The position numbers and the translations under genes were made by a program. The notes beneath the pieces were generated by a model. It saw nothing but the letters and a program-made list of their open reading frames with translations. It was not told where the DNA came from and did not search any database. From Promethearchaeota archaeon (lineage in GTDB: Archaea > Asgardarchaeota > Lokiarchaeia > Sigyniarchaeales > SOKP01), in contig JAHLWS010000034.1 of the NCBI GenBank assembly GCA_019057795.1, positions 16,057-80,056 on the forward strand: a stretch of DNA of 64,000 bases, written 5' to 3'. Position 1 is the first letter of the stretch. Each line of letters opens with the position of its first letter. This document shows positions 1 to 64,000 of this stretch, piece after piece.

Positions 1-1
1 A

Positions 2-316
2 GGTTCCGCTTTAGGGAAAACCACGAAATGGGTGCTACTTGATAAATGCGACGCCTTAGGGGTAAAATTAATTACAGGTGTCAAAATTCAAGAAATTGGA
101 GATGATTATGTAAATTATTTAGACGCTGCTGATAAAGAACAAGTAATTAACAATGTTGATTACATATACTACGCTACGGGTGTGGAACCAAATGATTCTC
201 TCTCTAAAGAGATTAAATTATTAAATATAAAGGTAGAAAAAATCGGAGATGCTAGAAAACCACAAACGGTAATGGAGGCTGTAGCTAGAGGTTATAAAAT
301 CGGAAATGCGATTTAA
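2..316 (+). CDS. NADH:flavin oxidoreductase / 2,4-dienoyl-CoA reductase (FadH-like), C-terminal part, truncated by window start
   Basis: Frame is open from base 2: GSALGKTTKWVLL...VDYIYYATG...IGDA..P..VMEAVARG, typical of the C-terminal FAD/NADP domain of OYE/FadH enzymes. Confidence 0.75.
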   Translation, partial: GSALGKTTKWVLLDKCDALGVKLITGVKIQEIGDDYVNYLDAADKEQVINNVDYIYYATGVEPNDSLSKEIKLLNIKVEKIGDARKPQTVMEAVARGYKIGNAI

Positions 317-374
317 TATCTTTTAAAAAACTTTTAATTTTCATTTTTAAATATTTATTAAAAAAAATAAGTTA

Positions 375-1364
375 TTGATTAAAGTGCAAAATACTGGTTC
401 CAGCGAAGCGGACGAGAAAATAGAGCATAAAATATCTAATAATTTAAGAGGAATCAATGAACAATCACGAAATTACATTAGAGACATTGTAGTTTTAATC
501 AATAGAGAAATTGGAATTAATAAAATTTTATCTATTATTTTATTTGGAAGCCAACAAGCAGGTAAAGATAATACTATTGTTTCTGACTGTGACCTCCTCT
601 TTATTTTTAAAAATAGAGTGTCAGACCATCATATTAAAGAAATTGAACGGTACTTTATCGCGTTAGAAATAAAACATAATTTTAAAGAACCAACTTCAAA
701 ACTAACTAGGAATGTATTAGGCGTTATTCAGCAATCAACGGGGATGTTCGTAAGCCACTTTCTTACTAAACGAAAATATTGGGAACAAGCAGTCTTTTAT
801 AAAATTTTCCGAGTAAACAAAGTTTTCTCTGCTATGTTTGCCCCTCGAAATATTGTTTTGAGCAATGTAATTCAGAATAGTACTATTTTGTATGGCGATG
901 ATTTAAGAAATATTATTAAACCAAAAATCAAAATTTCTGTTCTAGAGATGTTTAGAAGTACAATAATGAACCTATTTATTTCCTTTTTTGCTTTATTAAT
1001 CGCACCGAGAAAAGAACTTAATTCAATAAAATACCAATTAGAGGCAATTAAATGGTCTTTAAAAGCTTCGAACTATTACTGTTTTGAAGACTCAGAATTG
1101 TTAAATAAAATTGTCGAACGATTTATTTCGTTTGAAAAGCCTAAAGCCCAATCAAAAGCTAAAAAATTCTATTTTTTGTTTCTTAAATTAAGAAACCAAC
1201 CACTTAACGATCTAAGATTTATGCTACAATGTCCCTTTAGGATTTTAAAGATTCACATTAAAGCAATTCTTTTTAGGAAATTAACAAAAAGAAACATTAC
1301 CAAAACCATATTTGAAGTAAAGGAATACAACATATTGCAACGTGATTTTCCAATACGATATTAA
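375..1364 (+). CDS. Pol-beta-superfamily nucleotidyltransferase domain protein
   Basis: ILFGS...SDCDLL (hG[GS]x9-13DxD) motif followed by a helical C-terminal region; TTG start uncertain. Confidence 0.7.
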   Translation: MIKVQNTGSSEADEKIEHKISNNLRGINEQSRNYIRDIVVLINREIGINKILSIILFGSQQAGKDNTIVSDCDLLFIFKNRVSDHHIKEIERYFIALEIKHNFKEPTSKLTRNVLGVIQQSTGMFVSHFLTKRKYWEQAVFYKIFRVNKVFSAMFAPRNIVLSNVIQNSTILYGDDLRNIIKPKIKISVLEMFRSTIMNLFISFFALLIAPRKELNSIKYQLEAIKWSLKASNYYCFEDSELLNKIVERFISFEKPKAQSKAKKFYFLFLKLRNQPLNDLRFMLQCPFRILKIHIKAILFRKLTKRNITKTIFEVKEYNILQRDFPIRY

Positions 1365-1501
1365 TTAAAAATTAGTAAACTTAAAAATTAAATTGGTTAA
1401 TGAATTAGAATTCTATAGATAGTATATTTTTATATTACCAAAGGTATATTAGTATTTAGTATCAAAAATAAAAATTTATTTACAATAACCACCGTATTAA
1501 A

Positions 1502-2062
1502 ATGGAAAACGACGAAATTGATATTAAGGAATTATTTCTCGATATTTTAACTATAGTGAAATTTGAATTAAAATTTTACCAAGTACGTGAAAACCCAATG
1601 TTCACTCGAATAGTCAAAACGAGAGTGTTCCAACAAAAGCTTCAAAAATTAAAAGATTTTATCAATACTTATTTTGAGATTATGTACAAAGGCGAGGAGG
1701 AAAGTCCAATTAACCAAATCGCTTTACGTACTCAACTGGACAATGTAGCCCGCATCACAAATTATTACAATGACTTATCTAGCTTCTATAAGGATCAAAC
1801 ACAAAACCTCATTACAAAAGAAAAACTTCTAAATTTGATTGATTACAGCCATATCGAGAGTTTGTTCTTAGTGTTTACAAATATTTTGGACTGGGAGCAT
1901 TACAAAAGCAGTCTAATTTTCCCACACGATAAGCGAAAAGAAAAACTTTTAAAAGAATTTCTTGGTAAGCTTGCCAGTTCTGATATTAAAGATGTTGAGG
2001 ACTTAATCGACCTAGAACAAACTATTGATACTTTCGTAAAAAGCATAGAAGTGGAATTGTAA
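1502..2062 (+). CDS. hypothetical protein (helical)
   Basis: 186-aa ORF with ATG start, no recognisable motif. Confidence 0.6.
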   Translation: MENDEIDIKELFLDILTIVKFELKFYQVRENPMFTRIVKTRVFQQKLQKLKDFINTYFEIMYKGEEESPINQIALRTQLDNVARITNYYNDLSSFYKDQTQNLITKEKLLNLIDYSHIESLFLVFTNILDWEHYKSSLIFPHDKRKEKLLKEFLGKLASSDIKDVEDLIDLEQTIDTFVKSIEVEL

Positions 2063-2353
2063 ACTTTTCAAAATTTATTGAAAATATAGTAAAATATGCC
2101 ACATCAATATACTCTTTTATCTTCTTTGACATAACATAAAGGTTAAATTATTTTTCTAATCTTGAGCATTGAAATTCAAAAAACCTCAATTATTTTAGAA
2201 TTTCTTTATTCTCGTGCGACAATTAGTTAAAAATGTTTTTATACTCGAATTTTCATATAACAGTAAATAGAACATTGATTGAATCGATGAGATTCAAGAG
2301 CGCAAGCTCAAGCACTACATGAATTCTTATATAGGTATAGGAATATATTAAAA

Positions 2354-2656
2354 ATGGATTGTATAGCTAATATCTTAGATTTTTACAATAACAAATCTAA
2401 GGACGAGGAAATAAACCTATCTCATTTTAGTAAAGTTTGGCTAAGCAATCTCCTTATTAAGATCATGAAGAATTTTAACGAAGGGCGAACAAACGATTTA
2501 GAGCTACAGAATTGTTTAATACTGCTCGTTAATTTATTCTCTAACAACGATAGTCCTGATTTTTATAATAAAAAAGGAAAAAACGTTCGAGAGCTATTGG
2601 ATGACGATAGATGCAATTATATAGATCTATTAAAATCAGAGTTTCTAAATAATTAG
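2354..2656 (+). CDS. hypothetical protein
   Basis: 100-aa ORF with ATG start, not overlapping neighbours. Confidence 0.5.
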   Translation: MDCIANILDFYNNKSKDEEINLSHFSKVWLSNLLIKIMKNFNEGRTNDLELQNCLILLVNLFSNNDSPDFYNKKGKNVRELLDDDRCNYIDLLKSEFLNN

Positions 2657-2678
2657 AGAGAAGTAAGATTCAATTAAT

Positions 2679-4961
2679 TTAAAAAACTTTTAATTCTTCT
2701 TCCTTAAATTTATCATAATCGTTAAAAATAGCATCTATTTCGCTTAATATTTCCTTAATGACCTTTTTTGTCTTTTTGTCTTGACCAAAAGTGTCTATAA
2801 TCACTTTATATAGGTTAACATTATATTCTAAGGTTAGTTCTAAAATCTTTTTTAAATCTTTCTCATTTATTCCATTTTCTTCTAATTTTTTGAAGACACC
2901 ATCAATATCTTCTTTCAATTTATTTGTTGCGATTAAAATATTGGAACATTTCTTGAACAAATCTTGTTCTTTTTCGTAAACAAAAAGATCTTCTTCGGTC
3001 AATTGCGAATTATCGGTAATCTCCTCAAATCTTTCATTTAAAAGGCTTTTAACTCTCTCGTAAATCTTAATTGCTAATAAAATTTTTTCCTTACTTTTAA
3101 TTAAGTCGTTTTTTCTTAACAATCGAGCTTCAACGATTTTTAAATATGCGTCTTCGTAATAAATTTGCAGTTCCCCGAATGTGCTTTTTTCTCCTTCAGC
3201 TATGTTTAAAATAATTTGTCTTAAATCCTCGTTAAGCATATCTATTTCTTTAGCAGATAGATCATCTAAATTAAGAATTTTAAATATTTGATTAGCCATA
3301 GTTTTAATCGATAACGCCTTAATATTCAATTCATGAGCCCTATTCTCAATGTTAGTAATACTCCTAAATTCTCCTACTTTTTCGCAATAATTAAAAATCT
3401 TAATAGCGTCATCAAGTAATTTATTAAATTTCTTTTGATTAGATAATATGTAATATTTTGAATCTTGTATTTTTTGAATAGCTCTATCCATTTGGATTTC
3501 CAATTCGAATATATAATCTAATAAATTTACTTGCTTCCTTTCAGAAAGAATTTTAGACTTGCTTGCCATATCGGTCGCTACTGATTTACCTGCGAAAAAC
3601 CAAAGTAGAGCTGAAGGTATCCAAAAAAAGATAGAAAAAATCATCATATTAAATACACTTCCAAGAATCGATATTAAAGTGAATGATATTAATAACGTAA
3701 TTCCCTTTCCAACTTGTTCCGAGAGGCTAAAAAATGAGGTAGAAGTACCCTTGTGTTCGGGAAGATTTACATCTACCATAACTGCATTCTTGTTAGAAAC
3801 CCATCCTGTACTTAAAATCGAACCTATAAACCCAAAAATGAAGTAATAAATGTAACTCGGATAAATCTTAAAAATCTCAATAATTGTAGAAATTATATAA
3901 AAGGTAATCTCTTCAGTAGGGATTGGATCTGGATAACTTAAATTAGTAGCAAATTCGCTACTAAGTGTTTGAATAGAAAAAAGAGTTAATAAGACAAATG
4001 GAATGGTCAGTATCATACAAGCTGTCGCTAATCGCGTTCTATTTTTTTTATTTATTCGAAATAAAATATCACCAATATAAGACATTATCACGTTTCCCAG
4101 TAAGTACCCTATACCTAGTAAGCCAGCAAATATCGTTGCTGTTTGAAGCCTAATTTCGTTAGGTAATACGTTGAAATAATGACTTGAAAGCATAGAAGTC
4201 ATAAAATAAACTAAGATCGTTCCAGGAATAATCGCGAAAAAGCCTTGTATTATCAAATATCGATTAGTTTTCTTTTTTAAGATACTTGACAAATCTTTTT
4301 TTGAGATTTTATAGCTATACTCCAAGTTCATCTCAACCATGTCCAATAGCTCGTTCTCGCTAGCACCGCGCTGAGGGATTTTGACAAAAAATAAAACAAA
4401 TACAATTATAGTACTAATTCCAGATAACAAAAAAAAAGGAAACCTCCAACCTAGTATTGGTCCTACAAAAGAAGATAAACCCTGACCCACGCCATTGGAA
4501 ACTGAACTTAGTATTGCAAGCGTACCAAACCATCCAGACCTTTCATCAGGGGGAATCGCATCAGAAATAATTGAATAACCAACTGGCAAGACGCAACCCA
4601 ACCCCATTCCACTCGCCATTCTAGAGAGCAATAACATTGAAAAATTTGTGGAAAAAGCAGTTAGTATCATCCCAAAAGTCCAAGAAAAAGCTCCTGCCAT
4701 TATTACTTTTATTCTATCAATACGATCGGTATAATACCCCCAAATTAAAGCAAACGAAGCGCTAGTTAACAAAAAAAAAGCATCTGGAATTGCTATAAGC
4801 GCTTCAGGGATATTAAACTCAATCCTAATTACCCCATAGCTCGGAATTAGCATGTTAGCACATGCTATTGACACAAATAGTAAGAACATGACTAAAATAA
4901 TAGGGGCTAAGTCCTTTATTTTAATCCTTGTAAGTTTTGGTCGTCCTATAGCAATTACCAC
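2679..4961 (-). CDS. MFS transporter (spinster-like) fused to a ~290-aa cytoplasmic helical/coiled-coil tail
   Basis: MFS motif A-like WGYYTDRIDRIK, about 12 hydrophobic segments in aa 1-460, then a K/E/L-rich helical region. Confidence 0.85.
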   Translation of the reverse strand: MVIAIGRPKLTRIKIKDLAPIILVMFLLFVSIACANMLIPSYGVIRIEFNIPEALIAIPDAFFLLTSASFALIWGYYTDRIDRIKVIMAGAFSWTFGMILTAFSTNFSMLLLSRMASGMGLGCVLPVGYSIISDAIPPDERSGWFGTLAILSSVSNGVGQGLSSFVGPILGWRFPFFLLSGISTIIVFVLFFVKIPQRGASENELLDMVEMNLEYSYKISKKDLSSILKKKTNRYLIIQGFFAIIPGTILVYFMTSMLSSHYFNVLPNEIRLQTATIFAGLLGIGYLLGNVIMSYIGDILFRINKKNRTRLATACMILTIPFVLLTLFSIQTLSSEFATNLSYPDPIPTEEITFYIISTIIEIFKIYPSYIYYFIFGFIGSILSTGWVSNKNAVMVDVNLPEHKGTSTSFFSLSEQVGKGITLLISFTLISILGSVFNMMIFSIFFWIPSALLWFFAGKSVATDMASKSKILSERKQVNLLDYIFELEIQMDRAIQKIQDSKYYILSNQKKFNKLLDDAIKIFNYCEKVGEFRSITNIENRAHELNIKALSIKTMANQIFKILNLDDLSAKEIDMLNEDLRQIILNIAEGEKSTFGELQIYYEDAYLKIVEARLLRKNDLIKSKEKILLAIKIYERVKSLLNERFEEITDNSQLTEEDLFVYEKEQDLFKKCSNILIATNKLKEDIDGVFKKLEENGINEKDLKKILELTLEYNVNLYKVIIDTFGQDKKTKKVIKEILSEIDAIFNDYDKFKEEELKVF

Positions 4962-5072
4962 TTAAACGTAATTAAATATCTTAAATATTAAATAGCATTT
5001 GGGAATTAAAAAAGCTTGCAAACAATGTAAATTATCCAAAATGAGTATTTAAAGTTAAGAATTACTAAAAAT

Positions 5073-5759
5073 TTAACTCTGGATTAAATAATACTTTAAT
5101 GCCGCTTCCACATGGACCTCTACTGTATCGAGTAACTTTATGTTAGTATCTTTTTGTTGGAGAATTAACGGTAGCTCAGTACATCCAAGAATAACGCCAT
5201 CTACTTCGTAATTATTTATAATATTTAAGAGTTTACGCTTGCTCTCTTCTGTAAATTTACCGATCACTAACTCATCAAAAATAATTTGATTTATTGTATC
5301 TTGTTCCGGTTCTGAAGGCGTTATAACTTGTATGTCTGATTTAGCAAAAAAATCTTGGTAAAACGAAGATTGCATCGTAAATTTTATACCCAACAATAAC
5401 AGTTTGCTTAAATTCTCCCGTTGAGCTTTCTCAGCTGTAGCTTTTACAATGCTAAGTATTGGAACTTTCGCCAATTGAATTAAATCTTCATAAACTGCAT
5501 GAGGAGAATTTGCTGCCATAATTATGAAATCAGCACCTCCATTTTGTAACGAATTAATACCACTCATTAAGTACTCTATGTATTTTGGTTTATCATTACC
5601 TAATTCATAATCGATGACTTTTTGAAAATTTAGACTATATATGAGAATTTCGGGGTAGTTGTAATCATTATAGCTATTATAGTAGTTTTGTAGGATTAAA
5701 TCGTAATATTTTATTGTTGACTCATATGACATACCACCCAAAATACCAATTTTTTTCAT
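5073..5759 (-). CDS. aspartate/glutamate racemase family protein
   Basis: IGILGGMSYEST start, ANSPH, and ILGCTELP motif. Confidence 0.9.
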   Translation of the reverse strand: MKKIGILGGMSYESTIKYYDLILQNYYNSYNDYNYPEILIYSLNFQKVIDYELGNDKPKYIEYLMSGINSLQNGGADFIIMAANSPHAVYEDLIQLAKVPILSIVKATAEKAQRENLSKLLLLGIKFTMQSSFYQDFFAKSDIQVITPSEPEQDTINQIIFDELVIGKFTEESKRKLLNIINNYEVDGVILGCTELPLILQQKDTNIKLLDTVEVHVEAALKYYLIQS

Positions 5760-5809
5760 TTTACTTAAACTCTTAATCTTTATAAATAATTTATAGATGA
5801 GATTGAATT

Positions 5810-6814
5810 TTACTCAAAATTTATTGATTTTAAAAATTCGATTCTTTTTGATTTTATTTTATCCATATCTTCTCCTATCCACATGAAATGGCCTCCATGT
5901 GTCACCAATAGCTCAAAATCCTTGAGATTGGTTTCGAGATATTCCGCATTTAACCATTTAACATCATTATCTTCTTTACTATAGACTAATAAGGATTTTA
6001 CATTAATATTATCAACTGGAATCTTCTCGATTGATGTTAAGAGCTCAATATCATGATTTAGACCAAGTTTTCTTATACTCATTGGAACGGTTGTATCCAT
6101 AAATTTGATTAACCACCTCCTTCTCTCCTTATCATTTGAAACCAGATCGGTAAATTTCTTAATTCCTTCCTTGTCAAGTAAAGTTTCCAGTCGGATTATA
6201 CTCTTGAATATCATCTTGAAAGCTATTCTAGTAGCTATTATAGTAATCCAGCTTAAGAAATCTTGTATTCTGTCACTCATAAACAATTTCATCCAAAATG
6301 AATCTGCTGCCTCACTTGGCGCCTCGTATATTGTACTAACACCAGCTTCCATCATCAGAGCATGAGTTCTCTCAGGGTATTTGTTAGCAAAGTTAAGGGC
6401 AAGAGGGCCCCCGGCTGAGAATCCCATGGCAACCACCTTACCGATTTTTAACTTGTCTAATAATTCCACATATTGATCAACTTGTTCCTCATAAGACAGA
6501 GGAACAAATGGTGTTCTTAGATATCCCGGCCTTGAAACAGCGAGTATTGAATATCCTTCCTGCACCATATCATCAAGGAGGATCGCTTGGTCAATTCCTC
6601 CTGGACCCCCATGCATAAAAAATAACACTGGTCCCTCTCCAGTTAGTTTGTAATGTATTTTCCCCATTGCTGTCTCCATTACTTTTCCATCATCCATTAC
6701 TCTTATTGCGGATTTCTTCCACCTCATAAAACTAATTATTAGAAGAATAAAGAAAACTACAATTACACTGACTACAAATATTATTGTTTGCATAGTTAAA
6801 TCTTGCATTGACAA
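5810..6814 (-). CDS. membrane-anchored alpha/beta hydrolase
   Basis: N-terminal TM helix, HGGPGG oxyanion loop, GFSAG nucleophile elbow, D and GGH triad positions. Confidence 0.9.
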   Translation of the reverse strand: MSMQDLTMQTIIFVVSVIVVFFILLIISFMRWKKSAIRVMDDGKVMETAMGKIHYKLTGEGPVLFFMHGGPGGIDQAILLDDMVQEGYSILAVSRPGYLRTPFVPLSYEEQVDQYVELLDKLKIGKVVAMGFSAGGPLALNFANKYPERTHALMMEAGVSTIYEAPSEAADSFWMKLFMSDRIQDFLSWITIIATRIAFKMIFKSIIRLETLLDKEGIKKFTDLVSNDKERRRWLIKFMDTTVPMSIRKLGLNHDIELLTSIEKIPVDNINVKSLLVYSKEDNDVKWLNAEYLETNLKDFELLVTHGGHFMWIGEDMDKIKSKRIEFLKSINFE

Positions 6815-6997
6815 TATAATAATTTTCTTTTTTTTCTTTTCTAAAAGAATAAAAAATCTTGGTAAAGTGTGTTTTGAGATTTCTAATTTTTTGAATATTA
6901 TTTAGTTTTGTAGTTAGGTTTAAACCGCGATGACTCGGACTTGTTGTTACAGTACCAAAAATGTTATAAGAGGGGCTGTGGTAATTTTAATTTATAG

Positions 6998-7153
6998 ATA
7001 ATTCGGATTAAAACCATTGATGGACAGAAATTATTTATAAAAATTTATGACGGCGACGAGATTATTGTTGATAGAGATGATCTGGGTGATTTAATCAAAA
7101 CTCTCAAAGGACAATTTAAAAAATGGGAAAAAGATTATGAAAAGAAATATTAA
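6998..7153 (+). pseudogene. gene remnant: C-terminal end of a winged-helix-type domain
   Basis: Open frame without a start codon ends DGDEIIVDRDDLGDLIKTLKGQFKKWE, resembling DGDYLNINKELLPKLIDDL at the end of the TPR protein at 16918-17664. Confidence 0.35.
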
Positions 7154-7176
7154 CCGATTTGTAAATAAAAATTAGA

Positions 7177-7198
7177 TCGTGAAATCCCGATTTCACGA
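7177..7198. repeat. perfect inverted repeat TCGTGAAATC-cc-GATTTCACGA
   Basis: 10-bp arms with a 2-nt spacer, read directly from the sequence. Confidence 0.8.
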
Positions 7199-7262
7199 AT
7201 ATTAACTTATAATTTAAATAATGAATATTTTAAACATTTTTAATAATAAATTGAAAAAATAG

Positions 7263-7365
7263 TGGAGCTGGGGGGATTCTCACATGACGGGTAAATCCCG
7301 CTTATTTATTGAACCCCCGGCCTTTCGCATGCCAAGCGAACGATCTTCCGCTAATCCACAGCCCC
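7263..7365 (-). tRNA. tRNA-Ala(GGC) with a 31-nt intron (7277-7307) at T-loop position 59/60
   Basis: Acceptor stem GGGGCTG/CAGCTCC with G3:U70, anticodon arm TTCGC-TTGGCAT-GCGAA, T stem GGGGG/CCCCC interrupted by a 31-nt insert with a BHB-type central helix TTCA/TGAG; CCA not encoded. Confidence 0.92.
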
Positions 7366-7504
7366 ATTTAAAGATAAAAAATATTAATTCATCATTATCA
7401 GACATATATAAGATCTTTAAAAGTAGATTTAATAATAATGGATTTTTAAAAAAAATTGTGGTTTTTGAACTATTAAACTTAGAAATAAATAACAGATTTA
7501 TTAT

Positions 7505-10500
7505 TTGAAGACTATGAAAAATTTTTGGAGAAAAATTAACTATCTATTAATTACGGTTTTAATAATTAACGCGATTATTAATCCTGTTCTTGGAATTGGA
7601 TCTGTAGGAAATATTAATCATAATAATATTCAAAAATTAGAGTTAGATTTCAGCGGATTAACGTATACTTCTTCAGATCAAGCAAATAATGAAAAATACG
7701 ATTCAATATTACCCTTTAATAAACAAAACGCGTTATTTGACGACTTATTGATAAAAGAATTAAATTTTATAAAATCATCTCAACAAAGTGATGCGACATT
7801 AATTAAGATTATAATCCTATTTAAAGATGGAATCTCAAAATCAGAAAGAATTAAATTAATCGATTCTGTTTTCGATGAGTATGAAATAATTAATAACTAT
7901 AATTTTATTCCAGGCGTTTACATGAAATGCGATCCAAAAGAATTAATTGCCAAAAAGGGTTTATTAGAAGTTAAATCCGCTTTAAAAAAGGTTTACAAGT
8001 CAAGATTTTATAGTTCACCCTCTTTTCAAGAGCAATTTCCAGAAACTAGTGCGTTAAGTAAAGATTCCTATCCAAATTGGTGGATACCTGCTGTGGGAGC
8101 AGATAATTTAGGTTACAACGGTAGTGGCGTAAAAGTTGCTGTGATTGATACTGGAATATACGAACACCCTGATTTAAACTTACTATTAAGCAGAAATTTT
8201 GTTTCTGAAGAAAATTCTTCTGAATACCAAGATTATGTGGGTCATGGAACTCACGTTGCAGGTATCATAGGGGGTGATGGTGGTAGTTCAGGCGGATTAT
8301 ACAGAGGTGTTGCTCCAGGTGTTTCTTTAATTAATGCAAAGGCTGGAGGCCTTTCGGGTTTAGAAGAAGGTGATATTATTAGCGCTATTGAATGGTCCGT
8401 TGACACCGCTAATGCAGATATTATTTCTATGAGTTTTGGCGATAATTATCCAATTGCGAGTGATATTTTGATATTAGCTCTAGCCAATGCTACAGAAAAC
8501 GGCGTAATGTGTGTTTCGTCAGCGGGAAATTCCGGACCAGATTATTTTTCTGGTGGTTCACCTGCTTCTGGCATAGATGTCATTTCGGTGGGGGCTTCAA
8601 ATAGAAATAACCATTTAGCATATTTTAGTAGTTGGGGACCATCATTATCTTATTTAAGTTATCCTGATATTGTTGCTCCGGGGGTAAATATTATCTCTAC
8701 CGAGGCGCCAGAATCGATTATATCCGATAGATATCGCTTTATTGGAGATTACTTCGATTTTTCGGGCGATGCAGATTACTTACCTTTAAGTGGGACAAGT
8801 ATGTCTTGCCCCGTTGTTGCTGGGGCTTTAGCAATTCTGAAACAAGCTTATTCTTCAATATCTCCTGAAACTGCGAGGATTGCCATATTGGAAGGTGCTC
8901 GAGATCTTTCCGATGTAGAAGATGTTGGATTTTTGAAATCTGGTTTTGGTTTAATTAATGTATCCGCTTCGCTTGACTATTTAAATTACTTAAATGCAAC
9001 TTATTCTAATATAAATGATGTATTAAAAATTGCTCCCAATGAATTGCCAGTACAACCGTACGATTTATTGAATTTCCCTGGAGATCGCCAATTATTTAAT
9101 TTAACCGTTATTTCAGGTATAGACAAAGATTACGACATCAATTATCCTAGTATTGTTGATGGAATTTCGTTGTTTATAGACAAATCTCAATTAACTTTTA
9201 GTGACGCTGGTGTGAATTTCATAGCGTTAGACATTGAAATAGAAAGAGATGCGGCGCCAGGGATAAGGACTTTTGAATTAAATATTACATCAGGAGTTAG
9301 GTTATACGATAAAATTAATGTTTCAATAGATGTTAGATTATCCGAGTATAGAGTTTTAATGGATTCTTACCACGGTTTGAATGATTATTTCCCAGAATTT
9401 TCTTTTTATCAGATGGATTTTTACGGTTGGATGAAAGATCTTTCAGATTTAAATATCTCTATCGATTACTTAGCGGAATTGTGGACTCCAAATTACAATT
9501 CCAGTTTAAATAATTCTATATTGACCGAAGAACGATTAGCTCAATACGACTTGGTGGTATTACAAAACCCTATCTTGCCCTATAATCCTCTAGAAATCCA
9601 TAATCTGAAAAGATATTTTGATAATGGAGGTAACATCTTGTTTTTAGGAACAAGATACCAAGATTTGTGTGTTGATAATATAAACGAGCTTTTTTCAGCA
9701 ATTAACTTAGGAATCCAAATTAACGAAGAGAATGTTGCCGATGAAAATTGGGTTGGACTTGGAGCAACAGTGGATACTCAAAGTATAACAGAATTTAACA
9801 ATTCTCAAATATTTCAAGATGTAAACAAGTTTATTTGGGACTATGGAAGTACTTTAACGGCTTCGGGGAATGCAGAAGCGATTGCTTCAGTAGATGGAAA
9901 AATAGTTGCTGTTGCAAACGATGGAAGATTATCCGGAAGAGGACGATTTGTAGCGTTTGGGGATCTACATTGGTCTGCCGAGTTGTACGAATCGCAAACC
10001 TATTATCAAGACCATTATAATTTAACAAAAAATCTAATGCGCTATTTCTTGGAAAAAGACGAAGTTTCTATAAATATTTTTCTCAATTATGAAAGGACGC
10101 CCACTTCTCAAGTAAATATTTCAATTTATGTGAAGGATCAAATTGGAGAAACGCCAGTTAGCTCAGCTACCCTAAATTCGTTTTTAAACGTATCAGTAGA
10201 AAACGATGCTTATTTTGAAACTGTAAATATGGTTTCAACGTCAGATGGTATCGCAATTAGCAATACTTTTTCTTTACTCAACCCAAGTAATAAACCATAT
10301 GTGATAAAAGTGAATCTAACAATTGGATCAAAGACTTACAATAAAACCTCCAAAATTCTTTATTACAACAGCTCAGAAGTTCCAAAGATATCTAGTTTAT
10401 TGGCCACTACTGACATCAAAAGAAATGGTGTTGATACATTAGATATCAAAGCCACGCTTGACGGAAATAATTATAATGCAACGGCTTATCTATCGATATA

Positions 10501-11470
10501 TCCTTCTACCTATTACACTGAAGAAGGAACAATCAATAAGACTTTTACTTTATCTAATTCACCATCAAGTCCAGAAAATTACTCTATTGACTACACCCCC
10601 ACATCTACGGATCCACCTGGTTATGCTATTTTTTACATTCTGCCTTATAATCCTAGTTCAAATTATTACAATCCACATTCGCTTAGATTAATTTCAATTA
10701 TAATAAATCACCCTCCTGAATTCATTGAAGAATCTTCTACAATATTAATTGATAACAATCAATTAGTATCGCTTGATGAGACTCATACGGAAGATAGCTT
10801 ACTAGTCATTAGTGTATCCCAAGGGAGTCAGCTTGACTTTATTATAAATCTCACTGACTCTGTGAGTTATGAGGATCAAGATAGCTCAAAAATGAGGGTG
10901 TCAGTAAACCTTTTTATCGCCTCAATTTCAGAGGATAATACAATTGTACCGATTAATTCAAAGAACTTTGTTCTTTCCGAATTAGAATATAAATCAGGTT
11001 CGAATACTCACTATGGAACTTTCGTAATTCCATATACTATGGAATTCTCCTCCATTACAGGAACTAAAGAGCTTTCAACTGCATCTCAATATGATAATGA
11101 TGCTCAAGATGGCTATTTAGCGATCCTATTGATCACGGCTTTTGATAGCGAAGGAGAGTCTGAAGTTTTCTTAATGGTTTTGTTGATTCAACCTTCAACA
11201 CCTTTTGAATTTATATTAGTACTAATTATTATCGGAGTTGTAGTAGTAGTTGGAATAATTGTTGTCGTCTCACTTTTAGTTAGAAAGAAGAAAAAATCTC
11301 GCATATCGACTCCTTTTGAAGGATATTACCACCAAGATTATGAAGATGTTCCTTCACAAGAAATATATGATTTTACTCAAAAGTCAGTATATTATTGTCC
11401 TTATTGTGGATTTCAATTAACTATCCCAAGAAACTTTTGCACAAATTGCGGTAAGAAACTTTTGCCCTAA
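7505..11470 (+). CDS. large membrane-anchored S8 subtilisin-like serine protease with GIFT/GATase-like domain, C-terminal TM helix and zinc ribbon
   Basis: Signal peptide; catalytic IDTG, HGTHVAG, GTSMSCP; SAGNSG; later RVLMDSYH...GRFVAFGD; TM plus KKK; CPYC..CTNC. Start may be the ATG at 7514. Confidence 0.92.
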   Translation: MKTMKNFWRKINYLLITVLIINAIINPVLGIGSVGNINHNNIQKLELDFSGLTYTSSDQANNEKYDSILPFNKQNALFDDLLIKELNFIKSSQQSDATLIKIIILFKDGISKSERIKLIDSVFDEYEIINNYNFIPGVYMKCDPKELIAKKGLLEVKSALKKVYKSRFYSSPSFQEQFPETSALSKDSYPNWWIPAVGADNLGYNGSGVKVAVIDTGIYEHPDLNLLLSRNFVSEENSSEYQDYVGHGTHVAGIIGGDGGSSGGLYRGVAPGVSLINAKAGGLSGLEEGDIISAIEWSVDTANADIISMSFGDNYPIASDILILALANATENGVMCVSSAGNSGPDYFSGGSPASGIDVISVGASNRNNHLAYFSSWGPSLSYLSYPDIVAPGVNIISTEAPESIISDRYRFIGDYFDFSGDADYLPLSGTSMSCPVVAGALAILKQAYSSISPETARIAILEGARDLSDVEDVGFLKSGFGLINVSASLDYLNYLNATYSNINDVLKIAPNELPVQPYDLLNFPGDRQLFNLTVISGIDKDYDINYPSIVDGISLFIDKSQLTFSDAGVNFIALDIEIERDAAPGIRTFELNITSGVRLYDKINVSIDVRLSEYRVLMDSYHGLNDYFPEFSFYQMDFYGWMKDLSDLNISIDYLAELWTPNYNSSLNNSILTEERLAQYDLVVLQNPILPYNPLEIHNLKRYFDNGGNILFLGTRYQDLCVDNINELFSAINLGIQINEENVADENWVGLGATVDTQSITEFNNSQIFQDVNKFIWDYGSTLTASGNAEAIASVDGKIVAVANDGRLSGRGRFVAFGDLHWSAELYESQTYYQDHYNLTKNLMRYFLEKDEVSINIFLNYERTPTSQVNISIYVKDQIGETPVSSATLNSFLNVSVENDAYFETVNMVSTSDGIAISNTFSLLNPSNKPYVIKVNLTIGSKTYNKTSKILYYNSSEVPKISSLLATTDIKRNGVDTLDIKATLDGNNYNATAYLSIYPSTYYTEEGTINKTFTLSNSPSSPENYSIDYTPTSTDPPGYAIFYILPYNPSSNYYNPHSLRLISIIINHPPEFIEESSTILIDNNQLVSLDETHTEDSLLVISVSQGSQLDFIINLTDSVSYEDQDSSKMRVSVNLFIASISEDNTIVPINSKNFVLSELEYKSGSNTHYGTFVIPYTMEFSSITGTKELSTASQYDNDAQDGYLAILLITAFDSEGESEVFLMVLLIQPSTPFEFILVLIIIGVVVVVGIIVVVSLLVRKKKKSRISTPFEGYYHQDYEDVPSQEIYDFTQKSVYYCPYCGFQLTIPRNFCTNCGKKLLP

Positions 11471-11481
11471 TTGCGGTAAGA
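11432..11481 (+). repeat. 25-bp tandem duplication at the protease 3' end
   Basis: aacttttgcacaaattgcggtaaga followed by aacttttgccctaattgcggtaaga. Confidence 0.8.
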
Positions 11482-11487
11482 ATTTTT

Positions 11488-12138
11488 TTACTCTTTATTG
11501 TTGTTCAAGTTTTGGAGATCGGAATACTTCAACAAATCAATAACCCGATTGGGGTCCTTTGCATTTAAAATAGTACTTGTGCTGCTTAAAATATCGACAT
11601 TTAACTGGTTAGCGTTTATAAGATTTATCCCTCCATCTATATCAATAATAAAAGCATACTTTTTCTTAAGTTTAGCTAATTTTTCTACCTTTTCGATTGA
11701 ATGTGGAATGAATTTTTGACCAGACCTACCTGGATAAACTGACATCACTAAAACTAAGTCAACTAAATCCAAGTAAGGCGTTATTTCTGCAATTCTTGTA
11801 TCTGGATCGATTGCTAAGCCCACTCTTTTCTTCCTATTCTTCAGTTCATTTATTAGCGCTTTCTTATCTCCCGTTATTTCGTAATGAAAAGTAAAGATAT
11901 GAACATAATCAATAATTTTATCAATGTAATCAAAGGGATTGCTTACCATCAAATGGGCGATGATAGGAATATCATATCTCTCATTTAATATTCTAAATAA
12001 GTCCAAATCAAGGTTTATTACAGGTGTAAACTTTCCATCTGCAACATCAATATGTATGTAATCAAGCCCTACTAATCCCTCAAGAGGATCAAGATTAAAA
12101 TTTAGGTTTGCGTGAACAGCAACAGCAATCTTTTTCAT
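11488..12138 (-). CDS. rpe: ribulose-phosphate 3-epimerase
   Basis: [33 protein letters not shown] motifs. Confidence 0.93.
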
Positions 12139-12147
12139 CGTATTTAA

Positions 12148-12861
12148 TTATAAAACAATAACTTTTCCATCTTTTTGTCCTATATACGCTTTAGATGTCA
12201 TTCCTATGAAAAATCCTGTATCGACAACACCAGGAATTTTTAATAACTTGTCGTTCATATCTGAGGGGCTTTCAATTAAACCGAAATCAACATCGATAAT
12301 AAAATTACCATTATCGGTAACTAAAGGACCTGCTTTTGCTTGGGCCATCCTTAGTTTCGGTGTACCTCCTAATTTTTCTAACTTTTTCAAAATTGGAACA
12401 TATCCAAAAGGAATGACTTCGATTGGTACTCCCTTGTTCCAATTCTCTCCTAATTTTTCTGACTTTTTACGATAATCTGCGATAATTACTAACTTTTTTG
12501 ATGAATTAGCAACAATTTTCTCTTGAACTAAACACCCCCCACCTCCCTTAATTAAATTTAATTCTTTATCAATTTCATCGGCACCATCAATATCTAAGTC
12601 AATTTCAGGGTACTGATCTAAAGTAACGAGAGTAAGTCCATTTTCTACTATTAATTGACGAGACTGAAACGATGTCGGGATGCACTTCAAGTTCAAATCC
12701 TCTGCTTTATTGATCTCCGCTATTCTCTTGATGGCGTATACAACTGTGGAGCCACTTCCAATTCCCAAAATCATGCCTTTTTTGACATTTTCCTCGACTG
12801 CTTTAAACGCAGCGTTTTTTTTGCCTATTTCAATTAGATCTTCACTCATAAGTTTCACCAA
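12148..12861 (-). CDS. rpiA: ribose-5-phosphate isomerase A
   Basis: GIGSGST, DGADE, LIKGGGG, EKIV, TDNGN motifs; start may be the downstream ATG (MSED). Confidence 0.96.
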   Translation of the reverse strand: MVKLMSEDLIEIGKKNAAFKAVEENVKKGMILGIGSGSTVVYAIKRIAEINKAEDLNLKCIPTSFQSRQLIVENGLTLVTLDQYPEIDLDIDGADEIDKELNLIKGGGGCLVQEKIVANSSKKLVIIADYRKKSEKLGENWNKGVPIEVIPFGYVPILKKLEKLGGTPKLRMAQAKAGPLVTDNGNFIIDVDFGLIESPSDMNDKLLKIPGVVDTGFFIGMTSKAYIGQKDGKVIVL

Positions 12862-12863
12862 GA

Positions 12864-13286
12864 TTATTTTTTTAACAAATTAAGAATTCTGATCGCCAAA
12901 TAAGCAGCATTCTCGCCCCTATCTATTCCTACGCAAGCAACAGGAATCCTGGGGGGCATTTGTACGATAGACAATAACGCATCTAATCCACTTAATTTGG
13001 TACTAACGGGTACACCAATAACTGGCTTGTTAGTTTTAGATGCAATTACACCTGGTAAAGCCGCTGACAATCCAGCGACAGCAATATATACTAAGGATTG
13101 ACACGATTTTAAATAATCGTCTAATTTGTCTGGATCTCGGTGAGCAGATATAATTTGAAGTTCGTAAGTTATTTTGTTTTCTTTTAAAACATTCTCTGCT
13201 TTTTCATACACTTCTTTATCTGAAGTACTACCCGCTATTATTGAGACCAAAGTCATTTTACTTTTATCTATGTTCGTGTCTGGCAT
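12864..13286 (-). CDS. purE: N5-CAIR mutase / AIR carboxylase
   Basis: [36 protein letters not shown]. Confidence 0.95.
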
Positions 13287-13498
13287 ATTTAATCTAAATC
13301 TCCTAAAAATAAAAATAATACTAATAAAATCTTAATAATTTTTTGGATAAATTATCAAAAAGAAACATTTCATTGTTAAGGTTCAAAAACAATTTTATCG
13401 AAAACTTTAATATATTTTTAAATATTTTCATAAATGAATATCAAAAATTTATTGAAAATCAAGTAGTAAAAAATATTATAAATACGAGTGATATAAAA

Positions 13499-14836
13499 AT
13501 GGAATTAAATGAAGTATGGTTAGTAGATTACGCGCGAACTGCATTTTCACGATCAAGACCCGCTCAACCAGAAAGAGATGTATTCGGGGAAATTAAAGGA
13601 GATGAGCTTCTTATACTCTTACTGAAAAACATGTTTGAAAATAGATTAGCAGACAAAAGCATTGAAAAGAAGGATATAGATGAATTTACGATTGGATGTT
13701 CTTTTGGGGTAGGAGAACACTGGACTTATGGAGGTAAACTTCCTACTTATTATGTAGGTATGGATAAAAGAACATCTTGTGTATTTTTAGATAAGGCATG
13801 TGGATCAGCAGCAGCAGGGTTTAACTTAGGATTTATGGAAATTGCAATGGGTTATAGTAAATGTGTTTTATCAACAGGTATAGAACATCTCACGCGAGTC
13901 CCTATGGGCATAACAAACCAATGGATTAAGCCCAACCTCGCAATTGCTAGTAAAGACTCACCTTTCTATATGCCAGAATATGCACGAAAAGGTAAATACG
14001 ATGTACTTGTATCAACAGATATGTTAGCTACGGCACAAAAATTATTCGAAGAGGAAATCCCGAAATTTACAAAGGAAGATATGGATAAATTTGGAGTAAG
14101 AGCACATAATTTAACTATTAAAAGCCAAGAAGAAAAATGGTTCACGTCAGGTGTTAATGGAGGAGAGATTATTCCAATTGAAGGCCATGTAGAGGGAAAT
14201 ACTGAGGAACCAATGATGGTTGATAGAGACATGGCAGCAAGAAAATCAACTCTTGAATCTGTTGCAAAGTTAAGGTCTGTTTCCAAGCCTTTCTACATTA
14301 AAAAAACAGCATCCGGGCAAGAACTTGGTCGAAAAGGCTATATGGAATATGTAGGTAGTAAGGATGGTGTAATCACTGCAGGGAATGCTTCTCCTTTAAA
14401 TGCGGGAGCTACAGCATGTGTCATGATGAATGCTAAAGAGGCTCAAAAAAGAGGTATTAATCCTTTAGCTAAAGTTGTTTCTATTGGATTTGCAGGTGTA
14501 GATCCTACAGTAATGGGACGAGGACCTGTTCCTGCCTCAAAAATGGCGCTAGAACATGCTGGATTAACCGCTGATGATATAGATTTTTGGGAGATAAACG
14601 AAGCTTTTTGTATAGTGGCATTAAATTGCATGGATAAACTTGGTATTCCTGAAGAAAAAGTAAATATTAAAGGAGGCTCTACTGCAATTGGTCATCCATT
14701 GGGTGCTACAATGTGCCGCTTAATCGGTACTGTATCTCGCATACTAAAAGATAAAAACGCAAAATATGGAATAGCTAACGCGTGTTGTGGTGGCGGTCAA
14801 GGAGTAGCAGTTTTATTGGAAAATATTGATAAATAA
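13499..14836 (+). CDS. acetyl-CoA C-acyltransferase (thiolase), copy 1
   Basis: CGS catalytic Cys, TAGNAS, NEAF, GHPLG, CCGGGQG; start moved to ATG 13499 (MELNEVWL) by alignment with the adjacent paralog. Confidence 0.95.
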   Translation: MELNEVWLVDYARTAFSRSRPAQPERDVFGEIKGDELLILLLKNMFENRLADKSIEKKDIDEFTIGCSFGVGEHWTYGGKLPTYYVGMDKRTSCVFLDKACGSAAAGFNLGFMEIAMGYSKCVLSTGIEHLTRVPMGITNQWIKPNLAIASKDSPFYMPEYARKGKYDVLVSTDMLATAQKLFEEEIPKFTKEDMDKFGVRAHNLTIKSQEEKWFTSGVNGGEIIPIEGHVEGNTEEPMMVDRDMAARKSTLESVAKLRSVSKPFYIKKTASGQELGRKGYMEYVGSKDGVITAGNASPLNAGATACVMMNAKEAQKRGINPLAKVVSIGFAGVDPTVMGRGPVPASKMALEHAGLTADDIDFWEINEAFCIVALNCMDKLGIPEEKVNIKGGSTAIGHPLGATMCRLIGTVSRILKDKNAKYGIANACCGGGQGVAVLLENIDK

Positions 14837-14942
14837 TCAAATTTTATTTTTAACGCAACTTATATTTTTTTTATTTTATTTAAATTAATATCAATTGAAC
14901 TTAATATAAAAATAATCTTAAAAATTTGAGGGAATTATAAAT

Positions 14943-16226
14943 ATGGAATTAAAAGAAGTATGGTTAATTGATTACGCGCGTACAGCGTTTTCGCGATCTA
15001 GACCTAAACAACCAGAAAGAGATGTATTTGGCGAAATTAGAGGCGACGAACTTCTTGCTAAATTGTTAATGAAATTTTTCGATGGAAAATTAGCGGATAA
15101 AGGAATCGAAAAGAAGGACATAGACGAGTTTACGGTTGGATCTGCCATGGGCGTCTGGGAGAATTGGGCTTATGGAGGTAGACTTCCAATGTTCTTAGCA
15201 GACTTTCCTTACGAAGTACCTGCTATGTTTGTAGATAGACAATGTGGATCAGCTGGTAGTGGAATGCATATTGGAATTATGGAGATTATGACGGGATATA
15301 GTAAAATTTGCATGGCTACAGGCGTTGAACACATGACTCGGGTCGATATGCAAAACAATCACATTCGCCCAAATCTGAAAATGATTAATAAAAAGAGTGA
15401 ATGGTATAGACCTAAATATGATTTAATGACAACAATTAACATGTTACAAACAGCTCAGAAATTATACGAACAAGAGGTGCCTGCTTTCACTAAAGAAGAT
15501 TTGGATAAATTCGGAGTGAGAGCTCATAATTTAACGATTAAAAATCAAGAAGCAGGTTGGTTTAAAGGAGAGATTATCCCAATTGAAGGCCATGTTGGTG
15601 GTAATGTAGAAGAACCATTAATGGTAGATAAAGATATGGCCGCGAGAAAATCAACTTTAGAAAGTGTTGCAGGATTGCGAAGGTTATCAAAACCATTTTT
15701 CCTAGAGAAAAATGGAGGCAGAGCGGGCTATAAAGAGAGAGAAGGAACTTCTGAAGGAGTAATAACTGCTGGGAACTCTTCACCTCTGAATGCTGGGGCT
15801 ACAGCTTGCATTGTAATGTCTGCTGAGGAAGCTAAAAAGCGAGGACTTGAACCGATGGCTAAGATAGTTTCACTTGGATGGGCAGGAGTAGATCCTAGCG
15901 TCATGGGTCGTGGTCCTGTTCCTGCAACGGAGATGGCCTTAAAGAGCGCTGGATTAACTGCTGATGATATCGATTACTGGGAAATTAACGAAGCTTTCTG
16001 CATTGTTGCTTTAAATTGTATGAAACATTTTAATATTCCTGAAGAAAAGGTAAATGTCATGGGTGGTTCTACCGCAATTGGTCATCCGCTAGGCTCTACG
16101 ATGGTAAGATTACCAGGAACTCTAGCTCGCATCCTAAAAGATAAAAAGGCTAAGTACGGCGTTGCAAACGCGTGCGTAGGTGGCGGACAAGGCGTTGCTA
16201 CGTTAATTGAAAACCTCGATGCCTAA
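14943..16226 (+). CDS. acetyl-CoA C-acyltransferase (thiolase), copy 2
   Basis: CGS, TAGNSS, NEAF, GHPLG, CVGGGQG; close tandem paralog of the preceding gene. Confidence 0.95.
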   Translation: MELKEVWLIDYARTAFSRSRPKQPERDVFGEIRGDELLAKLLMKFFDGKLADKGIEKKDIDEFTVGSAMGVWENWAYGGRLPMFLADFPYEVPAMFVDRQCGSAGSGMHIGIMEIMTGYSKICMATGVEHMTRVDMQNNHIRPNLKMINKKSEWYRPKYDLMTTINMLQTAQKLYEQEVPAFTKEDLDKFGVRAHNLTIKNQEAGWFKGEIIPIEGHVGGNVEEPLMVDKDMAARKSTLESVAGLRRLSKPFFLEKNGGRAGYKEREGTSEGVITAGNSSPLNAGATACIVMSAEEAKKRGLEPMAKIVSLGWAGVDPSVMGRGPVPATEMALKSAGLTADDIDYWEINEAFCIVALNCMKHFNIPEEKVNVMGGSTAIGHPLGSTMVRLPGTLARILKDKKAKYGVANACVGGGQGVATLIENLDA

Positions 16227-16425
16227 TTAAATTCTATTTTAGGTAAATTTTTCTTTTTTTTATTTTCTTACAAAATTTAGGCTTTAAATTTATTTCTCTT
16301 CTTAAAATCATATTTTAAGAATATTCTAGAAATATTTAAATATTAAACAATAACAATAACATTTAGTCTTATTATAAATTCTACAAAAAATTTCGTAACA
16401 ATAAATTTTGTAAAGGTGAATTAAA

Positions 16426-16632
16426 ATTACTGTATATAAAAGTATTCAGCTAGTTGCCACGAGCGATAAGAATTGGGCAGACGCGGTTAAGGTTGCTTAT
16501 ACTGAAGCAAAGAAGTCCCTTCGTGGTATTCGAAATATCCAAATTATCGAATCTGATGTTAAGGTTAAAGAAGATCAAGATAAATTGATTTATCGGGTTC
16601 GAGTGCAAATTAATTTCCAAATCGAAAGATAA
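16426..16632 (+). CDS. dodecin family protein (missed by ORF track; probable ATT start)
   Basis: ITVYKSIQLVATSDKNWADAVKVAYTEAKKSLRGIRNIQIIESDVKVKEDQDKLIYRVRVQINFQIER matches the dodecin pattern; GGTGA SD at 16415-16419; in-frame TGA at 16417. Confidence 0.85.
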   Translation: MTVYKSIQLVATSDKNWADAVKVAYTEAKKSLRGIRNIQIIESDVKVKEDQDKLIYRVRVQINFQIER

Positions 16633-16767
16633 GATAATAAAATTTTTTTTTTTTTAATTTAACAACATATCTCAAATATATTTTTTTATAAAATAAAATT
16701 TTAAAAAGGTAAATAGTTTAGATTTTCATACTAACTTAATTTAAATGTATTAAGATTGGTTATAGTT

Positions 16768-16872
16768 ATGGAAGAGTTAATAGAAACTTATGGATGGTAT
16801 ATTATTGCGGGGATAATTACCTTAGTTGTGTTAATCACATGTTGCAAAATCAATAGAAAACTTCTAAAATAA
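16768..16872 (+). CDS. putative small single-pass membrane protein (34 aa)
   Basis: MEELIETYGWYIIAGIITLVVLITCCKINRKLLK: acidic N-terminus, TM segment, basic tail. Confidence 0.4.
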   Translation: MEELIETYGWYIIAGIITLVVLITCCKINRKLLK

Positions 16873-16917
16873 TAGTCGCTAATAATTCGGGCGTAGTATT
16901 CGTTTAGCGCTGTTTAA

Positions 16918-17664
16918 CTAAATCCCTAAACCATTTCTATTTAGATCGTCTATTAATTTTGGTAATAATTCTTTATTTATGTTAAGATAATCGCCGTCTA
17001 ATTCAAAGTTATACTTTTGTCCCCACTCAATTAGAACTTTTATTATAGTTTCTTTGTTTAATTTGAGTAGGTCTTGTATCATATCAACCTTAATACGTTT
17101 TGAAACGCTTAATAATGCTATTAATCGTTCAATAACGCTCATGTTTTCTTTAGGTTCGGTTTCTGTTTTATTTAGGTTATCTAATTTCTGTCTAATTGCC
17201 ATAAGAGCTTGTTTAGCGTAAACAAAATCGGGATCGATTTTTAAAGCTTTTTGGTGAGCTTCTATAGCTTTTTCTAAATTTTCTCTTTCTTCGTAGATTA
17301 GACCAATGTTGTAATGGCAATGCTTATAATCCGGTTTTATAGCTATCGCAATTTCACAAGCGTTCAACGCTTCTTCAAATAGTTCTAGGTTAAAATAGGC
17401 GATCCCTAGGTTATAATGTGCTCTATAATTATGAGGGTCAATCTCTATTATTCTTTTAAAATTTTTAATCGCTTTTTCATACTCTAAAACGTAATAATCG
17501 TTAAGGTAACCACCGTAAGCAAACAAAGCGTCAATAAGGCTTTTCTTAATTTCGAGCTCGGAGTTTTTTTTGAACAAATCCTCTAAAATTTCTATACCTT
17601 CTTCGAAAACTTCGTTATCTACTAATTCTTTTGCTTTTTCAAGAATTTCTCTGTTGTCAGTCAA
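16918..17664 (-). CDS. TPR-repeat protein with C-terminal PCI-like winged-helix domain
   Basis: YNLGIAY/YNIGLIY TPR repeats; C-terminus SKRIKVDMIQDLLKLNKETII...FELDGD. Confidence 0.8.
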   Translation of the reverse strand: MTDNREILEKAKELVDNEVFEEGIEILEDLFKKNSELEIKKSLIDALFAYGGYLNDYYVLEYEKAIKNFKRIIEIDPHNYRAHYNLGIAYFNLELFEEALNACEIAIAIKPDYKHCHYNIGLIYEERENLEKAIEAHQKALKIDPDFVYAKQALMAIRQKLDNLNKTETEPKENMSVIERLIALLSVSKRIKVDMIQDLLKLNKETIIKVLIEWGQKYNFELDGDYLNINKELLPKLIDDLNRNGLGI

Positions 17665-17674
17665 TTGTTTTCAC

Positions 17675-18178
17675 TTAGATCTCATTTTCGTACCAAATAT
17701 TTGGTGATTTTTTTACTCCAAGCTTCATAAAAACGCTTCTTAAGGCACCGTCTGAATCCGGACAGATGTAATACACTTTATCTAATTTAAGAGTTTTCTT
17801 TATGTATAGCTGTAGTTCTCTGATTATTTTCTCTTCAATCCCTTTTTTGTAAGAATCTTCCTTTTTAGTTAAAATTTGATGAATAATTGCTCGATCGTTG
17901 CCTAAATAATCTCTAAAAGAAGTATATGTTCCCCAACCAACAATTTTCCCATCCTCTTTGGCAACCACCATAGAATTTCTATATTGAAGGTCTAAGACTC
18001 TTTTATTTATTTCTTGTTCGAATTTTTGCCAATGTGAGAAGAAGTAAGACTTATTTTCAATAAAATCTTCAAAAATTTCTTTAAGTTCCTCTCGATCTAA
18101 TCGAGGGTCGTATCTATCGATTGTAATCATGATAGTTCTGTTAATGATTAATGGTTTTATAACATTTTTTCTTTTCAA
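17675..18178 (-). CDS. GNAT-fold protein (putative acetyltransferase)
   Basis: MVVAKEDGKIVGW strand pair and YKKGIEEKII motif-A-like segment; start may be the internal ATG (MITID). Confidence 0.6.
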   Translation of the reverse strand: MKRKNVIKPLIINRTIMITIDRYDPRLDREELKEIFEDFIENKSYFFSHWQKFEQEINKRVLDLQYRNSMVVAKEDGKIVGWGTYTSFRDYLGNDRAIIHQILTKKEDSYKKGIEEKIIRELQLYIKKTLKLDKVYYICPDSDGALRSVFMKLGVKKSPNIWYENEI

Positions 18179-18237
18179 TTTTCTTTTAATTAATCTTTAA
18201 TAAAAACTCTTTTTTAAGTTCTGGTATATTAGAATTT

Positions 18238-18753
18238 ATGAAACGGACAAATGAAATAGGCAAATTGATTATACCTTTCAAAAAAACCAATAAGGACGCT
18301 ACGCTTCCTATAACTTCAAAAAAAGGAGACGCTGGTGCTGACGCTCGAATCAGTGGCTTTAAACAAATTATTAATGAAAACGGTAAAAAAGAATTAATCG
18401 AGCTTGACACTAACACTTATACGCTTAAGCCACTAGAGCGAATTGGGTGCCCTTTAGGATTCGCCACTGCTATCCCCGAAGGATATTACTTTAAGGTAGT
18501 CCCCCGTAGTGGTCTCGCACTGTGGGAAGGAATATCAATCGTTAATAGTCCTGGTACTATAGATTCTGGTTATAGAAACGAATGGATGGCTATTGTTGTT
18601 AACCTTTCAAATAAAGAAGTACAATTAAAAAAAGGAGATAGAATATGCCAAATAATTCTTGGAAAGTTACACGAATACGAAATTACGGAAAAGAAAGAAT
18701 TACCGGATTCAGATCGAGGTTTAGGAGGTTTCGGGTCAACAGGAAAAAATTAA
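18238..18753 (+). CDS. dut: dUTP diphosphatase
   Basis: GDAGAD, PRSGLA, NSPGTIDSGYR, RICQ, RGLGGFGSTG (motifs I-V). Confidence 0.96.
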   Translation: MKRTNEIGKLIIPFKKTNKDATLPITSKKGDAGADARISGFKQIINENGKKELIELDTNTYTLKPLERIGCPLGFATAIPEGYYFKVVPRSGLALWEGISIVNSPGTIDSGYRNEWMAIVVNLSNKEVQLKKGDRICQIILGKLHEYEITEKKELPDSDRGLGGFGSTGKN

Positions 18754-18857
18754 TCTGAAGATTAAAAAATCTTCTTTAAATCTCGTATAATAAAATTCAA
18801 ATTCTTAGATTAATTTAATATATTATTCGTTTTCATTTAATTAGGATATTATAAAAT

Positions 18858-20381
18858 TTGGATGACAATTTGACTGAATCTAATAATTTTGAACCATATA
18901 AAGACCACTTTCTGTATAAGATATTAAATCCAAAGAGTTTAGCAATTTTTGGAGCAAATAATAATTTATTGACAACAATGGGCTCTATGCAATTGCGTAA
19001 TATTATCGCTGGTGGCGGATTTGATGGCAATATTTACCCAGTTCATCCTAGACTGGATGAAGTTCAGGGTTATAAAGCTTATAAATTCGTAAAAGATTTA
19101 CCAGTAGTACCCGATCTTGCCTTTCTTATATTACCTACAAGAGTAGTACCTCAGGTTATGGAAGAATGCGGAGAAAAGGGGATTAAAAACCTTTTAATAA
19201 CTTCTGGTGGTTTCAGAGAGATTGGAAAAGATGGAATAGAACTATCTAAAAAAATTGACGAAATTTCAAAAAAATACAATATGAGATTTGTCGGTCCTAA
19301 CTGTCTTGGAATATATAATGGATGGTATGGATTTCCTGAGAAAAAGGAAGCTTATTTTAACACTTTTTGGCCTTATGCGATACCTGAACGGGGAAATATT
19401 TCGATTATAAGTCAATCAGGAACTATCGCTGCCCAAACTTTCTGGCATGCGAAAGAGATGGGTGTTAGGATTAGTAAGTCGCTTTCTGTAGGTAACGAAA
19501 GAAATATTGATATGGTAGATTTTTTAGAATATTTCAGAGACGATCCTCAAACAGGTGTAATCGGACTTTATATAGAAGAGATAAAACGGGGAAAAGAGTT
19601 TATTAAATTGGTCAAAGAAATCACTCCAAAAAAGCCTATCGTTGCGATTTATACGGGAGGAACTAAAGCTGCAGATAGAGCGATCAAGAGTCATACAGGC
19701 TCTTTAGGTGGCAATCAAAAGATTTACGACGCAGTTTTTAAAGATACTGGAATTATCTCTACTAATTCTATAACAGACTTCTTGTATTACTTAAGGACTT
19801 TGTCCTTTGCTCAAAAATATAACATATTTATGAAAGGTAATCGAATAGGAATTATTACCGATTCAGGTGGTTCAGGTTCTATGATGACGAAATCATCCGA
19901 GTTATATGGTTTAGAGGTGCCCGAATTTTCTAAACAACTAAAAGATGAGCTTTCCGAATTAATACCTTTTACTGCAAGCGCTAACAACCCTATTGATGTT
20001 ACTTTCGATGTGAATTTTTTAAACATATTTTACAAATTTCCAAAGATGTTAATGAAATCGGGAGAAGTTGATTCAATAATTATTTGGGGCGTTTTTGATT
20101 TCGACGATGTGATAGAAACAATTGAAAAATCAGGGATGGTCGTTGACGAGAATGTGAGAAATATGGGCCTCATGTTAGATAGGGCTATTATAAAACCAAT
20201 TAAGCGTCTAATGAAAAAATATTCCATTCCTGTTTATTTTAGTGGACCATTTCCATATAGATTTTCTTGGTTTCAAAAATTTCTGTCCTACGATATACCC
20301 ATTTTTGATTTGTGGGATGCTCCACCTAAATGTTTAAAAATTCTGTATGAGTATTCAGAATATCGTAAAAAACATCAATAA
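18858..20381 (+). CDS. ADP-forming acyl-CoA synthetase, alpha subunit (CoA-binding)
   Basis: PKSLAIFGA, YPVHP, GPNCLG, SQSG, KSHTGSL phospho-His, NNPIDVT. Confidence 0.9.
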   Translation: MDDNLTESNNFEPYKDHFLYKILNPKSLAIFGANNNLLTTMGSMQLRNIIAGGGFDGNIYPVHPRLDEVQGYKAYKFVKDLPVVPDLAFLILPTRVVPQVMEECGEKGIKNLLITSGGFREIGKDGIELSKKIDEISKKYNMRFVGPNCLGIYNGWYGFPEKKEAYFNTFWPYAIPERGNISIISQSGTIAAQTFWHAKEMGVRISKSLSVGNERNIDMVDFLEYFRDDPQTGVIGLYIEEIKRGKEFIKLVKEITPKKPIVAIYTGGTKAADRAIKSHTGSLGGNQKIYDAVFKDTGIISTNSITDFLYYLRTLSFAQKYNIFMKGNRIGIITDSGGSGSMMTKSSELYGLEVPEFSKQLKDELSELIPFTASANNPIDVTFDVNFLNIFYKFPKMLMKSGEVDSIIIWGVFDFDDVIETIEKSGMVVDENVRNMGLMLDRAIIKPIKRLMKKYSIPVYFSGPFPYRFSWFQKFLSYDIPIFDLWDAPPKCLKILYEYSEYRKKHQ

Positions 20382-20404
20382 TTAAATTCTTCTTTAATCT
20401 TATT

Positions 20405-20494
20405 TTACATGTTATATCCTTGCTTATATACAAGGCTTTTAATTCCTGCATTAATAATTAATTGTGCAATGATTAAATCCATGAGGAGAACCAT
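20405..20494 (-). pseudogene. possible C-terminal remnant of a dCMP deaminase
   Basis: Reads IAQLIINAGIKSLVYKQGY, matching the C-terminal A.LIINAGIK.VVY..GY pattern of deoxycytidylate deaminases; Zn motifs absent. Confidence 0.4.
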
Positions 20495-20728
20495 TATACC
20501 CCATAGAGAGAATGTGAGAATCCTTGATTAATACAACACCAACCTTTTTTTTGATGCAAGTACTTTTTTATTATAGCAACTTCTTATTTTTAATGTAAAA
20601 ATGTTTTACAATCTAAGATAATAGAACGAACATTACGAATTAAACGAAAATTAAAAAATACGAAATATATTAATTTTATAACTAAAAAAAATAAGACTAT
20701 TGTAAAAGCGTAAAACTATTTAAGAACC

Positions 20729-23700
20729 TTGTCAAATCTAAAAAAAAGAGTTTCGGAACATATTACCTTACTAGATAATTACAAATTGTTATTTGACAAA
20801 ACTCCGATTTCTATAACATTATTAGATCTAAATAGCGTTATAATTGATGTTAATTCATCAACTGAAAATTTACTGGGATTTAAACGGGAGAAATTAATTG
20901 GTAATAATTTTACGGATCTTTATAAATTATCTCCTAAAGAAAAAGCTCCTATGAACAAGATTTTTGCTGAATTAGTTAAAGGGAGTACTTTTGGCCCAGA
21001 AGATATTCAAGTTTATAATAAGGATAAAAAATTTATTTGGGTTAATATATTTGCTTGCAAAATAGAAATAGGGAAAAAATTCTATATTCAAGTTTTAACA
21101 CAAGATATAAGCCAACGCAAATTATTAGAACGAAGAATTGAAGAATCGGAGAGGAGATATAGGGGATTATACGAATCATCTCCAATTGCTTTGACGTTAA
21201 CTGATAGCAATGGTGTTATATTAGATGTTAATTCTGCTACAGAAAAAATCTTTGGATTAAAAAAAAGTGAAGTAATAGGAAAAAAATATTTTGAATTAGG
21301 AATTTTTTCACAGGAACAAATTGAGAGATTTACAAAAGATTATGAAGAAGCTTTAAAAGGAAAAAAAATCAGCCCGAGAGAAGTTCAAATAAAAAGAAAA
21401 GACGGTACCAATGCATGGCTTAGCGTTCAAAATTCTCTAAAAAAAATTGGAAATGAAATATTAATAGAAGGTATAACCCAAGATATTACCGAAAGGAAAA
21501 AGGCAGGGCTAAAATTAATCAAATCCGAAGAAAAGTATAGAAAATTGGCGGATTCTCTGCCAGAAGTTATTTTTGAAATAGATTTAAGTTATAATATAAC
21601 ATATACAAATTCAATCGCAACTAAAATCTTTGGATATTCAAATGAAGAATTCAAGAAAGGAATGAAAATATTTCAATTTGTATCATTTGACGATAAAGAA
21701 TCGGCTTTAAAACAAACACAGCAATTATTTAAAGGCGAATATTTAAAACCATTAGTTTTGAAGCTAAAAAGAAAAGATGGAACGTTTTTTTTTGCTAATA
21801 TTTATGCAAGCCGAATTTTTAAACATAAAAAAGTTGTCGGAGTAAGATGCATAATACATGATATTACAGAGATGAAAATTACTCAAGAAAAATTAATCGA
21901 ATCACAGAAAAAATATAAGGATTTAGCAAATTCTTTACCAGAAGTAATTTTTGAGATTGATTTAAAGTTTAATTTAACTTATACAAACGCGATCGCGTCG
22001 AAGATTTTTGGATATTCTCACGAAGACTTTAAAAAGGGTTTAAATATATTTAATTTCATTTCTTCTGAAGATAAAAAACGAGTTCTTAAAAATTTAAGCC
22101 GTATATTTAAAGGAGAGTTCATTGAGCCTATCATTTTACAACTAAGAAAGAAGGATAACTCCTTTTTTTACGGGACTATTAACGCAACGCCAATTTTTAA
22201 GGGATCAAAAATAGTGGGCATGAGAAGCGTAATTCATGATGTAACAGAGATGGTAAACGCCGAAGAAAAAATAAAGGAATCTGAAGCAAAATTTCGAACG
22301 ATTTCCGAGCAATCATTGATGGGCATTTCTATTATCCAAGGTGATCGTGTAAAATACGTCAATAAAACACTTTCTGATATATTTGGATATTCTATTGAAG
22401 AAGTATTAAGCTGGAGTCCTGGAGAGTTCTTCAAAACTATTCATCCTAAGGATAAAAAAAGAGTTATAGAATTATCAACAAAAACTGATAATGGTATCGA
22501 TAATGGTGTAAGATACTATGAAGTTCGAGGAATTCATAAAAATGGTAATATTATTTGGTTGGAAATTTATAGTAAGGTAATTACGATTCAAAAAAAACCC
22601 GCAATCTTAGTGTCATATATAGATATTAGTGAAAGGAAAAAAGCAAAAGAGGAACTAAGAGAATCTGAAGAAAAATATAGATTTTTATTTGAAAAATCGC
22701 CCACTTCAATACTTCTAATTAATTCATCTGGAATGATTGTAGATTGTAATCCCGCTTTAGAAAAATTAATTGATTACGATAGGACTGAACTTATTGGTAA
22801 GAGTTATAGCAAACTTCCATTTATGCCTTCAAAATATTTACCCGTTTTGCTTAAAAGATTTAAGCAACTTTCAGATGGAGAATCTACATCAACTATAGAT
22901 CTCCAATTAATTAAAAAAGATGGGAGCCTAATATGGGTAAATTATGAGTCCTCTTTAGTGAAAATGGGAGATAAAAAGTATATTATGGTAATGGGTCGTG
23001 ATATCTCTGAGAAAAAAGAAGTAGAAATAAAGTTAAAAGAATTAAATGAAATGAGAAAGGAATTCATTGACAGAGCTTCACACGAGTTAAAGACCCCTAT
23101 TACTACGGTTTATGGCGCATACCAGCTATTAGATACTTTGTATAAGGATAAATTCGATCCGGAGCAATTGGAATTAATAGAAATGGCATTTAGTGGAACA
23201 AGGAGAATAAGAAAATTAGTAGATGATTTGCTTGATGTTTCTAAAATAGACTCTAATGTATTTAAATTAAACAAAAGAAAAACTAATCTTGGTAATTTGA
23301 TCACAAACTGCGTTAAAGAAATGAGATATTTTATTAATAAACGCAATCATGAAATAATTATAGATCTCGAACCCGAACTTTACTTGAATATAGATGAGTC
23401 TCGAATTGAGCTTGTTTTAACGAATCTTATCTCAAATGCGATAAAATATACACCTTCGAAAGGTAAAATAAATATTAAAATAAAATCCGATGAGAAATTT
23501 GCTCAAATAACAATAAAAGATTCAGGTGTAGGTTTAACTAAAAAAGAAATAGAAGGTCTTTTCAAAAAGTTTAGCAGAGTAAAATCTCCTTTAAAGAAGG
23601 ATCTCGACATGGATTTAGGAAGTACAGGGTTAGGATTATATATATCAAAAGAAATTATTAAACTTCATGAAGGAGAAATCTGGGCTGAATCTGAAGGAAA

Positions 23701-23743
23701 AGGAAAAGGCTCCACCTTTACAGTCAAAATTCCTGTAAATTAA
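20729..23743 (+). CDS. soluble sensor histidine kinase with six PAS domains
   Basis: Six PAS units ending in DIS/DIT/DVT, SHELKTP H-box, NLISNAIKY, DSGVG, GLGL, GKGSTF. Confidence 0.95.
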   Translation: MSNLKKRVSEHITLLDNYKLLFDKTPISITLLDLNSVIIDVNSSTENLLGFKREKLIGNNFTDLYKLSPKEKAPMNKIFAELVKGSTFGPEDIQVYNKDKKFIWVNIFACKIEIGKKFYIQVLTQDISQRKLLERRIEESERRYRGLYESSPIALTLTDSNGVILDVNSATEKIFGLKKSEVIGKKYFELGIFSQEQIERFTKDYEEALKGKKISPREVQIKRKDGTNAWLSVQNSLKKIGNEILIEGITQDITERKKAGLKLIKSEEKYRKLADSLPEVIFEIDLSYNITYTNSIATKIFGYSNEEFKKGMKIFQFVSFDDKESALKQTQQLFKGEYLKPLVLKLKRKDGTFFFANIYASRIFKHKKVVGVRCIIHDITEMKITQEKLIESQKKYKDLANSLPEVIFEIDLKFNLTYTNAIASKIFGYSHEDFKKGLNIFNFISSEDKKRVLKNLSRIFKGEFIEPIILQLRKKDNSFFYGTINATPIFKGSKIVGMRSVIHDVTEMVNAEEKIKESEAKFRTISEQSLMGISIIQGDRVKYVNKTLSDIFGYSIEEVLSWSPGEFFKTIHPKDKKRVIELSTKTDNGIDNGVRYYEVRGIHKNGNIIWLEIYSKVITIQKKPAILVSYIDISERKKAKEELRESEEKYRFLFEKSPTSILLINSSGMIVDCNPALEKLIDYDRTELIGKSYSKLPFMPSKYLPVLLKRFKQLSDGESTSTIDLQLIKKDGSLIWVNYESSLVKMGDKKYIMVMGRDISEKKEVEIKLKELNEMRKEFIDRASHELKTPITTVYGAYQLLDTLYKDKFDPEQLELIEMAFSGTRRIRKLVDDLLDVSKIDSNVFKLNKRKTNLGNLITNCVKEMRYFINKRNHEIIIDLEPELYLNIDESRIELVLTNLISNAIKYTPSKGKINIKIKSDEKFAQITIKDSGVGLTKKEIEGLFKKFSRVKSPLKKDLDMDLGSTGLGLYISKEIIKLHEGEIWAESEGKGKGSTFTVKIPVN

Positions 23744-23905
23744 TAATCCTATTTGTAATTTATCTCCCTGTATCAATAAAAACTTGTTCTTTTCAATTTT
23801 TCCACTAATTTTTTAAATAAATTCTGACCTATTATATTTAGAATCTTTAAAAAAACCATATTTAATAATATTACCTCTATTATATTCTAAAGCATAAAGC
23901 AAAAA

Positions 23906-24922
23906 GTGGTTATTCGTTTGTCTATCGATTTTTTTAATCCGCCCTTGAAAATATTTAGCTCTTCAAGTACAAAAAAAGGTATAGAAATTGGAGGAGCTAA
24001 ATCAATAATTAGCATAGATAGTTCCCATAATTTCTACAACGAGGGCAATATTTATACTGAAATGTCGTGGGCTGCGTTTTATGAAGAGGAAGGGTTAGAG
24101 GATCAAATAAATACTTTTTCTACGACTGAATATGATTCTATTCGAGAAGATCCCGAGGCTTTAGTGGATACAATTGTAAAAATTATTTATCAAATTATCA
24201 ACAATCGGAAAATTTTCTATGGAATTGCGGACTTTGAGGTTGACGCGTTCTTAGATGCAAATACGACTGTAATTCCTGGCCTTAAATTGGATTACAAAAT
24301 TATTAATAAATTGTTAGAAGCTCATAAAAGAATACGCGAAAAAGGATTATTTCCCAAGATTATAATAGACGACAAAGGTATCAACAAAATTAAAATTGAA
24401 TTTCAAGGAACAAAGAAAAAAAATCTTCATATCCAAGGCTCAAAATTAGAGGATTTGATAAATCAATTACGGTTAGCAAAGGGATTTGCTGTAGGAATAG
24501 TTTGCACTTCAAGAAATGCTGCTAACTTATATATCATGAGTGATAACATTGTTTTTAGTAAAGATGAAATACCTGAAATCTATATCGATGATGATAACTT
24601 AAAAGTAATAGAATACGGAATTAAAAAGAAATTACTATTCCCAATATCCTGGTTTAGAATTGATATTGGTATTCGTAGTTTAGAAACCCTAGAACTGTGG
24701 GAACAAATTAAAGACAACCAAGAACTTAATAAAGCGTTTAACCATTATGAACGCTACATAAACGCGTTAGTATTTAAGAAATTCAAGGCCGTAGCGGAAT
24801 CTCAAAAAATTGGTAGGAATTCGGAGGACGATTTTTACAATATGACGCCTAAGGAAAGAAAGAAAGCCTTAAAAGATATGGAAAAGGCAATTGAGATTCT
24901 CACAAGAGAATATAAGGAATAA
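23906..24922 (+). CDS. hypothetical protein
   Basis: 338-aa ORF with GTG start, no recognisable motif. Confidence 0.7.
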   Translation: MVIRLSIDFFNPPLKIFSSSSTKKGIEIGGAKSIISIDSSHNFYNEGNIYTEMSWAAFYEEEGLEDQINTFSTTEYDSIREDPEALVDTIVKIIYQIINNRKIFYGIADFEVDAFLDANTTVIPGLKLDYKIINKLLEAHKRIREKGLFPKIIIDDKGINKIKIEFQGTKKKNLHIQGSKLEDLINQLRLAKGFAVGIVCTSRNAANLYIMSDNIVFSKDEIPEIYIDDDNLKVIEYGIKKKLLFPISWFRIDIGIRSLETLELWEQIKDNQELNKAFNHYERYINALVFKKFKAVAESQKIGRNSEDDFYNMTPKERKKALKDMEKAIEILTREYKE

Positions 24923-24926
24923 AATA

Positions 24927-25232
24927 CTAACCTTTTAATATTCTTGGCGCTTTAAAATGACCATCCTTAGTATGCTTAGCGTTTTTTAACGCTTCTTCGT
25001 TTGAAAGCGATTCCCATGGAACATCTTCTCTAAACACGTTTTTTAGACCCTCGATGGGGTGTGTCATCGGTTCAACATTCGAAGTATCTAAATCGTTTAA
25101 CTTCTTGAAATAGTTAAGTATATCTCCTAACTGTTTAGCCAATTTCTCTTTCTCTTCCTCACTTAAATCTAATAAAGCTAATTTAGATACATGTTCCAAC
25201 GTCTCTTTTGAGAAATCTTCCTTTTTTGACAT
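24927..25232 (-). CDS. gatC: Asp-tRNA(Asn)/Glu-tRNA(Gln) amidotransferase subunit C
   Basis: HVSKLALL...LNDLDTSNVEP...NVFRED...LKNA..FKAPRI. Confidence 0.93.
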   Translation of the reverse strand: MSKKEDFSKETLEHVSKLALLDLSEEEKEKLAKQLGDILNYFKKLNDLDTSNVEPMTHPIEGLKNVFREDVPWESLSNEEALKNAKHTKDGHFKAPRILKG

Positions 25233-25391
25233 ATTTAACTCGATAACGAAATTAAATTCTTCAGAAATTGTATTATTTGATTGTAATTAATCTTAATCAC
25301 CTTAAATAATTATTTTAAAGCTAATCGTAATAAACGAATTTCTATAAACAATAACAAAAAGAGTTAATTACCTTATACTTTTTTATTAAGT

Positions 25392-25754
25392 ATGACCGAT
25401 AAAGTCGATAAAGAAGATCTAAGATATGAAATTCCTACTCACGCTTTTATTGCCCTTGCTCGAAGGGGCATGGAAAAAATCTCTCTAGACCAATGTTTTC
25501 TAAAAAATTGCGATAATGATGTCCCTAAACTATTAGAACCATTTAAGAAAGAAGAATTTGAGGACGATCAGAAGCATGTTAAGAAAATTTACGTTAAGTG
25601 TAAGAAATGTAATGGGATTTATATTTTAAAATTGGAAACCATTAAACGCGTAGCTAAATCTACTAAAGAAGAAAACCAAGAACCCCTTTCTATGGGAATA
25701 GTATATGCGTTAGACGAAGATGGTAATAATTTAGGACATATAGGTTATTTTTAA
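25392..25754 (+). CDS. hypothetical zinc-binding protein
   Basis: CFLKNC and CKKC motifs. Confidence 0.65.
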   Translation: MTDKVDKEDLRYEIPTHAFIALARRGMEKISLDQCFLKNCDNDVPKLLEPFKKEEFEDDQKHVKKIYVKCKKCNGIYILKLETIKRVAKSTKEENQEPLSMGIVYALDEDGNNLGHIGYF

Positions 25755-25755
25755 C

Positions 25756-26442
25756 ATGAAGTATAATTACTTTTTATTTGATTTAGACAATTGTCTTCTT
25801 TATATTCCCAATTCTAAGGATTATTTTGATAATATTTTATTTGAAACTCTTAAACAAGGTTCAACTAAACACATTCCAGAGAGGAGCGAGAGAAATAAAT
25901 TCTGGTTTTCTGGTAATGGTTATATTGATTACTTAAAAAAGTGGGGAACGAATAATGTTCACGATTTTTGGAAATGTTTTGATGAAATTGACTTTGAATA
26001 TAGAAAAATTCTCGTTAAAAAAAATGAAATCTTACTTTTTGACGATGTTAAAAGCGTTTTAGAAGAGATTTATGATGCAAACAAAAAGTTAGCAATAATA
26101 TCAAACTCAGCAGATTACATTGTTGATTTCATAGTAAAAAAATTTAATATCAACAAATATTTCAATTATTTCTTTGGTTTATCGTTTGACAAGGACCAAT
26201 CGATTGCTAAACCATCACCTTTAGGTGTTTTGTCAGTTTTAGAGAAATTAAAATACGACCCAAAATCAGAGAAAGCCATAATGATTGGTGATTCGATTGT
26301 AGATGTTTATGCAGCAAAAAAAGCAAATATCTCAGCATGTTTAATAAGAAGAAATAAAAATAAGTATCCCGATGGTTATGGTGCTTGGGAATTCAACCCT
26401 GATTTTGTTATTGAGCAATTAAACGAAGTACTCAACTTCTAA
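25756..26442 (+). CDS. HAD-superfamily hydrolase (phosphoglycolate phosphatase-like)
   Basis: FDLDNCL, ISN, KPSP, IGDSIVD. Confidence 0.92.
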   Translation: MKYNYFLFDLDNCLLYIPNSKDYFDNILFETLKQGSTKHIPERSERNKFWFSGNGYIDYLKKWGTNNVHDFWKCFDEIDFEYRKILVKKNEILLFDDVKSVLEEIYDANKKLAIISNSADYIVDFIVKKFNINKYFNYFFGLSFDKDQSIAKPSPLGVLSVLEKLKYDPKSEKAIMIGDSIVDVYAAKKANISACLIRRNKNKYPDGYGAWEFNPDFVIEQLNEVLNF

Positions 26443-26780
26443 CTACCTTAATATTATCATTTTCTAGTGTTTGCTTGTAATTCACCTACTTTTTTAGGAG
26501 GGTCATCACGGGGGAGAGAGATGAAAAAAATATAAAAAAACATTCTTTAGAGAAGAAAATCTAAAAGATACATTGTATGATCTAATTCTTCATCACTAAA
26601 ACCCTTTTAGGGAGAGGATCTCCTTTCAATACGAACAATCTTATTTTTTTAGAAAGATACACCTCGAGTGAGTATTTGAGAGAGCAAGAAAAAATTATGG
26701 AAAAAAAATAAAATTAAAATTGTTTTAAATCTAACTGACAAAATTAAATAATTAGCTTATTTATAATTCTATAGAGAATC

Positions 26781-27020
26781 ATGACTTTGAAGACAATAAA
26801 GATTGATGAAGAATTATATAAAAAATTGTTAGAAAGAAAAAAAGAACGTGAAAGTATTTCTGATGTGATTGCACGCATGCTAAATATTCAAATAAAACCA
26901 CAAAATATTACTAAATTTTTTGGATTATGGAGACGATTACCTGAAGAATATTTAAAAATCATGGAGGCAGATCGAAAAGAACTACGAGAAGATGTTAATG
27001 GGAGATTTGTGGTATCATGA
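26781..27020 (+). CDS. VapB-type antitoxin (archaeal DUF217-like)
   Basis: KTIKIDEELYKKLLERKKERESISDVIARML...FFGLW. Confidence 0.85.
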   Translation: MTLKTIKIDEELYKKLLERKKERESISDVIARMLNIQIKPQNITKFFGLWRRLPEEYLKIMEADRKELREDVNGRFVVS

Positions 27021-27046
27021 TTTTTTTAGATACGAGCCAGAATTAA
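27017..27046 (+). pseudogene. VapC (PIN) toxin stub
   Basis: ATGA overlap with the antitoxin stop; reads MIFLDTS (canonical PIN first strand) then stops. Confidence 0.65.
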
Positions 27047-27259
27047 GAGAGATTTTTTATAAAACCTATCCTATTATTTATTTAGTCAAGAAGGAGCATC
27101 TTGAAATTATATCTATTATATATGGAAGCCGAAAACTAAACCTTTAAATTCTTTTAGTCTAACCCTTTAAATTAACGGAATAATAGAATTTAAATGGTTA
27201 AAATTAAATAAATGAACTGATTTTTATTTAATATTATAAATCCTACGAGAATTCCCCAG

Positions 27260-28987
27260 ATGTCGACAAAAATAGCAGAAGAAGAGTTATTAAGGAAGAA
27301 AGTATGGAAAATAATCAATATTACGCAAGCTAACCAATTATTTGTACATTCAAAGAATTTAGAAATAAAATACTTTAATGAAGATACTCAAAAAGTAAAC
27401 ACAAAATCATTACCAGAAATATTATCCATATGCGTGTTAAACGCCTTGGTTCCCAATTCAGCAATGATCCTAGTCGGTGGACACGGAGGTGGTAAAACTA
27501 GTCTCACAAAACTTTTAGGACGAATGTTTACAGGATACTCATTAAATGATATCGAATCTTCAATAATTCGAGGACATCCGCAACTTACCGAAGAAAAGTT
27601 AGTTGGAACTCTTAAACTAGGAAAATTAATACATAAAGGCGAAGAAGAAGTTGTATGGAGGCAATTTGTTACAAAGTTTTGGAAAATTATTGATGAAGTC
27701 AATCGTCTCACTCCCTACGCTCAAGATATTCTTTTATCTTTGTTAGCAGAAGGCACTATCAAATACTACGACGAAATTAAAAAGATTGATAAATTTACTT
27801 TATATGCAACAATTAATCCTCAAGATGTTGGGACATTTGAATTATCGCGCCCATTTTTAGATAGGTTTGGCATTTCAATTCCTATTTCAATGCCTTCTAG
27901 TACAGATTTAGAATTAATTTTGACTGGCAAAGATGAGAAGTACTCGGGTTATGAAGAAATAATCCAAGTTCCTAAAGTCTTGACGATTGACGAGTTAATG
28001 GAGATTTGGTACTATGTGAACAGAATCGGTTTTAACGCTGAAGTGAATAATTACATCCACGCAATAATAAGAGAATATACATTATGTGCGAGGGTAGATA
28101 AGGGAAATTCTGAAAACCTCAAACCAAGCACTGGTTTATGCTCTGGTTGTCATTTTAATGCAGGACAAAATGTATGTAATAAAATCGAATCAATATTAAG
28201 TGTAAGGGTTGCAAAGGATCTTTTGAGATATTCGAAAGCTCTAACTTGGTTGTTAGATCTTAAAAAAATTGATGTTAATATCGTCAATACTATAGCCCCT
28301 TATGTTATTTCTCATAGGGTTATTTATTCTAGAAGGGAATTAGAAAAATCGCCGTATTGGGGAAATCAATATAAATTCTCAAAAAATATTTTAAATCAAA
28401 TTCAGAAGCGTTTTATAAATCGCGAAGTTTGTTATCAAATAACTAAACGATTTAGGGATGGAAATTCGGAAAAAGAAGATTTAACCACTCTTAAGAATTA
28501 TCAGAAAAACGATTTAATCGTTAAATACGATTTGATTCCTTTTGTCAATTCAATTAAAGATAAAAAGTATTCTAAACTCGCCCAAAAAATAAATGTCGCC
28601 TCAAAAAGTGGAGATATTAACACGCTTGCGAATATTCGTAATAATCTAATTGAAGATATAGATTTCTCTAACAGAGCTTATTTAATCAATTTATCTAATC
28701 AAGAATTATATAAGCAAACAGTTACAGACTATATTTTTAAATATATGAATAATAAAGAAATTTGGGCAGATGTTGCGAGCGAATTTCCTAAATTGGATAA
28801 GCCATTACAAGAAGCCTTTAGTAGAAGACAAACGAAACAAATTAGAACTGAAGATTTATTAATCGAAATTAACGTCACAGGGACTAACGATGACTCCTTA
28901 GTCAATATTCAAATTTCAGGTGGTTCTGAAGCCTTAAAATTAAGGGAGATTTTAGACAAATTAGATTATATTCATAAGGAGGAATAA
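27260..28987 (+). CDS. MoxR/ChlI-like AAA+ ATPase
   Basis: Walker A GGHGGGKT, Walker B IIDEVNR, ATINP, FLDRF, SVR; extra CSGC..C cluster. Confidence 0.88.
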   Translation: MSTKIAEEELLRKKVWKIINITQANQLFVHSKNLEIKYFNEDTQKVNTKSLPEILSICVLNALVPNSAMILVGGHGGGKTSLTKLLGRMFTGYSLNDIESSIIRGHPQLTEEKLVGTLKLGKLIHKGEEEVVWRQFVTKFWKIIDEVNRLTPYAQDILLSLLAEGTIKYYDEIKKIDKFTLYATINPQDVGTFELSRPFLDRFGISIPISMPSSTDLELILTGKDEKYSGYEEIIQVPKVLTIDELMEIWYYVNRIGFNAEVNNYIHAIIREYTLCARVDKGNSENLKPSTGLCSGCHFNAGQNVCNKIESILSVRVAKDLLRYSKALTWLLDLKKIDVNIVNTIAPYVISHRVIYSRRELEKSPYWGNQYKFSKNILNQIQKRFINREVCYQITKRFRDGNSEKEDLTTLKNYQKNDLIVKYDLIPFVNSIKDKKYSKLAQKINVASKSGDINTLANIRNNLIEDIDFSNRAYLINLSNQELYKQTVTDYIFKYMNNKEIWADVASEFPKLDKPLQEAFSRRQTKQIRTEDLLIEINVTGTNDDSLVNIQISGGSEALKLREILDKLDYIHKEE

Positions 28988-29005
28988 GATATAGAAATTT
29001 TTGAG

Positions 29006-30736
29006 ATGTCGAAATCTAGAAAAAAGAGAATAAGAAGCGCGCCAAAAAAAGATTTGGATCAAAAAGAACAACATATCATTGAATTAGCGAAAAAAGCTTG
29101 GGCTAAAACGCAAAGTGAGCTTTTTTTTCCTCCTTTAGATACGCCTAATTTTATATTCGATTACTCAAATTTAGAAGGCTTCTACATAGATCCTCAAGAC
29201 AAGTGGCAGATTACTATGAATTTAGCAAATACGCCTATTTTCATAGAAGATATAGACTATATCAATTACTTTCGTGCTATAACCCTTCATGAAGTCTCCC
29301 ATTATCAAATTATTCCGTATGACGGTTTAATAAACGCTAAATTACTTAAAGCAGCTATAAAATATGTTAATGAGAATTTTGCTCCGATAGTAGTTAATGT
29401 GTTCGCGGATTTTATTATTGATGCTAAGCTTCACAATAAAAATCCCGATTTGATCTCCTGGGAGTTGAAAAAGACTTATCAGCACATTTTAGACAAAAAT
29501 CAAAATAACATGAGCGACTTCTCAAAATTCCTATTTCGGTCTTATGAACTGCTCTTAAATATAAAGATTGCTGATAATGGTTCGTTCTCCAATGTGGAAA
29601 ATGTAGCTAAAAGAGTAGTGAATGTCGTGAAAAAGAATTTTGAAGATGAGACATTATGGGAAGAAAAAGTAGCTAAAACCGCTTATCATTTAAGGACGTT
29701 GGTCAATAATACATTTACTATGGTTGGAACTGGTGTACGACACGGTAAAGAAAAAACAGAGAGGAAATCTCCGGGAAGAGGTGGGTCAAAAATCGAGTTT
29801 CCTGAAGACATCTTAGAAGTAATGGATAATCCTTTAGAAAATAAAAATTTAGATAAATTAAAAAAAGATAATAACGATGAATTAAGGCAAAAAGCAGAAG
29901 ATTTTGCTAAAAATACTCCATATTCCGAATTTGGAGCTCCTGCCGGCCAAGCAGGGATATTAATTGACGGAAATCCTTTAGCTACTTGGTATAGAGGTTT
30001 GGCTAAAGACTTAATTGAAATTAAAATATACGAAGAAAAACCAGGAGGGCAAATACCCGTTTATCCTGAAGTTTGGCGCTTAGGAGAGCCAATAGATGAG
30101 TTAGATATTGTCCAAACGCTTCTAAATAGCCCAGTTATTATTCCAAATATTACAACACGAAAATGGGCGAAAAAAATAGGACAAGGGCATTTAATGGAAA
30201 AAGAAATTCCAGATTTACTAATTGTAATCGACTCTTCTGGATCTATGAAATGGAATTACCTAGCAAAATCTCCCAGAGGGATTTATCACACCGCTCTGTT
30301 AGCTTCTTTTGCAGCGCTTCATTTTGCTGCTAAAAAAGGTGTCAAGTTTAGTATAATTAATTTTTCTAACAGAGCAGATATATGTGATTGGACAAGCAAT
30401 TACCAAAAAGCAGAAAAAGTTTTGCTTAGGTATCAAGGGGGAGGAACACAATTACCCGTTAAAGCAATAATTAAACAGAGCGAAAAATCAGAAAGAGAAA
30501 CTTTAATTTTTATTATTACTGATTTTGGAATTTATAATTGGGGTAGTGCTAAAAAAACCCTTTTAGATTTATCCAATAAAGGACATAAAGTTGTAGGTTT
30601 TTTTATTGGCGCCTCAAAAATACCACAAGAACGATTTAAAGATTTACTTAGCAAGATAACATTTTATGCGATTAAAAACAGTAAAGACTTAATCAATTTG
30701 GTCATAGAAGAAGTAAAGAAGTATTATTTGTCGTGA
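29006..30736 (+). CDS. VWA-domain protein with N-terminal HEXXH metallopeptidase-like domain
   Basis: HEVSH; MIDAS DSSGS, GGGT, ITD. Confidence 0.85.
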   Translation: MSKSRKKRIRSAPKKDLDQKEQHIIELAKKAWAKTQSELFFPPLDTPNFIFDYSNLEGFYIDPQDKWQITMNLANTPIFIEDIDYINYFRAITLHEVSHYQIIPYDGLINAKLLKAAIKYVNENFAPIVVNVFADFIIDAKLHNKNPDLISWELKKTYQHILDKNQNNMSDFSKFLFRSYELLLNIKIADNGSFSNVENVAKRVVNVVKKNFEDETLWEEKVAKTAYHLRTLVNNTFTMVGTGVRHGKEKTERKSPGRGGSKIEFPEDILEVMDNPLENKNLDKLKKDNNDELRQKAEDFAKNTPYSEFGAPAGQAGILIDGNPLATWYRGLAKDLIEIKIYEEKPGGQIPVYPEVWRLGEPIDELDIVQTLLNSPVIIPNITTRKWAKKIGQGHLMEKEIPDLLIVIDSSGSMKWNYLAKSPRGIYHTALLASFAALHFAAKKGVKFSIINFSNRADICDWTSNYQKAEKVLLRYQGGGTQLPVKAIIKQSEKSERETLIFIITDFGIYNWGSAKKTLLDLSNKGHKVVGFFIGASKIPQERFKDLLSKITFYAIKNSKDLINLVIEEVKKYYLS

Positions 30737-30773
30737 TAATTTGTCGTAAGATCTGGTTTAAAAATATTTGTTT

Positions 30774-31037
30774 TCAACGCTGTTTATTCATTTCCCGTAA
30801 ATACTGTTTCATAAAGTACCTTTGGCTCTCACAATACATTAATCTTTGATTATCATTCAAATGGGTGCATCTTTTTAAGACTGTTTGAATCTCTTCAAGT
30901 AATTTAAAATTAGCTCTCTTGGCTCTTTCGGGTAGTTGATTTAACTTAACTACAATTTCTATTTCGCTTATCTCTTCCTGAAACAAATCTTTAAGATTGA
31001 GAACTGGTTCCGAATCACTTAACCTTGAAATTATCAT
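30774..31037 (-). CDS. hypothetical protein
   Basis: 87-aa ORF with ATG start. Confidence 0.45.
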   Translation of the reverse strand: MIISRLSDSEPVLNLKDLFQEEISEIEIVVKLNQLPERAKRANFKLLEEIQTVLKRCTHLNDNQRLMYCESQRYFMKQYLREMNKQR

Positions 31038-31252
31038 AATTTTATCCCTAAGGAACTATGAATATGGTTTATTCTACTTCAACAGATATTCAGATAATAG
31101 CTGTGAAATATCCACATATATATAAAAAACAGAATTCTTCTTCTTTTGAAAGTGAGTGATATGCACGTGTTACCTTTATAAACTTAATAAGCCGACTAAT
31201 TAGATCTTATCTAAATTTGAGCAAAAAAAGAGATTTTAACAATAATGTCAAA

Positions 31253-31692
31253 CTATAATAAAGCTAAGCTTAAAAACATAAAAAACATTCCTGCTATAAT
31301 TCCGAAAATGGATAGATGTTCGTTTCCAAAGATGCGAGAAGCGGGTAATAATTCATCTAACGAAATATAGACCATAAATCCACCAACAATTGCTAACATC
31401 GCTCCTAATAAAAAATCATTGATAAACGGAAAAAGAATTAAGCCAAAAACGAGAGCTCCTATTGGTTCACTTATTCCAGAAAAAAACGACCAAAAGAAAG
31501 CCTTTTTTCTACTATTCCTTGTTGTAATAATTCTACAAATGAAACAAATATCATTACTCCCGCTGAAAAACCCATAATAAGTGAAATAAATTTTGAGCTA
31601 GGTTTTTTAACTAAAATCGCAATAAAACTGCCGATCGTTGTTGAAAGTCCTGCAATTAAAGTCAATCCAAGAGCAAGCACAAAAGTTTCCAT
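31253..31692 (-). pseudogene. zupT: ZIP family zinc transporter (ZupT) pseudogene with central deletion and frameshift
   Basis: N-terminus LIAGLSTTIG...GFSAGVMIFVSFVELL joins out of frame to the C-terminus SGISEPIGA...GFMVYISLDELLP...; the HNxPEG core is missing. Confidence 0.85.
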
Positions 31693-31704
31693 TTTTAATC
31701 AATT

Positions 31705-32349
31705 TTAAAAGTTCTTTTTAATCCAATCTTCAAATTTATTTTTTCTGAGTTGTTCTGCCCAGAGTACCTTGATATTGGGCTCGTCAGGAAGCAAGTTTTG
31801 ATTTTTTAAAAGTTCATAAAGTTTCTCGAGTGCTTTTTCGATTAAAATGCCGTATAGATTAGTTTTTTCTTCGTAATCACTTAGTTTCTTTTTGACTTCT
31901 TCCTTGGTATCGTTAATAACTTTTACCCAACTCTCCGCAAATTTTAAAACGTATTCTTCTATATCGTTTAAGCTTTCCATGGTAAATATTGGAAAAGTTA
32001 CTATATACTTGTCTTCCTGTAATTTAACTAAATTGTACCATTCTAAATTTAATAAGTGATTTTTGATTGTTTCTTTAGTCCATTGATAATTTAATTTACA
32101 TTCGTACTCTTCTTTCGATATTAACAGAGGTTTAGGTGAAAAATTAAGATTTTCGTACAATTCCTCGAAAGTTTTTGGGCTTTTAGCAAGTATAATTAGA
32201 ATTTCTCGTCTTACCTTATTATCCAAAACCCATGGAACTTCTGATTCGTCCCAAGGTTGCGTTGTCCCAAAATCAAACCAAGGTTTAATCTCGTCGACGT
32301 TAATTTTCCCTCTAAAACGGTAATTCTGGTACTTCGTGTTCTCTTTCAT
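31705..32349 (-). CDS. winged-helix (ArsR-like) DNA-binding protein
   Basis: LDNKVRREILIILAKSPKTFEEL...KETIKNHLLNLEWYNLVK. Confidence 0.65.
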   Translation of the reverse strand: MKENTKYQNYRFRGKINVDEIKPWFDFGTTQPWDESEVPWVLDNKVRREILIILAKSPKTFEELYENLNFSPKPLLISKEEYECKLNYQWTKETIKNHLLNLEWYNLVKLQEDKYIVTFPIFTMESLNDIEEYVLKFAESWVKVINDTKEEVKKKLSDYEEKTNLYGILIEKALEKLYELLKNQNLLPDEPNIKVLWAEQLRKNKFEDWIKKNF

Positions 32350-32403
32350 TCTTTCCTCCTTCCTTCTGACATTAATATTTATCCATCTAAAATTAAATCT
32401 TCC

Positions 32404-32922
32404 CTATAATACTTCAAGTATTTCTGGGAGCAAGAGCCATCCTTTTTTTTCGTGGATAACATTTCCTTGTTCGTCAATAACAAATTGTCCTGGACCTTGT
32501 TTCTCCCAACCTTCAAACTCACCGTGTTCAAGTCCTAACTTCGCTGCTTCTTTCAATTTACTTCTAACTTTTGTTACCGCTCCAGCGGTCATTAATCCTA
32601 ATCCGTATTCTGCGTATAATTCGTCTTTTGTTGAAGGTATTACAGGAAAGTCAATTTTATATTTTTCAATAAACTCTTTAGCGACTTTTTCACCAGATTG
32701 AGTTACATAAAGCAATTTTGCTCCTTTACTTTTAATTTCAGCGACTTTTTCCATTAATATATTCAAATCCAATTGACAAATTGGACATCCAAAGTATCTT
32801 GAGAAAATCAAGATAATCTTTTGTTTTCCTATTAATTCTCCTAATTCAATTGTTCCAGCATTGTAGGAATCTATTTTGAACAGAGGAGCTTTATCTCCTT
32901 CCTTTATTTTGTTTTTACCCAT
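32404..32922 (-). CDS. AhpC/TSA peroxiredoxin-like redoxin
   Basis: GDKAPLF, RYFGCPIC, PGQFVID. Confidence 0.88.
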   Translation of the reverse strand: MGKNKIKEGDKAPLFKIDSYNAGTIELGELIGKQKIILIFSRYFGCPICQLDLNILMEKVAEIKSKGAKLLYVTQSGEKVAKEFIEKYKIDFPVIPSTKDELYAEYGLGLMTAGAVTKVRSKLKEAAKLGLEHGEFEGWEKQGPGQFVIDEQGNVIHEKKGWLLLPEILEVL

Positions 32923-32989
32923 TTTTCATTTTCACTTTTTTTTATTTTTTTTAATTTATTAGGTTAGTATTACCTTACATTTGATTTAT

Positions 32990-33961
32990 TTATAATTTTA
33001 CTTCCTCTTGAAGCATTGCTTCTATAAGAACATCTGTAGCTTCTTCCTCGGATAAACCCTTAGCCATAAGCTCATCTAACCATTTTTGTGGAAACCTTCC
33101 TAAAGAAGCTTCGTGCGAAACGCTTGAAGTTGGGTCAGTAGCTCTAATGAAAGGCCGGGCTCTACATATTGAACCATGTCCGAGAACAATCTCACTACAT
33201 TCAACGTGACCGTTACAATAAGGCGCATTTCCTTCTGTAATTCCGTACATTAAAACTTCCCCTCCATCCTTTGCGGCAGCTTTCATTTTAATAACGCTTC
33301 TAGCATTTTCGCCTTCAAGAAAAACTGAATCTCGAATTCTTATAGAGTCTTTAATATTTTTTCCAAAAGCTTTAATATTTGATCTAATAACGCTATTCTT
33401 CATTGCGTAAATGTCAATTAATATTTTAACCCTACCAGGAGTTCCTTTAGTAAGGTTAAAATTATTTTCGAAGACGCTATTTTCTCCAACATATATATAG
33501 GTTACTGGAGCAACTAAAGCCCCACTCTTTTCACCATGGTAATGAGTTTCACTATATGTAAAGTTACAATTTTTACCTATGTAATAATGACCAAACATTT
33601 TATGAATTAACCCGTTTGCGTTTGGAAAACTACAGTGAGCTTGGATCTTTACATCTGTATTATCTTCGGCTATAATTCTTGGAAAAATTTCTTGAACTCC
33701 GGTCTCCTTATTTATTCCAAAACATAAGTGAATAGGTTCTTCAAGCTTCGTTCCTTCTTTTATAACTATATCAGCAACTATTCCATTTGTAATTTCGCGC
33801 CCCTTTATTATTATACCCTCAACTTGTTCGATCCCTGATATTTTGTTAAAATCTAATAAGAGTTTGGCGCCTTTGCCGTGACCAGGTAAAAAGTCTCGAA
33901 TATCTATGTTATAATCTTCAAGACTTTGTAATATATCTTCAGGATAATCGCTGTTTTTCAT
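32990..33961 (-). CDS. sufB: SufB/SufD family Fe-S assembly protein (minimal SUF type)
   Basis: PIHLCFG, AHCSFP, GHVECSE, HEASLG, LMAKGLSEEEA; overlaps the sufC stop. Confidence 0.9.
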   Translation of the reverse strand: MKNSDYPEDILQSLEDYNIDIRDFLPGHGKGAKLLLDFNKISGIEQVEGIIIKGREITNGIVADIVIKEGTKLEEPIHLCFGINKETGVQEIFPRIIAEDNTDVKIQAHCSFPNANGLIHKMFGHYYIGKNCNFTYSETHYHGEKSGALVAPVTYIYVGENSVFENNFNLTKGTPGRVKILIDIYAMKNSVIRSNIKAFGKNIKDSIRIRDSVFLEGENARSVIKMKAAAKDGGEVLMYGITEGNAPYCNGHVECSEIVLGHGSICRARPFIRATDPTSSVSHEASLGRFPQKWLDELMAKGLSEEEATDVLIEAMLQEEVKL

Positions 33962-34755
33962 GACAAACCCTCTTCTTTAAATATTCTATCAATATAATCG
34001 TCATCAAAGCATACTGCTCCATTTTTGAACAAAGTTCTTTTGCAAAACTCTTTAAGTCCTGCTTTAGCACAATATCTAAGCATTACCTTCGGAAACACAT
34101 CAGTAATAATATGGTCGCCACGCCATAACAATGTTCCATAATCTGCTACCATTCCAATGACCTCTCTATGGGTGATTAGTAAAATTGTCATATCTAAATC
34201 TTTAATTTTATTAAAGATATTCCAGAAATCTTCTGTAATTATCACATCTAAACCAGAATCTGGCTCATCCAGAATAACTAAGCGAGGCTGCATTGCTATT
34301 GCTGTTGCTAATTCAATTCTCTTACGTTCTCCTCCACTTAAAGAATCATCAATAAAACGATCTAAGTATCTTTCTGGTTCTAAATTAACTGTTTGAAGGA
34401 CTTCCTTTACTTTCTCTTTAATTTTTGACTTTTCTTTCATGCCCAATGAGATATATTTTGCGATGGATAACCCTTCGATTCGTGCTGGCTCCTGCCATGC
34501 CAATGTAATCCCCAATTTAGCACGTTCTGTAATTGTTTTGCCCGTAATATCTTGCCCGTCAAAAAGAATCTTTCCACTGGTTAGTTTATAATTCGTTAAG
34601 CCCATAATGGCATATGCTAAAGTCGATTTCCCAGAACCGTTTGGTCCTATGATAGAGTGAATAGATCCTTCCTTTACTCCAAAGGTAACGTTATTAACTA
34701 TTATTCTTTTATTATCAAACGTAGGGATAGTAATATTCTTTAATTCTAGAAGCAT
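33958..34755 (-). CDS. sufC: SufC-type ABC ATPase
   Basis: GPNGSGKST, LAWQEP, LSGGERKR, LDEPDSGLD; start set at ATG 34755 (MLLELK) by comparison with the paralogous fragment. Confidence 0.92.
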   Translation of the reverse strand: MLLELKNITIPTFDNKRIIVNNVTFGVKEGSIHSIIGPNGSGKSTLAYAIMGLTNYKLTSGKILFDGQDITGKTITERAKLGITLAWQEPARIEGLSIAKYISLGMKEKSKIKEKVKEVLQTVNLEPERYLDRFIDDSLSGGERKRIELATAIAMQPRLVILDEPDSGLDVIITEDFWNIFNKIKDLDMTILLITHREVIGMVADYGTLLWRGDHIITDVFPKVMLRYCAKAGLKEFCKRTLFKNGAVCFDDDYIDRIFKEEGLS

Positions 34756-34866
34756 CTTTGTGAATGTTTGAAAATTATTACATATAATAATACTATAATT
34801 ATTAATAGATTTGTTATAGAAAATTGATTCACTAAGTATTATAGTTATTATCAATTTAAAAATAAA

Positions 34867-34977
34867 ATGATAAAAAGAAGTGTAAGCATTGGCAAAAAAG
34901 GTATAGGATTGGTCGGACCAATCGTAGCCAATGCATTAATTGATCAAATATTAGACATTAAAAAGATTGCCTTTTCC
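34867..34977 (+). pseudogene. PAC2 family gene remnant
   Basis: MIKRSVSIGKKGIGLVGPIVANALIDQILDIKKIAF aligns with MVKKEYICDKGK...GIGLIGPIVSNALIKQIPDIVEIGF of 36067-36861. Confidence 0.8.
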
Positions 34978-35406
34978 TCAAAGATTAAACTTTTCACGGC
35001 ATATCAGTGGAATTGTTAAGGCAGAACCATCGTTAAATTTAAAATGTTTGCCGACAGCAAATTTCTCAAGTTTTTTTTCCCATATAAAATTTTTAGCGCT
35101 CTCTGTAATTGTGATGGCTTTTGTCAGCGGATCGCTGTCTTCGCAGACAATTTTATATAAATCAACCAAGGAACCTGAATTTAAACCAACTTTATCTAAC
35201 TCTGCTTCGAGATCCGAGGCGTAAGAAAGAAAATTCACCGCCAGCAAATAACCGCCTGACGTATGGAACACCCTGCCATCATCGCTTTCCACATCTTCGC
35301 TAAAAACTAAATAGTTGGTTCCGCTAACATCTCTTCCGCCCAACAAAAAGGACATCAAATCGTGATACTCGTTATTGGACTGCACGAAGTAAAGCCAATC
35401 TACCAT
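34978..35406 (-). CDS. hypothetical protein (GC-richer than its surroundings)
   Basis: 142-aa ORF with ATG start and a GGAGGA SD upstream. Confidence 0.65.
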   Translation of the reverse strand: MVDWLYFVQSNNEYHDLMSFLLGGRDVSGTNYLVFSEDVESDDGRVFHTSGGYLLAVNFLSYASDLEAELDKVGLNSGSLVDLYKIVCEDSDPLTKAITITESAKNFIWEKKLEKFAVGKHFKFNDGSALTIPLICREKFNL

Positions 35407-35446
35407 AAATTTTATTCCTCCACTATAATAATAAAAAAATAAGTAT

Positions 35447-35815
35447 TTAAAGTTTTAAAGCTTCAACGACTTTTTCTCTTATTTTTGATTTGTCTTTCAT
35501 ACCTAAGGAAACATATTTATGGACAGATAAACCGTCGATTCTCGCGGGTTCTTGCCATGCTAATGTAATTCCAAGCCTTGCTCTTTCAGTTATACTCAGA
35601 TTAGTAATGTCGATCCCATCGAAAAATATTTTTCCTTTTGACGCTTTATAATCCCCCAATCCCATAATTGTATATGCTAAAGTCGATTTACCGGAACCGT
35701 TTGGTCCCATGATAGCGTGAATCGAACCTTCTTTAATTCCAAAAGAAACTTCATTTACAATGACGCACTTCTGGTCAAGAGTTGGAATTGTTACTTCCTT
35801 AAGTTCTAATAGCAA
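35447..35815 (-). pseudogene. sufC: truncated sufC duplicate
   Basis: Closely similar to the first ~120 aa of 33958-34755; ends before the signature and Walker B motifs. Confidence 0.85.
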
Positions 35816-36066
35816 TTAAAAATCCTCGAAATGTGATTATATTTATTATAATCTTATAATTCGTCAAATTTTTAATATTTTATTTAAAAAATGGGAATAT
35901 CTGTTTTTTTGAAAAGTTAGCTAGTTCAAATCATTAACGATTCATAATAGGTTAATTTTAATATTGATCTGTTTATAATTATATAATGTAAGACTTCAAA
36001 TTGATAATTGAAAAACCAAATTAAAAAAAAAATTAAAATAATATTATAATCAAATAGGAGATAAGT

Positions 36067-36861
36067 ATGGTAAAAAAGGAATATATATGCGACAAGGGTA
36101 AGAGAAGCGCAATTATTATAGAAGACCTTAGAACTGAAATAAAAGAAGGGGCTACAATGATTCTGGGGTTTGCAGGGATTGGTCTCATTGGACCAATTGT
36201 ATCCAACGCGTTAATTAAGCAAATCCCTGATATAGTTGAAATAGGATTTATCACAAGCGATTATCTCCCTCCTATAAGCGTTTTTTACGAAGGCGTGCTA
36301 AAACATCCATTCAGAATCTATTATTCCCCTAAACATAACTTAATTGTTGGAGTCTCAGAAGTACCGTTTCAAGTTTCAACAGCTTATAACGACTTATCTA
36401 AAACTATAAATCACTGGTTATTATCTGACGATGTAAAAGCTAAGGAAGTTGTGATTTTCCAAGGGATACCTCAGCGTGGAATTATTGATAAATATCCAAT
36501 ATATTATGCCGCTGAAGCAGATATGGTCGACACTTTGGAGAAATATGGAATTAAGAAAGTAGAGAAGGGCATCATCGTAGGTCCAGAAGCAACCATATTA
36601 AACGAAGCTTTATCAAATAAATTAAAAGCGTACGCCTTATTTGCTCCCGTGTTAGAAATACCAACACCAGAAGCTGGCGCAGCAATACTAGAGGTGTTAA
36701 ATGAAATTTATGGTTTAAACATAGAAACATCCAAATTAATTGAGGAAGGGAAAGAGATTAAAGCAAAAATGCTCGAGCTAGCTGAAAAAGCGCAACAATA
36801 CCAAAAACAACAACAATTACCGGAATACCCTAAAGAAGGATACAATCGATACTTTCAATAA
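36067..36861 (+). CDS. proteasome assembly chaperone PAC2 family protein
   Basis: GFAGIGLIG, PP...HPFRIY, PTPEAGA, L.EEGKEI. Confidence 0.9.
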   Translation: MVKKEYICDKGKRSAIIIEDLRTEIKEGATMILGFAGIGLIGPIVSNALIKQIPDIVEIGFITSDYLPPISVFYEGVLKHPFRIYYSPKHNLIVGVSEVPFQVSTAYNDLSKTINHWLLSDDVKAKEVVIFQGIPQRGIIDKYPIYYAAEADMVDTLEKYGIKKVEKGIIVGPEATILNEALSNKLKAYALFAPVLEIPTPEAGAAILEVLNEIYGLNIETSKLIEEGKEIKAKMLELAEKAQQYQKQQQLPEYPKEGYNRYFQ

Positions 36862-37026
36862 AAAAAAAATGTAAATCTAATTTTGTTATTAATCAAATTT
36901 TTTCTACTATTTTTATTAGGTATCGTGTTAAAGTTAGGTAATAATAATTTATAAAAACTAATTTTATTATTCTTGGACAATTTTTCTTAGTGATTCAACA
37001 GTAACAGTAATAAGAGGTAAATTTTC

Positions 37027-37482
37027 ATTAAGGAAAAATTCATTCCGGTTCAAATTGATCAAGAACTTTGTTTAAGGTGTGAACGGTGCCTACACGCTTG
37101 CAGAGCTAACGCTATTTATTTCGAACATGGAATACGAAAAGTTGATTATACTAAATGCAAAGGATGCTTATCATGTGTTCAAGTCTGTCCGAGAAATGCA
37201 ATAGAGGTTACATCCATTACTCATCCAGACCAAATCGTTAGCATAAAAATTGACCACGAAAAGTGTACGATGTGCGAACAATGCCTTGCTGAGAACGGCA
37301 ATTTCTGCCCTCAAAACTTATTTTATAAAGATATTGTAAAGAAGGTTGGCAGAGAAGAATTAGGTATTAGATTTAAGTTTACGGAAATTGCAAAATGCCA
37401 AGGTTGTTTTAAATGCGAATTGTCTTGTCCTGAAGGGGCTATCAAACCCATTAAATACGAATTCCAACAATTTGTATCGTAA
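37027..37482 (+). CDS. polyferredoxin (four 4Fe-4S-type motifs); probable ATT start, longer than the ORF track call
   Basis: CLRCERCLHAC, CKGCLSCVQVCP, CTMCEQC...FCP, CQGCFKCELSCP in one frame after TAA at 37018; GAGGT SD at 37014. Confidence 0.85.
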   Translation: MKEKFIPVQIDQELCLRCERCLHACRANAIYFEHGIRKVDYTKCKGCLSCVQVCPRNAIEVTSITHPDQIVSIKIDHEKCTMCEQCLAENGNFCPQNLFYKDIVKKVGREELGIRFKFTEIAKCQGCFKCELSCPEGAIKPIKYEFQQFVS

Positions 37483-37486
37483 CCTT

Positions 37487-38041
37487 TTACGCTTTTTCTT
37501 TAATTTTTTGAATGATAAGAATATTAATTTCGGAAAAATCAGAAATTACTACAGTACCTTCCATGTTCTTTAATTTTTTAATGTTCTCTAGTTCAATATC
37601 TCTGATTTTCAGCACTAATGGCGTTCCATCGGGCCGAGAAGTAACAATTGGCTCAGCATCTTGATCTGAAGGAAAAATGTAAACTATTTGGCCTCCTTTA
37701 ATAGCTTGAGCCACGCAGTTAGTAATTAGAGTGTCTGCTATCCCGCATGCAATTTTAGCGATAGTATTTGCAGAAACTGGAGCAACTAAAAATAAATCGT
37801 ACTTGCCAAGCTGTAAGGGTCCCGCATAAAATGGGATATTTGGGGTTTTTTCTACTTTAACCTTTTCAACTGCTTTAGTTAGAGCTAACCACATTTTATA
37901 CCACTTGACAACCGCCGCACCTTCCTTTGATAAAATTACAGTTATATCAATATCATGATTATTTTGCAAATCAACCATTAAATCAATTAACTCTTGAAGT
38001 ATATAACCCGTGCCAGTTATACCCCATATTAACTTAAACAA
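37487..38041 (-). CDS. archaeal flavoprotein (AfpA/HFCD family)
   Basis: WGITGTG, APVSANTIAKIACGIADTLITN. Confidence 0.85.
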   Translation of the reverse strand: MFKLIWGITGTGYILQELIDLMVDLQNNHDIDITVILSKEGAAVVKWYKMWLALTKAVEKVKVEKTPNIPFYAGPLQLGKYDLFLVAPVSANTIAKIACGIADTLITNCVAQAIKGGQIVYIFPSDQDAEPIVTSRPDGTPLVLKIRDIELENIKKLKNMEGTVVISDFSEINILIIQKIKEKA

Positions 38042-38265
38042 TTAACTTTCATCTCTTTCAAAACTAAATTTCAAATAAAAATTTGATTAATTTAAATAAT
38101 TAAATACTTTTGATATTTGTTAGGTAAATTTTCAGCTCATTGAAATATATTTAGATTCTAATAAAAATTGGTCTACTCTTTTTTTAAATTGTATATAAAA
38201 TTATTAAAAATATTAAAATAGATACTTAAAATAATTTTAAACGCATTAAAATAAGGGGTAATTCT

Positions 38266-39204
38266 ATGGAATACGCAATTGAGACTTCCAATTTAAAAAA
38301 ATATTTTGGCGATATCCACGCCGTTGATGGAATTGATTTAAAAATTCCAAAAGGGTACTTATATGGCGTACTTGGGCCAAATGGTGCTGGAAAGTCGACG
38401 ATAATTCGAATATTATCTGCAATTCTTTACCCAACGGACGGAGAGGCTACGGTTTTAGGATTTAATCTAAGAAAAGAAGCAAGTGAGATAAAAAAAAGAA
38501 TTGGTGTATGTCCGCAAGAACTAGTAATTTATCCTCGTTTAACAGCAAGAGAAAATATTCATCTTATTGCTCAAATGCATGGTATTATTAAAAAAGATTA
38601 TAAAGAACGCACTGATGATTTACTTGGAAGGATGAATCTATTGGATCGAGCTGATTCTTTATCCAAGACTTATTCGGGTGGAATGAAACGAAGATTAAAT
38701 GTATTAATGGCTGTAATTCACGAACCAGAGTTACTTTTTTTTGATGAACCTACAGCTGGTTTGGATCCGCAATCACGACGAGTTGTATGGGATTTCATTA
38801 AAGAGTTCCAAGAAAGAGATTGCACAATAATCTTAACAACCCATAACATGGAGGAGGCTGATGATCTCTCAGATGAACTGCTTATAATTGACTATGGAAA
38901 AATCATTGCCCAAGGCACCCCAAGTGAATTAAAAGGAAAGCTAGGGGAGGGAGATATAATAGAGTTCAAGGTTAGAGATCCAAAAAATAGAAATGAGATA
39001 ATTGAACGAGCAAAATCACTAAGTTTTGTACGCTGGGGAAAAAAACTGGGTAAACATCGAATAGTTATAAACGCTCTTGATGGTTTAAGACGCATCTCTG
39101 ATATTATGGACGTTGTTAAAGTTGAAATGGAGGATATATCTGTTCGTACAAATACTTTAGAAGATATTTTTATTGATTTAACAGGTAGGAGGTTGAGGGA
39201 TTAA
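38266..39204 (+). CDS. ABC-2 (DrrA-like) exporter ATP-binding protein
   Basis: GPNGAGKST, YSGGMKRR, FDEPTAGLD, TTHNMEEA. Confidence 0.95.
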   Translation: MEYAIETSNLKKYFGDIHAVDGIDLKIPKGYLYGVLGPNGAGKSTIIRILSAILYPTDGEATVLGFNLRKEASEIKKRIGVCPQELVIYPRLTARENIHLIAQMHGIIKKDYKERTDDLLGRMNLLDRADSLSKTYSGGMKRRLNVLMAVIHEPELLFFDEPTAGLDPQSRRVVWDFIKEFQERDCTIILTTHNMEEADDLSDELLIIDYGKIIAQGTPSELKGKLGEGDIIEFKVRDPKNRNEIIERAKSLSFVRWGKKLGKHRIVINALDGLRRISDIMDVVKVEMEDISVRTNTLEDIFIDLTGRRLRD

Positions 39205-39944
39205 TGGAAAATAAGATTAATAGAAGCCTAACCTTAAAACGTCTCTGGTATTTATCTATTAAAAATCTAAAAACTATGCTACGTGATAGAGCTCAATTGG
39301 TATGGTTAATAGGTTATCCAATACTATTTATGGTTTTATATAAAGTTGCTTTAGGTGTAGGTGTCTATGAATTCATGGCACCTGCTCTTATCATTATAGG
39401 TCCAACAGTCGTTATCTCGCAATTGGCAGCACATTTTGCTGAAGAAAAAGAATTAGGCACTCTTCAGAGATTAATTACTACGCCAGCTTCCCGAAGTATA
39501 ATATTACTATCTGGATTATTCTCTCAGTTAATCGTGGCAGTAATTCAAATTATCATCTTAATCCTTGCCAGTTTATTATTAGGAGCTAAATTTGATCCAA
39601 ATGTTAATATAATCCTCTTATTTTTCATCCCATTTTTATTATCTTTCACATCACTTGGCTTTGGTTTACTTCTTGCATCATTTGTAAAAACTGCTGGTTC
39701 TGCTGGAGGTTTGGCTTGGTTTATTATATTACCCCTTCAATTTCTAGGTGGAATATTCGCTCACCCTCCAATTGTAGAATTCTTACCTACTACATTAGCA
39801 GTAGAAGCTTTACGCTCTGTAATGATAATGGGAAATGCAACTTTCGATGCAATTGGATTAAATTTAATTTTTGTAGGAGTTTGGGGGGTAGTAGTTATAA
39901 TTATTGGAATTTTATTATTTCAACGAAAAACTGCAATTTTGTAA
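39204..39944 (+). CDS. ABC-2 exporter permease
   Basis: EKELGTLQRLITTP motif, six TM segments, overlaps the ATPase stop. Confidence 0.92.
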   Translation: MENKINRSLTLKRLWYLSIKNLKTMLRDRAQLVWLIGYPILFMVLYKVALGVGVYEFMAPALIIIGPTVVISQLAAHFAEEKELGTLQRLITTPASRSIILLSGLFSQLIVAVIQIIILILASLLLGAKFDPNVNIILLFFIPFLLSFTSLGFGLLLASFVKTAGSAGGLAWFIILPLQFLGGIFAHPPIVEFLPTTLAVEALRSVMIMGNATFDAIGLNLIFVGVWGVVVIIIGILLFQRKTAIL

Positions 39945-40076
39945 TTTTTTTTTAATATTCTTATCCAATTTTTAAAGAATAAACTTTTAGTTATAAAACT
40001 TAACCATAAGAATTAATAATTTAAGAATGATAATAATTAAAATAGAAGAGTCTAAAATTATTGTTCGTGATTAATT

Positions 40077-41303
40077 ATGGATGCATCGAAGTATGTTTAT
40101 CTTGATTATGCCGCGACTACGCCAATGGATCCCCGTGTGATTGAAGAAGTTAATAAACATTTCAGAGAAACGTATGGAAATTCTTCGAGTCTACATTCGA
40201 TAGGTCAAAAAGCTGCTCAAACCTTAGTGAAATCTCGCCAAACTGTAGCGTCGTTAATTGACGTTCAGAGAGATGAGATATTTTTTACGTCTTCAGGGAC
40301 AGAAGCGGATAATCTGGCAATATTGGGCGTTGCGTTTAAAAATAAGAGCAGAGGAAATCATATTATTACTTCTGCAATAGAGCACCATGCTGTCGAAAAT
40401 GCATGTAAACAATTAGAAAAAAGAGGTTTTAAGGTAACTTTCCTACCTGTAGATAAATCTGGCTTAATTAATTTAAAAGAGTTAGAAGATACAATCACGG
40501 ACAAAACAATCCTTATCAGCGTAATGTTTGCAAACAACGAGATAGGAACTATTGAACCCATTAAAGAAATTGGAAAAATTGCTAAAAATCACGATATAAT
40601 TTTCCATACGGACGCTGTTCAAGCGTTTGGTAAAGTTCCAATTGATGTAGATGAGATGAATATAGATTTATTATCTGCTACTGCTCACAAGTTGTATGGG
40701 CCTAAAGGAGTTGGAATGCTATATATACGAAATAAAGGGATTAGAGATGGTTGGGGAAAGATCATTGAACCAATTATGTATGGCGGTGGTCACGAGCGAG
40801 ATATGAGGCCAAGCACAGTAAATATTCCCGGGATCGCGGGTTTTGCAAAAGCTGTGGAAATAGCTAAAGAAGAAATGCCAAAAGAAATTGAAAGGGAAAC
40901 TAAATTACGTGATAAGATTATACAAACTGTTCTTAATAATATTGAAGATTCGTATTTAAACGGACACAAATCTCAGCGATTACCTAATAATGTTAACCTG
41001 GGATTTAGATTTATCGAAGGAGAATCAATTGTTTTGGATTTAGATGGAGAAGGAATAGCTACATCCACGGGTTCAGCTTGTTCTTCAAAATCATTAGATC
41101 CTTCTCATGTATTAATAGCTATAGGTTTGAGACCAGAAGAAGCTCATGGTTCTTTAAGGGCTACAGTTGGGAGGTTTACTACGGAAGATGATGTAGATTA
41201 CTTCTTAGAAAAATTACCTCCAATTATAGAGAGACTTAGAAAAATGTCACCTCTTAAAAAGGGTGTTGAATATATGTTTGATAAGAATAACCATCACAAA
41301 TAA
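40077..41303 (+). CDS. iscS: cysteine desulfurase (IscS/NifS, group I)
   Basis: YLDYAATTP, HTDAVQ, TAHKLYGPKG, STGSACSS. Confidence 0.96.
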   Translation: MDASKYVYLDYAATTPMDPRVIEEVNKHFRETYGNSSSLHSIGQKAAQTLVKSRQTVASLIDVQRDEIFFTSSGTEADNLAILGVAFKNKSRGNHIITSAIEHHAVENACKQLEKRGFKVTFLPVDKSGLINLKELEDTITDKTILISVMFANNEIGTIEPIKEIGKIAKNHDIIFHTDAVQAFGKVPIDVDEMNIDLLSATAHKLYGPKGVGMLYIRNKGIRDGWGKIIEPIMYGGGHERDMRPSTVNIPGIAGFAKAVEIAKEEMPKEIERETKLRDKIIQTVLNNIEDSYLNGHKSQRLPNNVNLGFRFIEGESIVLDLDGEGIATSTGSACSSKSLDPSHVLIAIGLRPEEAHGSLRATVGRFTTEDDVDYFLEKLPPIIERLRKMSPLKKGVEYMFDKNNHHK

Positions 41304-41338
41304 TTGTTTATAATTTACTAGAAAGGTTAAATTTAAAA

Positions 41339-42001
41339 ATGGATGATCAAAAAAAGCTCGCAATTGTAATTTTAATAGGCGGAAAAAATATCCGCTTTGG
41401 AAACGAATCTGCTGCTGTTTTAGATGTACTCGGAAAACCGTTAATTTTACACCAAATAGAAACGCTTTCTAAATTTGACGAAGATGTTTTTTTGGTTGCT
41501 AACTCAGAATATCAGATTAATTCCTATTATAGGGAGATTAATTTTCCAAGAGACATTAACTTCATCGTTGACGATACAGAAATTATCGGGGATTCAAATG
41601 TAAGAACTCCAATGTTAGGTATATATTCTGGTTTTAAAGAATTGAATAATTTAGGTTTTGAAAAGGGTTTTCTTTTATCAGGTGATATGCCTTTGGTCAA
41701 ACCTGAAGTGATCGAATTATTGATTAAAGAAGTCGAAGGATACGATTGTTGTATTCCAAGATGGAATAATGGTTTTTTAGAGCCATTATTTGCTATATAT
41801 CCTGTTGAAAAAACATATGAACTTGCGAAAAAAACAATTCAAGAAAAAAATTATGCTTTAAATAGTATAATCAATAAGACTTGGAACATAAATTACATAT
41901 CAGTTGAGGAATCGATAAAGCCGTTAGATCAAAATTTAGTTGGCTTAATAAACATAAACGGACCAATCGATCTTGAGAAGGTAATCAAATTATACCAATA
42001 A
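41339..42001 (+). CDS. mobA: molybdenum cofactor guanylyltransferase (MobA-like)
   Basis: ILIGGKNIRFG, PMLGIYSG, GDMP, EPLFAIY, NINGPIDL. Confidence 0.75.
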   Translation: MDDQKKLAIVILIGGKNIRFGNESAAVLDVLGKPLILHQIETLSKFDEDVFLVANSEYQINSYYREINFPRDINFIVDDTEIIGDSNVRTPMLGIYSGFKELNNLGFEKGFLLSGDMPLVKPEVIELLIKEVEGYDCCIPRWNNGFLEPLFAIYPVEKTYELAKKTIQEKNYALNSIINKTWNINYISVEESIKPLDQNLVGLININGPIDLEKVIKLYQ

Positions 42002-42080
42002 CTTTAATAACTAAAAATTATCATTCTCTATTTTTTTTACATCTTAATTTTTCTCAATAAACCTTTTACTCTAAAAAAAA

Positions 42081-44504
42081 TTGTTTAACTTAATGGATAA
42101 AGAGGAATTTAAATTTTTAGATAAAACTATAGAGCTCGAAAAAAGAGAAGAATTAGATTCTTCTTACAAAATCAAATCTTATCATGATAAATTAAGATTA
42201 ATGGAAAGTAAGAAAATTCCTCAGAAACCTATTGAAGACGTCTTAAATGATTTGTTATTAAAAAATAGTTACATTTCTAAAAAGACTAAAGATTCGATAT
42301 CAAAAATAATATACTCTCCAAAAGATAGAATTATTGTAGTTACGACCCATTTGGGGCAGGATATCATTTGGAATAGAGGAAAACTAATTTATTCATACGG
42401 TTGGTTTTTTTTTGTTTCTAAACCTAAATCTAAGCAAAAATCCAGCAAGGCAAAAATGGGAAAGGATAAGAAAGAAGCTAAAAAAGAAGAAAAAACCATA
42501 AGTAGAGAAGACTATTCGTTTGAAGACTTAATAATTCCGCTAAAAGAAAAAGAAAACATGCGCTCGTTATATAACACCCAAGAATATTTTCAATATTTGA
42601 AACTTATCAAATCAAGTAATATCCCTCAAATGCCAATCAAAGAAGTTTTACATGATTTGTTGGTTGAAAATCAAGATATTCCCTTGAAAGAGAAGAAATC
42701 TATTGGAAAAGTTATTTATTACAAAAAGGAGAGGGTTATTGTTGTTAAATCTCTAATTGGGGATTCAATGTATGAAAATCTCAAGGGCTTAGTAAAAAAG
42801 TATGGCTGGTATTTCTATATCACTGGAGTTCCCGTAGGAGCAAGTCAAATTTCAGTAGCGATTGATAAGATCGAGAGAAAGTTTGATGCTAATTATTTTA
42901 AAAACATATCTATTTCTAGCGAAAATAAGGGCGAGAAAACTAGAGTAACCATTTATCCTATTGTACTTAAACCAAATCATAATTGTCACATCTTAGGATT
43001 AGGAAATCTCAATATATTATTAGATTGTGGTATTTCAGATTCAAAAAAAAAAGAAGTAAAAGAAGAGAAAGAAGATATAGAAGAGAAAGAAGATATAGAA
43101 GAAAAAGAAGAGAAAGAAGGGGAAGAAGAGGAAGAAGAAAAAGAAATTTATAAAAAACCTGACGATTCGATATATATCGAAGAATATTTGGCGAATTTAC
43201 CTCAATTAATTTTAGAAGAAGAAAAAAGACAAATAGAAAAAGAGGATATTGAAAAGGAATTAGCTTCTGAAAATATTCAAAGGCAAACATCGGTTATACC
43301 AAAAATAGATGCGATTTTTGTCTCACATAGTCATTACGACCATATTTCGGGTCTTAAGAAGTTAATACAGCTCAACCCCGAAGTACCTGTTCTTTGCTCA
43401 AGAATTACGTTAGATTTGTTCCTCTTAAGAGATTCAAACTTCTTAAAACAAGAAAATCACGAAGAGATCGACGATGAGGAATATCGAAATATTGTTAAAA
43501 ATGTTATTTATGTAGAAAATGGAGATAAAATAGAATTTAAAGATAGTGGATGTTTTTTATCGTTTTTTCATGCGGGTCATATGCCGGGAGCATTGATGGT
43601 ATTAGCAAAAGTTAATGATTTTAGGTTTTTATACACTGGTGACTATACATATTATGATATAACGCCATTTGCTGGGACTAAAAGATTTTTAGAACAAATT
43701 TCGCGTCCTATAGATTATCTCTTAATTGACGGAACCAGTGCCCATGAAGAGCATGGAGAGATATCCAATCAGTTTCATAGTTTAATTCTCTTCTTAGAAC
43801 AAAAAGCGGAATATGAAGATAATGTTTTAATTGGAGCAGACCCTTCAAGTTTAGCTATAAGCTTTATGCTGACGTTTTGGAGGTATTTCAGAAAGTTACA
43901 ATTAAGAAAAAAAGGTTTTACAAAACGCCCAAATATTTACGTAGATATGATGGTTAGAAAAAATATTCAAGTAATTAATCATAGATACGAATATATATAT
44001 GGCCCAATTTCACGATTAATAAAAAATAAAGCAAATCCTTTTAATAGCATTAAGTTTAGATGGTTTGAGCGCAACGATTTAGAGTTTTTACGGAAGAAGA
44101 ATAATATAATAATTTCTCACCCCCCAGATTTATCTTACGGCTTAATTAGAAATATTATCAATGTAGTTGGCCGTAATCCTCACAATTTAGTGTTTCTTGC
44201 AGGGGCTATTCACGAACAACCAGGAATGGATTTAATATCGGGCGGTAATATAATAGAGTTTTCCGAAACATGGAAAACACCGTTTAGGGCATTTTTAATT
44301 AATACTTTTATGCCTCAACTTAAAATCAAATTACACGCAGATAAGATACAGCTTGCTGAAATGATAAAAGTTCTTGAACCAAAAGAAGTATGCTTTTTCC
44401 ATCAGTCTCCAAGAAAACTTATTGAAGCAGTAGAATACGTAAAAGAGTTGGGTATAGAGAAAGTATCCTTACCTAAAAAAAGGAGATTATTGATTTTAAA
44501 CTAA
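42081..44504 (+). CDS. beta-CASP metallo-beta-lactamase ribonuclease with duplicated N-terminal degenerate KH-like domains
   Basis: LLDCG, SHSHYDH, AGHMPG, YTGD, LHAD, FFH motifs; two N-terminal repeats ending YGWF/YGWY. Confidence 0.85.
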   Translation: MFNLMDKEEFKFLDKTIELEKREELDSSYKIKSYHDKLRLMESKKIPQKPIEDVLNDLLLKNSYISKKTKDSISKIIYSPKDRIIVVTTHLGQDIIWNRGKLIYSYGWFFFVSKPKSKQKSSKAKMGKDKKEAKKEEKTISREDYSFEDLIIPLKEKENMRSLYNTQEYFQYLKLIKSSNIPQMPIKEVLHDLLVENQDIPLKEKKSIGKVIYYKKERVIVVKSLIGDSMYENLKGLVKKYGWYFYITGVPVGASQISVAIDKIERKFDANYFKNISISSENKGEKTRVTIYPIVLKPNHNCHILGLGNLNILLDCGISDSKKKEVKEEKEDIEEKEDIEEKEEKEGEEEEEEKEIYKKPDDSIYIEEYLANLPQLILEEEKRQIEKEDIEKELASENIQRQTSVIPKIDAIFVSHSHYDHISGLKKLIQLNPEVPVLCSRITLDLFLLRDSNFLKQENHEEIDDEEYRNIVKNVIYVENGDKIEFKDSGCFLSFFHAGHMPGALMVLAKVNDFRFLYTGDYTYYDITPFAGTKRFLEQISRPIDYLLIDGTSAHEEHGEISNQFHSLILFLEQKAEYEDNVLIGADPSSLAISFMLTFWRYFRKLQLRKKGFTKRPNIYVDMMVRKNIQVINHRYEYIYGPISRLIKNKANPFNSIKFRWFERNDLEFLRKKNNIIISHPPDLSYGLIRNIINVVGRNPHNLVFLAGAIHEQPGMDLISGGNIIEFSETWKTPFRAFLINTFMPQLKIKLHADKIQLAEMIKVLEPKEVCFFHQSPRKLIEAVEYVKELGIEKVSLPKKRRLLILN
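43062..43111 (+). repeat. 18-bp tandem repeat GAAGAGAAAGAAGATATA (two copies plus a partial) encoding an acidic insert
   Basis: Direct reading; encodes EEKEDIEEKEDIEEKEE. Confidence 0.8.
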
Positions 44505-44624
44505 ATTTAATAGTATTAATCTCGCAAAGTAGGATTTCTATATTTTAAAAGCAAAAATCATAAAAACTAAATTTGTCAATTTCTTTTCTAATATATTACA
44601 TATCAGTAGAAATGGTGGATTGAA

Positions 44625-45005
44625 ATTTATTCAGATAAAGTAATGGATCATTTTCGAAATCCGCGTAATATGGGCGAAATGAAAGATGCTGACGCAGTAG
44701 GAGAGGTAGGAAACCCCGTTTGTGGAGATCTCATGAATATCTATATTAAAGTAGAAGAAATGAATGGAGCAGAAATAATAAAAGATATTTCATTTCAAAC
44801 ATTCGGGTGTGCGGCTGCAATCGCAACTTCTTCCATGATAACGGAATTAGCCAAGGGTAAAACGCTTGATGATGCCATGAAGATATCTAGAAGCGATGTT
44901 GCTGATTCTTTAGACGGATTACCTCCAATTAAATTGCATTGTAGTAATTTAGCTGCTGATGGATTGCAAGATGCAATTAAGAAATATCGTGAAAGTAAAA
45001 AATAA
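44625..45005 (+). CDS. iscU: Fe-S scaffold protein IscU/NifU; probable ATT start at 44625
   Basis: (I)YSDKVMDHFRNPRN, GNPVCGD, FGCAAAIA, LPPIKLHCS; GGTGG SD at 44614-44618. Confidence 0.93.
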   Translation: MYSDKVMDHFRNPRNMGEMKDADAVGEVGNPVCGDLMNIYIKVEEMNGAEIIKDISFQTFGCAAAIATSSMITELAKGKTLDDAMKISRSDVADSLDGLPPIKLHCSNLAADGLQDAIKKYRESKK

Positions 45006-45258
45006 CAACTATTTAGTTAGATATCTATTAAATTATGGAATTAGAATTATCGTTTTAGTAGTCCCTTCACTTCTTGGATGTTATGTCGAAGAATACCTAA
45101 TTTTTGAAGTATAAATTTTAATGAATTTTTAAATTATAAACCTTTTAAAAGATCTCATTAAGAGTCTCGCTTAAACATGTCATTATTATTTCAAAATATA
45201 AGCAAAATGTATAATTAACTAAGTTGATAATGAAGAATTAAGAAAGTAGTGATGTAAA

Positions 45259-48200
45259 ATGGAAGCGAAAATAGATGAAAAAATGAAAATAAAGCTCAGC
45301 GGTATGACCTGCGCATCTTGTGCTTTAAAAATAGAAACCAAATTGAAGAATTTAGATGGAGTAAGTAGTTCAGTAGTAAATTTTGCGAGTGAAGAGGTCA
45401 CCGTTGAATTCAATTCAAGCATAACTAGTTATGCTGATTTTAATAAGGCGATAGGAGACTTAGGATATAAAGCTACACTAGCTAAAATAGATTATAAAGT
45501 AATTGATTCTATTCCTGAATCAGAGTTCAATGAATTGGTTAATGCCATTGAAAACATTGAGGGAATATATGAAGTGAGAGGGAATTTTAAAGCCAATAAG
45601 TTGTTTGTTGAATATAATGAATTACAACTTGATGAAAGTAAAATTTACTCAAAAGTTAAACAATTAGGCTATAAACTTGAAAAAACAGCAGGAGCACTTG
45701 ATAAAGAGATCGAAAGACATAAAAAAGAGATGAGATATCGATTAAGGATTTTAGTAATTGCATTAGCTTTTATGTTTGTTATTACTCCAATTAGTTGGTT
45801 CGTAGAGGAATCGTTCTCAAAGGATTTATTTTTGTTCATTTTAGCGATAGCTGACTTTAGTATTGCGGGATCTTTCTTTCTTATTGGTGCTTACAAATCT
45901 TTAAGAAATAAATCAACTAATATGGATGTATTGGTTGCCTTAGGAACAACAACAGCACTAGTATATTCGACATTGACAACATTTTTAATTGAGGGAAACA
46001 CATTTTACGAAGCAATGAGTATGATACTTGCATTCCTTTTAATTGGCAAGTATTTTGAACTCAAAACTAAAGGACAAACTTCAGAAGCAATCAAGAAACT
46101 TATTGGATTACAACCTAAAACAGCCACTCTTTTAAAAGACGGAAAAGAGATAGAAATCCCGATTGAAGAGATAGAGGTTGGAGACATCTTGGTTGTTCGA
46201 CCTGGTGAAAAAATTCCTATCGATGGAAAAGTAGTTAAAGGAAAAACAAAAGTTGACGAGTCAATGATTACCGGAGAAAGCAGGTATGTAAAGAAAAAAA
46301 TTGATAGCGAAGTAATTGGTGCAACTATGAATCAAACTGGGTTAATAAATATTGTAGCCGAAAAAATAGGGAAAGATACACTCTTATTTCAAATAATTAA
46401 TTTTGTAAAGGAAGCCCAGAGTAAAAAAGCGGCAAAACAACAATTAGCAGACACGGTTAGCAATTATTTTGTTCCTGCGGTTATCATTATTGCCACCGGA
46501 GCCTTCTTATTTTGGTATTTTATAGCAGGTATCGGATTGGAATTGTCTCTATTGGTTTTTACATCCGTTGTTGTGATTTCATGCCCATGTGCTCTCGGTC
46601 TAGCGATACCTACAGCAGTCATGGTTGGTACTGGTAAAGGTGCTGAAAATGGAATACTATTAAAAGGTGGTGATTCTTTAGAAGCGATTAGCAAGATTGA
46701 TACAATTGTCTTTGACAAAACGGGGACTTTAACCGTAGGAAAACCTAAAGTTTCAGCAATAATTACAGAAAAAGATTTAAAAGGGCAAGGTTATGATGTA
46801 GACGAGTTATTATTTTATGCAGGAAGCGCTGAAATGGGTTCTGAACACCCTCTTGGCCATGCTATTATCGAAGAAGCAAATCAAAAAGGATTAACTCTCG
46901 AAATTCCTACTGAATTCGATGCAGTACTCGGGAAAGGTATAAAAACCAACATCAAAAACAAAAGCGTATTGATAGGAAACGAAAAGTTAATGGCAGATAA
47001 TAATATTTCTATCGGATCGTATAAGGTTAAGTTCACTGAACTCCAGCAACAAGGAATAACGACTATTTTAATCAGCGTCGAAAATGAGATTAAAGGAATT
47101 ATCGGAATATCTGATAAAATAAAAGATCAAGCTCCATATGCGTTGGAAAAATTGCGAAAGGAAGGCTTAGAAATTTTTATGCTAACTGGAGATAACAAGC
47201 AAACAGCCTTAAGCATAGGCAAACAGTTAAAATTCGACGAACAGCATATTTTAGCGGAGGTTTTACCAAACGAAAAAGCTGAAACCATTCAGAAATTACA
47301 AGAATCAGAAGAAAATAAAGTTGTTGGCATGGTTGGAGATGGAATAAACGATGCTCCTGCTTTAGCTCAAGCAGATGTCGGAATTGCTATAGGTTCAGGC
47401 ACCGATATTGCTATGGAAACTGCAGATGTAATACTCATGAGGGGAGATCTTCGGAATGTGGTTTCTGCTATTAATCTATCTAAAAAAACTTATCGAAAAA
47501 TGATAACAAACTTGTTTTGGGCTTTTATATACAATATAATTGGAATTCCTATAGCTGCAGGAGTTCTGTATTATGTATCCGAATTCTTTTTACCTCCCTA
47601 TTTAGCTGCCGTTTTTATGGCATCTAGTTCTGTTTCAGTAGTTACTAATGCGCTTTTCTTGAAAAGATACGAGCCAAAAACACCGCAACAAATCGAAGAA
47701 GAAAGATTATTAATCTCCCAAGAAAAGGTTGTAGACCCAGTTTGTGGTATGGAAATTGATCCAAGACGCGCTTTAGAACATGAATATCAAGGAAAAATCT
47801 ATCACTTTTGCGGTCCGAATTGTGAAGCTCACTTTAAACAAGACCCTGAAAAGTTTAAGAATTACGATAACATGAACCCAAAGTTAATGCAAATGAAAAG
47901 CAGCGAAGAAGATTTAGTAATTGATCCTGTTTGCGGAATGAAGGGAAAACCCGAGGATTGGATTGAACACGAACATGATGGAGAGAAATATTATTTTTGT
48001 AACGAATCGTGTTTAGTTGAATTCAAGAAAGACCCTCACAAATATTTAAAATCTGAAAATGAGAAGGAAATTAAAGAAATTGATATAATAAAAGAAGATA
48101 ATGAGGTTGATAGAAAAATGGGAAAATTAAAATGTGCTGAATGTGGATTGGAGCAAGATTTACCTACGCATTGCGGTAAACCTATGCACAAAGAAGGCGA

Positions 48201-48285
48201 AGAGTTAGTTTGTTGGATGGGAGCGTCTTGTGGAGCTCAAAAAATCCCCGAACATCATGGTAAGCCGATGGAAATCATTGAATAA
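45259..48285 (+). CDS. copA: Cu(I)-translocating P1B-ATPase with HMA, two YHS/TRASH domains and a C-terminal Cys/His-rich domain
   Basis: GMTCASC, TGES, CPCALG, DKTGT, HP, GDGINDAP, YN, MASSS; two DPVCGM repeats. Confidence 0.96.
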   Translation: MEAKIDEKMKIKLSGMTCASCALKIETKLKNLDGVSSSVVNFASEEVTVEFNSSITSYADFNKAIGDLGYKATLAKIDYKVIDSIPESEFNELVNAIENIEGIYEVRGNFKANKLFVEYNELQLDESKIYSKVKQLGYKLEKTAGALDKEIERHKKEMRYRLRILVIALAFMFVITPISWFVEESFSKDLFLFILAIADFSIAGSFFLIGAYKSLRNKSTNMDVLVALGTTTALVYSTLTTFLIEGNTFYEAMSMILAFLLIGKYFELKTKGQTSEAIKKLIGLQPKTATLLKDGKEIEIPIEEIEVGDILVVRPGEKIPIDGKVVKGKTKVDESMITGESRYVKKKIDSEVIGATMNQTGLINIVAEKIGKDTLLFQIINFVKEAQSKKAAKQQLADTVSNYFVPAVIIIATGAFLFWYFIAGIGLELSLLVFTSVVVISCPCALGLAIPTAVMVGTGKGAENGILLKGGDSLEAISKIDTIVFDKTGTLTVGKPKVSAIITEKDLKGQGYDVDELLFYAGSAEMGSEHPLGHAIIEEANQKGLTLEIPTEFDAVLGKGIKTNIKNKSVLIGNEKLMADNNISIGSYKVKFTELQQQGITTILISVENEIKGIIGISDKIKDQAPYALEKLRKEGLEIFMLTGDNKQTALSIGKQLKFDEQHILAEVLPNEKAETIQKLQESEENKVVGMVGDGINDAPALAQADVGIAIGSGTDIAMETADVILMRGDLRNVVSAINLSKKTYRKMITNLFWAFIYNIIGIPIAAGVLYYVSEFFLPPYLAAVFMASSSVSVVTNALFLKRYEPKTPQQIEEERLLISQEKVVDPVCGMEIDPRRALEHEYQGKIYHFCGPNCEAHFKQDPEKFKNYDNMNPKLMQMKSSEEDLVIDPVCGMKGKPEDWIEHEHDGEKYYFCNESCLVEFKKDPHKYLKSENEKEIKEIDIIKEDNEVDRKMGKLKCAECGLEQDLPTHCGKPMHKEGEELVCWMGASCGAQKIPEHHGKPMEIIE

Positions 48286-48305
48286 ACCAAACCGAAAAAA
48301 GGTGA

Positions 48306-48494
48306 ATGTATAACATGGAAAACATGGAAATATACAAATGTAGTGGATGTGGAAAAGTAATTGAAACACTTCCTCAGTGTTGTGCCCAAGATATGGTTTT
48401 TAATGAAGAAAGAAACGAATTCGAGTGTTTTATGGGCGGAGACTGTGGATATGTAAGCCTATCTGAACTAAAATGTAAAGATTGTTGTAAATAA
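48306..48494 (+). CDS. small Cys-rich metal-binding protein related to the CopA C-terminal domain
   Basis: 9 Cys in 62 aa; KCSGCG..LPQCC..M...CFMGGDCG resembles KCAECG..LPTHC..M...CWMGASCG; GGTGA upstream. Confidence 0.7.
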   Translation: MYNMENMEIYKCSGCGKVIETLPQCCAQDMVFNEERNEFECFMGGDCGYVSLSELKCKDCCK

Positions 48495-48547
48495 TAAAAT
48501 CCTTATTAATTTTTTTTTCTATTCTATTTTTAAAAATATTCTATATT

Positions 48548-49828
48548 TTATTTCTTAACTATGTTGTTCTTTAATTTAAGCCATATTTCTAGTGCTAAAA
48601 ATATAATTAAACCAATCCCAGTTATCAGTGCTCCTACGAGAAAAGCTGTTTGATATGCGAATACCTCACCGAATCCTTCACCGATTAAAAAATCAATTAA
48701 AGGTCCTGAGATAATCGTACAAGCTAATCCCCAAGAAAGAAAAAAGGTTGTATTATACATCCCAAACAATTTTGCTCTGATTCTTGAAGGTATTAAATCA
48801 GAAGCAATAGCATAAGACGATGCAAAAATAATTACTTCAGACATGCCTAATAAAAAATTCCCCATAAAAATAAAAGGTAAAGTTGTTGTCAGAGCAGTAA
48901 TCGTCAAAGCCATAATCGCTAATATCACACCGAGTATTAGAGTACGAGAATGTCCAAATTTTCTGCTTAGAATACCTGCGATAAATCCAATCGTCAATAC
49001 TGCTAACGAGCGAGCGTTAGCAATAAAACTTAGCATTAAGCTATCTACTCCAAACCCGCTTTCTAAAATTAGATACTGACTATAGATGGTTGCAATGGAA
49101 TTGCGTCCGAAATTTATGAATATCAACGAAATTAGAAAGATTATAAAGATTACTTTGAAATTATCGTTTTTAGTTGGTTTATTATTAGTTTCTTCCTCTA
49201 ATTTTTGCTCAAAATGTGTTCCTCCTTCTGGTGCAAATAACATTGGAATGGTAGACGCAAACATAACAAGTGAAGCTACAAAAAACAAAGGTCCATCTCG
49301 AAATCCAAAACCACCCATATAGAGTATTCCTCCTATAGAAATTCCAATTATGCGACCGAATCCCCCAACACTAGTCAATTGACCCATGACCTTGCTTCTT
49401 TCTATAGAAGGATAAATGTCACTAATGAGAGCGCTCCAACTAATATTTGACATCGACCAAAACGCTTCGATACACATTAAGCCAAAAATAATAACATATC
49501 CTGCAATAATTAAATTTGAAAATATTGAGTGTATAAACCATACCAATGTAGTACCTACTCCTGCTAGAACCTCACCTAAAATGATGAATGTTCTTCGCTT
49601 TTGAAATTTATCGCTTAAAGGCCCCCAAACAAAATTCTGAAAAATCACGCTCATTAGCATTGGAAGTGTAGCGTATAAAGTTGTTTCAGTTACTGATAAA
49701 TGTAAAAAATCTCTTAAATAAATTGATAAGTAAGTATAAAACAACCCTCTTCTAAACATTGCGAGTAACTGAAAAGAAGATAAACCGATGAATGTTTTTC
49801 TCAGATATTTTTTGTTTTTGATCGTCAT
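48548..49828 (-). CDS. MFS transporter
   Basis: WGPLSDKFQKRR and GILSRKFGHSR motif A, about 12 TM segments. Confidence 0.92.
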   Translation of the reverse strand: MTIKNKKYLRKTFIGLSSFQLLAMFRRGLFYTYLSIYLRDFLHLSVTETTLYATLPMLMSVIFQNFVWGPLSDKFQKRRTFIILGEVLAGVGTTLVWFIHSIFSNLIIAGYVIIFGLMCIEAFWSMSNISWSALISDIYPSIERSKVMGQLTSVGGFGRIIGISIGGILYMGGFGFRDGPLFFVASLVMFASTIPMLFAPEGGTHFEQKLEEETNNKPTKNDNFKVIFIIFLISLIFINFGRNSIATIYSQYLILESGFGVDSLMLSFIANARSLAVLTIGFIAGILSRKFGHSRTLILGVILAIMALTITALTTTLPFIFMGNFLLGMSEVIIFASSYAIASDLIPSRIRAKLFGMYNTTFFLSWGLACTIISGPLIDFLIGEGFGEVFAYQTAFLVGALITGIGLIIFLALEIWLKLKNNIVKK

Positions 49829-49886
49829 TTTAACTCAAATTAGTAAATATTTAGATTGCCAAAATTAAAAACAAAAAGTACAACAT

Positions 49887-52187
49887 CTATTTAGCTTTAG
49901 ATTCAATACCAAATACTTTAATGTCCTTTTTAGGAAAAACTTTGATAACTTTTGGCAAACCTTCTCCTAACCTTACTCTTTCTAATACTGCTACGTATAA
50001 AGGGTAATAATTAATCAGAATTTTATATAGCGTGTTCCAAACTTGTTGCTCTTCCGTTTTATTACCAATTTCTTTCCTAAGCTTAGAAAAAATAGCTCTT
50101 GCTTTCTTTCTTTTTAGAAATTTCATGTAATTCTTTATTACTTTAATTCTAACTTTTTTGTATTCCTCAGGTCTGAAATGTGCAAGTGAATAACTTAAAT
50201 CGTCGTCTGCGACCGGGAAAAAGCTAACTTTTTTATCTTCTGGTTCTTCCGGATTATCAAACAATTCAAGCTCAATATCTGATTCATTGATAGTTTCAAG
50301 TATTGGATATAATTCACCAATCGTAATCCTTGTTTCTGATTGTATTTCAGAAGCTATTTCTGATATGCTAAAATGGAAATCTGGATACTTCTCTTCGTTT
50401 TCAATTCGGTATGTATATTCTTTTTTTAAAATATCAATAATTAAATTTTTTAAAGAAGTAGGGATTTCTTTTTTAGTGAAAGAAATCATGGTTTCTTTTT
50501 GTTTTTGCCCAAAAAGCATCTCATCTTTATGCTTCTTGTTATAATCTGTGGAAAGAGAAGTTAGAAATTGGTCCGAAGCTTTATCATTATTGTTAATAGT
50601 GCCTAAATTAAGATGGCTGCCTTTCTTCTTGGTCATAGTGGTATAGAGTCTTTCTGACAGATACTTTTTTGCTTTTTTTTGAGCGATTCCTTTTTTGTCG
50701 TAACTTTCTATAACGGAGGTAAAATCTATCATCTTTACCATAGTCCCATAATCATCTTTCTTTTCAGTTAAAGTAATGTCTATGTCAATTTTTGCCAAAT
50801 TCTCAACTAATGAGTAAATTTTATTTTTTGGAAGTTTTGTTGCTCTTATTAACTCCCGATCTAAAATTTCAAGAGGATAAGCTTTAGCTCTTCTTATGTA
50901 TTCGCTTCTTATCAATTGATAAATGATGTCCATGCTTTTTGCTTCTTGATTAACGGTTTCCTTCTGTAATCGCATAAACATTGATGTTTCGTGTGGTTTT
51001 AAATAGTAAAATAACAATGTACTTCCAAGGAAAATTATCATTATTAAAGAAACAATATATTTATCAGCCATAAAGAACTGGCCAAGAAGTGTAATTTCTT
51101 GATTTGGAATTTGAGTTTGTAGAGCAAAACGCGTTAAAGTTTGAGCAAAAACACAGCCTAAAATTAATAAAATTAGCCCGTCTTTTTTAAATATAAGCAA
51201 ACTCCATTCTAAAGAACGCCCCAATTTTTTTATAATTCTATATAAGAAGTACATTGAGAAGGTAAATTCAATAATAAGAATAAACCAAATTGTCGAGCTT
51301 GTGTCCCCAACTGTAGCCTTTAGTGCGGTAATAGTGGCTGGGTTTAACACAAGAAACATTGTTAATTGAAATACTTGAAAGAAAAAAATGAATAAAACAA
51401 TTAAAGAAAAAGTATAGTTGTCAAATAAACCGGCTCTTCTCGTTTCAGCTCGTCGTCTTGTAAAAACATACTCAAAAATGATAAACAATAGCGTTAATAT
51501 TAAACTGAAATAAATTAAAGGCATGATTAATCGCATTTCTAATACATAAACACCTACTGCTTCAGCAGGAGCATTAGGTCCAAGAAAGTCTAATGATATG
51601 AAAACTAATAATCCTCGATAAAACAATGATATTACAACAAGCACTCCTAATATTAAATATGGGGCGACAAAAGCCAAAAAACCCCGAAATGCTGAATACT
51701 TTGTTATTAGTCTGGCTTCTATTTTTGTAGCAAACTTTCTTGAATACATAAAAAACCTAATACTTAATAAAACAAGCCACACTGTTGATAATCCTAATAA
51801 ATAGCTTATAATGTTAAGATTTATTGAATATATAAATAACGAAATCAAATAGAAACAAGTTATCATTCCGATATATAAAACAATCTGTTTAATCGCTGTA
51901 TACTCCTCAAAAATGAAAACTCTAATTTTATCGACACTGTATAATAAAGACAATGCAAGGAAAAAAAATACCAATGCATTACAAAAAACAAACGGGTTTC
52001 CAAAAGTAAGGATGTTTAGATAAGACCCCGGAAAATTTATCCCAAATAAAATTAATAACGAATATAAAATAAATATCGCATATAATCCAAAGAATTTTCT
52101 ATCAAAACAGTACGATTTTTGAGGTTCCTTTCCCTCAACGTATAATTCGTGAATAAATATTTTTCGAATAATTTCTATAGGTTTCAT
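49887..52187 (-). CDS. multi-pass membrane protein (~10 TM) with cytoplasmic tandem winged-helix-like repeats
   Basis: Hydrophobic aa 1-395; two similar segments (LIRSEY...IYSLVENL..IDI and ILKKEY...LYPILETI..SDI). Confidence 0.75.
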   Translation of the reverse strand: MKPIEIIRKIFIHELYVEGKEPQKSYCFDRKFFGLYAIFILYSLLILFGINFPGSYLNILTFGNPFVFCNALVFFFLALSLLYSVDKIRVFIFEEYTAIKQIVLYIGMITCFYLISLFIYSINLNIISYLLGLSTVWLVLLSIRFFMYSRKFATKIEARLITKYSAFRGFLAFVAPYLILGVLVVISLFYRGLLVFISLDFLGPNAPAEAVGVYVLEMRLIMPLIYFSLILTLLFIIFEYVFTRRRAETRRAGLFDNYTFSLIVLFIFFFQVFQLTMFLVLNPATITALKATVGDTSSTIWFILIIEFTFSMYFLYRIIKKLGRSLEWSLLIFKKDGLILLILGCVFAQTLTRFALQTQIPNQEITLLGQFFMADKYIVSLIMIIFLGSTLLFYYLKPHETSMFMRLQKETVNQEAKSMDIIYQLIRSEYIRRAKAYPLEILDRELIRATKLPKNKIYSLVENLAKIDIDITLTEKKDDYGTMVKMIDFTSVIESYDKKGIAQKKAKKYLSERLYTTMTKKKGSHLNLGTINNNDKASDQFLTSLSTDYNKKHKDEMLFGQKQKETMISFTKKEIPTSLKNLIIDILKKEYTYRIENEEKYPDFHFSISEIASEIQSETRITIGELYPILETINESDIELELFDNPEEPEDKKVSFFPVADDDLSYSLAHFRPEEYKKVRIKVIKNYMKFLKRKKARAIFSKLRKEIGNKTEEQQVWNTLYKILINYYPLYVAVLERVRLGEGLPKVIKVFPKKDIKVFGIESKAK

Positions 52188-52334
52188 TTTCAGACTATAG
52201 GTCAGTTTATTGTAGAGGATAAAAAAAAAACGATTATTTTTTTAAATGAATTAATATAAATAAAACAAACCAAATTGCATATCACATGTTAATTTATTGC
52301 TGAAAATTTTAAATAGGTTCAAAAATATATTATA

Positions 52335-52619
52335 ATGTATATGGAAAATCAACATCAACCAGACAAAGAAGCTTTAATAAAGCTTGTTAAACAAGCTATT
52401 GAAATGCTATGCGAAAAAAACATTTCCAGTGTAGTTATTCTATCTTCTTATAAATTAAATTCCATTTTAAAAGATAACTTTGCCATAGATATTAAAGTGG
52501 ATCGAATAGGACGAGTGCTAAGCTCTGTAGCGAAAAGAAATCAATTAAAGCGATTAAATACGAATATACCAAAATATACATTGCAAATATCGAAAGTTTC
52601 CAGCCTTAAGTATTTTTAG
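52335..52619 (+). CDS. small winged-helix-like protein
   Basis: LSSYKLNSILKDNF...DRIGRVLSSVAKRNQLKR...PKYTL. Confidence 0.6.
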   Translation: MYMENQHQPDKEALIKLVKQAIEMLCEKNISSVVILSSYKLNSILKDNFAIDIKVDRIGRVLSSVAKRNQLKRLNTNIPKYTLQISKVSSLKYF

Positions 52620-52623
52620 TAGC

Positions 52624-54003
52624 CTATTTTAAATTACGAAAATCAGGAATTATCTTCTGTAATCTCTCAATAAATGTTTCAAATTCGTCAAAATTGTCTT
52701 TGAATGGTTCGAGTTCCGAGATTAATTTATCGTAGTTAGTAGATAGATTTGTTTCGAAAGGGTGGTTTATCGCACTTATCCCTTTCAACATATTAATTGA
52801 GAGATTTTGGATTTGTTCCGTTAAACTTGATATTTCTTTAGTTGAATTTTCAATTCTTTCTTTTATCTTCACGTCTATCATCGAAATCTCGTATAATTTA
52901 TTAATAATCTCATTGAGATCTTTTTTAATCGATTTAGTGATATAATCGATACTCTGCTCTAAGTGTTTGTTTATTTCGTTCGTTAAGATTTCTTTAATTT
53001 CGTTTGTATTAGCTTTCAAATCTTCTTGTCCTGAAAGGCGCTTATTTATGTATTTTTTTACTTTTTCTTTATATTCGTTAATCCTTTCTTTAAATTTCTT
53101 TTCTATCCATTTTTCTACTCTTTCAAAGCCATTATCTATTGTTAAATTCATATATGCTAGCGAATCACTAATTTTATTTAGACCTTTTAACGCACCATCG
53201 TTAAATTCAGACGACCAAGTTTCTAACTCAGATTTGTAATCATTTAAAACTAAGTTCGAAAAATTTTGTAATCCTTTTTTAAAACCATCTACAACGGGAT
53301 TAATATCTTGGTATTCTAAATCGATTTCCATTTCCAATTGTTCCGCGGACATTGGAATTTCTTGAAGGTCGCGCGGAATTTCTTTTCTTAATTCTAATCT
53401 TTCCTCAATTATTATAGGGTTTTTTGTTTGTCCATATTCAACGAATTTTTGAACCCATTTGTAAAAATCTAAAGAGTTTGGTTTCTCTATTTCGTATTTA
53501 ACCTTTATATAATCGCTCTTTTCTCCTTTTGAGAGATCTCTTAATCGAAATATTTCTAAGCCAAAATTATCTGATTTTTTCATTTTGGAATGATCGAAAA
53601 CAATTCCAAATCCATATTGGAATTTTTCGTTCTGAAAATAAAGGTGATTTTTTTTATCAACATCAGAAAAGAAAAGCTTTTCAGCATCAGGATGGGAGTG
53701 ATACCATCCTACTATTGAAAGATTCTCGTTTGAAGCTTCTTCTTGAATTTGAATAAGTGAATTGTGAATTTTTTCCGAAAAACCTAATTCTACTTCATCT
53801 CCATGCGTGATTGGAATAATCTTTGTTATGGTAATGTCATCACTATCAAGGTTCTTTTTTCCAATGCAAAATCCAAGAACCTGTTCGTTATAATCTAGTA
53901 CGACATTAGCAAACCTTAATACATGGGTAAACATGTCCTTAAACGGGGCCATTTTAATGAAAACTTTACCTTTCTCGCTAATTTCTCGATTATTATCTGT
54001 CAT
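52624..54003 (-). CDS. MPN/JAMM domain protein with long coiled coil (Gln at the catalytic Glu position)
   Basis: EQVLG...VGWYHSHP...FFSDVD; heptad-rich C-terminal ~250 aa. Confidence 0.9.
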   Translation of the reverse strand: MTDNNREISEKGKVFIKMAPFKDMFTHVLRFANVVLDYNEQVLGFCIGKKNLDSDDITITKIIPITHGDEVELGFSEKIHNSLIQIQEEASNENLSIVGWYHSHPDAEKLFFSDVDKKNHLYFQNEKFQYGFGIVFDHSKMKKSDNFGLEIFRLRDLSKGEKSDYIKVKYEIEKPNSLDFYKWVQKFVEYGQTKNPIIIEERLELRKEIPRDLQEIPMSAEQLEMEIDLEYQDINPVVDGFKKGLQNFSNLVLNDYKSELETWSSEFNDGALKGLNKISDSLAYMNLTIDNGFERVEKWIEKKFKERINEYKEKVKKYINKRLSGQEDLKANTNEIKEILTNEINKHLEQSIDYITKSIKKDLNEIINKLYEISMIDVKIKERIENSTKEISSLTEQIQNLSINMLKGISAINHPFETNLSTNYDKLISELEPFKDNFDEFETFIERLQKIIPDFRNLK

Positions 54004-54005
54004 CT

Positions 54006-55466
54006 TTATTTGTTACCTCCTTGTTCTAGCTTCTTAATTTTTAATAATAGTTGTTTTTTTTCAGATTCTAATTTATCAATTTTCTCTAAAATAGGAGCTT
54101 TTGTGCCCTCCAAAATTAAAACAGCGGCTTTTAAATTCGTTAAGAATTTTTGCGACTTTATATTAAGGTTGTTAAGGTTATTTAACATTATAGTGTGTTT
54201 CTTTGAGGTTATATCGGAAGTTTCTTTTTGCATTGCTTTTATCTTATCAAGAGTAGCGTTTTTTATTGATTTTATTTGTTCAGATAAGGAATTTAATGAA
54301 TTTTCTAATTTTTCTAAATTATCAAGATTAACAGACACATTACCATTATAATCTATCAATTTTTTCTGGCAGTCATCAAAATCTCTCGAGAAATCATTTA
54401 TTAATCCTTCGAACTTTTCTTTAAATAACTTATTAACTTTTTCTTTAACGATAACATTTATCTCTTTTAGTAACTCGGCAATTTCTTCTTGATATCCGTC
54501 AATTTGGTCAAGAAAATCGTCAACATACCCTTCTGCTTTGAATAACTCAGAATTTAAATCGTCTTTGTATTTCCTTTGTATTTTATCAATTCCCGCGTTT
54601 ATCACATCTTTTAAAAGAGTTAAATCTTTCCTAATTTTTATATTATTATCTTCTATATTCGCTGAAATATTTGCGCTAAGAGAATTAAGGAAATTAATTA
54701 AAGGAGTTAACGATAAATCCAAAAAATTAGCGAGCCCTACTTGGAAAGAATCAATTATTTTACGCTGATTTATCTCTGGCTGTTTAAACTGTAATTGGCT
54801 AAGCTCAGGAACTTTTATATCTCCAAATATATCCACCGTTTCATTTTCTTCAGTTATGGGATGTTCTCTCGAGTGTACATTATTAATTAATTCTATAATT
54901 TTAATGTAATATTCAAAATTATCTGGTGCCTCAACTATTGTCTTAACTTGGTGAACTTTTGAATCATGAATGTTTGATGGATTAGTCAATCGAATTGCTC
55001 TAAATCCTGGGTCGTCGGGTCTATCTAAATAAGCATGATCAAAAACTAACGCGATTCCACTAGGGTTCAATTCGTTTTGCCAACCAAACTGGTTTTTAAC
55101 GTCTGTAGGTGAAAAGAAAATCTGGTGCTGGAACAAATTTGGATGACTATGATACCACCCAACCATGAACCAGTTCTTTTCCAAGTACAAGGAATTTGCT
55201 TTTTCGAAAAATATATAATCGTTAATCGAGAATTCTACTTCTACGCTGCTCCCGTGAGAAATTGGTATGGCATCCTCAATAATGACATTCTTAAATTTTT
55301 TATCTTCGCCATCTTCGAGGCGTCCAATAAGCACTCCCATTACTTCGATACATTGAGAATTATTTCTAGCCTTATTTCCAAAACGTAAGACATGTAATAT
55401 CATCTTATAATACGCGAGAGATTTGATCTTTACTACGCTGTTGTCTACATCTTTCCCCATTTTCAA
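54006..55466 (-). CDS. MPN+/JAMM isopeptidase (Rpn11/CSN5-like) with long coiled coil
   Basis: KMILH...EVMGVLIG...VGWYHSHP...FSPTD. Confidence 0.92.
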   Translation of the reverse strand: MKMGKDVDNSVVKIKSLAYYKMILHVLRFGNKARNNSQCIEVMGVLIGRLEDGEDKKFKNVIIEDAIPISHGSSVEVEFSINDYIFFEKANSLYLEKNWFMVGWYHSHPNLFQHQIFFSPTDVKNQFGWQNELNPSGIALVFDHAYLDRPDDPGFRAIRLTNPSNIHDSKVHQVKTIVEAPDNFEYYIKIIELINNVHSREHPITEENETVDIFGDIKVPELSQLQFKQPEINQRKIIDSFQVGLANFLDLSLTPLINFLNSLSANISANIEDNNIKIRKDLTLLKDVINAGIDKIQRKYKDDLNSELFKAEGYVDDFLDQIDGYQEEIAELLKEINVIVKEKVNKLFKEKFEGLINDFSRDFDDCQKKLIDYNGNVSVNLDNLEKLENSLNSLSEQIKSIKNATLDKIKAMQKETSDITSKKHTIMLNNLNNLNIKSQKFLTNLKAAVLILEGTKAPILEKIDKLESEKKQLLLKIKKLEQGGNK

Positions 55467-55685
55467 TCACTTTAATTTTTAAATATAGATATACAAAATA
55501 TTTTTGTTATATTTATACTTTAAACCATTCTAATTTAAAACACTTAATATAAAATATAATTTTATATCTTTTTTATTGATATTTGAAAATTTAAAAAATT
55601 AAGTACAGATATTTCAAAAAAGTAGTAGTAAAATGTAAGTCAAGAAGGAGTTAAAATAAGGAAATATAAAATAAGATCAAATTTT

Positions 55686-56339
55686 CTAATGCGGTAAAGG
55701 TTTTCCGCAGTAGGGACAGAATTTCCAATCCAAATCTTTTCCACAATGAGGGCAAAACGTAGAAACTGAGCCTCCTTCTCCTTTTGGAATCGTAGGCAAA
55801 TCTCTTGTAGTTCTCAACATAGATGGAGCAGTACCACCCGCTTGCGCCCTTTTTTCTTCCTTTATTATCTTCATTCTTTCTTGGAAAGCTTGGCGTTTTT
55901 CTTCTTCTAGTTCTTGAGCCGACTTCATACCCTCCTCTTTAACCCACCCTGTTACTTTAGGTCTTTTTAATTCGCTTTCAGGAACTTTTTCTAACTCTAC
56001 TTTTTTAGTTTCCGAAATTGAGGCAACCATTTTTCTTTTTTCTTTTTTCTCAAGAGATTGCTTTACCAAAGCTTGGGTGGTTTTCATGACTTGATGAGGA
56101 TTTATATTTGGGATTGCTACCGTTCGCAACACCCAGCCAACTATAAGATTTTGGTTAGGAATACCCGATTTAGTTATATCTTCATCCCTAAAAACATATG
56201 AGTCAATAACAGATTTACCTTTTAGCAAACGAGTTGCAAACTTGCCGTTTATAAGCCCTAATTGAATCCTATACGACGTTCCCGCGATTCCCAGCTGACT
56301 CGACAACGGTTCAAATCCTTTCTCTGCCATTTTAATCAA
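55686..56339 (-). CDS. hypothetical protein with C-terminal double zinc ribbon
   Basis: FCPHCG...FCPYCGKPL; charged linker. Confidence 0.8.
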   Translation of the reverse strand: MIKMAEKGFEPLSSQLGIAGTSYRIQLGLINGKFATRLLKGKSVIDSYVFRDEDITKSGIPNQNLIVGWVLRTVAIPNINPHQVMKTTQALVKQSLEKKEKRKMVASISETKKVELEKVPESELKRPKVTGWVKEEGMKSAQELEEEKRQAFQERMKIIKEEKRAQAGGTAPSMLRTTRDLPTIPKGEGGSVSTFCPHCGKDLDWKFCPYCGKPLPH

Positions 56340-56566
56340 CTATCCTTTACTATACGATTTTAATTAGTTGGAATTACAGTTAATTTAATTAAAAGTAATA
56401 ATATAATCATTAATTTTGAATTTAAATAATTTTATATTCATCTCAAAAATAATTAGTATTTGTGGGGGTTTGATTTTTTTATTATAAAAAAATTTCTTCA
56501 AAAAAAAACACATAAATACATGTAATAGTATAAAGTTATCAAAAATAATATGTTTATAATTAAAAT

Positions 56567-57517
56567 ATGACAATTTTTATCCCTAAAGATGTTTATTTAA
56601 CTATAGTGGCTGCTTGTGTGAGACAGGCTAATAGACGCATTAATAAAGACGATTGGCTTGAAGTTTCAGGTATTTTTATAGGAAAAAACGAAGGAAATGA
56701 TGTCATTATTACAAAAGCTTATCCTATAATGCATCAAGTGTTAGATAAAGACGCTGTTATCGATCAATATAAATGGAGCGACGAAGATTATGAAGCACTA
56801 TATATTATAGACGACGAAGCGTTTTCGAGGAACGAATTCACAGTAGGATGGTGGCATTCTCATCCCGGATTCAAAATCATGATGAGCCACATAGATATCA
56901 AAACGACATTGAGCTATCAAACTAATAATCCGCTCGCGATATCGCTCGTGTTTAATCCAGATAGGTTAGTAAAGCAGATAGAGCTTCCTAATAAAAAAGG
57001 GGATCCGGTGAAACAGCTGAAGAACGATCCCGGTTTTAAGATATTTAGTTTAGATGATGTTACCAAAGGAATAGCAGCATCGTATCATACTTTAGATTAT
57101 AAAATTGCGGGATATGAAAGCATGGAACAATTAGTCGTATTAACACAGAAATTCGTAATCGACATTACTAATATGTTCCCTAAAGACAACATATTTGAAA
57201 CTTACGATAAGTTCGTAACCGATAGGATTAACGAACTGAATTCCTTATTGCAAGGAACGGAAGAGTATTTAACTACATTAATTAGAAAGGGGGAATCGAG
57301 TAGAGTACAAGAAGTTTTAAACGTTCAAACTCGCGATATTCGCAAATTTGTAGCTGAAACTTTTATAAAAATAGAAAATATCAAGGAATTTACGAATTAT
57401 TTGGAGTATAAAGAAAGAGAAAGTGTAATTCCGAAAATACAAGAGATATTATCTAAATGGGATGAAAGTAATGAAAAATTAGGCGTAAAATTGGCAGAAA
57501 TTGCTAAAAAATTTTAA
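56567..57517 (+). CDS. MPN+/JAMM isopeptidase (Rpn11-like) with helical C-terminus
   Basis: EVSGIFIG...VGWWHSHPGF...SHID. Confidence 0.92.
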   Translation: MTIFIPKDVYLTIVAACVRQANRRINKDDWLEVSGIFIGKNEGNDVIITKAYPIMHQVLDKDAVIDQYKWSDEDYEALYIIDDEAFSRNEFTVGWWHSHPGFKIMMSHIDIKTTLSYQTNNPLAISLVFNPDRLVKQIELPNKKGDPVKQLKNDPGFKIFSLDDVTKGIAASYHTLDYKIAGYESMEQLVVLTQKFVIDITNMFPKDNIFETYDKFVTDRINELNSLLQGTEEYLTTLIRKGESSRVQEVLNVQTRDIRKFVAETFIKIENIKEFTNYLEYKERESVIPKIQEILSKWDESNEKLGVKLAEIAKKF

Positions 57518-57696
57518 GATTCTTAAAATCGAATAATTACTTTTTCATATTTGAAAAAACTAACCATATTTTTCTTTTAAATAAATTAATAACTATAATA
57601 ATTTGTGTTAAAGGAAAATCTTTATCTTACTTCATATTTAAAAGACTGTTTGTCTAAATAGTTAATATTTTTGAAAGAAAATTTTGGAGATTAAAT

Positions 57697-57965
57697 TTGA
57701 AGAAAATTAACTTTCTCTTCACATCAATATTAGGCCAGATAAGATGAAATTGGGCTTAATTTTAAACATTATTAACCCTCAGATTGGAGGGGTACTCCTT
57801 ACTGGACATCAAGGAACCGGCAAATCAATAGCAGTAAGATCTCCCGTTGAATTAATGCCCCAAATCGAAGTTATTACTGGGTGTGAATATTAATGTGATT
57901 CATATTCTGATATTGATGATTTATGTGAAGATTGTAGGATAAAAAAAGAAACTGGACAAATAAGT
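57697..57965 (+). pseudogene. magnesium/cobalt chelatase ChlI-like AAA ATPase remnant
   Basis: FLFTSILGQ / DKMKLGLILNIINPQIGGVLLTGHQGTGKSIAVRS..LMPQIEVITGC with a frameshift and an in-frame TAA, truncated. Confidence 0.8.
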
Positions 57966-57987
57966 GATAGAGGTTTTATCTTAGTTA

Positions 57988-59499
57988 TTATGATTTTATA
58001 ACTTCGATTTTTTGTATAATTTCTTCTAATTCTGATATATTTTCATCGAAGGTTACCGTCATTAGTCTCATTTTTAAATTTTTAATATCTTCTAAGATTG
58101 AGTAAAACTCTTCCTCAACGTTTTCTGATAATTCGTCTAGCAGATTATAAGCTTTTTTAGAGCGCTTTAAATCAAAAATTTCATGAGTTACCAACATTTG
58201 TAGATAAGTCTTATTAATCATTTCTAGCCATTTTTGTGCTTCAACATTTAGATCAATAAGAACATTCATATATCCAGTTTTTATTGCTTCTTCCAATTTT
58301 TCTCTATGATTATTTATGATTGATTCAATATATTCGAATATCTTCTTTTTAATTAATTTGATATTTATTTTTGGATTCACAAAGAAAATAGCAGTAACAG
58401 ATTCAAACCCGAAAATAACCATGTTTATATTACGTCCTTTTAATTCAAAATCTGATAGATCTGAGAGATTCATTTCTTGTGAAAAACTTCGTAAAGCACT
58501 GATAAAACTCGGAATGAGTTCAATATCTAATAATTTTCCATCCGGAGTTTTTAATTCCAAAAATATATTAAAAGCACCATTAAACAACTCTACATTCAAT
58601 AAAACTAAACCTGTTTTATTTACTAGAAAAAATCCTATAAACGATGGAACCTCTATTTTTTTTTGACCTTCATCAGTTTTTAAATAATTTTTATCAAACT
58701 TAATAAGATTCTCTAAAGGAAAATAGTTCACTAAGTTATCATAATTTTTTTTCCCTTCATGGGTTATCATTAGTAATTTCTCTCCAACCACTTCGAAAAT
58801 TTCTATATGCTTTTTTTTTTGGAGAATATCAATAATATCATTTAATTGTTGATTCACTAAATTAGATTTTTCTTGTAGACTGTTATAAGAAAGGATATTT
58901 TTATCTTTAAAATACGATAAGACTTTTATAATTGTTCTTAATAAACTTGAATCAAATTTTTTTAAGGTTGTTAATTCTGAAAGAGCAGCACTTATTATGT
59001 TAATAAATACAGAATAAGTATGTAGAAAATAATCTCTTGTAATACTTGTGAATTCAACACTGAAATTTAATTTGTTTTTGAATAATTCATTTATTTTTTT
59101 TCTTTTTATAACTAATTCTCCTTTATCTAATAAATCAATTTTATGTACTAATAAAGTAATATAAGTAAATCCATAAGATTCTTCTCTAATCTTAATGATT
59201 TTCCTTGTAAAATTGTAGATATCTTCAAATGATGCTTTAGCCTCCACCACAATTATTATATTTTCCGCATCGTAAAAGACCTTCTTTCCTTTCCCCTCTA
59301 ACCATTTTTCATTTTCTTGTCCTGCTAAGTCAAAAATTCCAATATCTTCATTTAAATTTAGAATGATTGATTCTAGTCCATGTGTTGGTTTTAACGAGTA
59401 TTTTAATAGATGTGATGAATGTTCTCCTTCAAAGAAGATTTTTCGAAGCGTTGTTTTACCTACTCCAGGAGGTCCAACAAAAACTAACTTTCTACTCAT
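57988..59499 (-). CDS. Rag/Gtr-like small GTPase fused to winged-helix and longin/roadblock-like domains
   Basis: G1 GPPGVGKT, G2 PT, G3 DLAGQ, G4 HKID, G5 TSI; ITHEG wing; FFLVNKTGLVL...LIPSFISALRSFSQEM. Confidence 0.85.
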   Translation of the reverse strand: MSRKLVFVGPPGVGKTTLRKIFFEGEHSSHLLKYSLKPTHGLESIILNLNEDIGIFDLAGQENEKWLEGKGKKVFYDAENIIIVVEAKASFEDIYNFTRKIIKIREESYGFTYITLLVHKIDLLDKGELVIKRKKINELFKNKLNFSVEFTSITRDYFLHTYSVFINIISAALSELTTLKKFDSSLLRTIIKVLSYFKDKNILSYNSLQEKSNLVNQQLNDIIDILQKKKHIEIFEVVGEKLLMITHEGKKNYDNLVNYFPLENLIKFDKNYLKTDEGQKKIEVPSFIGFFLVNKTGLVLLNVELFNGAFNIFLELKTPDGKLLDIELIPSFISALRSFSQEMNLSDLSDFELKGRNINMVIFGFESVTAIFFVNPKINIKLIKKKIFEYIESIINNHREKLEEAIKTGYMNVLIDLNVEAQKWLEMINKTYLQMLVTHEIFDLKRSKKAYNLLDELSENVEEEFYSILEDIKNLKMRLMTVTFDENISELEEIIQKIEVIKS

Positions 59500-59780
59500 T
59501 TGAGTTCCACATTAGTATTTCCTATTGAATATTTATGTTTATAATTATTAAAATATTTATGAAAAATAGAACAGCTAAATATATAAATCTTTAACCTTTC
59601 AAAAATTTTCAATTATCAAAACTATTTTTGTCAAGTAAAATACCTTATATTTATCTCACTAAATAATTCTGTTTCTATCCTAATTAGAATTCATGTAAAA
59701 CACATAAATTTAAATATCTTTTAAAAGAATTATAAAATGAGGATCATAGTAACATAAAAATTCATGAATTTTTAGTTTCA

Positions 59781-60149
59781 ATGTCAAAACAGATTTATGT
59801 AGTTGAAGATAATAGAAAAAATATGGAATTGTTCATAGCTGTCTTAGAAACACTTCCAGATTTAAAACTTTTTACAGCTACTAAAGGGAAAGAGGGACTT
59901 GAGTTAATAAAATCTGGCAACCCTGATATTATAATTCTAGATATACAACTACCAGATATTAATGGAACTGAGATTTGTAAAGAACTCCGTGAGATTGAAA
60001 GATTTAGGACAACTCCAATTATTGCAGTATCTTCATTAGCAATGAAGGGTGATAAAGAAATGATAATGGAGGCAGGATTCGATCATTATATATCAAAACC
60101 AATAATGATTAAAGATTTTAGAGAGTTTATTCAAAATTTATTGAAATGA
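59781..60149 (+). CDS. single-domain response regulator (DivK-like)
   Basis: VEDN, ILDIQLP, AVSSLAMKGD, YISKPI. Confidence 0.95.
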   Translation: MSKQIYVVEDNRKNMELFIAVLETLPDLKLFTATKGKEGLELIKSGNPDIIILDIQLPDINGTEICKELREIERFRTTPIIAVSSLAMKGDKEMIMEAGFDHYISKPIMIKDFREFIQNLLK

Positions 60150-60199
60150 TTTTTTAAACGGAATTAATTTATCAAAAAAAGTTAATTTAATTCGTAAAA

Positions 60200-60853
60200 A
60201 TGCTCAATAAAATATCAGATATGTATAACTATTTTAAAGAATGGTTAGAGAAATATCAATTTGTACTAATTGTTGGAAAATATGATCATCATTTAGGTCC
60301 AAGAGCTTTATATTCTTCTGTTCCACTGAAAGATGAGGTGTTTGTCAGAGACCTTTTGGAAGACGCATTAAATACAAATAATAAATATGTTAATTTAGAT
60401 TTTGACCAATTTTATTCTCAAGTGTGTAAAATTGAAGTGGAGGATCTACATGCTCGAGGAGGAAATCAATTATATGCTTTAATATTTTTAAGAGATATCC
60501 TATATCCTCTGATTCCAATTATTCATTTTCAACGAATCGAAATGATGTTTCGAACATTAGGAGAGGAAACTATTTTATCTGACAATCGAGAAGCTTTTAA
60601 AAAGCTTTATAATCAAATTTATGAAGTTTATTTGAAAAAAGATCTTTTAGCACCCTTAGAAGATTTTAGTATAAAAATTCGCAGTGGTCTTAATACTATA
60701 ATAGGTTTTGCTGATTTAATTTTAGAAAGGACAAAACAAGGAAATCTCTCTGATCATTCACTTATAACATATACGGAAATGGTGCGAGATTCTGGTAAAG
60801 AAATACAGAAAGCTATTGAATCTATGTTTTTAGATTTAAAAGAAAAAAAATGA
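60200..60853 (+). CDS. longin/uDENN-like (folliculin/SMCR8-type) domain fused to a degenerate HisKA lacking the phospho-His
   Basis: YDHHLGP hairpin, DLHARGG; C-terminal FSIKIRSGLNTIIGF versus MSHELRTPLNSIIGF of the neighbouring kinase. Confidence 0.7.
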   Translation: MLNKISDMYNYFKEWLEKYQFVLIVGKYDHHLGPRALYSSVPLKDEVFVRDLLEDALNTNNKYVNLDFDQFYSQVCKIEVEDLHARGGNQLYALIFLRDILYPLIPIIHFQRIEMMFRTLGEETILSDNREAFKKLYNQIYEVYLKKDLLAPLEDFSIKIRSGLNTIIGFADLILERTKQGNLSDHSLITYTEMVRDSGKEIQKAIESMFLDLKEKK

Positions 60854-61090
60854 CAGTATCTTTGTCGATTTTTAAATTTTATATAAAATTAAGAAAAAAA
60901 ATTCATGGATAATAAGAAGTAATTTTTATAGAACCCCCTACTACTGGAAAGAAAACTATTAAGAAAGTGCTTTTCGAAATGGTTAATCTGCTTAGGCTTC
61001 TAGCTTTTTTTAATTTAACCAAAAAAGGACATAAAAGAGAAACTACGATAATGAAATAAGGGTGTAAAAAAATTGGAGAGAAAAAAAAAA

Positions 61091-62587
61091 ATGAAACAAA
61101 TTATTATTTTTGGGGTTTTAGTCCTATTTCTTGAATTAACAATTTTTATTATGCCTGGTTATCTCTTATTAGTTCCAAGTATTGCAGATACAGAATCAAA
61201 ATCTATAATTTTAGATAACGAACCAAAATCTTCACAAATCAATCTAAAAATAATTGTATCTGATCAACAAGCTCCTACTATTATAGGCGTAATTGACGAT
61301 TTCTTGGCAGATTCATTAGGATCTGGTGTTAATGATGTAGAAGTAGTGGCTTCTGGAACCATAGTAGATGATCAACACACCTTTTTAGTAGAGCAAATGA
61401 TACTTGGATCTACTGAATTTGATGTCATTGGGCTAGATACTATTTGGCTTGCTCAATTTGCAGAAAATGATTGGATTATTGAACTTGATTCACGCTTAAA
61501 TTTAGGAGAATTAGATGATTATGTAGATAGTTTGGTAGATTCTTGTAAATATAAAGAAATAACCTATGCATATCCTTATTTTATGAATTTAGGCATTTTA
61601 TTTTATAGAAAGGATCTTATCGAAGATCATGGATTTAGTGAAACCGATTTTGATACTTGGTTAGAATTGAATGCAACAGCAAATTTTATCTTAAATAATG
61701 TAAGCGGTCAATTAAAAGATCCCAACTTAGTTGGATATGTTGGTCAATTTGATACATATGAAGGTGGGGTAGTAAATTTTTTTGAATGGGCTAGTAGTTA
61801 TGGAGCCACAAATCTAATTACTAGCGAAGGAGATGTTAATATTAACAACCCCAATGTTGAAGATGCTATGACATTTCTACAAGCATTATTCCCTCCTCAA
61901 TTTACTGGAGTTCAAGGAACGCCTTATATAATCCCACGTGTAGGGCTTGTCATGGATGAGGCCTCATCTGTAAGTAAATGGCTTGCTAATGAGTCAATAT
62001 TCATGAGACAATGGACATTTGCTTACATGAATTCTGTTAATAATAATTTATCATTTGGAGTTGTTCCTCTCCCTACTGCTTCTGGTGCAACAGGTGAAAA
62101 ATCATCATGTGTTGGTGGTGCAGTTTTAGCAATTCCAAACTATAGTCAAAATCAGGAAGCAGCTTGGAACCTAACAAGATACCTTGGTGATCAATTAGCT
62201 CAGGAATTTGAACTTACAAACGCATCAAATTTCCCAGCTTTAAAAAGCGTATATAATTTTCCACCACCAGGATTTAATTGGATAAAGAATTGGACGAGCC
62301 AATTTCAGAAAACATTGGCAAGACCGGTTCATCCAAAATATCCATTAATTTCTTCGGTAATCGCTGATTCGTTTAGCGATATATTAAAAAAAATAAAAGC
62401 TATTAATGTTACTTTAGCAGAAATGGAAGCAGCAATATTAAAAATTATTTCTGATGAAGATGAGGTGCCCCCATCTGAACCATCTGGTATAATTGCGGGA
62501 TATAACATTATACTTCTATTACTTTTAAGTGTATTAATTATTTCATTAATTGCAGTAATCTATAAAAAAAATCGTGATATTAATTGA
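61091..62587 (+). CDS. extracellular sugar-type solute-binding protein with C-terminal Loki-CTERM-like anchor
   Basis: DVIGLDTIW.AQFA, YAYP, LFYRKDL, GGAVLAI, ARPVHPKY; IAGY-TM-KK tail; ORF track start is TTG 61073. Confidence 0.88.
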   Translation: MKQIIIFGVLVLFLELTIFIMPGYLLLVPSIADTESKSIILDNEPKSSQINLKIIVSDQQAPTIIGVIDDFLADSLGSGVNDVEVVASGTIVDDQHTFLVEQMILGSTEFDVIGLDTIWLAQFAENDWIIELDSRLNLGELDDYVDSLVDSCKYKEITYAYPYFMNLGILFYRKDLIEDHGFSETDFDTWLELNATANFILNNVSGQLKDPNLVGYVGQFDTYEGGVVNFFEWASSYGATNLITSEGDVNINNPNVEDAMTFLQALFPPQFTGVQGTPYIIPRVGLVMDEASSVSKWLANESIFMRQWTFAYMNSVNNNLSFGVVPLPTASGATGEKSSCVGGAVLAIPNYSQNQEAAWNLTRYLGDQLAQEFELTNASNFPALKSVYNFPPPGFNWIKNWTSQFQKTLARPVHPKYPLISSVIADSFSDILKKIKAINVTLAEMEAAILKIISDEDEVPPSEPSGIIAGYNIILLLLLSVLIISLIAVIYKKNRDIN

Positions 62588-64000
62588 TGTTAACAAAAAA
62601 ATTCAAAATTTTTATTATTTCAGTTATATCTTTTATTAGTCTCATCGCTTTAATTATCAGTTTATTTTTCTTGTTTAATCCAATTGTAATTGATTCACAA
62701 TTAACTTTACGTGTAGGAGCATATGAGAATGAGCCAAAAATATACACCAATAATGATGGTAATGTTGTTGGGTTTTTTCCTGAACTTTTAGAACATATTG
62801 CATTAAAAGAAAGATGGGAAATAGAATATATTCATGGTACATGGGTTCAATGTTTGGAAAGATTGGAGAATAATGAAATAGATATTATGGTTGATGTTGC
62901 ATATACAGAAGCTAGATCTGAAAAATATGATTTCACTAATATTGATGTATTAACAAATTGGGGAATTGTGTATAAAAAAGTTGGGTCTAGAATTGAAACA
63001 TTATCTGACTTAGAAGGCAAGAAAGTAGCGGTAATGGCAGGAAGTGTCCATACTGATGGAGAAAAGGGCATAAAAAACATCACTAAAAAAATGGACATTA
63101 ATTGTACTTTTATTGAACTTGACGATTATTACCAAGTTTTTGAGATGTTAGGCGGTGGAGGGGCTGATGTTGGTATTGTTAATAGGTTATTCGGAATATT
63201 TACCGAAGGACAATACGATGTTGAAGTAACCTCAATAATTTTTAATCCTATGGGACTACGGTTTGCTTTTCCAAAAAATGCTAGTATGAATCAATATTTA
63301 ATTACAAGTATAGATAAACATCTACTTGATTTGATTGAAGATTCAAACTCAATATATTACGAACTACTTGAATCATATATTTATAGGTTTAACGAATTTA
63401 GGATTCCCGAATGGGTAATAATAACAGTTGTTATCTCAATTGGATTAGTTGCCCTATTGTTTTCCATGAGTGCTATTTTGGAACGAAAAGTAAGGTCAAG
63501 AACCACCGAATTGCAAAAAGCTCACAATGAATTGGAAGAAAGAGTTATTAAGCGAACAAAAGAATTACAGCAAGCAAATGTCAAATTGAAAGAACTTGAC
63601 CGCTTAAAGAGTATGTTCTTAGCCAGTATGAGCCACGAGTTACGCACACCTTTAAATTCTATCATTGGATTTACAGGTTGGCTCTTAATGGGTATGGTAG
63701 GTGATTTAAACGAAGAACAAAGAAAACAACTCACTATGGTAAAATTTAGTGCAAATCACCTCTTGGATTTGATTAATGATATTCTGGACGTTTCGAAGAT
63801 AGAAGCTGGTAAAACTGATTTGGCTATTACAAAGTTTGAAATTGATGAGGCTGTAAATGATGTTGTAAGCAGTGTTCTACCATTAGCAAAGGATAAAGGG
63901 TTAAAACTAATATATAATATTCCAAAAGGGATAATCTTAAACAGTGATAAACGTCGTATAAAACAGGTCTTAATGAACCTTGTTAGTAACGCTATAAAAT
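62587..64000 (+). CDS. membrane sensor histidine kinase with family-3 (amino-acid-type) solute-binding domain; runs off window end (absent from ORF track)
   Basis: TGATG overlap; TM, LRVGAYENEPKIY...GFFPELL...W.QCLE.L.NNEIDI, LEGKKVAV; second TM; FLASMSHELRTPLNSIIGF; QVLMNLVSNAIK. Confidence 0.92.
   Translation, partial: MLTKKFKIFIISVISFISLIALIISLFFLFNPIVIDSQLTLRVGAYENEPKIYTNNDGNVVGFFPELLEHIALKERWEIEYIHGTWVQCLERLENNEIDIMVDVAYTEARSEKYDFTNIDVLTNWGIVYKKVGSRIETLSDLEGKKVAVMAGSVHTDGEKGIKNITKKMDINCTFIELDDYYQVFEMLGGGGADVGIVNRLFGIFTEGQYDVEVTSIIFNPMGLRFAFPKNASMNQYLITSIDKHLLDLIEDSNSIYYELLESYIYRFNEFRIPEWVIITVVISIGLVALLFSMSAILERKVRSRTTELQKAHNELEERVIKRTKELQQANVKLKELDRLKSMFLASMSHELRTPLNSIIGFTGWLLMGMVGDLNEEQRKQLTMVKFSANHLLDLINDILDVSKIEAGKTDLAITKFEIDEAVNDVVSSVLPLAKDKGLKLIYNIPKGIILNSDKRRIKQVLMNLVSNAIK

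Follow-up and report, generated by a model that had tools for sequence, protein, structure and literature searches.

A predicted FLCN/NPRL2-type longin domain joined to a histidine-less DHp hairpin in Lokiarchaeia: a plausible link between a Rag GTPase and two-component signalling

The window analyzed here is a 64,000-nucleotide stretch of a contig (JAHLWS010000034.1) from a Promethearchaeota archaeon of the class Lokiarchaeia. On its forward strand, at 60200–60853, lies a gene for a protein of 217 amino acids, which we refer to as the longin-DHp gene. An earlier note, made from the letters of the DNA, had described this open reading frame together with several motifs; we recovered the frame, and every motif was found at the residues to which it had been assigned. 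The gene lies among the following neighbors.

57988–59499, reverse strand: Rag-family GTPase of 503 amino acids, candidate client of the longin-DHp protein (Pfam Gtr1_RagA, E 5.9e-9).
59781–60149, forward strand: stand-alone receiver (REC), candidate docking partner (Pfam Response_reg, E 8.5e-24).
60200–60853, forward strand: longin-DHp gene, stop codon included (open reading frame list and translation).
60916–61056, forward strand: remnant of a Rag-like GTPase gene, with a degenerate P-loop (EPPTTGKKT) and stops before and after.
62584–63999, forward strand, cut by the window end: sensor histidine kinase with an intact H-box (HisKA, E 5.7e-20, plus SBP_bac_3).

The longin-DHp gene is present as a single copy in its own genome. 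Its protein has 47 homologs and 26 representative clusters, every one of them Lokiarchaeial; the relatives are Promethearchaeota (Lokiarchaeial) records, and among the candidates scored, matches within the phylum are confined to one order. Even inside its own genus the family is patchy, with matches in at least 9 of the 27 genomes searched. The cultured strain MK-D1 carries the same pair of genes, REC (7529–7924) followed by longin-DHp (8004–8636), in a locus (L021) that also has GTPase genes at 11952–13103 and 13149–14438. The reading frame is unbroken in about 100 distinct relatives, and mean column identity across 27 aligned members is 59%. Residue conservation, given below as counts, was taken over 100 distinct relatives.

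A Pfam search with the 217-residue protein returned two matches only, Folliculin (PF11704; E 0.027) and HisKA (PF00512; E 0.048), and none to NPR2. Both scores lie below the curated cut-offs (14.7 bits against 23.3 for Folliculin, and 14.2 against 26.9 for HisKA). The same Folliculin profile is matched by all 27 aligned relatives, with a best E of 7.2e-5, and the HisKA profile by 18 of the 27, with a best E of 0.001. Because the matches recur across the aligned relatives, and because both folds appear in the structure model described next, the likeness of the protein to Folliculin and to HisKA is beyond chance.

60254–60640, forward strand: longin domain, residues 19–147 (AlphaFold2 model, VIA-align, Foldseek and ESM Atlas).
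60275–60313, forward strand: GP-motif hairpin GKYDHHLGPRALY, residues 26–38, with G33-P34 at the start of β2.
60443–60463, forward strand: β4–β5 loop D82-L-H-A-R86-G-G88, which carries the putative arginine finger (AlphaFold2 model and conservation).
60647–60844, forward strand: histidine-less DHp (HisKA-like) hairpin, helices 150–180 and 185–215 (VIA-align and HisKA profile).

In the AlphaFold2 model (pLDDT 90.3), an N-terminal helix (residues 2–18) precedes a longin domain, which is followed by a two-helix hairpin (150–215). The elements β1 (22–29), β2 (33–39), α1 (46–57), β3 (63–67), β4 (71–81), β5 (89–99), α2 (107–118), and α3 (130–145) give the β-β-α-β-β-β-α-α topology of the longin fold. 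VIA-align found its best structural matches in NPRL2 (Z 12.4–10.4, 128–133 residues aligned, rmsd about 3 Å; for the top match Z 12.4, 132 residues, and rmsd 2.9), for which chain identity and the numbering of R78 were verified. It also matched FLCN (Z 11.4–10.9), a Loki Roadblock-Longin protein (8yqg; Z 11.5), VAMP7 (Z 10.1), SMCR8 (Z 9.0), and the GEF-type longins of Fuzzy/Inturned, Mon1-Ccz1, and BLOC-3 (Z 8–10). Foldseek returned GATOR1 and FLCN complexes as the best matches of the model (E 1e-4), and in the ESM Atlas a Heimdall cluster partly annotated with Pfam Folliculin ranked first, with NPRL2 and SMCR8 next. Since VAMP7 and the Loki Roadblock-Longin protein also score in this range, the fold alone cannot tell GAP longins from others. 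Neither a DENN domain nor the C-terminal domain of NPRL2 is present in the 217-residue protein, where residues 150–215 form the DHp-like hairpin. The N-terminal β-hairpin had been likened in the earlier note to uDENN/longin domains; the longin half of that comparison is supported by the model and its NPRL2 and FLCN matches, and the DENN half falls away.

Most longin/roadblock dimers, among them TRAPP, Mon1-Ccz1, DENN, and Ragulator, are noncatalytic platforms or GEFs. The longin-DHp protein could likewise be a noncatalytic GTPase platform or an exchange factor, with its hairpin serving as a dimerization module only and with no link to a receiver. We consider this quite improbable, for reasons that lie in the conserved residues of both domains. 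In its favor, the GEF-type longins fit the model nearly as well as the GAP-type ones, and the preprint by Liu et al. (bioRxiv 10.1101/2020.10.19.343400) interprets the FLCN-like module of Asgard archaea as a possible GEF.

The GP motif is nearly invariant in the family: of 100 relatives, 99 keep D29, 99 keep G33, and 98 keep P34. The counterpart in vertebrate FLCN, at residues 14–17, reads HGPR. The second conserved segment, EDLHARGGNQLYALIFL, spans residues 81–97 and contains R86, encoded by CGA at 60455–60457. R86 is kept in 98/100 relatives, D82 in 97/100, A85 in 93/100, and G87 in 99/100. Residues 78–102 align with positions 53–77 of the Folliculin profile and FLCN residues 149–189 with positions 46–86, so that R86 and FLCN R164 share column 61. 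The proposal that the Arg86 motif resembles the DxxARGF of FLCN was thus borne out: the arginine is conserved, occupies the R164 column, and sits on the β4–β5 loop. Judged by profile column and loop position, R86 is a conserved arginine on the loop equivalent to that of the FLCN finger.

At the sequence level the link of the longin to FLCN is weak, since the Pfam match lies below its cut-off and two profile comparisons added little. With hhalign the sole segment recovered, E79–L97 paired with F157–I175, was in the expected register and not significant (probability 1.7%); its templates, seven vertebrate FLCN N-termini, were 89–91% identical to the first sequence and hence nearly uninformative as a set. 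When the family alignment was run as a profile against PDB sequences, no FLCN, NPRL2, or SMCR8 came back, only weak matches to CheY and kinases (E ≥0.047). Stand-alone longins of a sister family keep both HYxxKLGPQ and LDSxARGGxQRYAL.

The arginine fingers of GAP-type longins are FLCN R164, NPRL2 R78, and SMCR8 R147, according to a survey published in Traffic in 2025 (PMC12290439). The same survey describes the GP motif as specific to GAP-type longins, with both motif and arginine absent from non-GAP longins, and proposes that Asgard longins carrying the two, within a set of 15, may be GAPs; the longin-DHp protein has them in a matching arrangement. Near-invariance of both features here argues against a platform or exchange factor. 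GAP activity through R86 is a prediction that we regard as evenly balanced.

The C-terminal hairpin superposes on a histidine kinase DHp domain. VIA-align matched residues 150/151–217 to residues 252/253–317 of HK853 (Z 9.9–9.1, rmsd 2.1–1.5 Å, 65–66 residues), and the superposition ranges place I158 at HK853 His260. I158 (codon ATA at 60671–60673) lies within FSIKIRSGLNTIIGF, residues 156–170, and occupies column 11 of the HisKA profile. The same column holds His351 of the neighboring kinase, a member of the gene cluster used as reference for the H-box comparison, whose open reading frame starts at 62584/62587 and carries MSHELRTPLNSIIGF. Position 158 is Leu, Met, Ile, or Val in 94/100 relatives and His in 4/100. 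Despite loss of the histidine, an H-box remnant, xxIRSGxNTIxGF, is retained: R161, S162, T166, I167, G169, and F170 are each kept in at least 88% of the 100 relatives, and R161, S162, N165, and T166 in 87–97%. We found no HATPase_c match in the 217-residue protein, and the chain ends two residues past the hairpin. These results uphold the earlier alignment of the C terminus with the kinase H-box, with isoleucine at the histidine position and no ATPase domain, and the C terminus does form a DHp-like hairpin. A pure dimerizer need not keep the H-box surface of R161, S162, N165, and T166 so well, a further point against the hairpin as a dimerization module alone. The protein very probably consists of an FLCN/NPRL2-type longin followed by a histidine-less DHp hairpin.

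Likeness to kinases could also mean that the gene is a decaying sensor-kinase remnant with a PAS- or GAF-like N terminus and no GTPase-related function. Iterated sequence searches draw in kinases of the same clusters from about residue 95 on, distant members bear an N-terminal PAS domain, and ESM Atlas language-model features for residues 1–148 retrieved GAF and PocR sensor clusters, at values (≤0.81) that represent the noise level. Decay is hardly credible in the face of an intact frame in about 100 relatives, the mean column identity and single copy reported above, a fold of longin type, not of PAS or GAF type, and a GTPase gene adjoining in most loci; conservation and fold essentially refute it.

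We surveyed gene linkage in 49 Lokiarchaeial loci of longin-DHp genes. A Rag/Arf-like GTPase gene adjoins the longin-DHp gene in 38 of them and lies within 5 kb in 45. Kinase genes occur within 5 kb in 40 of the 49 and receiver-containing genes in 36; as background, the 5579 ORFs of the genome to which the window belongs include 79 for GTPases, 21 for kinases, and 17 for receivers. Direct adjacency of the receiver is not the rule (7/49 loci), as would suit a GTPase platform or exchange factor with no receiver link. We found no second longin gene next to the longin-DHp gene, no FNIP-like partner gene, and no NPRL3 or DEPDC5. The clusters also repeatedly encode another DHp protein that lacks an ATPase domain, RHH-DHp-REC.

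An HKxD sequence at G4 is a hallmark of Rag GTPases, and the GTPases of the clusters retain DxxGQ and, in most cases, HKxD. Within the window, the 503-residue GTPase is transcribed divergently from the longin-DHp gene and comprises a G domain, a winged helix, a roadblock-like domain, and a helical tail, with DLAGQ at switch II and HKID at G4. Its AlphaFold2 model (pLDDT 76, pTM 0.38) found full-length Gtr1, RagA, and RagC and a Lokiarchaeial RagA-like GTPase as best Foldseek matches (E 2e-14 to 1e-10). The remnant at 60916–61056 has an intact counterpart downstream of the longin-DHp gene in most relatives; tblastn with the downstream GTPases of other loci, of about 293 amino acids, matched it with 62% identity over 24 residues (E 8e-8, in a very small database). 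An orthologue of this usual downstream GTPase was not found elsewhere in the assembly. Linkage and motifs point to a probable functional connection of the longin-DHp protein with Rag-like GTPases.

The arrangement might also be taken for a dismembered kinase, consisting of longin-DHp, an inserted GTPase, and an ATPase fragment. We rejected this as a general explanation because a short ATPase fragment lies past the GTPase only in one locus (L026), and full kinases follow elsewhere.

The REC gene ends 50 bp upstream of the longin-DHp gene. Its orthologues recur in longin-DHp clusters, and the 17 of them that were compared all keep D54, D10, and K106. A complex model of REC with the longin-DHp protein scored 0.65, compared with 0.02 for the best of three controls; among solved complexes 58 of 80 come up to the mark applied, and among mismatched pairs 2 of 110 do. 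Contacts agreed between runs to at least 95%, and pLDDT of the partner was at least 86. The modeled interface is the canonical one. On the receiver side it comprises α1 residues 11–21, residue 56 beside D54, and loops 85–87 and 106–111. On the hairpin side it comprises residues 157–173, 176, and 191–198 and, of the 12 residues best conserved in the hairpin, takes in 10, with receiver residue 56 set against residues 157–159. Because similar kinase–regulator complexes (HK853-RR468) have already been solved, the pass may reflect likeness to them. Docking of the receiver on the histidine-less hairpin is supported by the model and has about an even chance of being real.

In HisKA kinases, the His+1 and His+4 positions serve phosphatase activity, and the histidine itself is not always needed. 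Among the 100 relatives, His+4 is Ser, Thr, or Asn in 93 and His+1 is Gln, Glu, or Asn in 80. Signals could therefore run the other way, with the longin serving as an effector or adaptor that senses which nucleotide the Rag-like GTPase has bound and the histidine-less DHp acting on the phosphorelay: it could sequester the receiver, dephosphorylate receiver~P in the manner of a kinase that has lost kinase activity and kept phosphatase activity, or poison a neighboring kinase through a DHp heterodimer. An H-box conserved without its histidine, the modeled contact of receiver residue 56 with residues 157–159, full kinases within 5 kb in 40 of the 49 loci, and the recurrent RHH-DHp-REC protein are all consistent with such a flow. 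We nonetheless think it unlikely. It leaves unexplained the near-invariant R86 and GP motif, marks of catalytic GAP longins, and His+1 is mostly Gln, whereas the HisKA phosphatase motif has Glu or Asp. The sequence is compatible with control in either direction, from receiver to longin or from longin and GTPase to receiver.

As an overall explanation we propose, tentatively and at somewhat less than an even chance, a Lokiarchaeial GAP-type longin in which a histidine-less DHp replaces the usual C-terminal domain and which is tied to a Rag-like GTPase and a receiver. The hairpin would pair into a four-helix bundle, giving a homodimer whose two longin domains stand in for the FLCN-FNIP2 or NPRL2-NPRL3 longin heterodimers. 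This longin pair would bind the neighboring Rag-like GTPase, here the 503-residue protein at 57988–59499, and R86, next to the switch-II glutamine that the GTPase itself supplies, would complete the active site, making the protein a GAP. The histidine-less H-box surface would dock the stand-alone receiver (59781–60149) in the manner of a kinase, without phosphotransfer, and phosphorylation of the receiver, set by the kinases of the cluster, would gate GAP activity or localization. The specific proposal that the hairpin is a dedicated reader of receiver phosphorylation, through which a GAP acting on Rag-like GTPases by an arginine finger is switched on or off, is possible but doubtful. The earlier note had read the protein as a receiver-docking pseudo-kinase module controlling a GAP domain; both of its domain assignments stand, and the functional part outruns the evidence. 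The 217-residue protein is a plausible candidate for a link between a Rag GTPase and two-component signaling.

Among known systems, NPRL2 of GATOR1, a RagA/B GAP with an Arg78 finger (PDB 6CES, 7T3B, and 9V0J), is the closest structure; NPRL2 differs in having its own C-terminal domain and in working with NPRL3 and DEPDC5, none of which accompanies longin-DHp. FLCN, which with FNIP2 is a RagC/D GAP (PDB 6NZD, 6ULG, and 8DHB), shares the longin fold and a relation to Rag-family GTPases, here encoded by neighboring genes. HGPR and D-x-x-A-R-G-x-Q-x-x-Y are common motifs, with R86 in the R164 column, whereas the DENN domain, the FNIP partner, and the long β2–α1 insert of vertebrate FLCN are absent from longin-DHp. 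HisKA DHp–receiver complexes such as HK853-RR468 (PDB 3DGE, 5UHT, and 4JAV) resemble the hairpin in superposition and in the canonical predicted interface. HK853-type kinases differ in having a phospho-acceptor histidine and an ATPase domain, whereas longin-DHp has I158 and a longin at the sensor position.

Liu et al. 2020 (10.1101/2020.10.19.343400) describe fusions of NPRL2-like longins with two-component domains in Asgard archaea and propose that two-component systems feed these longins; longin-DHp likewise has a longin and a DHp in one Asgard chain and belongs to this already published general fusion type. The hypothesis that phosphorelays feed Rag regulators of eukaryotic type applies to it directly. 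The accessible texts of this preprint and of PMC12290439 do not name the histidine-less DHp architecture, the Lokiarchaeial restriction, the conserved neighborhood of a Rag-like GTPase, or the stand-alone receiver with its orthologues; the family may be drawn in Figure 5c of the former or included in Data S1 of the latter. Literature searches on Asgard folliculin with histidine kinase, on LokiRagO, and on Roadblock-Longin returned nothing relevant.

In the polarity module of Myxococcus, the small GTPase MglA has a GAP of the roadblock/longin superfamily, MglB, that works with the receiver-domain protein RomR (PMC9481161 and PMC13408092). MglA-MglB-RomR resembles the present case as a prokaryotic GTPase with a roadblock/longin GAP and a receiver protein; it differs in that MglB is a roadblock homodimer, RomR is not docked on a DHp, and the GTPase is of another family. 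We know of no description of MglB acting through an arginine finger.

DivL of Caulobacter is a pseudo-kinase that binds DivK~P and has Tyr at the histidine position. It resembles longin-DHp in having a DHp without the phospho-accepting histidine, whose proposed role is to sense the state of a single-domain receiver and not to phosphorylate it. DivL differs in that tyrosine, in keeping PAS sensors and an ATPase domain, and in having no GTPase-regulating domain, so that the comparison drawn in the earlier note is apt for the histidine-less DHp, is loose because DivL retains its ATPase domain, and denotes analogy rather than membership.

Asgard genomes are rich in genes for GTPases resembling Rag, Arf, and Rab, and equally hold numerous longin and roadblock genes. 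In MK-D1, GTPase and longin/roadblock genes are generally outside operons (Tran et al., PMC10933270), and regulators therefore cannot be paired with their GTPases there. The longin-DHp family is an exception, being single copy, bearing the catalytic signature of eukaryotic GAP longins for Rag and Arf, and lying beside a Rag-like GTPase in about four of five loci, that of MK-D1 included; its clusters offer biochemists a defined regulator–GTPase–receiver set. Should GAP activity that depends on R86 and docking of the receiver both be real, the FLCN/GATOR1 mechanism would predate eukaryogenesis, and its archaeal input would be a two-component phosphorelay, as domain fusions led Liu et al. to propose. 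If the hairpin does read the receiver and switch the GAP, a bacterial-type phosphorelay would directly drive an FLCN/GATOR1-type switch in Lokiarchaeia, a living example of nutrient or environment sensing wired to Rag GTPases before TOR.

The 217-residue ORF at window positions 60200-60853 (+) is intact and surrounded by AT-rich DNA (~27% G+C). Translation places every motif quoted in an earlier note at the residue given there; R86, the candidate arginine finger, is encoded by CGA (60455-60457), and I158, at the phospho-histidine position of the HisKA H-box, by ATA (60671-60673). The gene, here called longin-DHp, has the following neighbors.

Genes around longin-DHp in the window
57988-59499 (-): Gtr1/RagA-type GTPase, 503 aa (ORF call and Pfam)
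59781-60149 (+): stand-alone receiver, 50 bp upstream of the longin-DHp ORF
60200-60853 (+): longin-DHp ORF, 217 aa, between the receiver and solute-binding protein genes
61073-62587: membrane-anchored sugar-type solute-binding protein; its stop overlaps the start of the following kinase gene
62584 to the window end (63999): sensor kinase with an intact H-box and its own family-3 solute-binding domain

The solute-binding protein and kinase pair (61073-62587, 62584-63999) takes the position held in relatives by a Rag-like GTPase and by large PAS kinases. Window 52624-57517, immediately upstream of the GTPase gene, holds three JAB/MPN (Rpn11/CSN5-like) genes around a zinc-ribbon gene; two of the three have long C-terminal extensions (Pfam JAB E 1e-9 to 1e-13). 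The longin-DHp gene is single copy in its own genome. A word-indexed search returned 47 homologues, and HMMER, run exhaustively against 1.84 billion representatives, yielded only 26 clusters. Named records all belong to the Promethearchaeota, i.e., Lokiarchaeia, and the matches scored among 301 genomes of the phylum were confined to one order. Genomic loci were recovered in 49 cases, including cultured Promethearchaeum syntrophicum MK-D1.

The AlphaFold2 model, built from a 27-sequence alignment (pLDDT 90.3), comprises an N-terminal helix, the β-β-α-β-β-β-α-α order of the longin topology, and two long helices (150-180 and 185-215). GATOR1 and FLCN complexes take the top Foldseek ranks (E ~1e-4). 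VIA-align gave Z scores of 12.4 for NPRL2 (chain 6ces_N, checked to be NPRL2, with its Arg finger at residue 78), 11.5 for a Lokiarchaeial Roadblock-Longin protein, 11.4 for FLCN, 11.1 for yeast Npr2/3, and 9.0 for SMCR8; ordinary SNARE and adaptor longins come next (Z 8-10), so that the fold by itself denotes a longin, not a GAP longin specifically. A shape search of the ESM Atlas retrieved a Heimdall cluster (part of it carrying the Pfam Folliculin annotation), eukaryotic clusters of NPRL2/Npr2 and SMCR8, and Lokiarchaeial Arf-family GTPases to which a longin is fused.

Of 100 distinct members, 98-99 retain each of D29, G33, and P34, and 93-99 retain each of D82, A85, R86, and G87. R86 lies in the modeled loop joining β4 (71-81) to β5 (89-99). 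Residues 78-102 align without gaps to positions 53-77 of the Pfam Folliculin profile, as do FLCN residues 149-189 (a 41-residue peptide, verified in PDB 6ULG) to positions 46-86; R86 and the FLCN finger R164 thus share column 61. The profile was matched by all 27 aligned members (best E 7.2e-5), none of which reached the curated cut-off. With hhalign, the family and vertebrate FLCN aligned over a single segment (E79-L97 with F157-I175), in the same register and not significant (1.7% probability). The arginine likened earlier to the FLCN/SMCR8 finger is therefore both conserved (98 of 100 relatives) and, by profile column, on the equivalent loop. From longin topology we infer that the GP-bearing β1-β2 turn and the β4-β5 loop sit together at one end of adjacent strands. 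Such a placement accords with PMC12290439, in which the GP motif neighbors the Arg finger in longins; the same paper reports both features in Asgard longins and asks about Rag or Arf-related GTPases as clients. A role as a plain GTPase platform or GEF is less likely because of this GP and Arg signature. Stand-alone longins of a sister family (162-184 aa; L054:463-951, L055:353-907, L056:419-928) keep HYxxKLGPQ and LDSxARGGxQRYAL, which are nearer to DSLARGFQRWY of FLCN than are the motifs of the longin-DHp protein itself. Their occurrence there marks the DHp-fused family as a derived branch of wider Asgard GP and Arg longins.

The C-terminal residues 150/151-217 superpose on the DHp domain of the reference kinase HK853 (252/253-317) with an rmsd of 1.5-2.1 Å over 65-66 residues (Z 9.1-9.9), which sets His260 opposite residue 158. 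In Pfam HisKA, residue 160 occupies column 13, and hence I158 column 11; residue 342 of the neighboring kinase occupies column 2, and hence His351 likewise column 11. Neither the Pfam search nor the model contained an ATPase domain. The C-terminus is thus, as proposed, a DHp-like helical hairpin with I158 replacing His and no ATPase. Of 100 members, 94 have Leu, Met, Ile, or Val at position 158 and 4 have His; the H-box remnant (R161, S162, N165, T166, I167, G169, F170) is kept in 87-98. Conservation and fold exclude a decaying kinase remnant. The only members lacking R86 (P0059 and P0060) are both among the four with His158 (with P0028 and P0071), a coincidence that, at the sequence level, hints at a trade-off between phosphotransfer and GAP-type roles. 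Two distant members (L057:683-1849 (-) and P0057, ~390 aa) carry a PAS domain ahead of the longin-DHp unit, the layout of a sensor kinase minus its ATPase domain. A further protein, P0068 (556 aa), has six successive HisKA-like stretches (Pfam E 1.6e-37) and otherwise lacks clear domains; judged by these matches, it consists of DHp hairpins arrayed in tandem. Model, Z scores, and profiles together uphold the earlier domain reading: an FLCN/NPRL2-type longin with the catalytic signature is joined to a DHp hairpin that lacks both His and ATPase. The literature searched held no description of a His-less DHp on a longin or of its synteny.

ORFs were called in every locus and searched with profiles from the window's own proteins; many of the 49 distinct loci are short-flanked. 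Of the 49, 38 have a Rag/Arf-like GTPase gene immediately next to longin-DHp, and 45 have one no more than 5 kb away. A kinase gene lies within that distance in 40 and a receiver-containing gene in 36; in only 7 loci is the receiver-containing gene a direct neighbor. The background in the window's genome is 79 GTPases, 21 kinases, and 17 receivers among 5579 ORFs. Linkage to Rag-like GTPase and two-component genes is strong. Tran et al. (PMC10933270) state that in MK-D1 GTPases do not, as a rule, share operons with longins. The commonest order is RHH-DHp-REC (~285 aa, -), GTPase (~495 aa, -), longin-DHp, GTPase (~293 aa), then a pair of large kinases, additional GTPases, and a stand-alone receiver. 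In the cluster GTPases, the switch-II DxxGQ is retained and G4 is mostly HKxD, a hallmark of Rag GTPases, rather than NKxD; one class is about half Arf-like (GLDxAGKT and NKxD). The window receiver belongs to an orthologous group (~122 aa) recurrent in these clusters, and in MK-D1 its orthologue is directly upstream of longin-DHp, as in the window. RHH-DHp-REC proteins (~250-290 aa; L018:5183-6037 (-) and 16 similar ORFs, e.g., L005:787-1647 and L026:5167-6012) combine a predicted N-terminal ribbon-helix-helix-like segment, a DHp in which the His is retained, and a receiver, and lack an ATPase; they could pass on phosphate within the cluster's relay and act as its DNA-binding output.

The downstream ~293-aa GTPase usual in relatives is missing from the window locus. 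A short frame at 60916-61056 (+), EVIFIEPPTTGKKTIKKVLFEMVN, matches its N-terminus (62% identity over 24 aa), has a degenerate P-loop and stops on both sides, and appears to be a remnant of the lost Rag-like partner gene. A search of the assembly found no orthologue elsewhere; the best match is the window's 503-aa GTPase (57988-59499, -). In the model of that protein (pLDDT 76, pTM 0.38), a winged helix separates the G domain from a roadblock-like domain, after which come ~100 residues folded as long helices. Foldseek matches the protein best to full-length Gtr1/RagA/RagC and to a Lokiarchaeial RagA-like GTPase (PDB 8YL2; E 2e-14 to 1e-10). It is the likeliest candidate client of the longin-DHp protein in this genome.

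Two copies of residues 146-217 and the upstream receiver, supplied as alignments, gave a complex model scoring 0.65 versus 0.02 for the best of three controls, a mark that 58 of 80 solved complexes attain, as against 2 of 110 mismatched pairs; because similar kinase-regulator complexes have been solved, this pass may reflect likeness rather than affinity of the pair. At least 95% of contacts agree between runs, with partner pLDDT at least 86. The modeled interface has the textbook arrangement, with receiver helix 1 (11-21), residue 56 (near the acceptor D54), and loops 85-87 and 106-111 facing hairpin residues 157-173, 176, and 191-198. As a prediction, the complex model supports receiver binding to the hairpin. 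In the main rival reading, the same parts work in reverse: the longin would read the GTPase state and pass it to the phosphorelay by sequestering or dephosphorylating the receiver.

In the mechanism of the earlier note, a receiver-docking pseudo-kinase controls a GAP domain. On the reading developed here, the longin-DHp protein would dimerise through its hairpin, R86 would act as GAP finger on a neighboring Rag-like GTPase, and a receiver docked on the hairpin would gate the GAP by its phosphorylation. Fusions of NPRL2-like longins with two-component domains in Asgard archaea were noted by Liu et al. (bioRxiv 10.1101/2020.10.19.343400), who propose Asgard growth control via two-component systems with eukaryote-like regulators. 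On sequence and modeling grounds, phosphorylation-gated GAP control by the longin-DHp protein is plausible as a whole.
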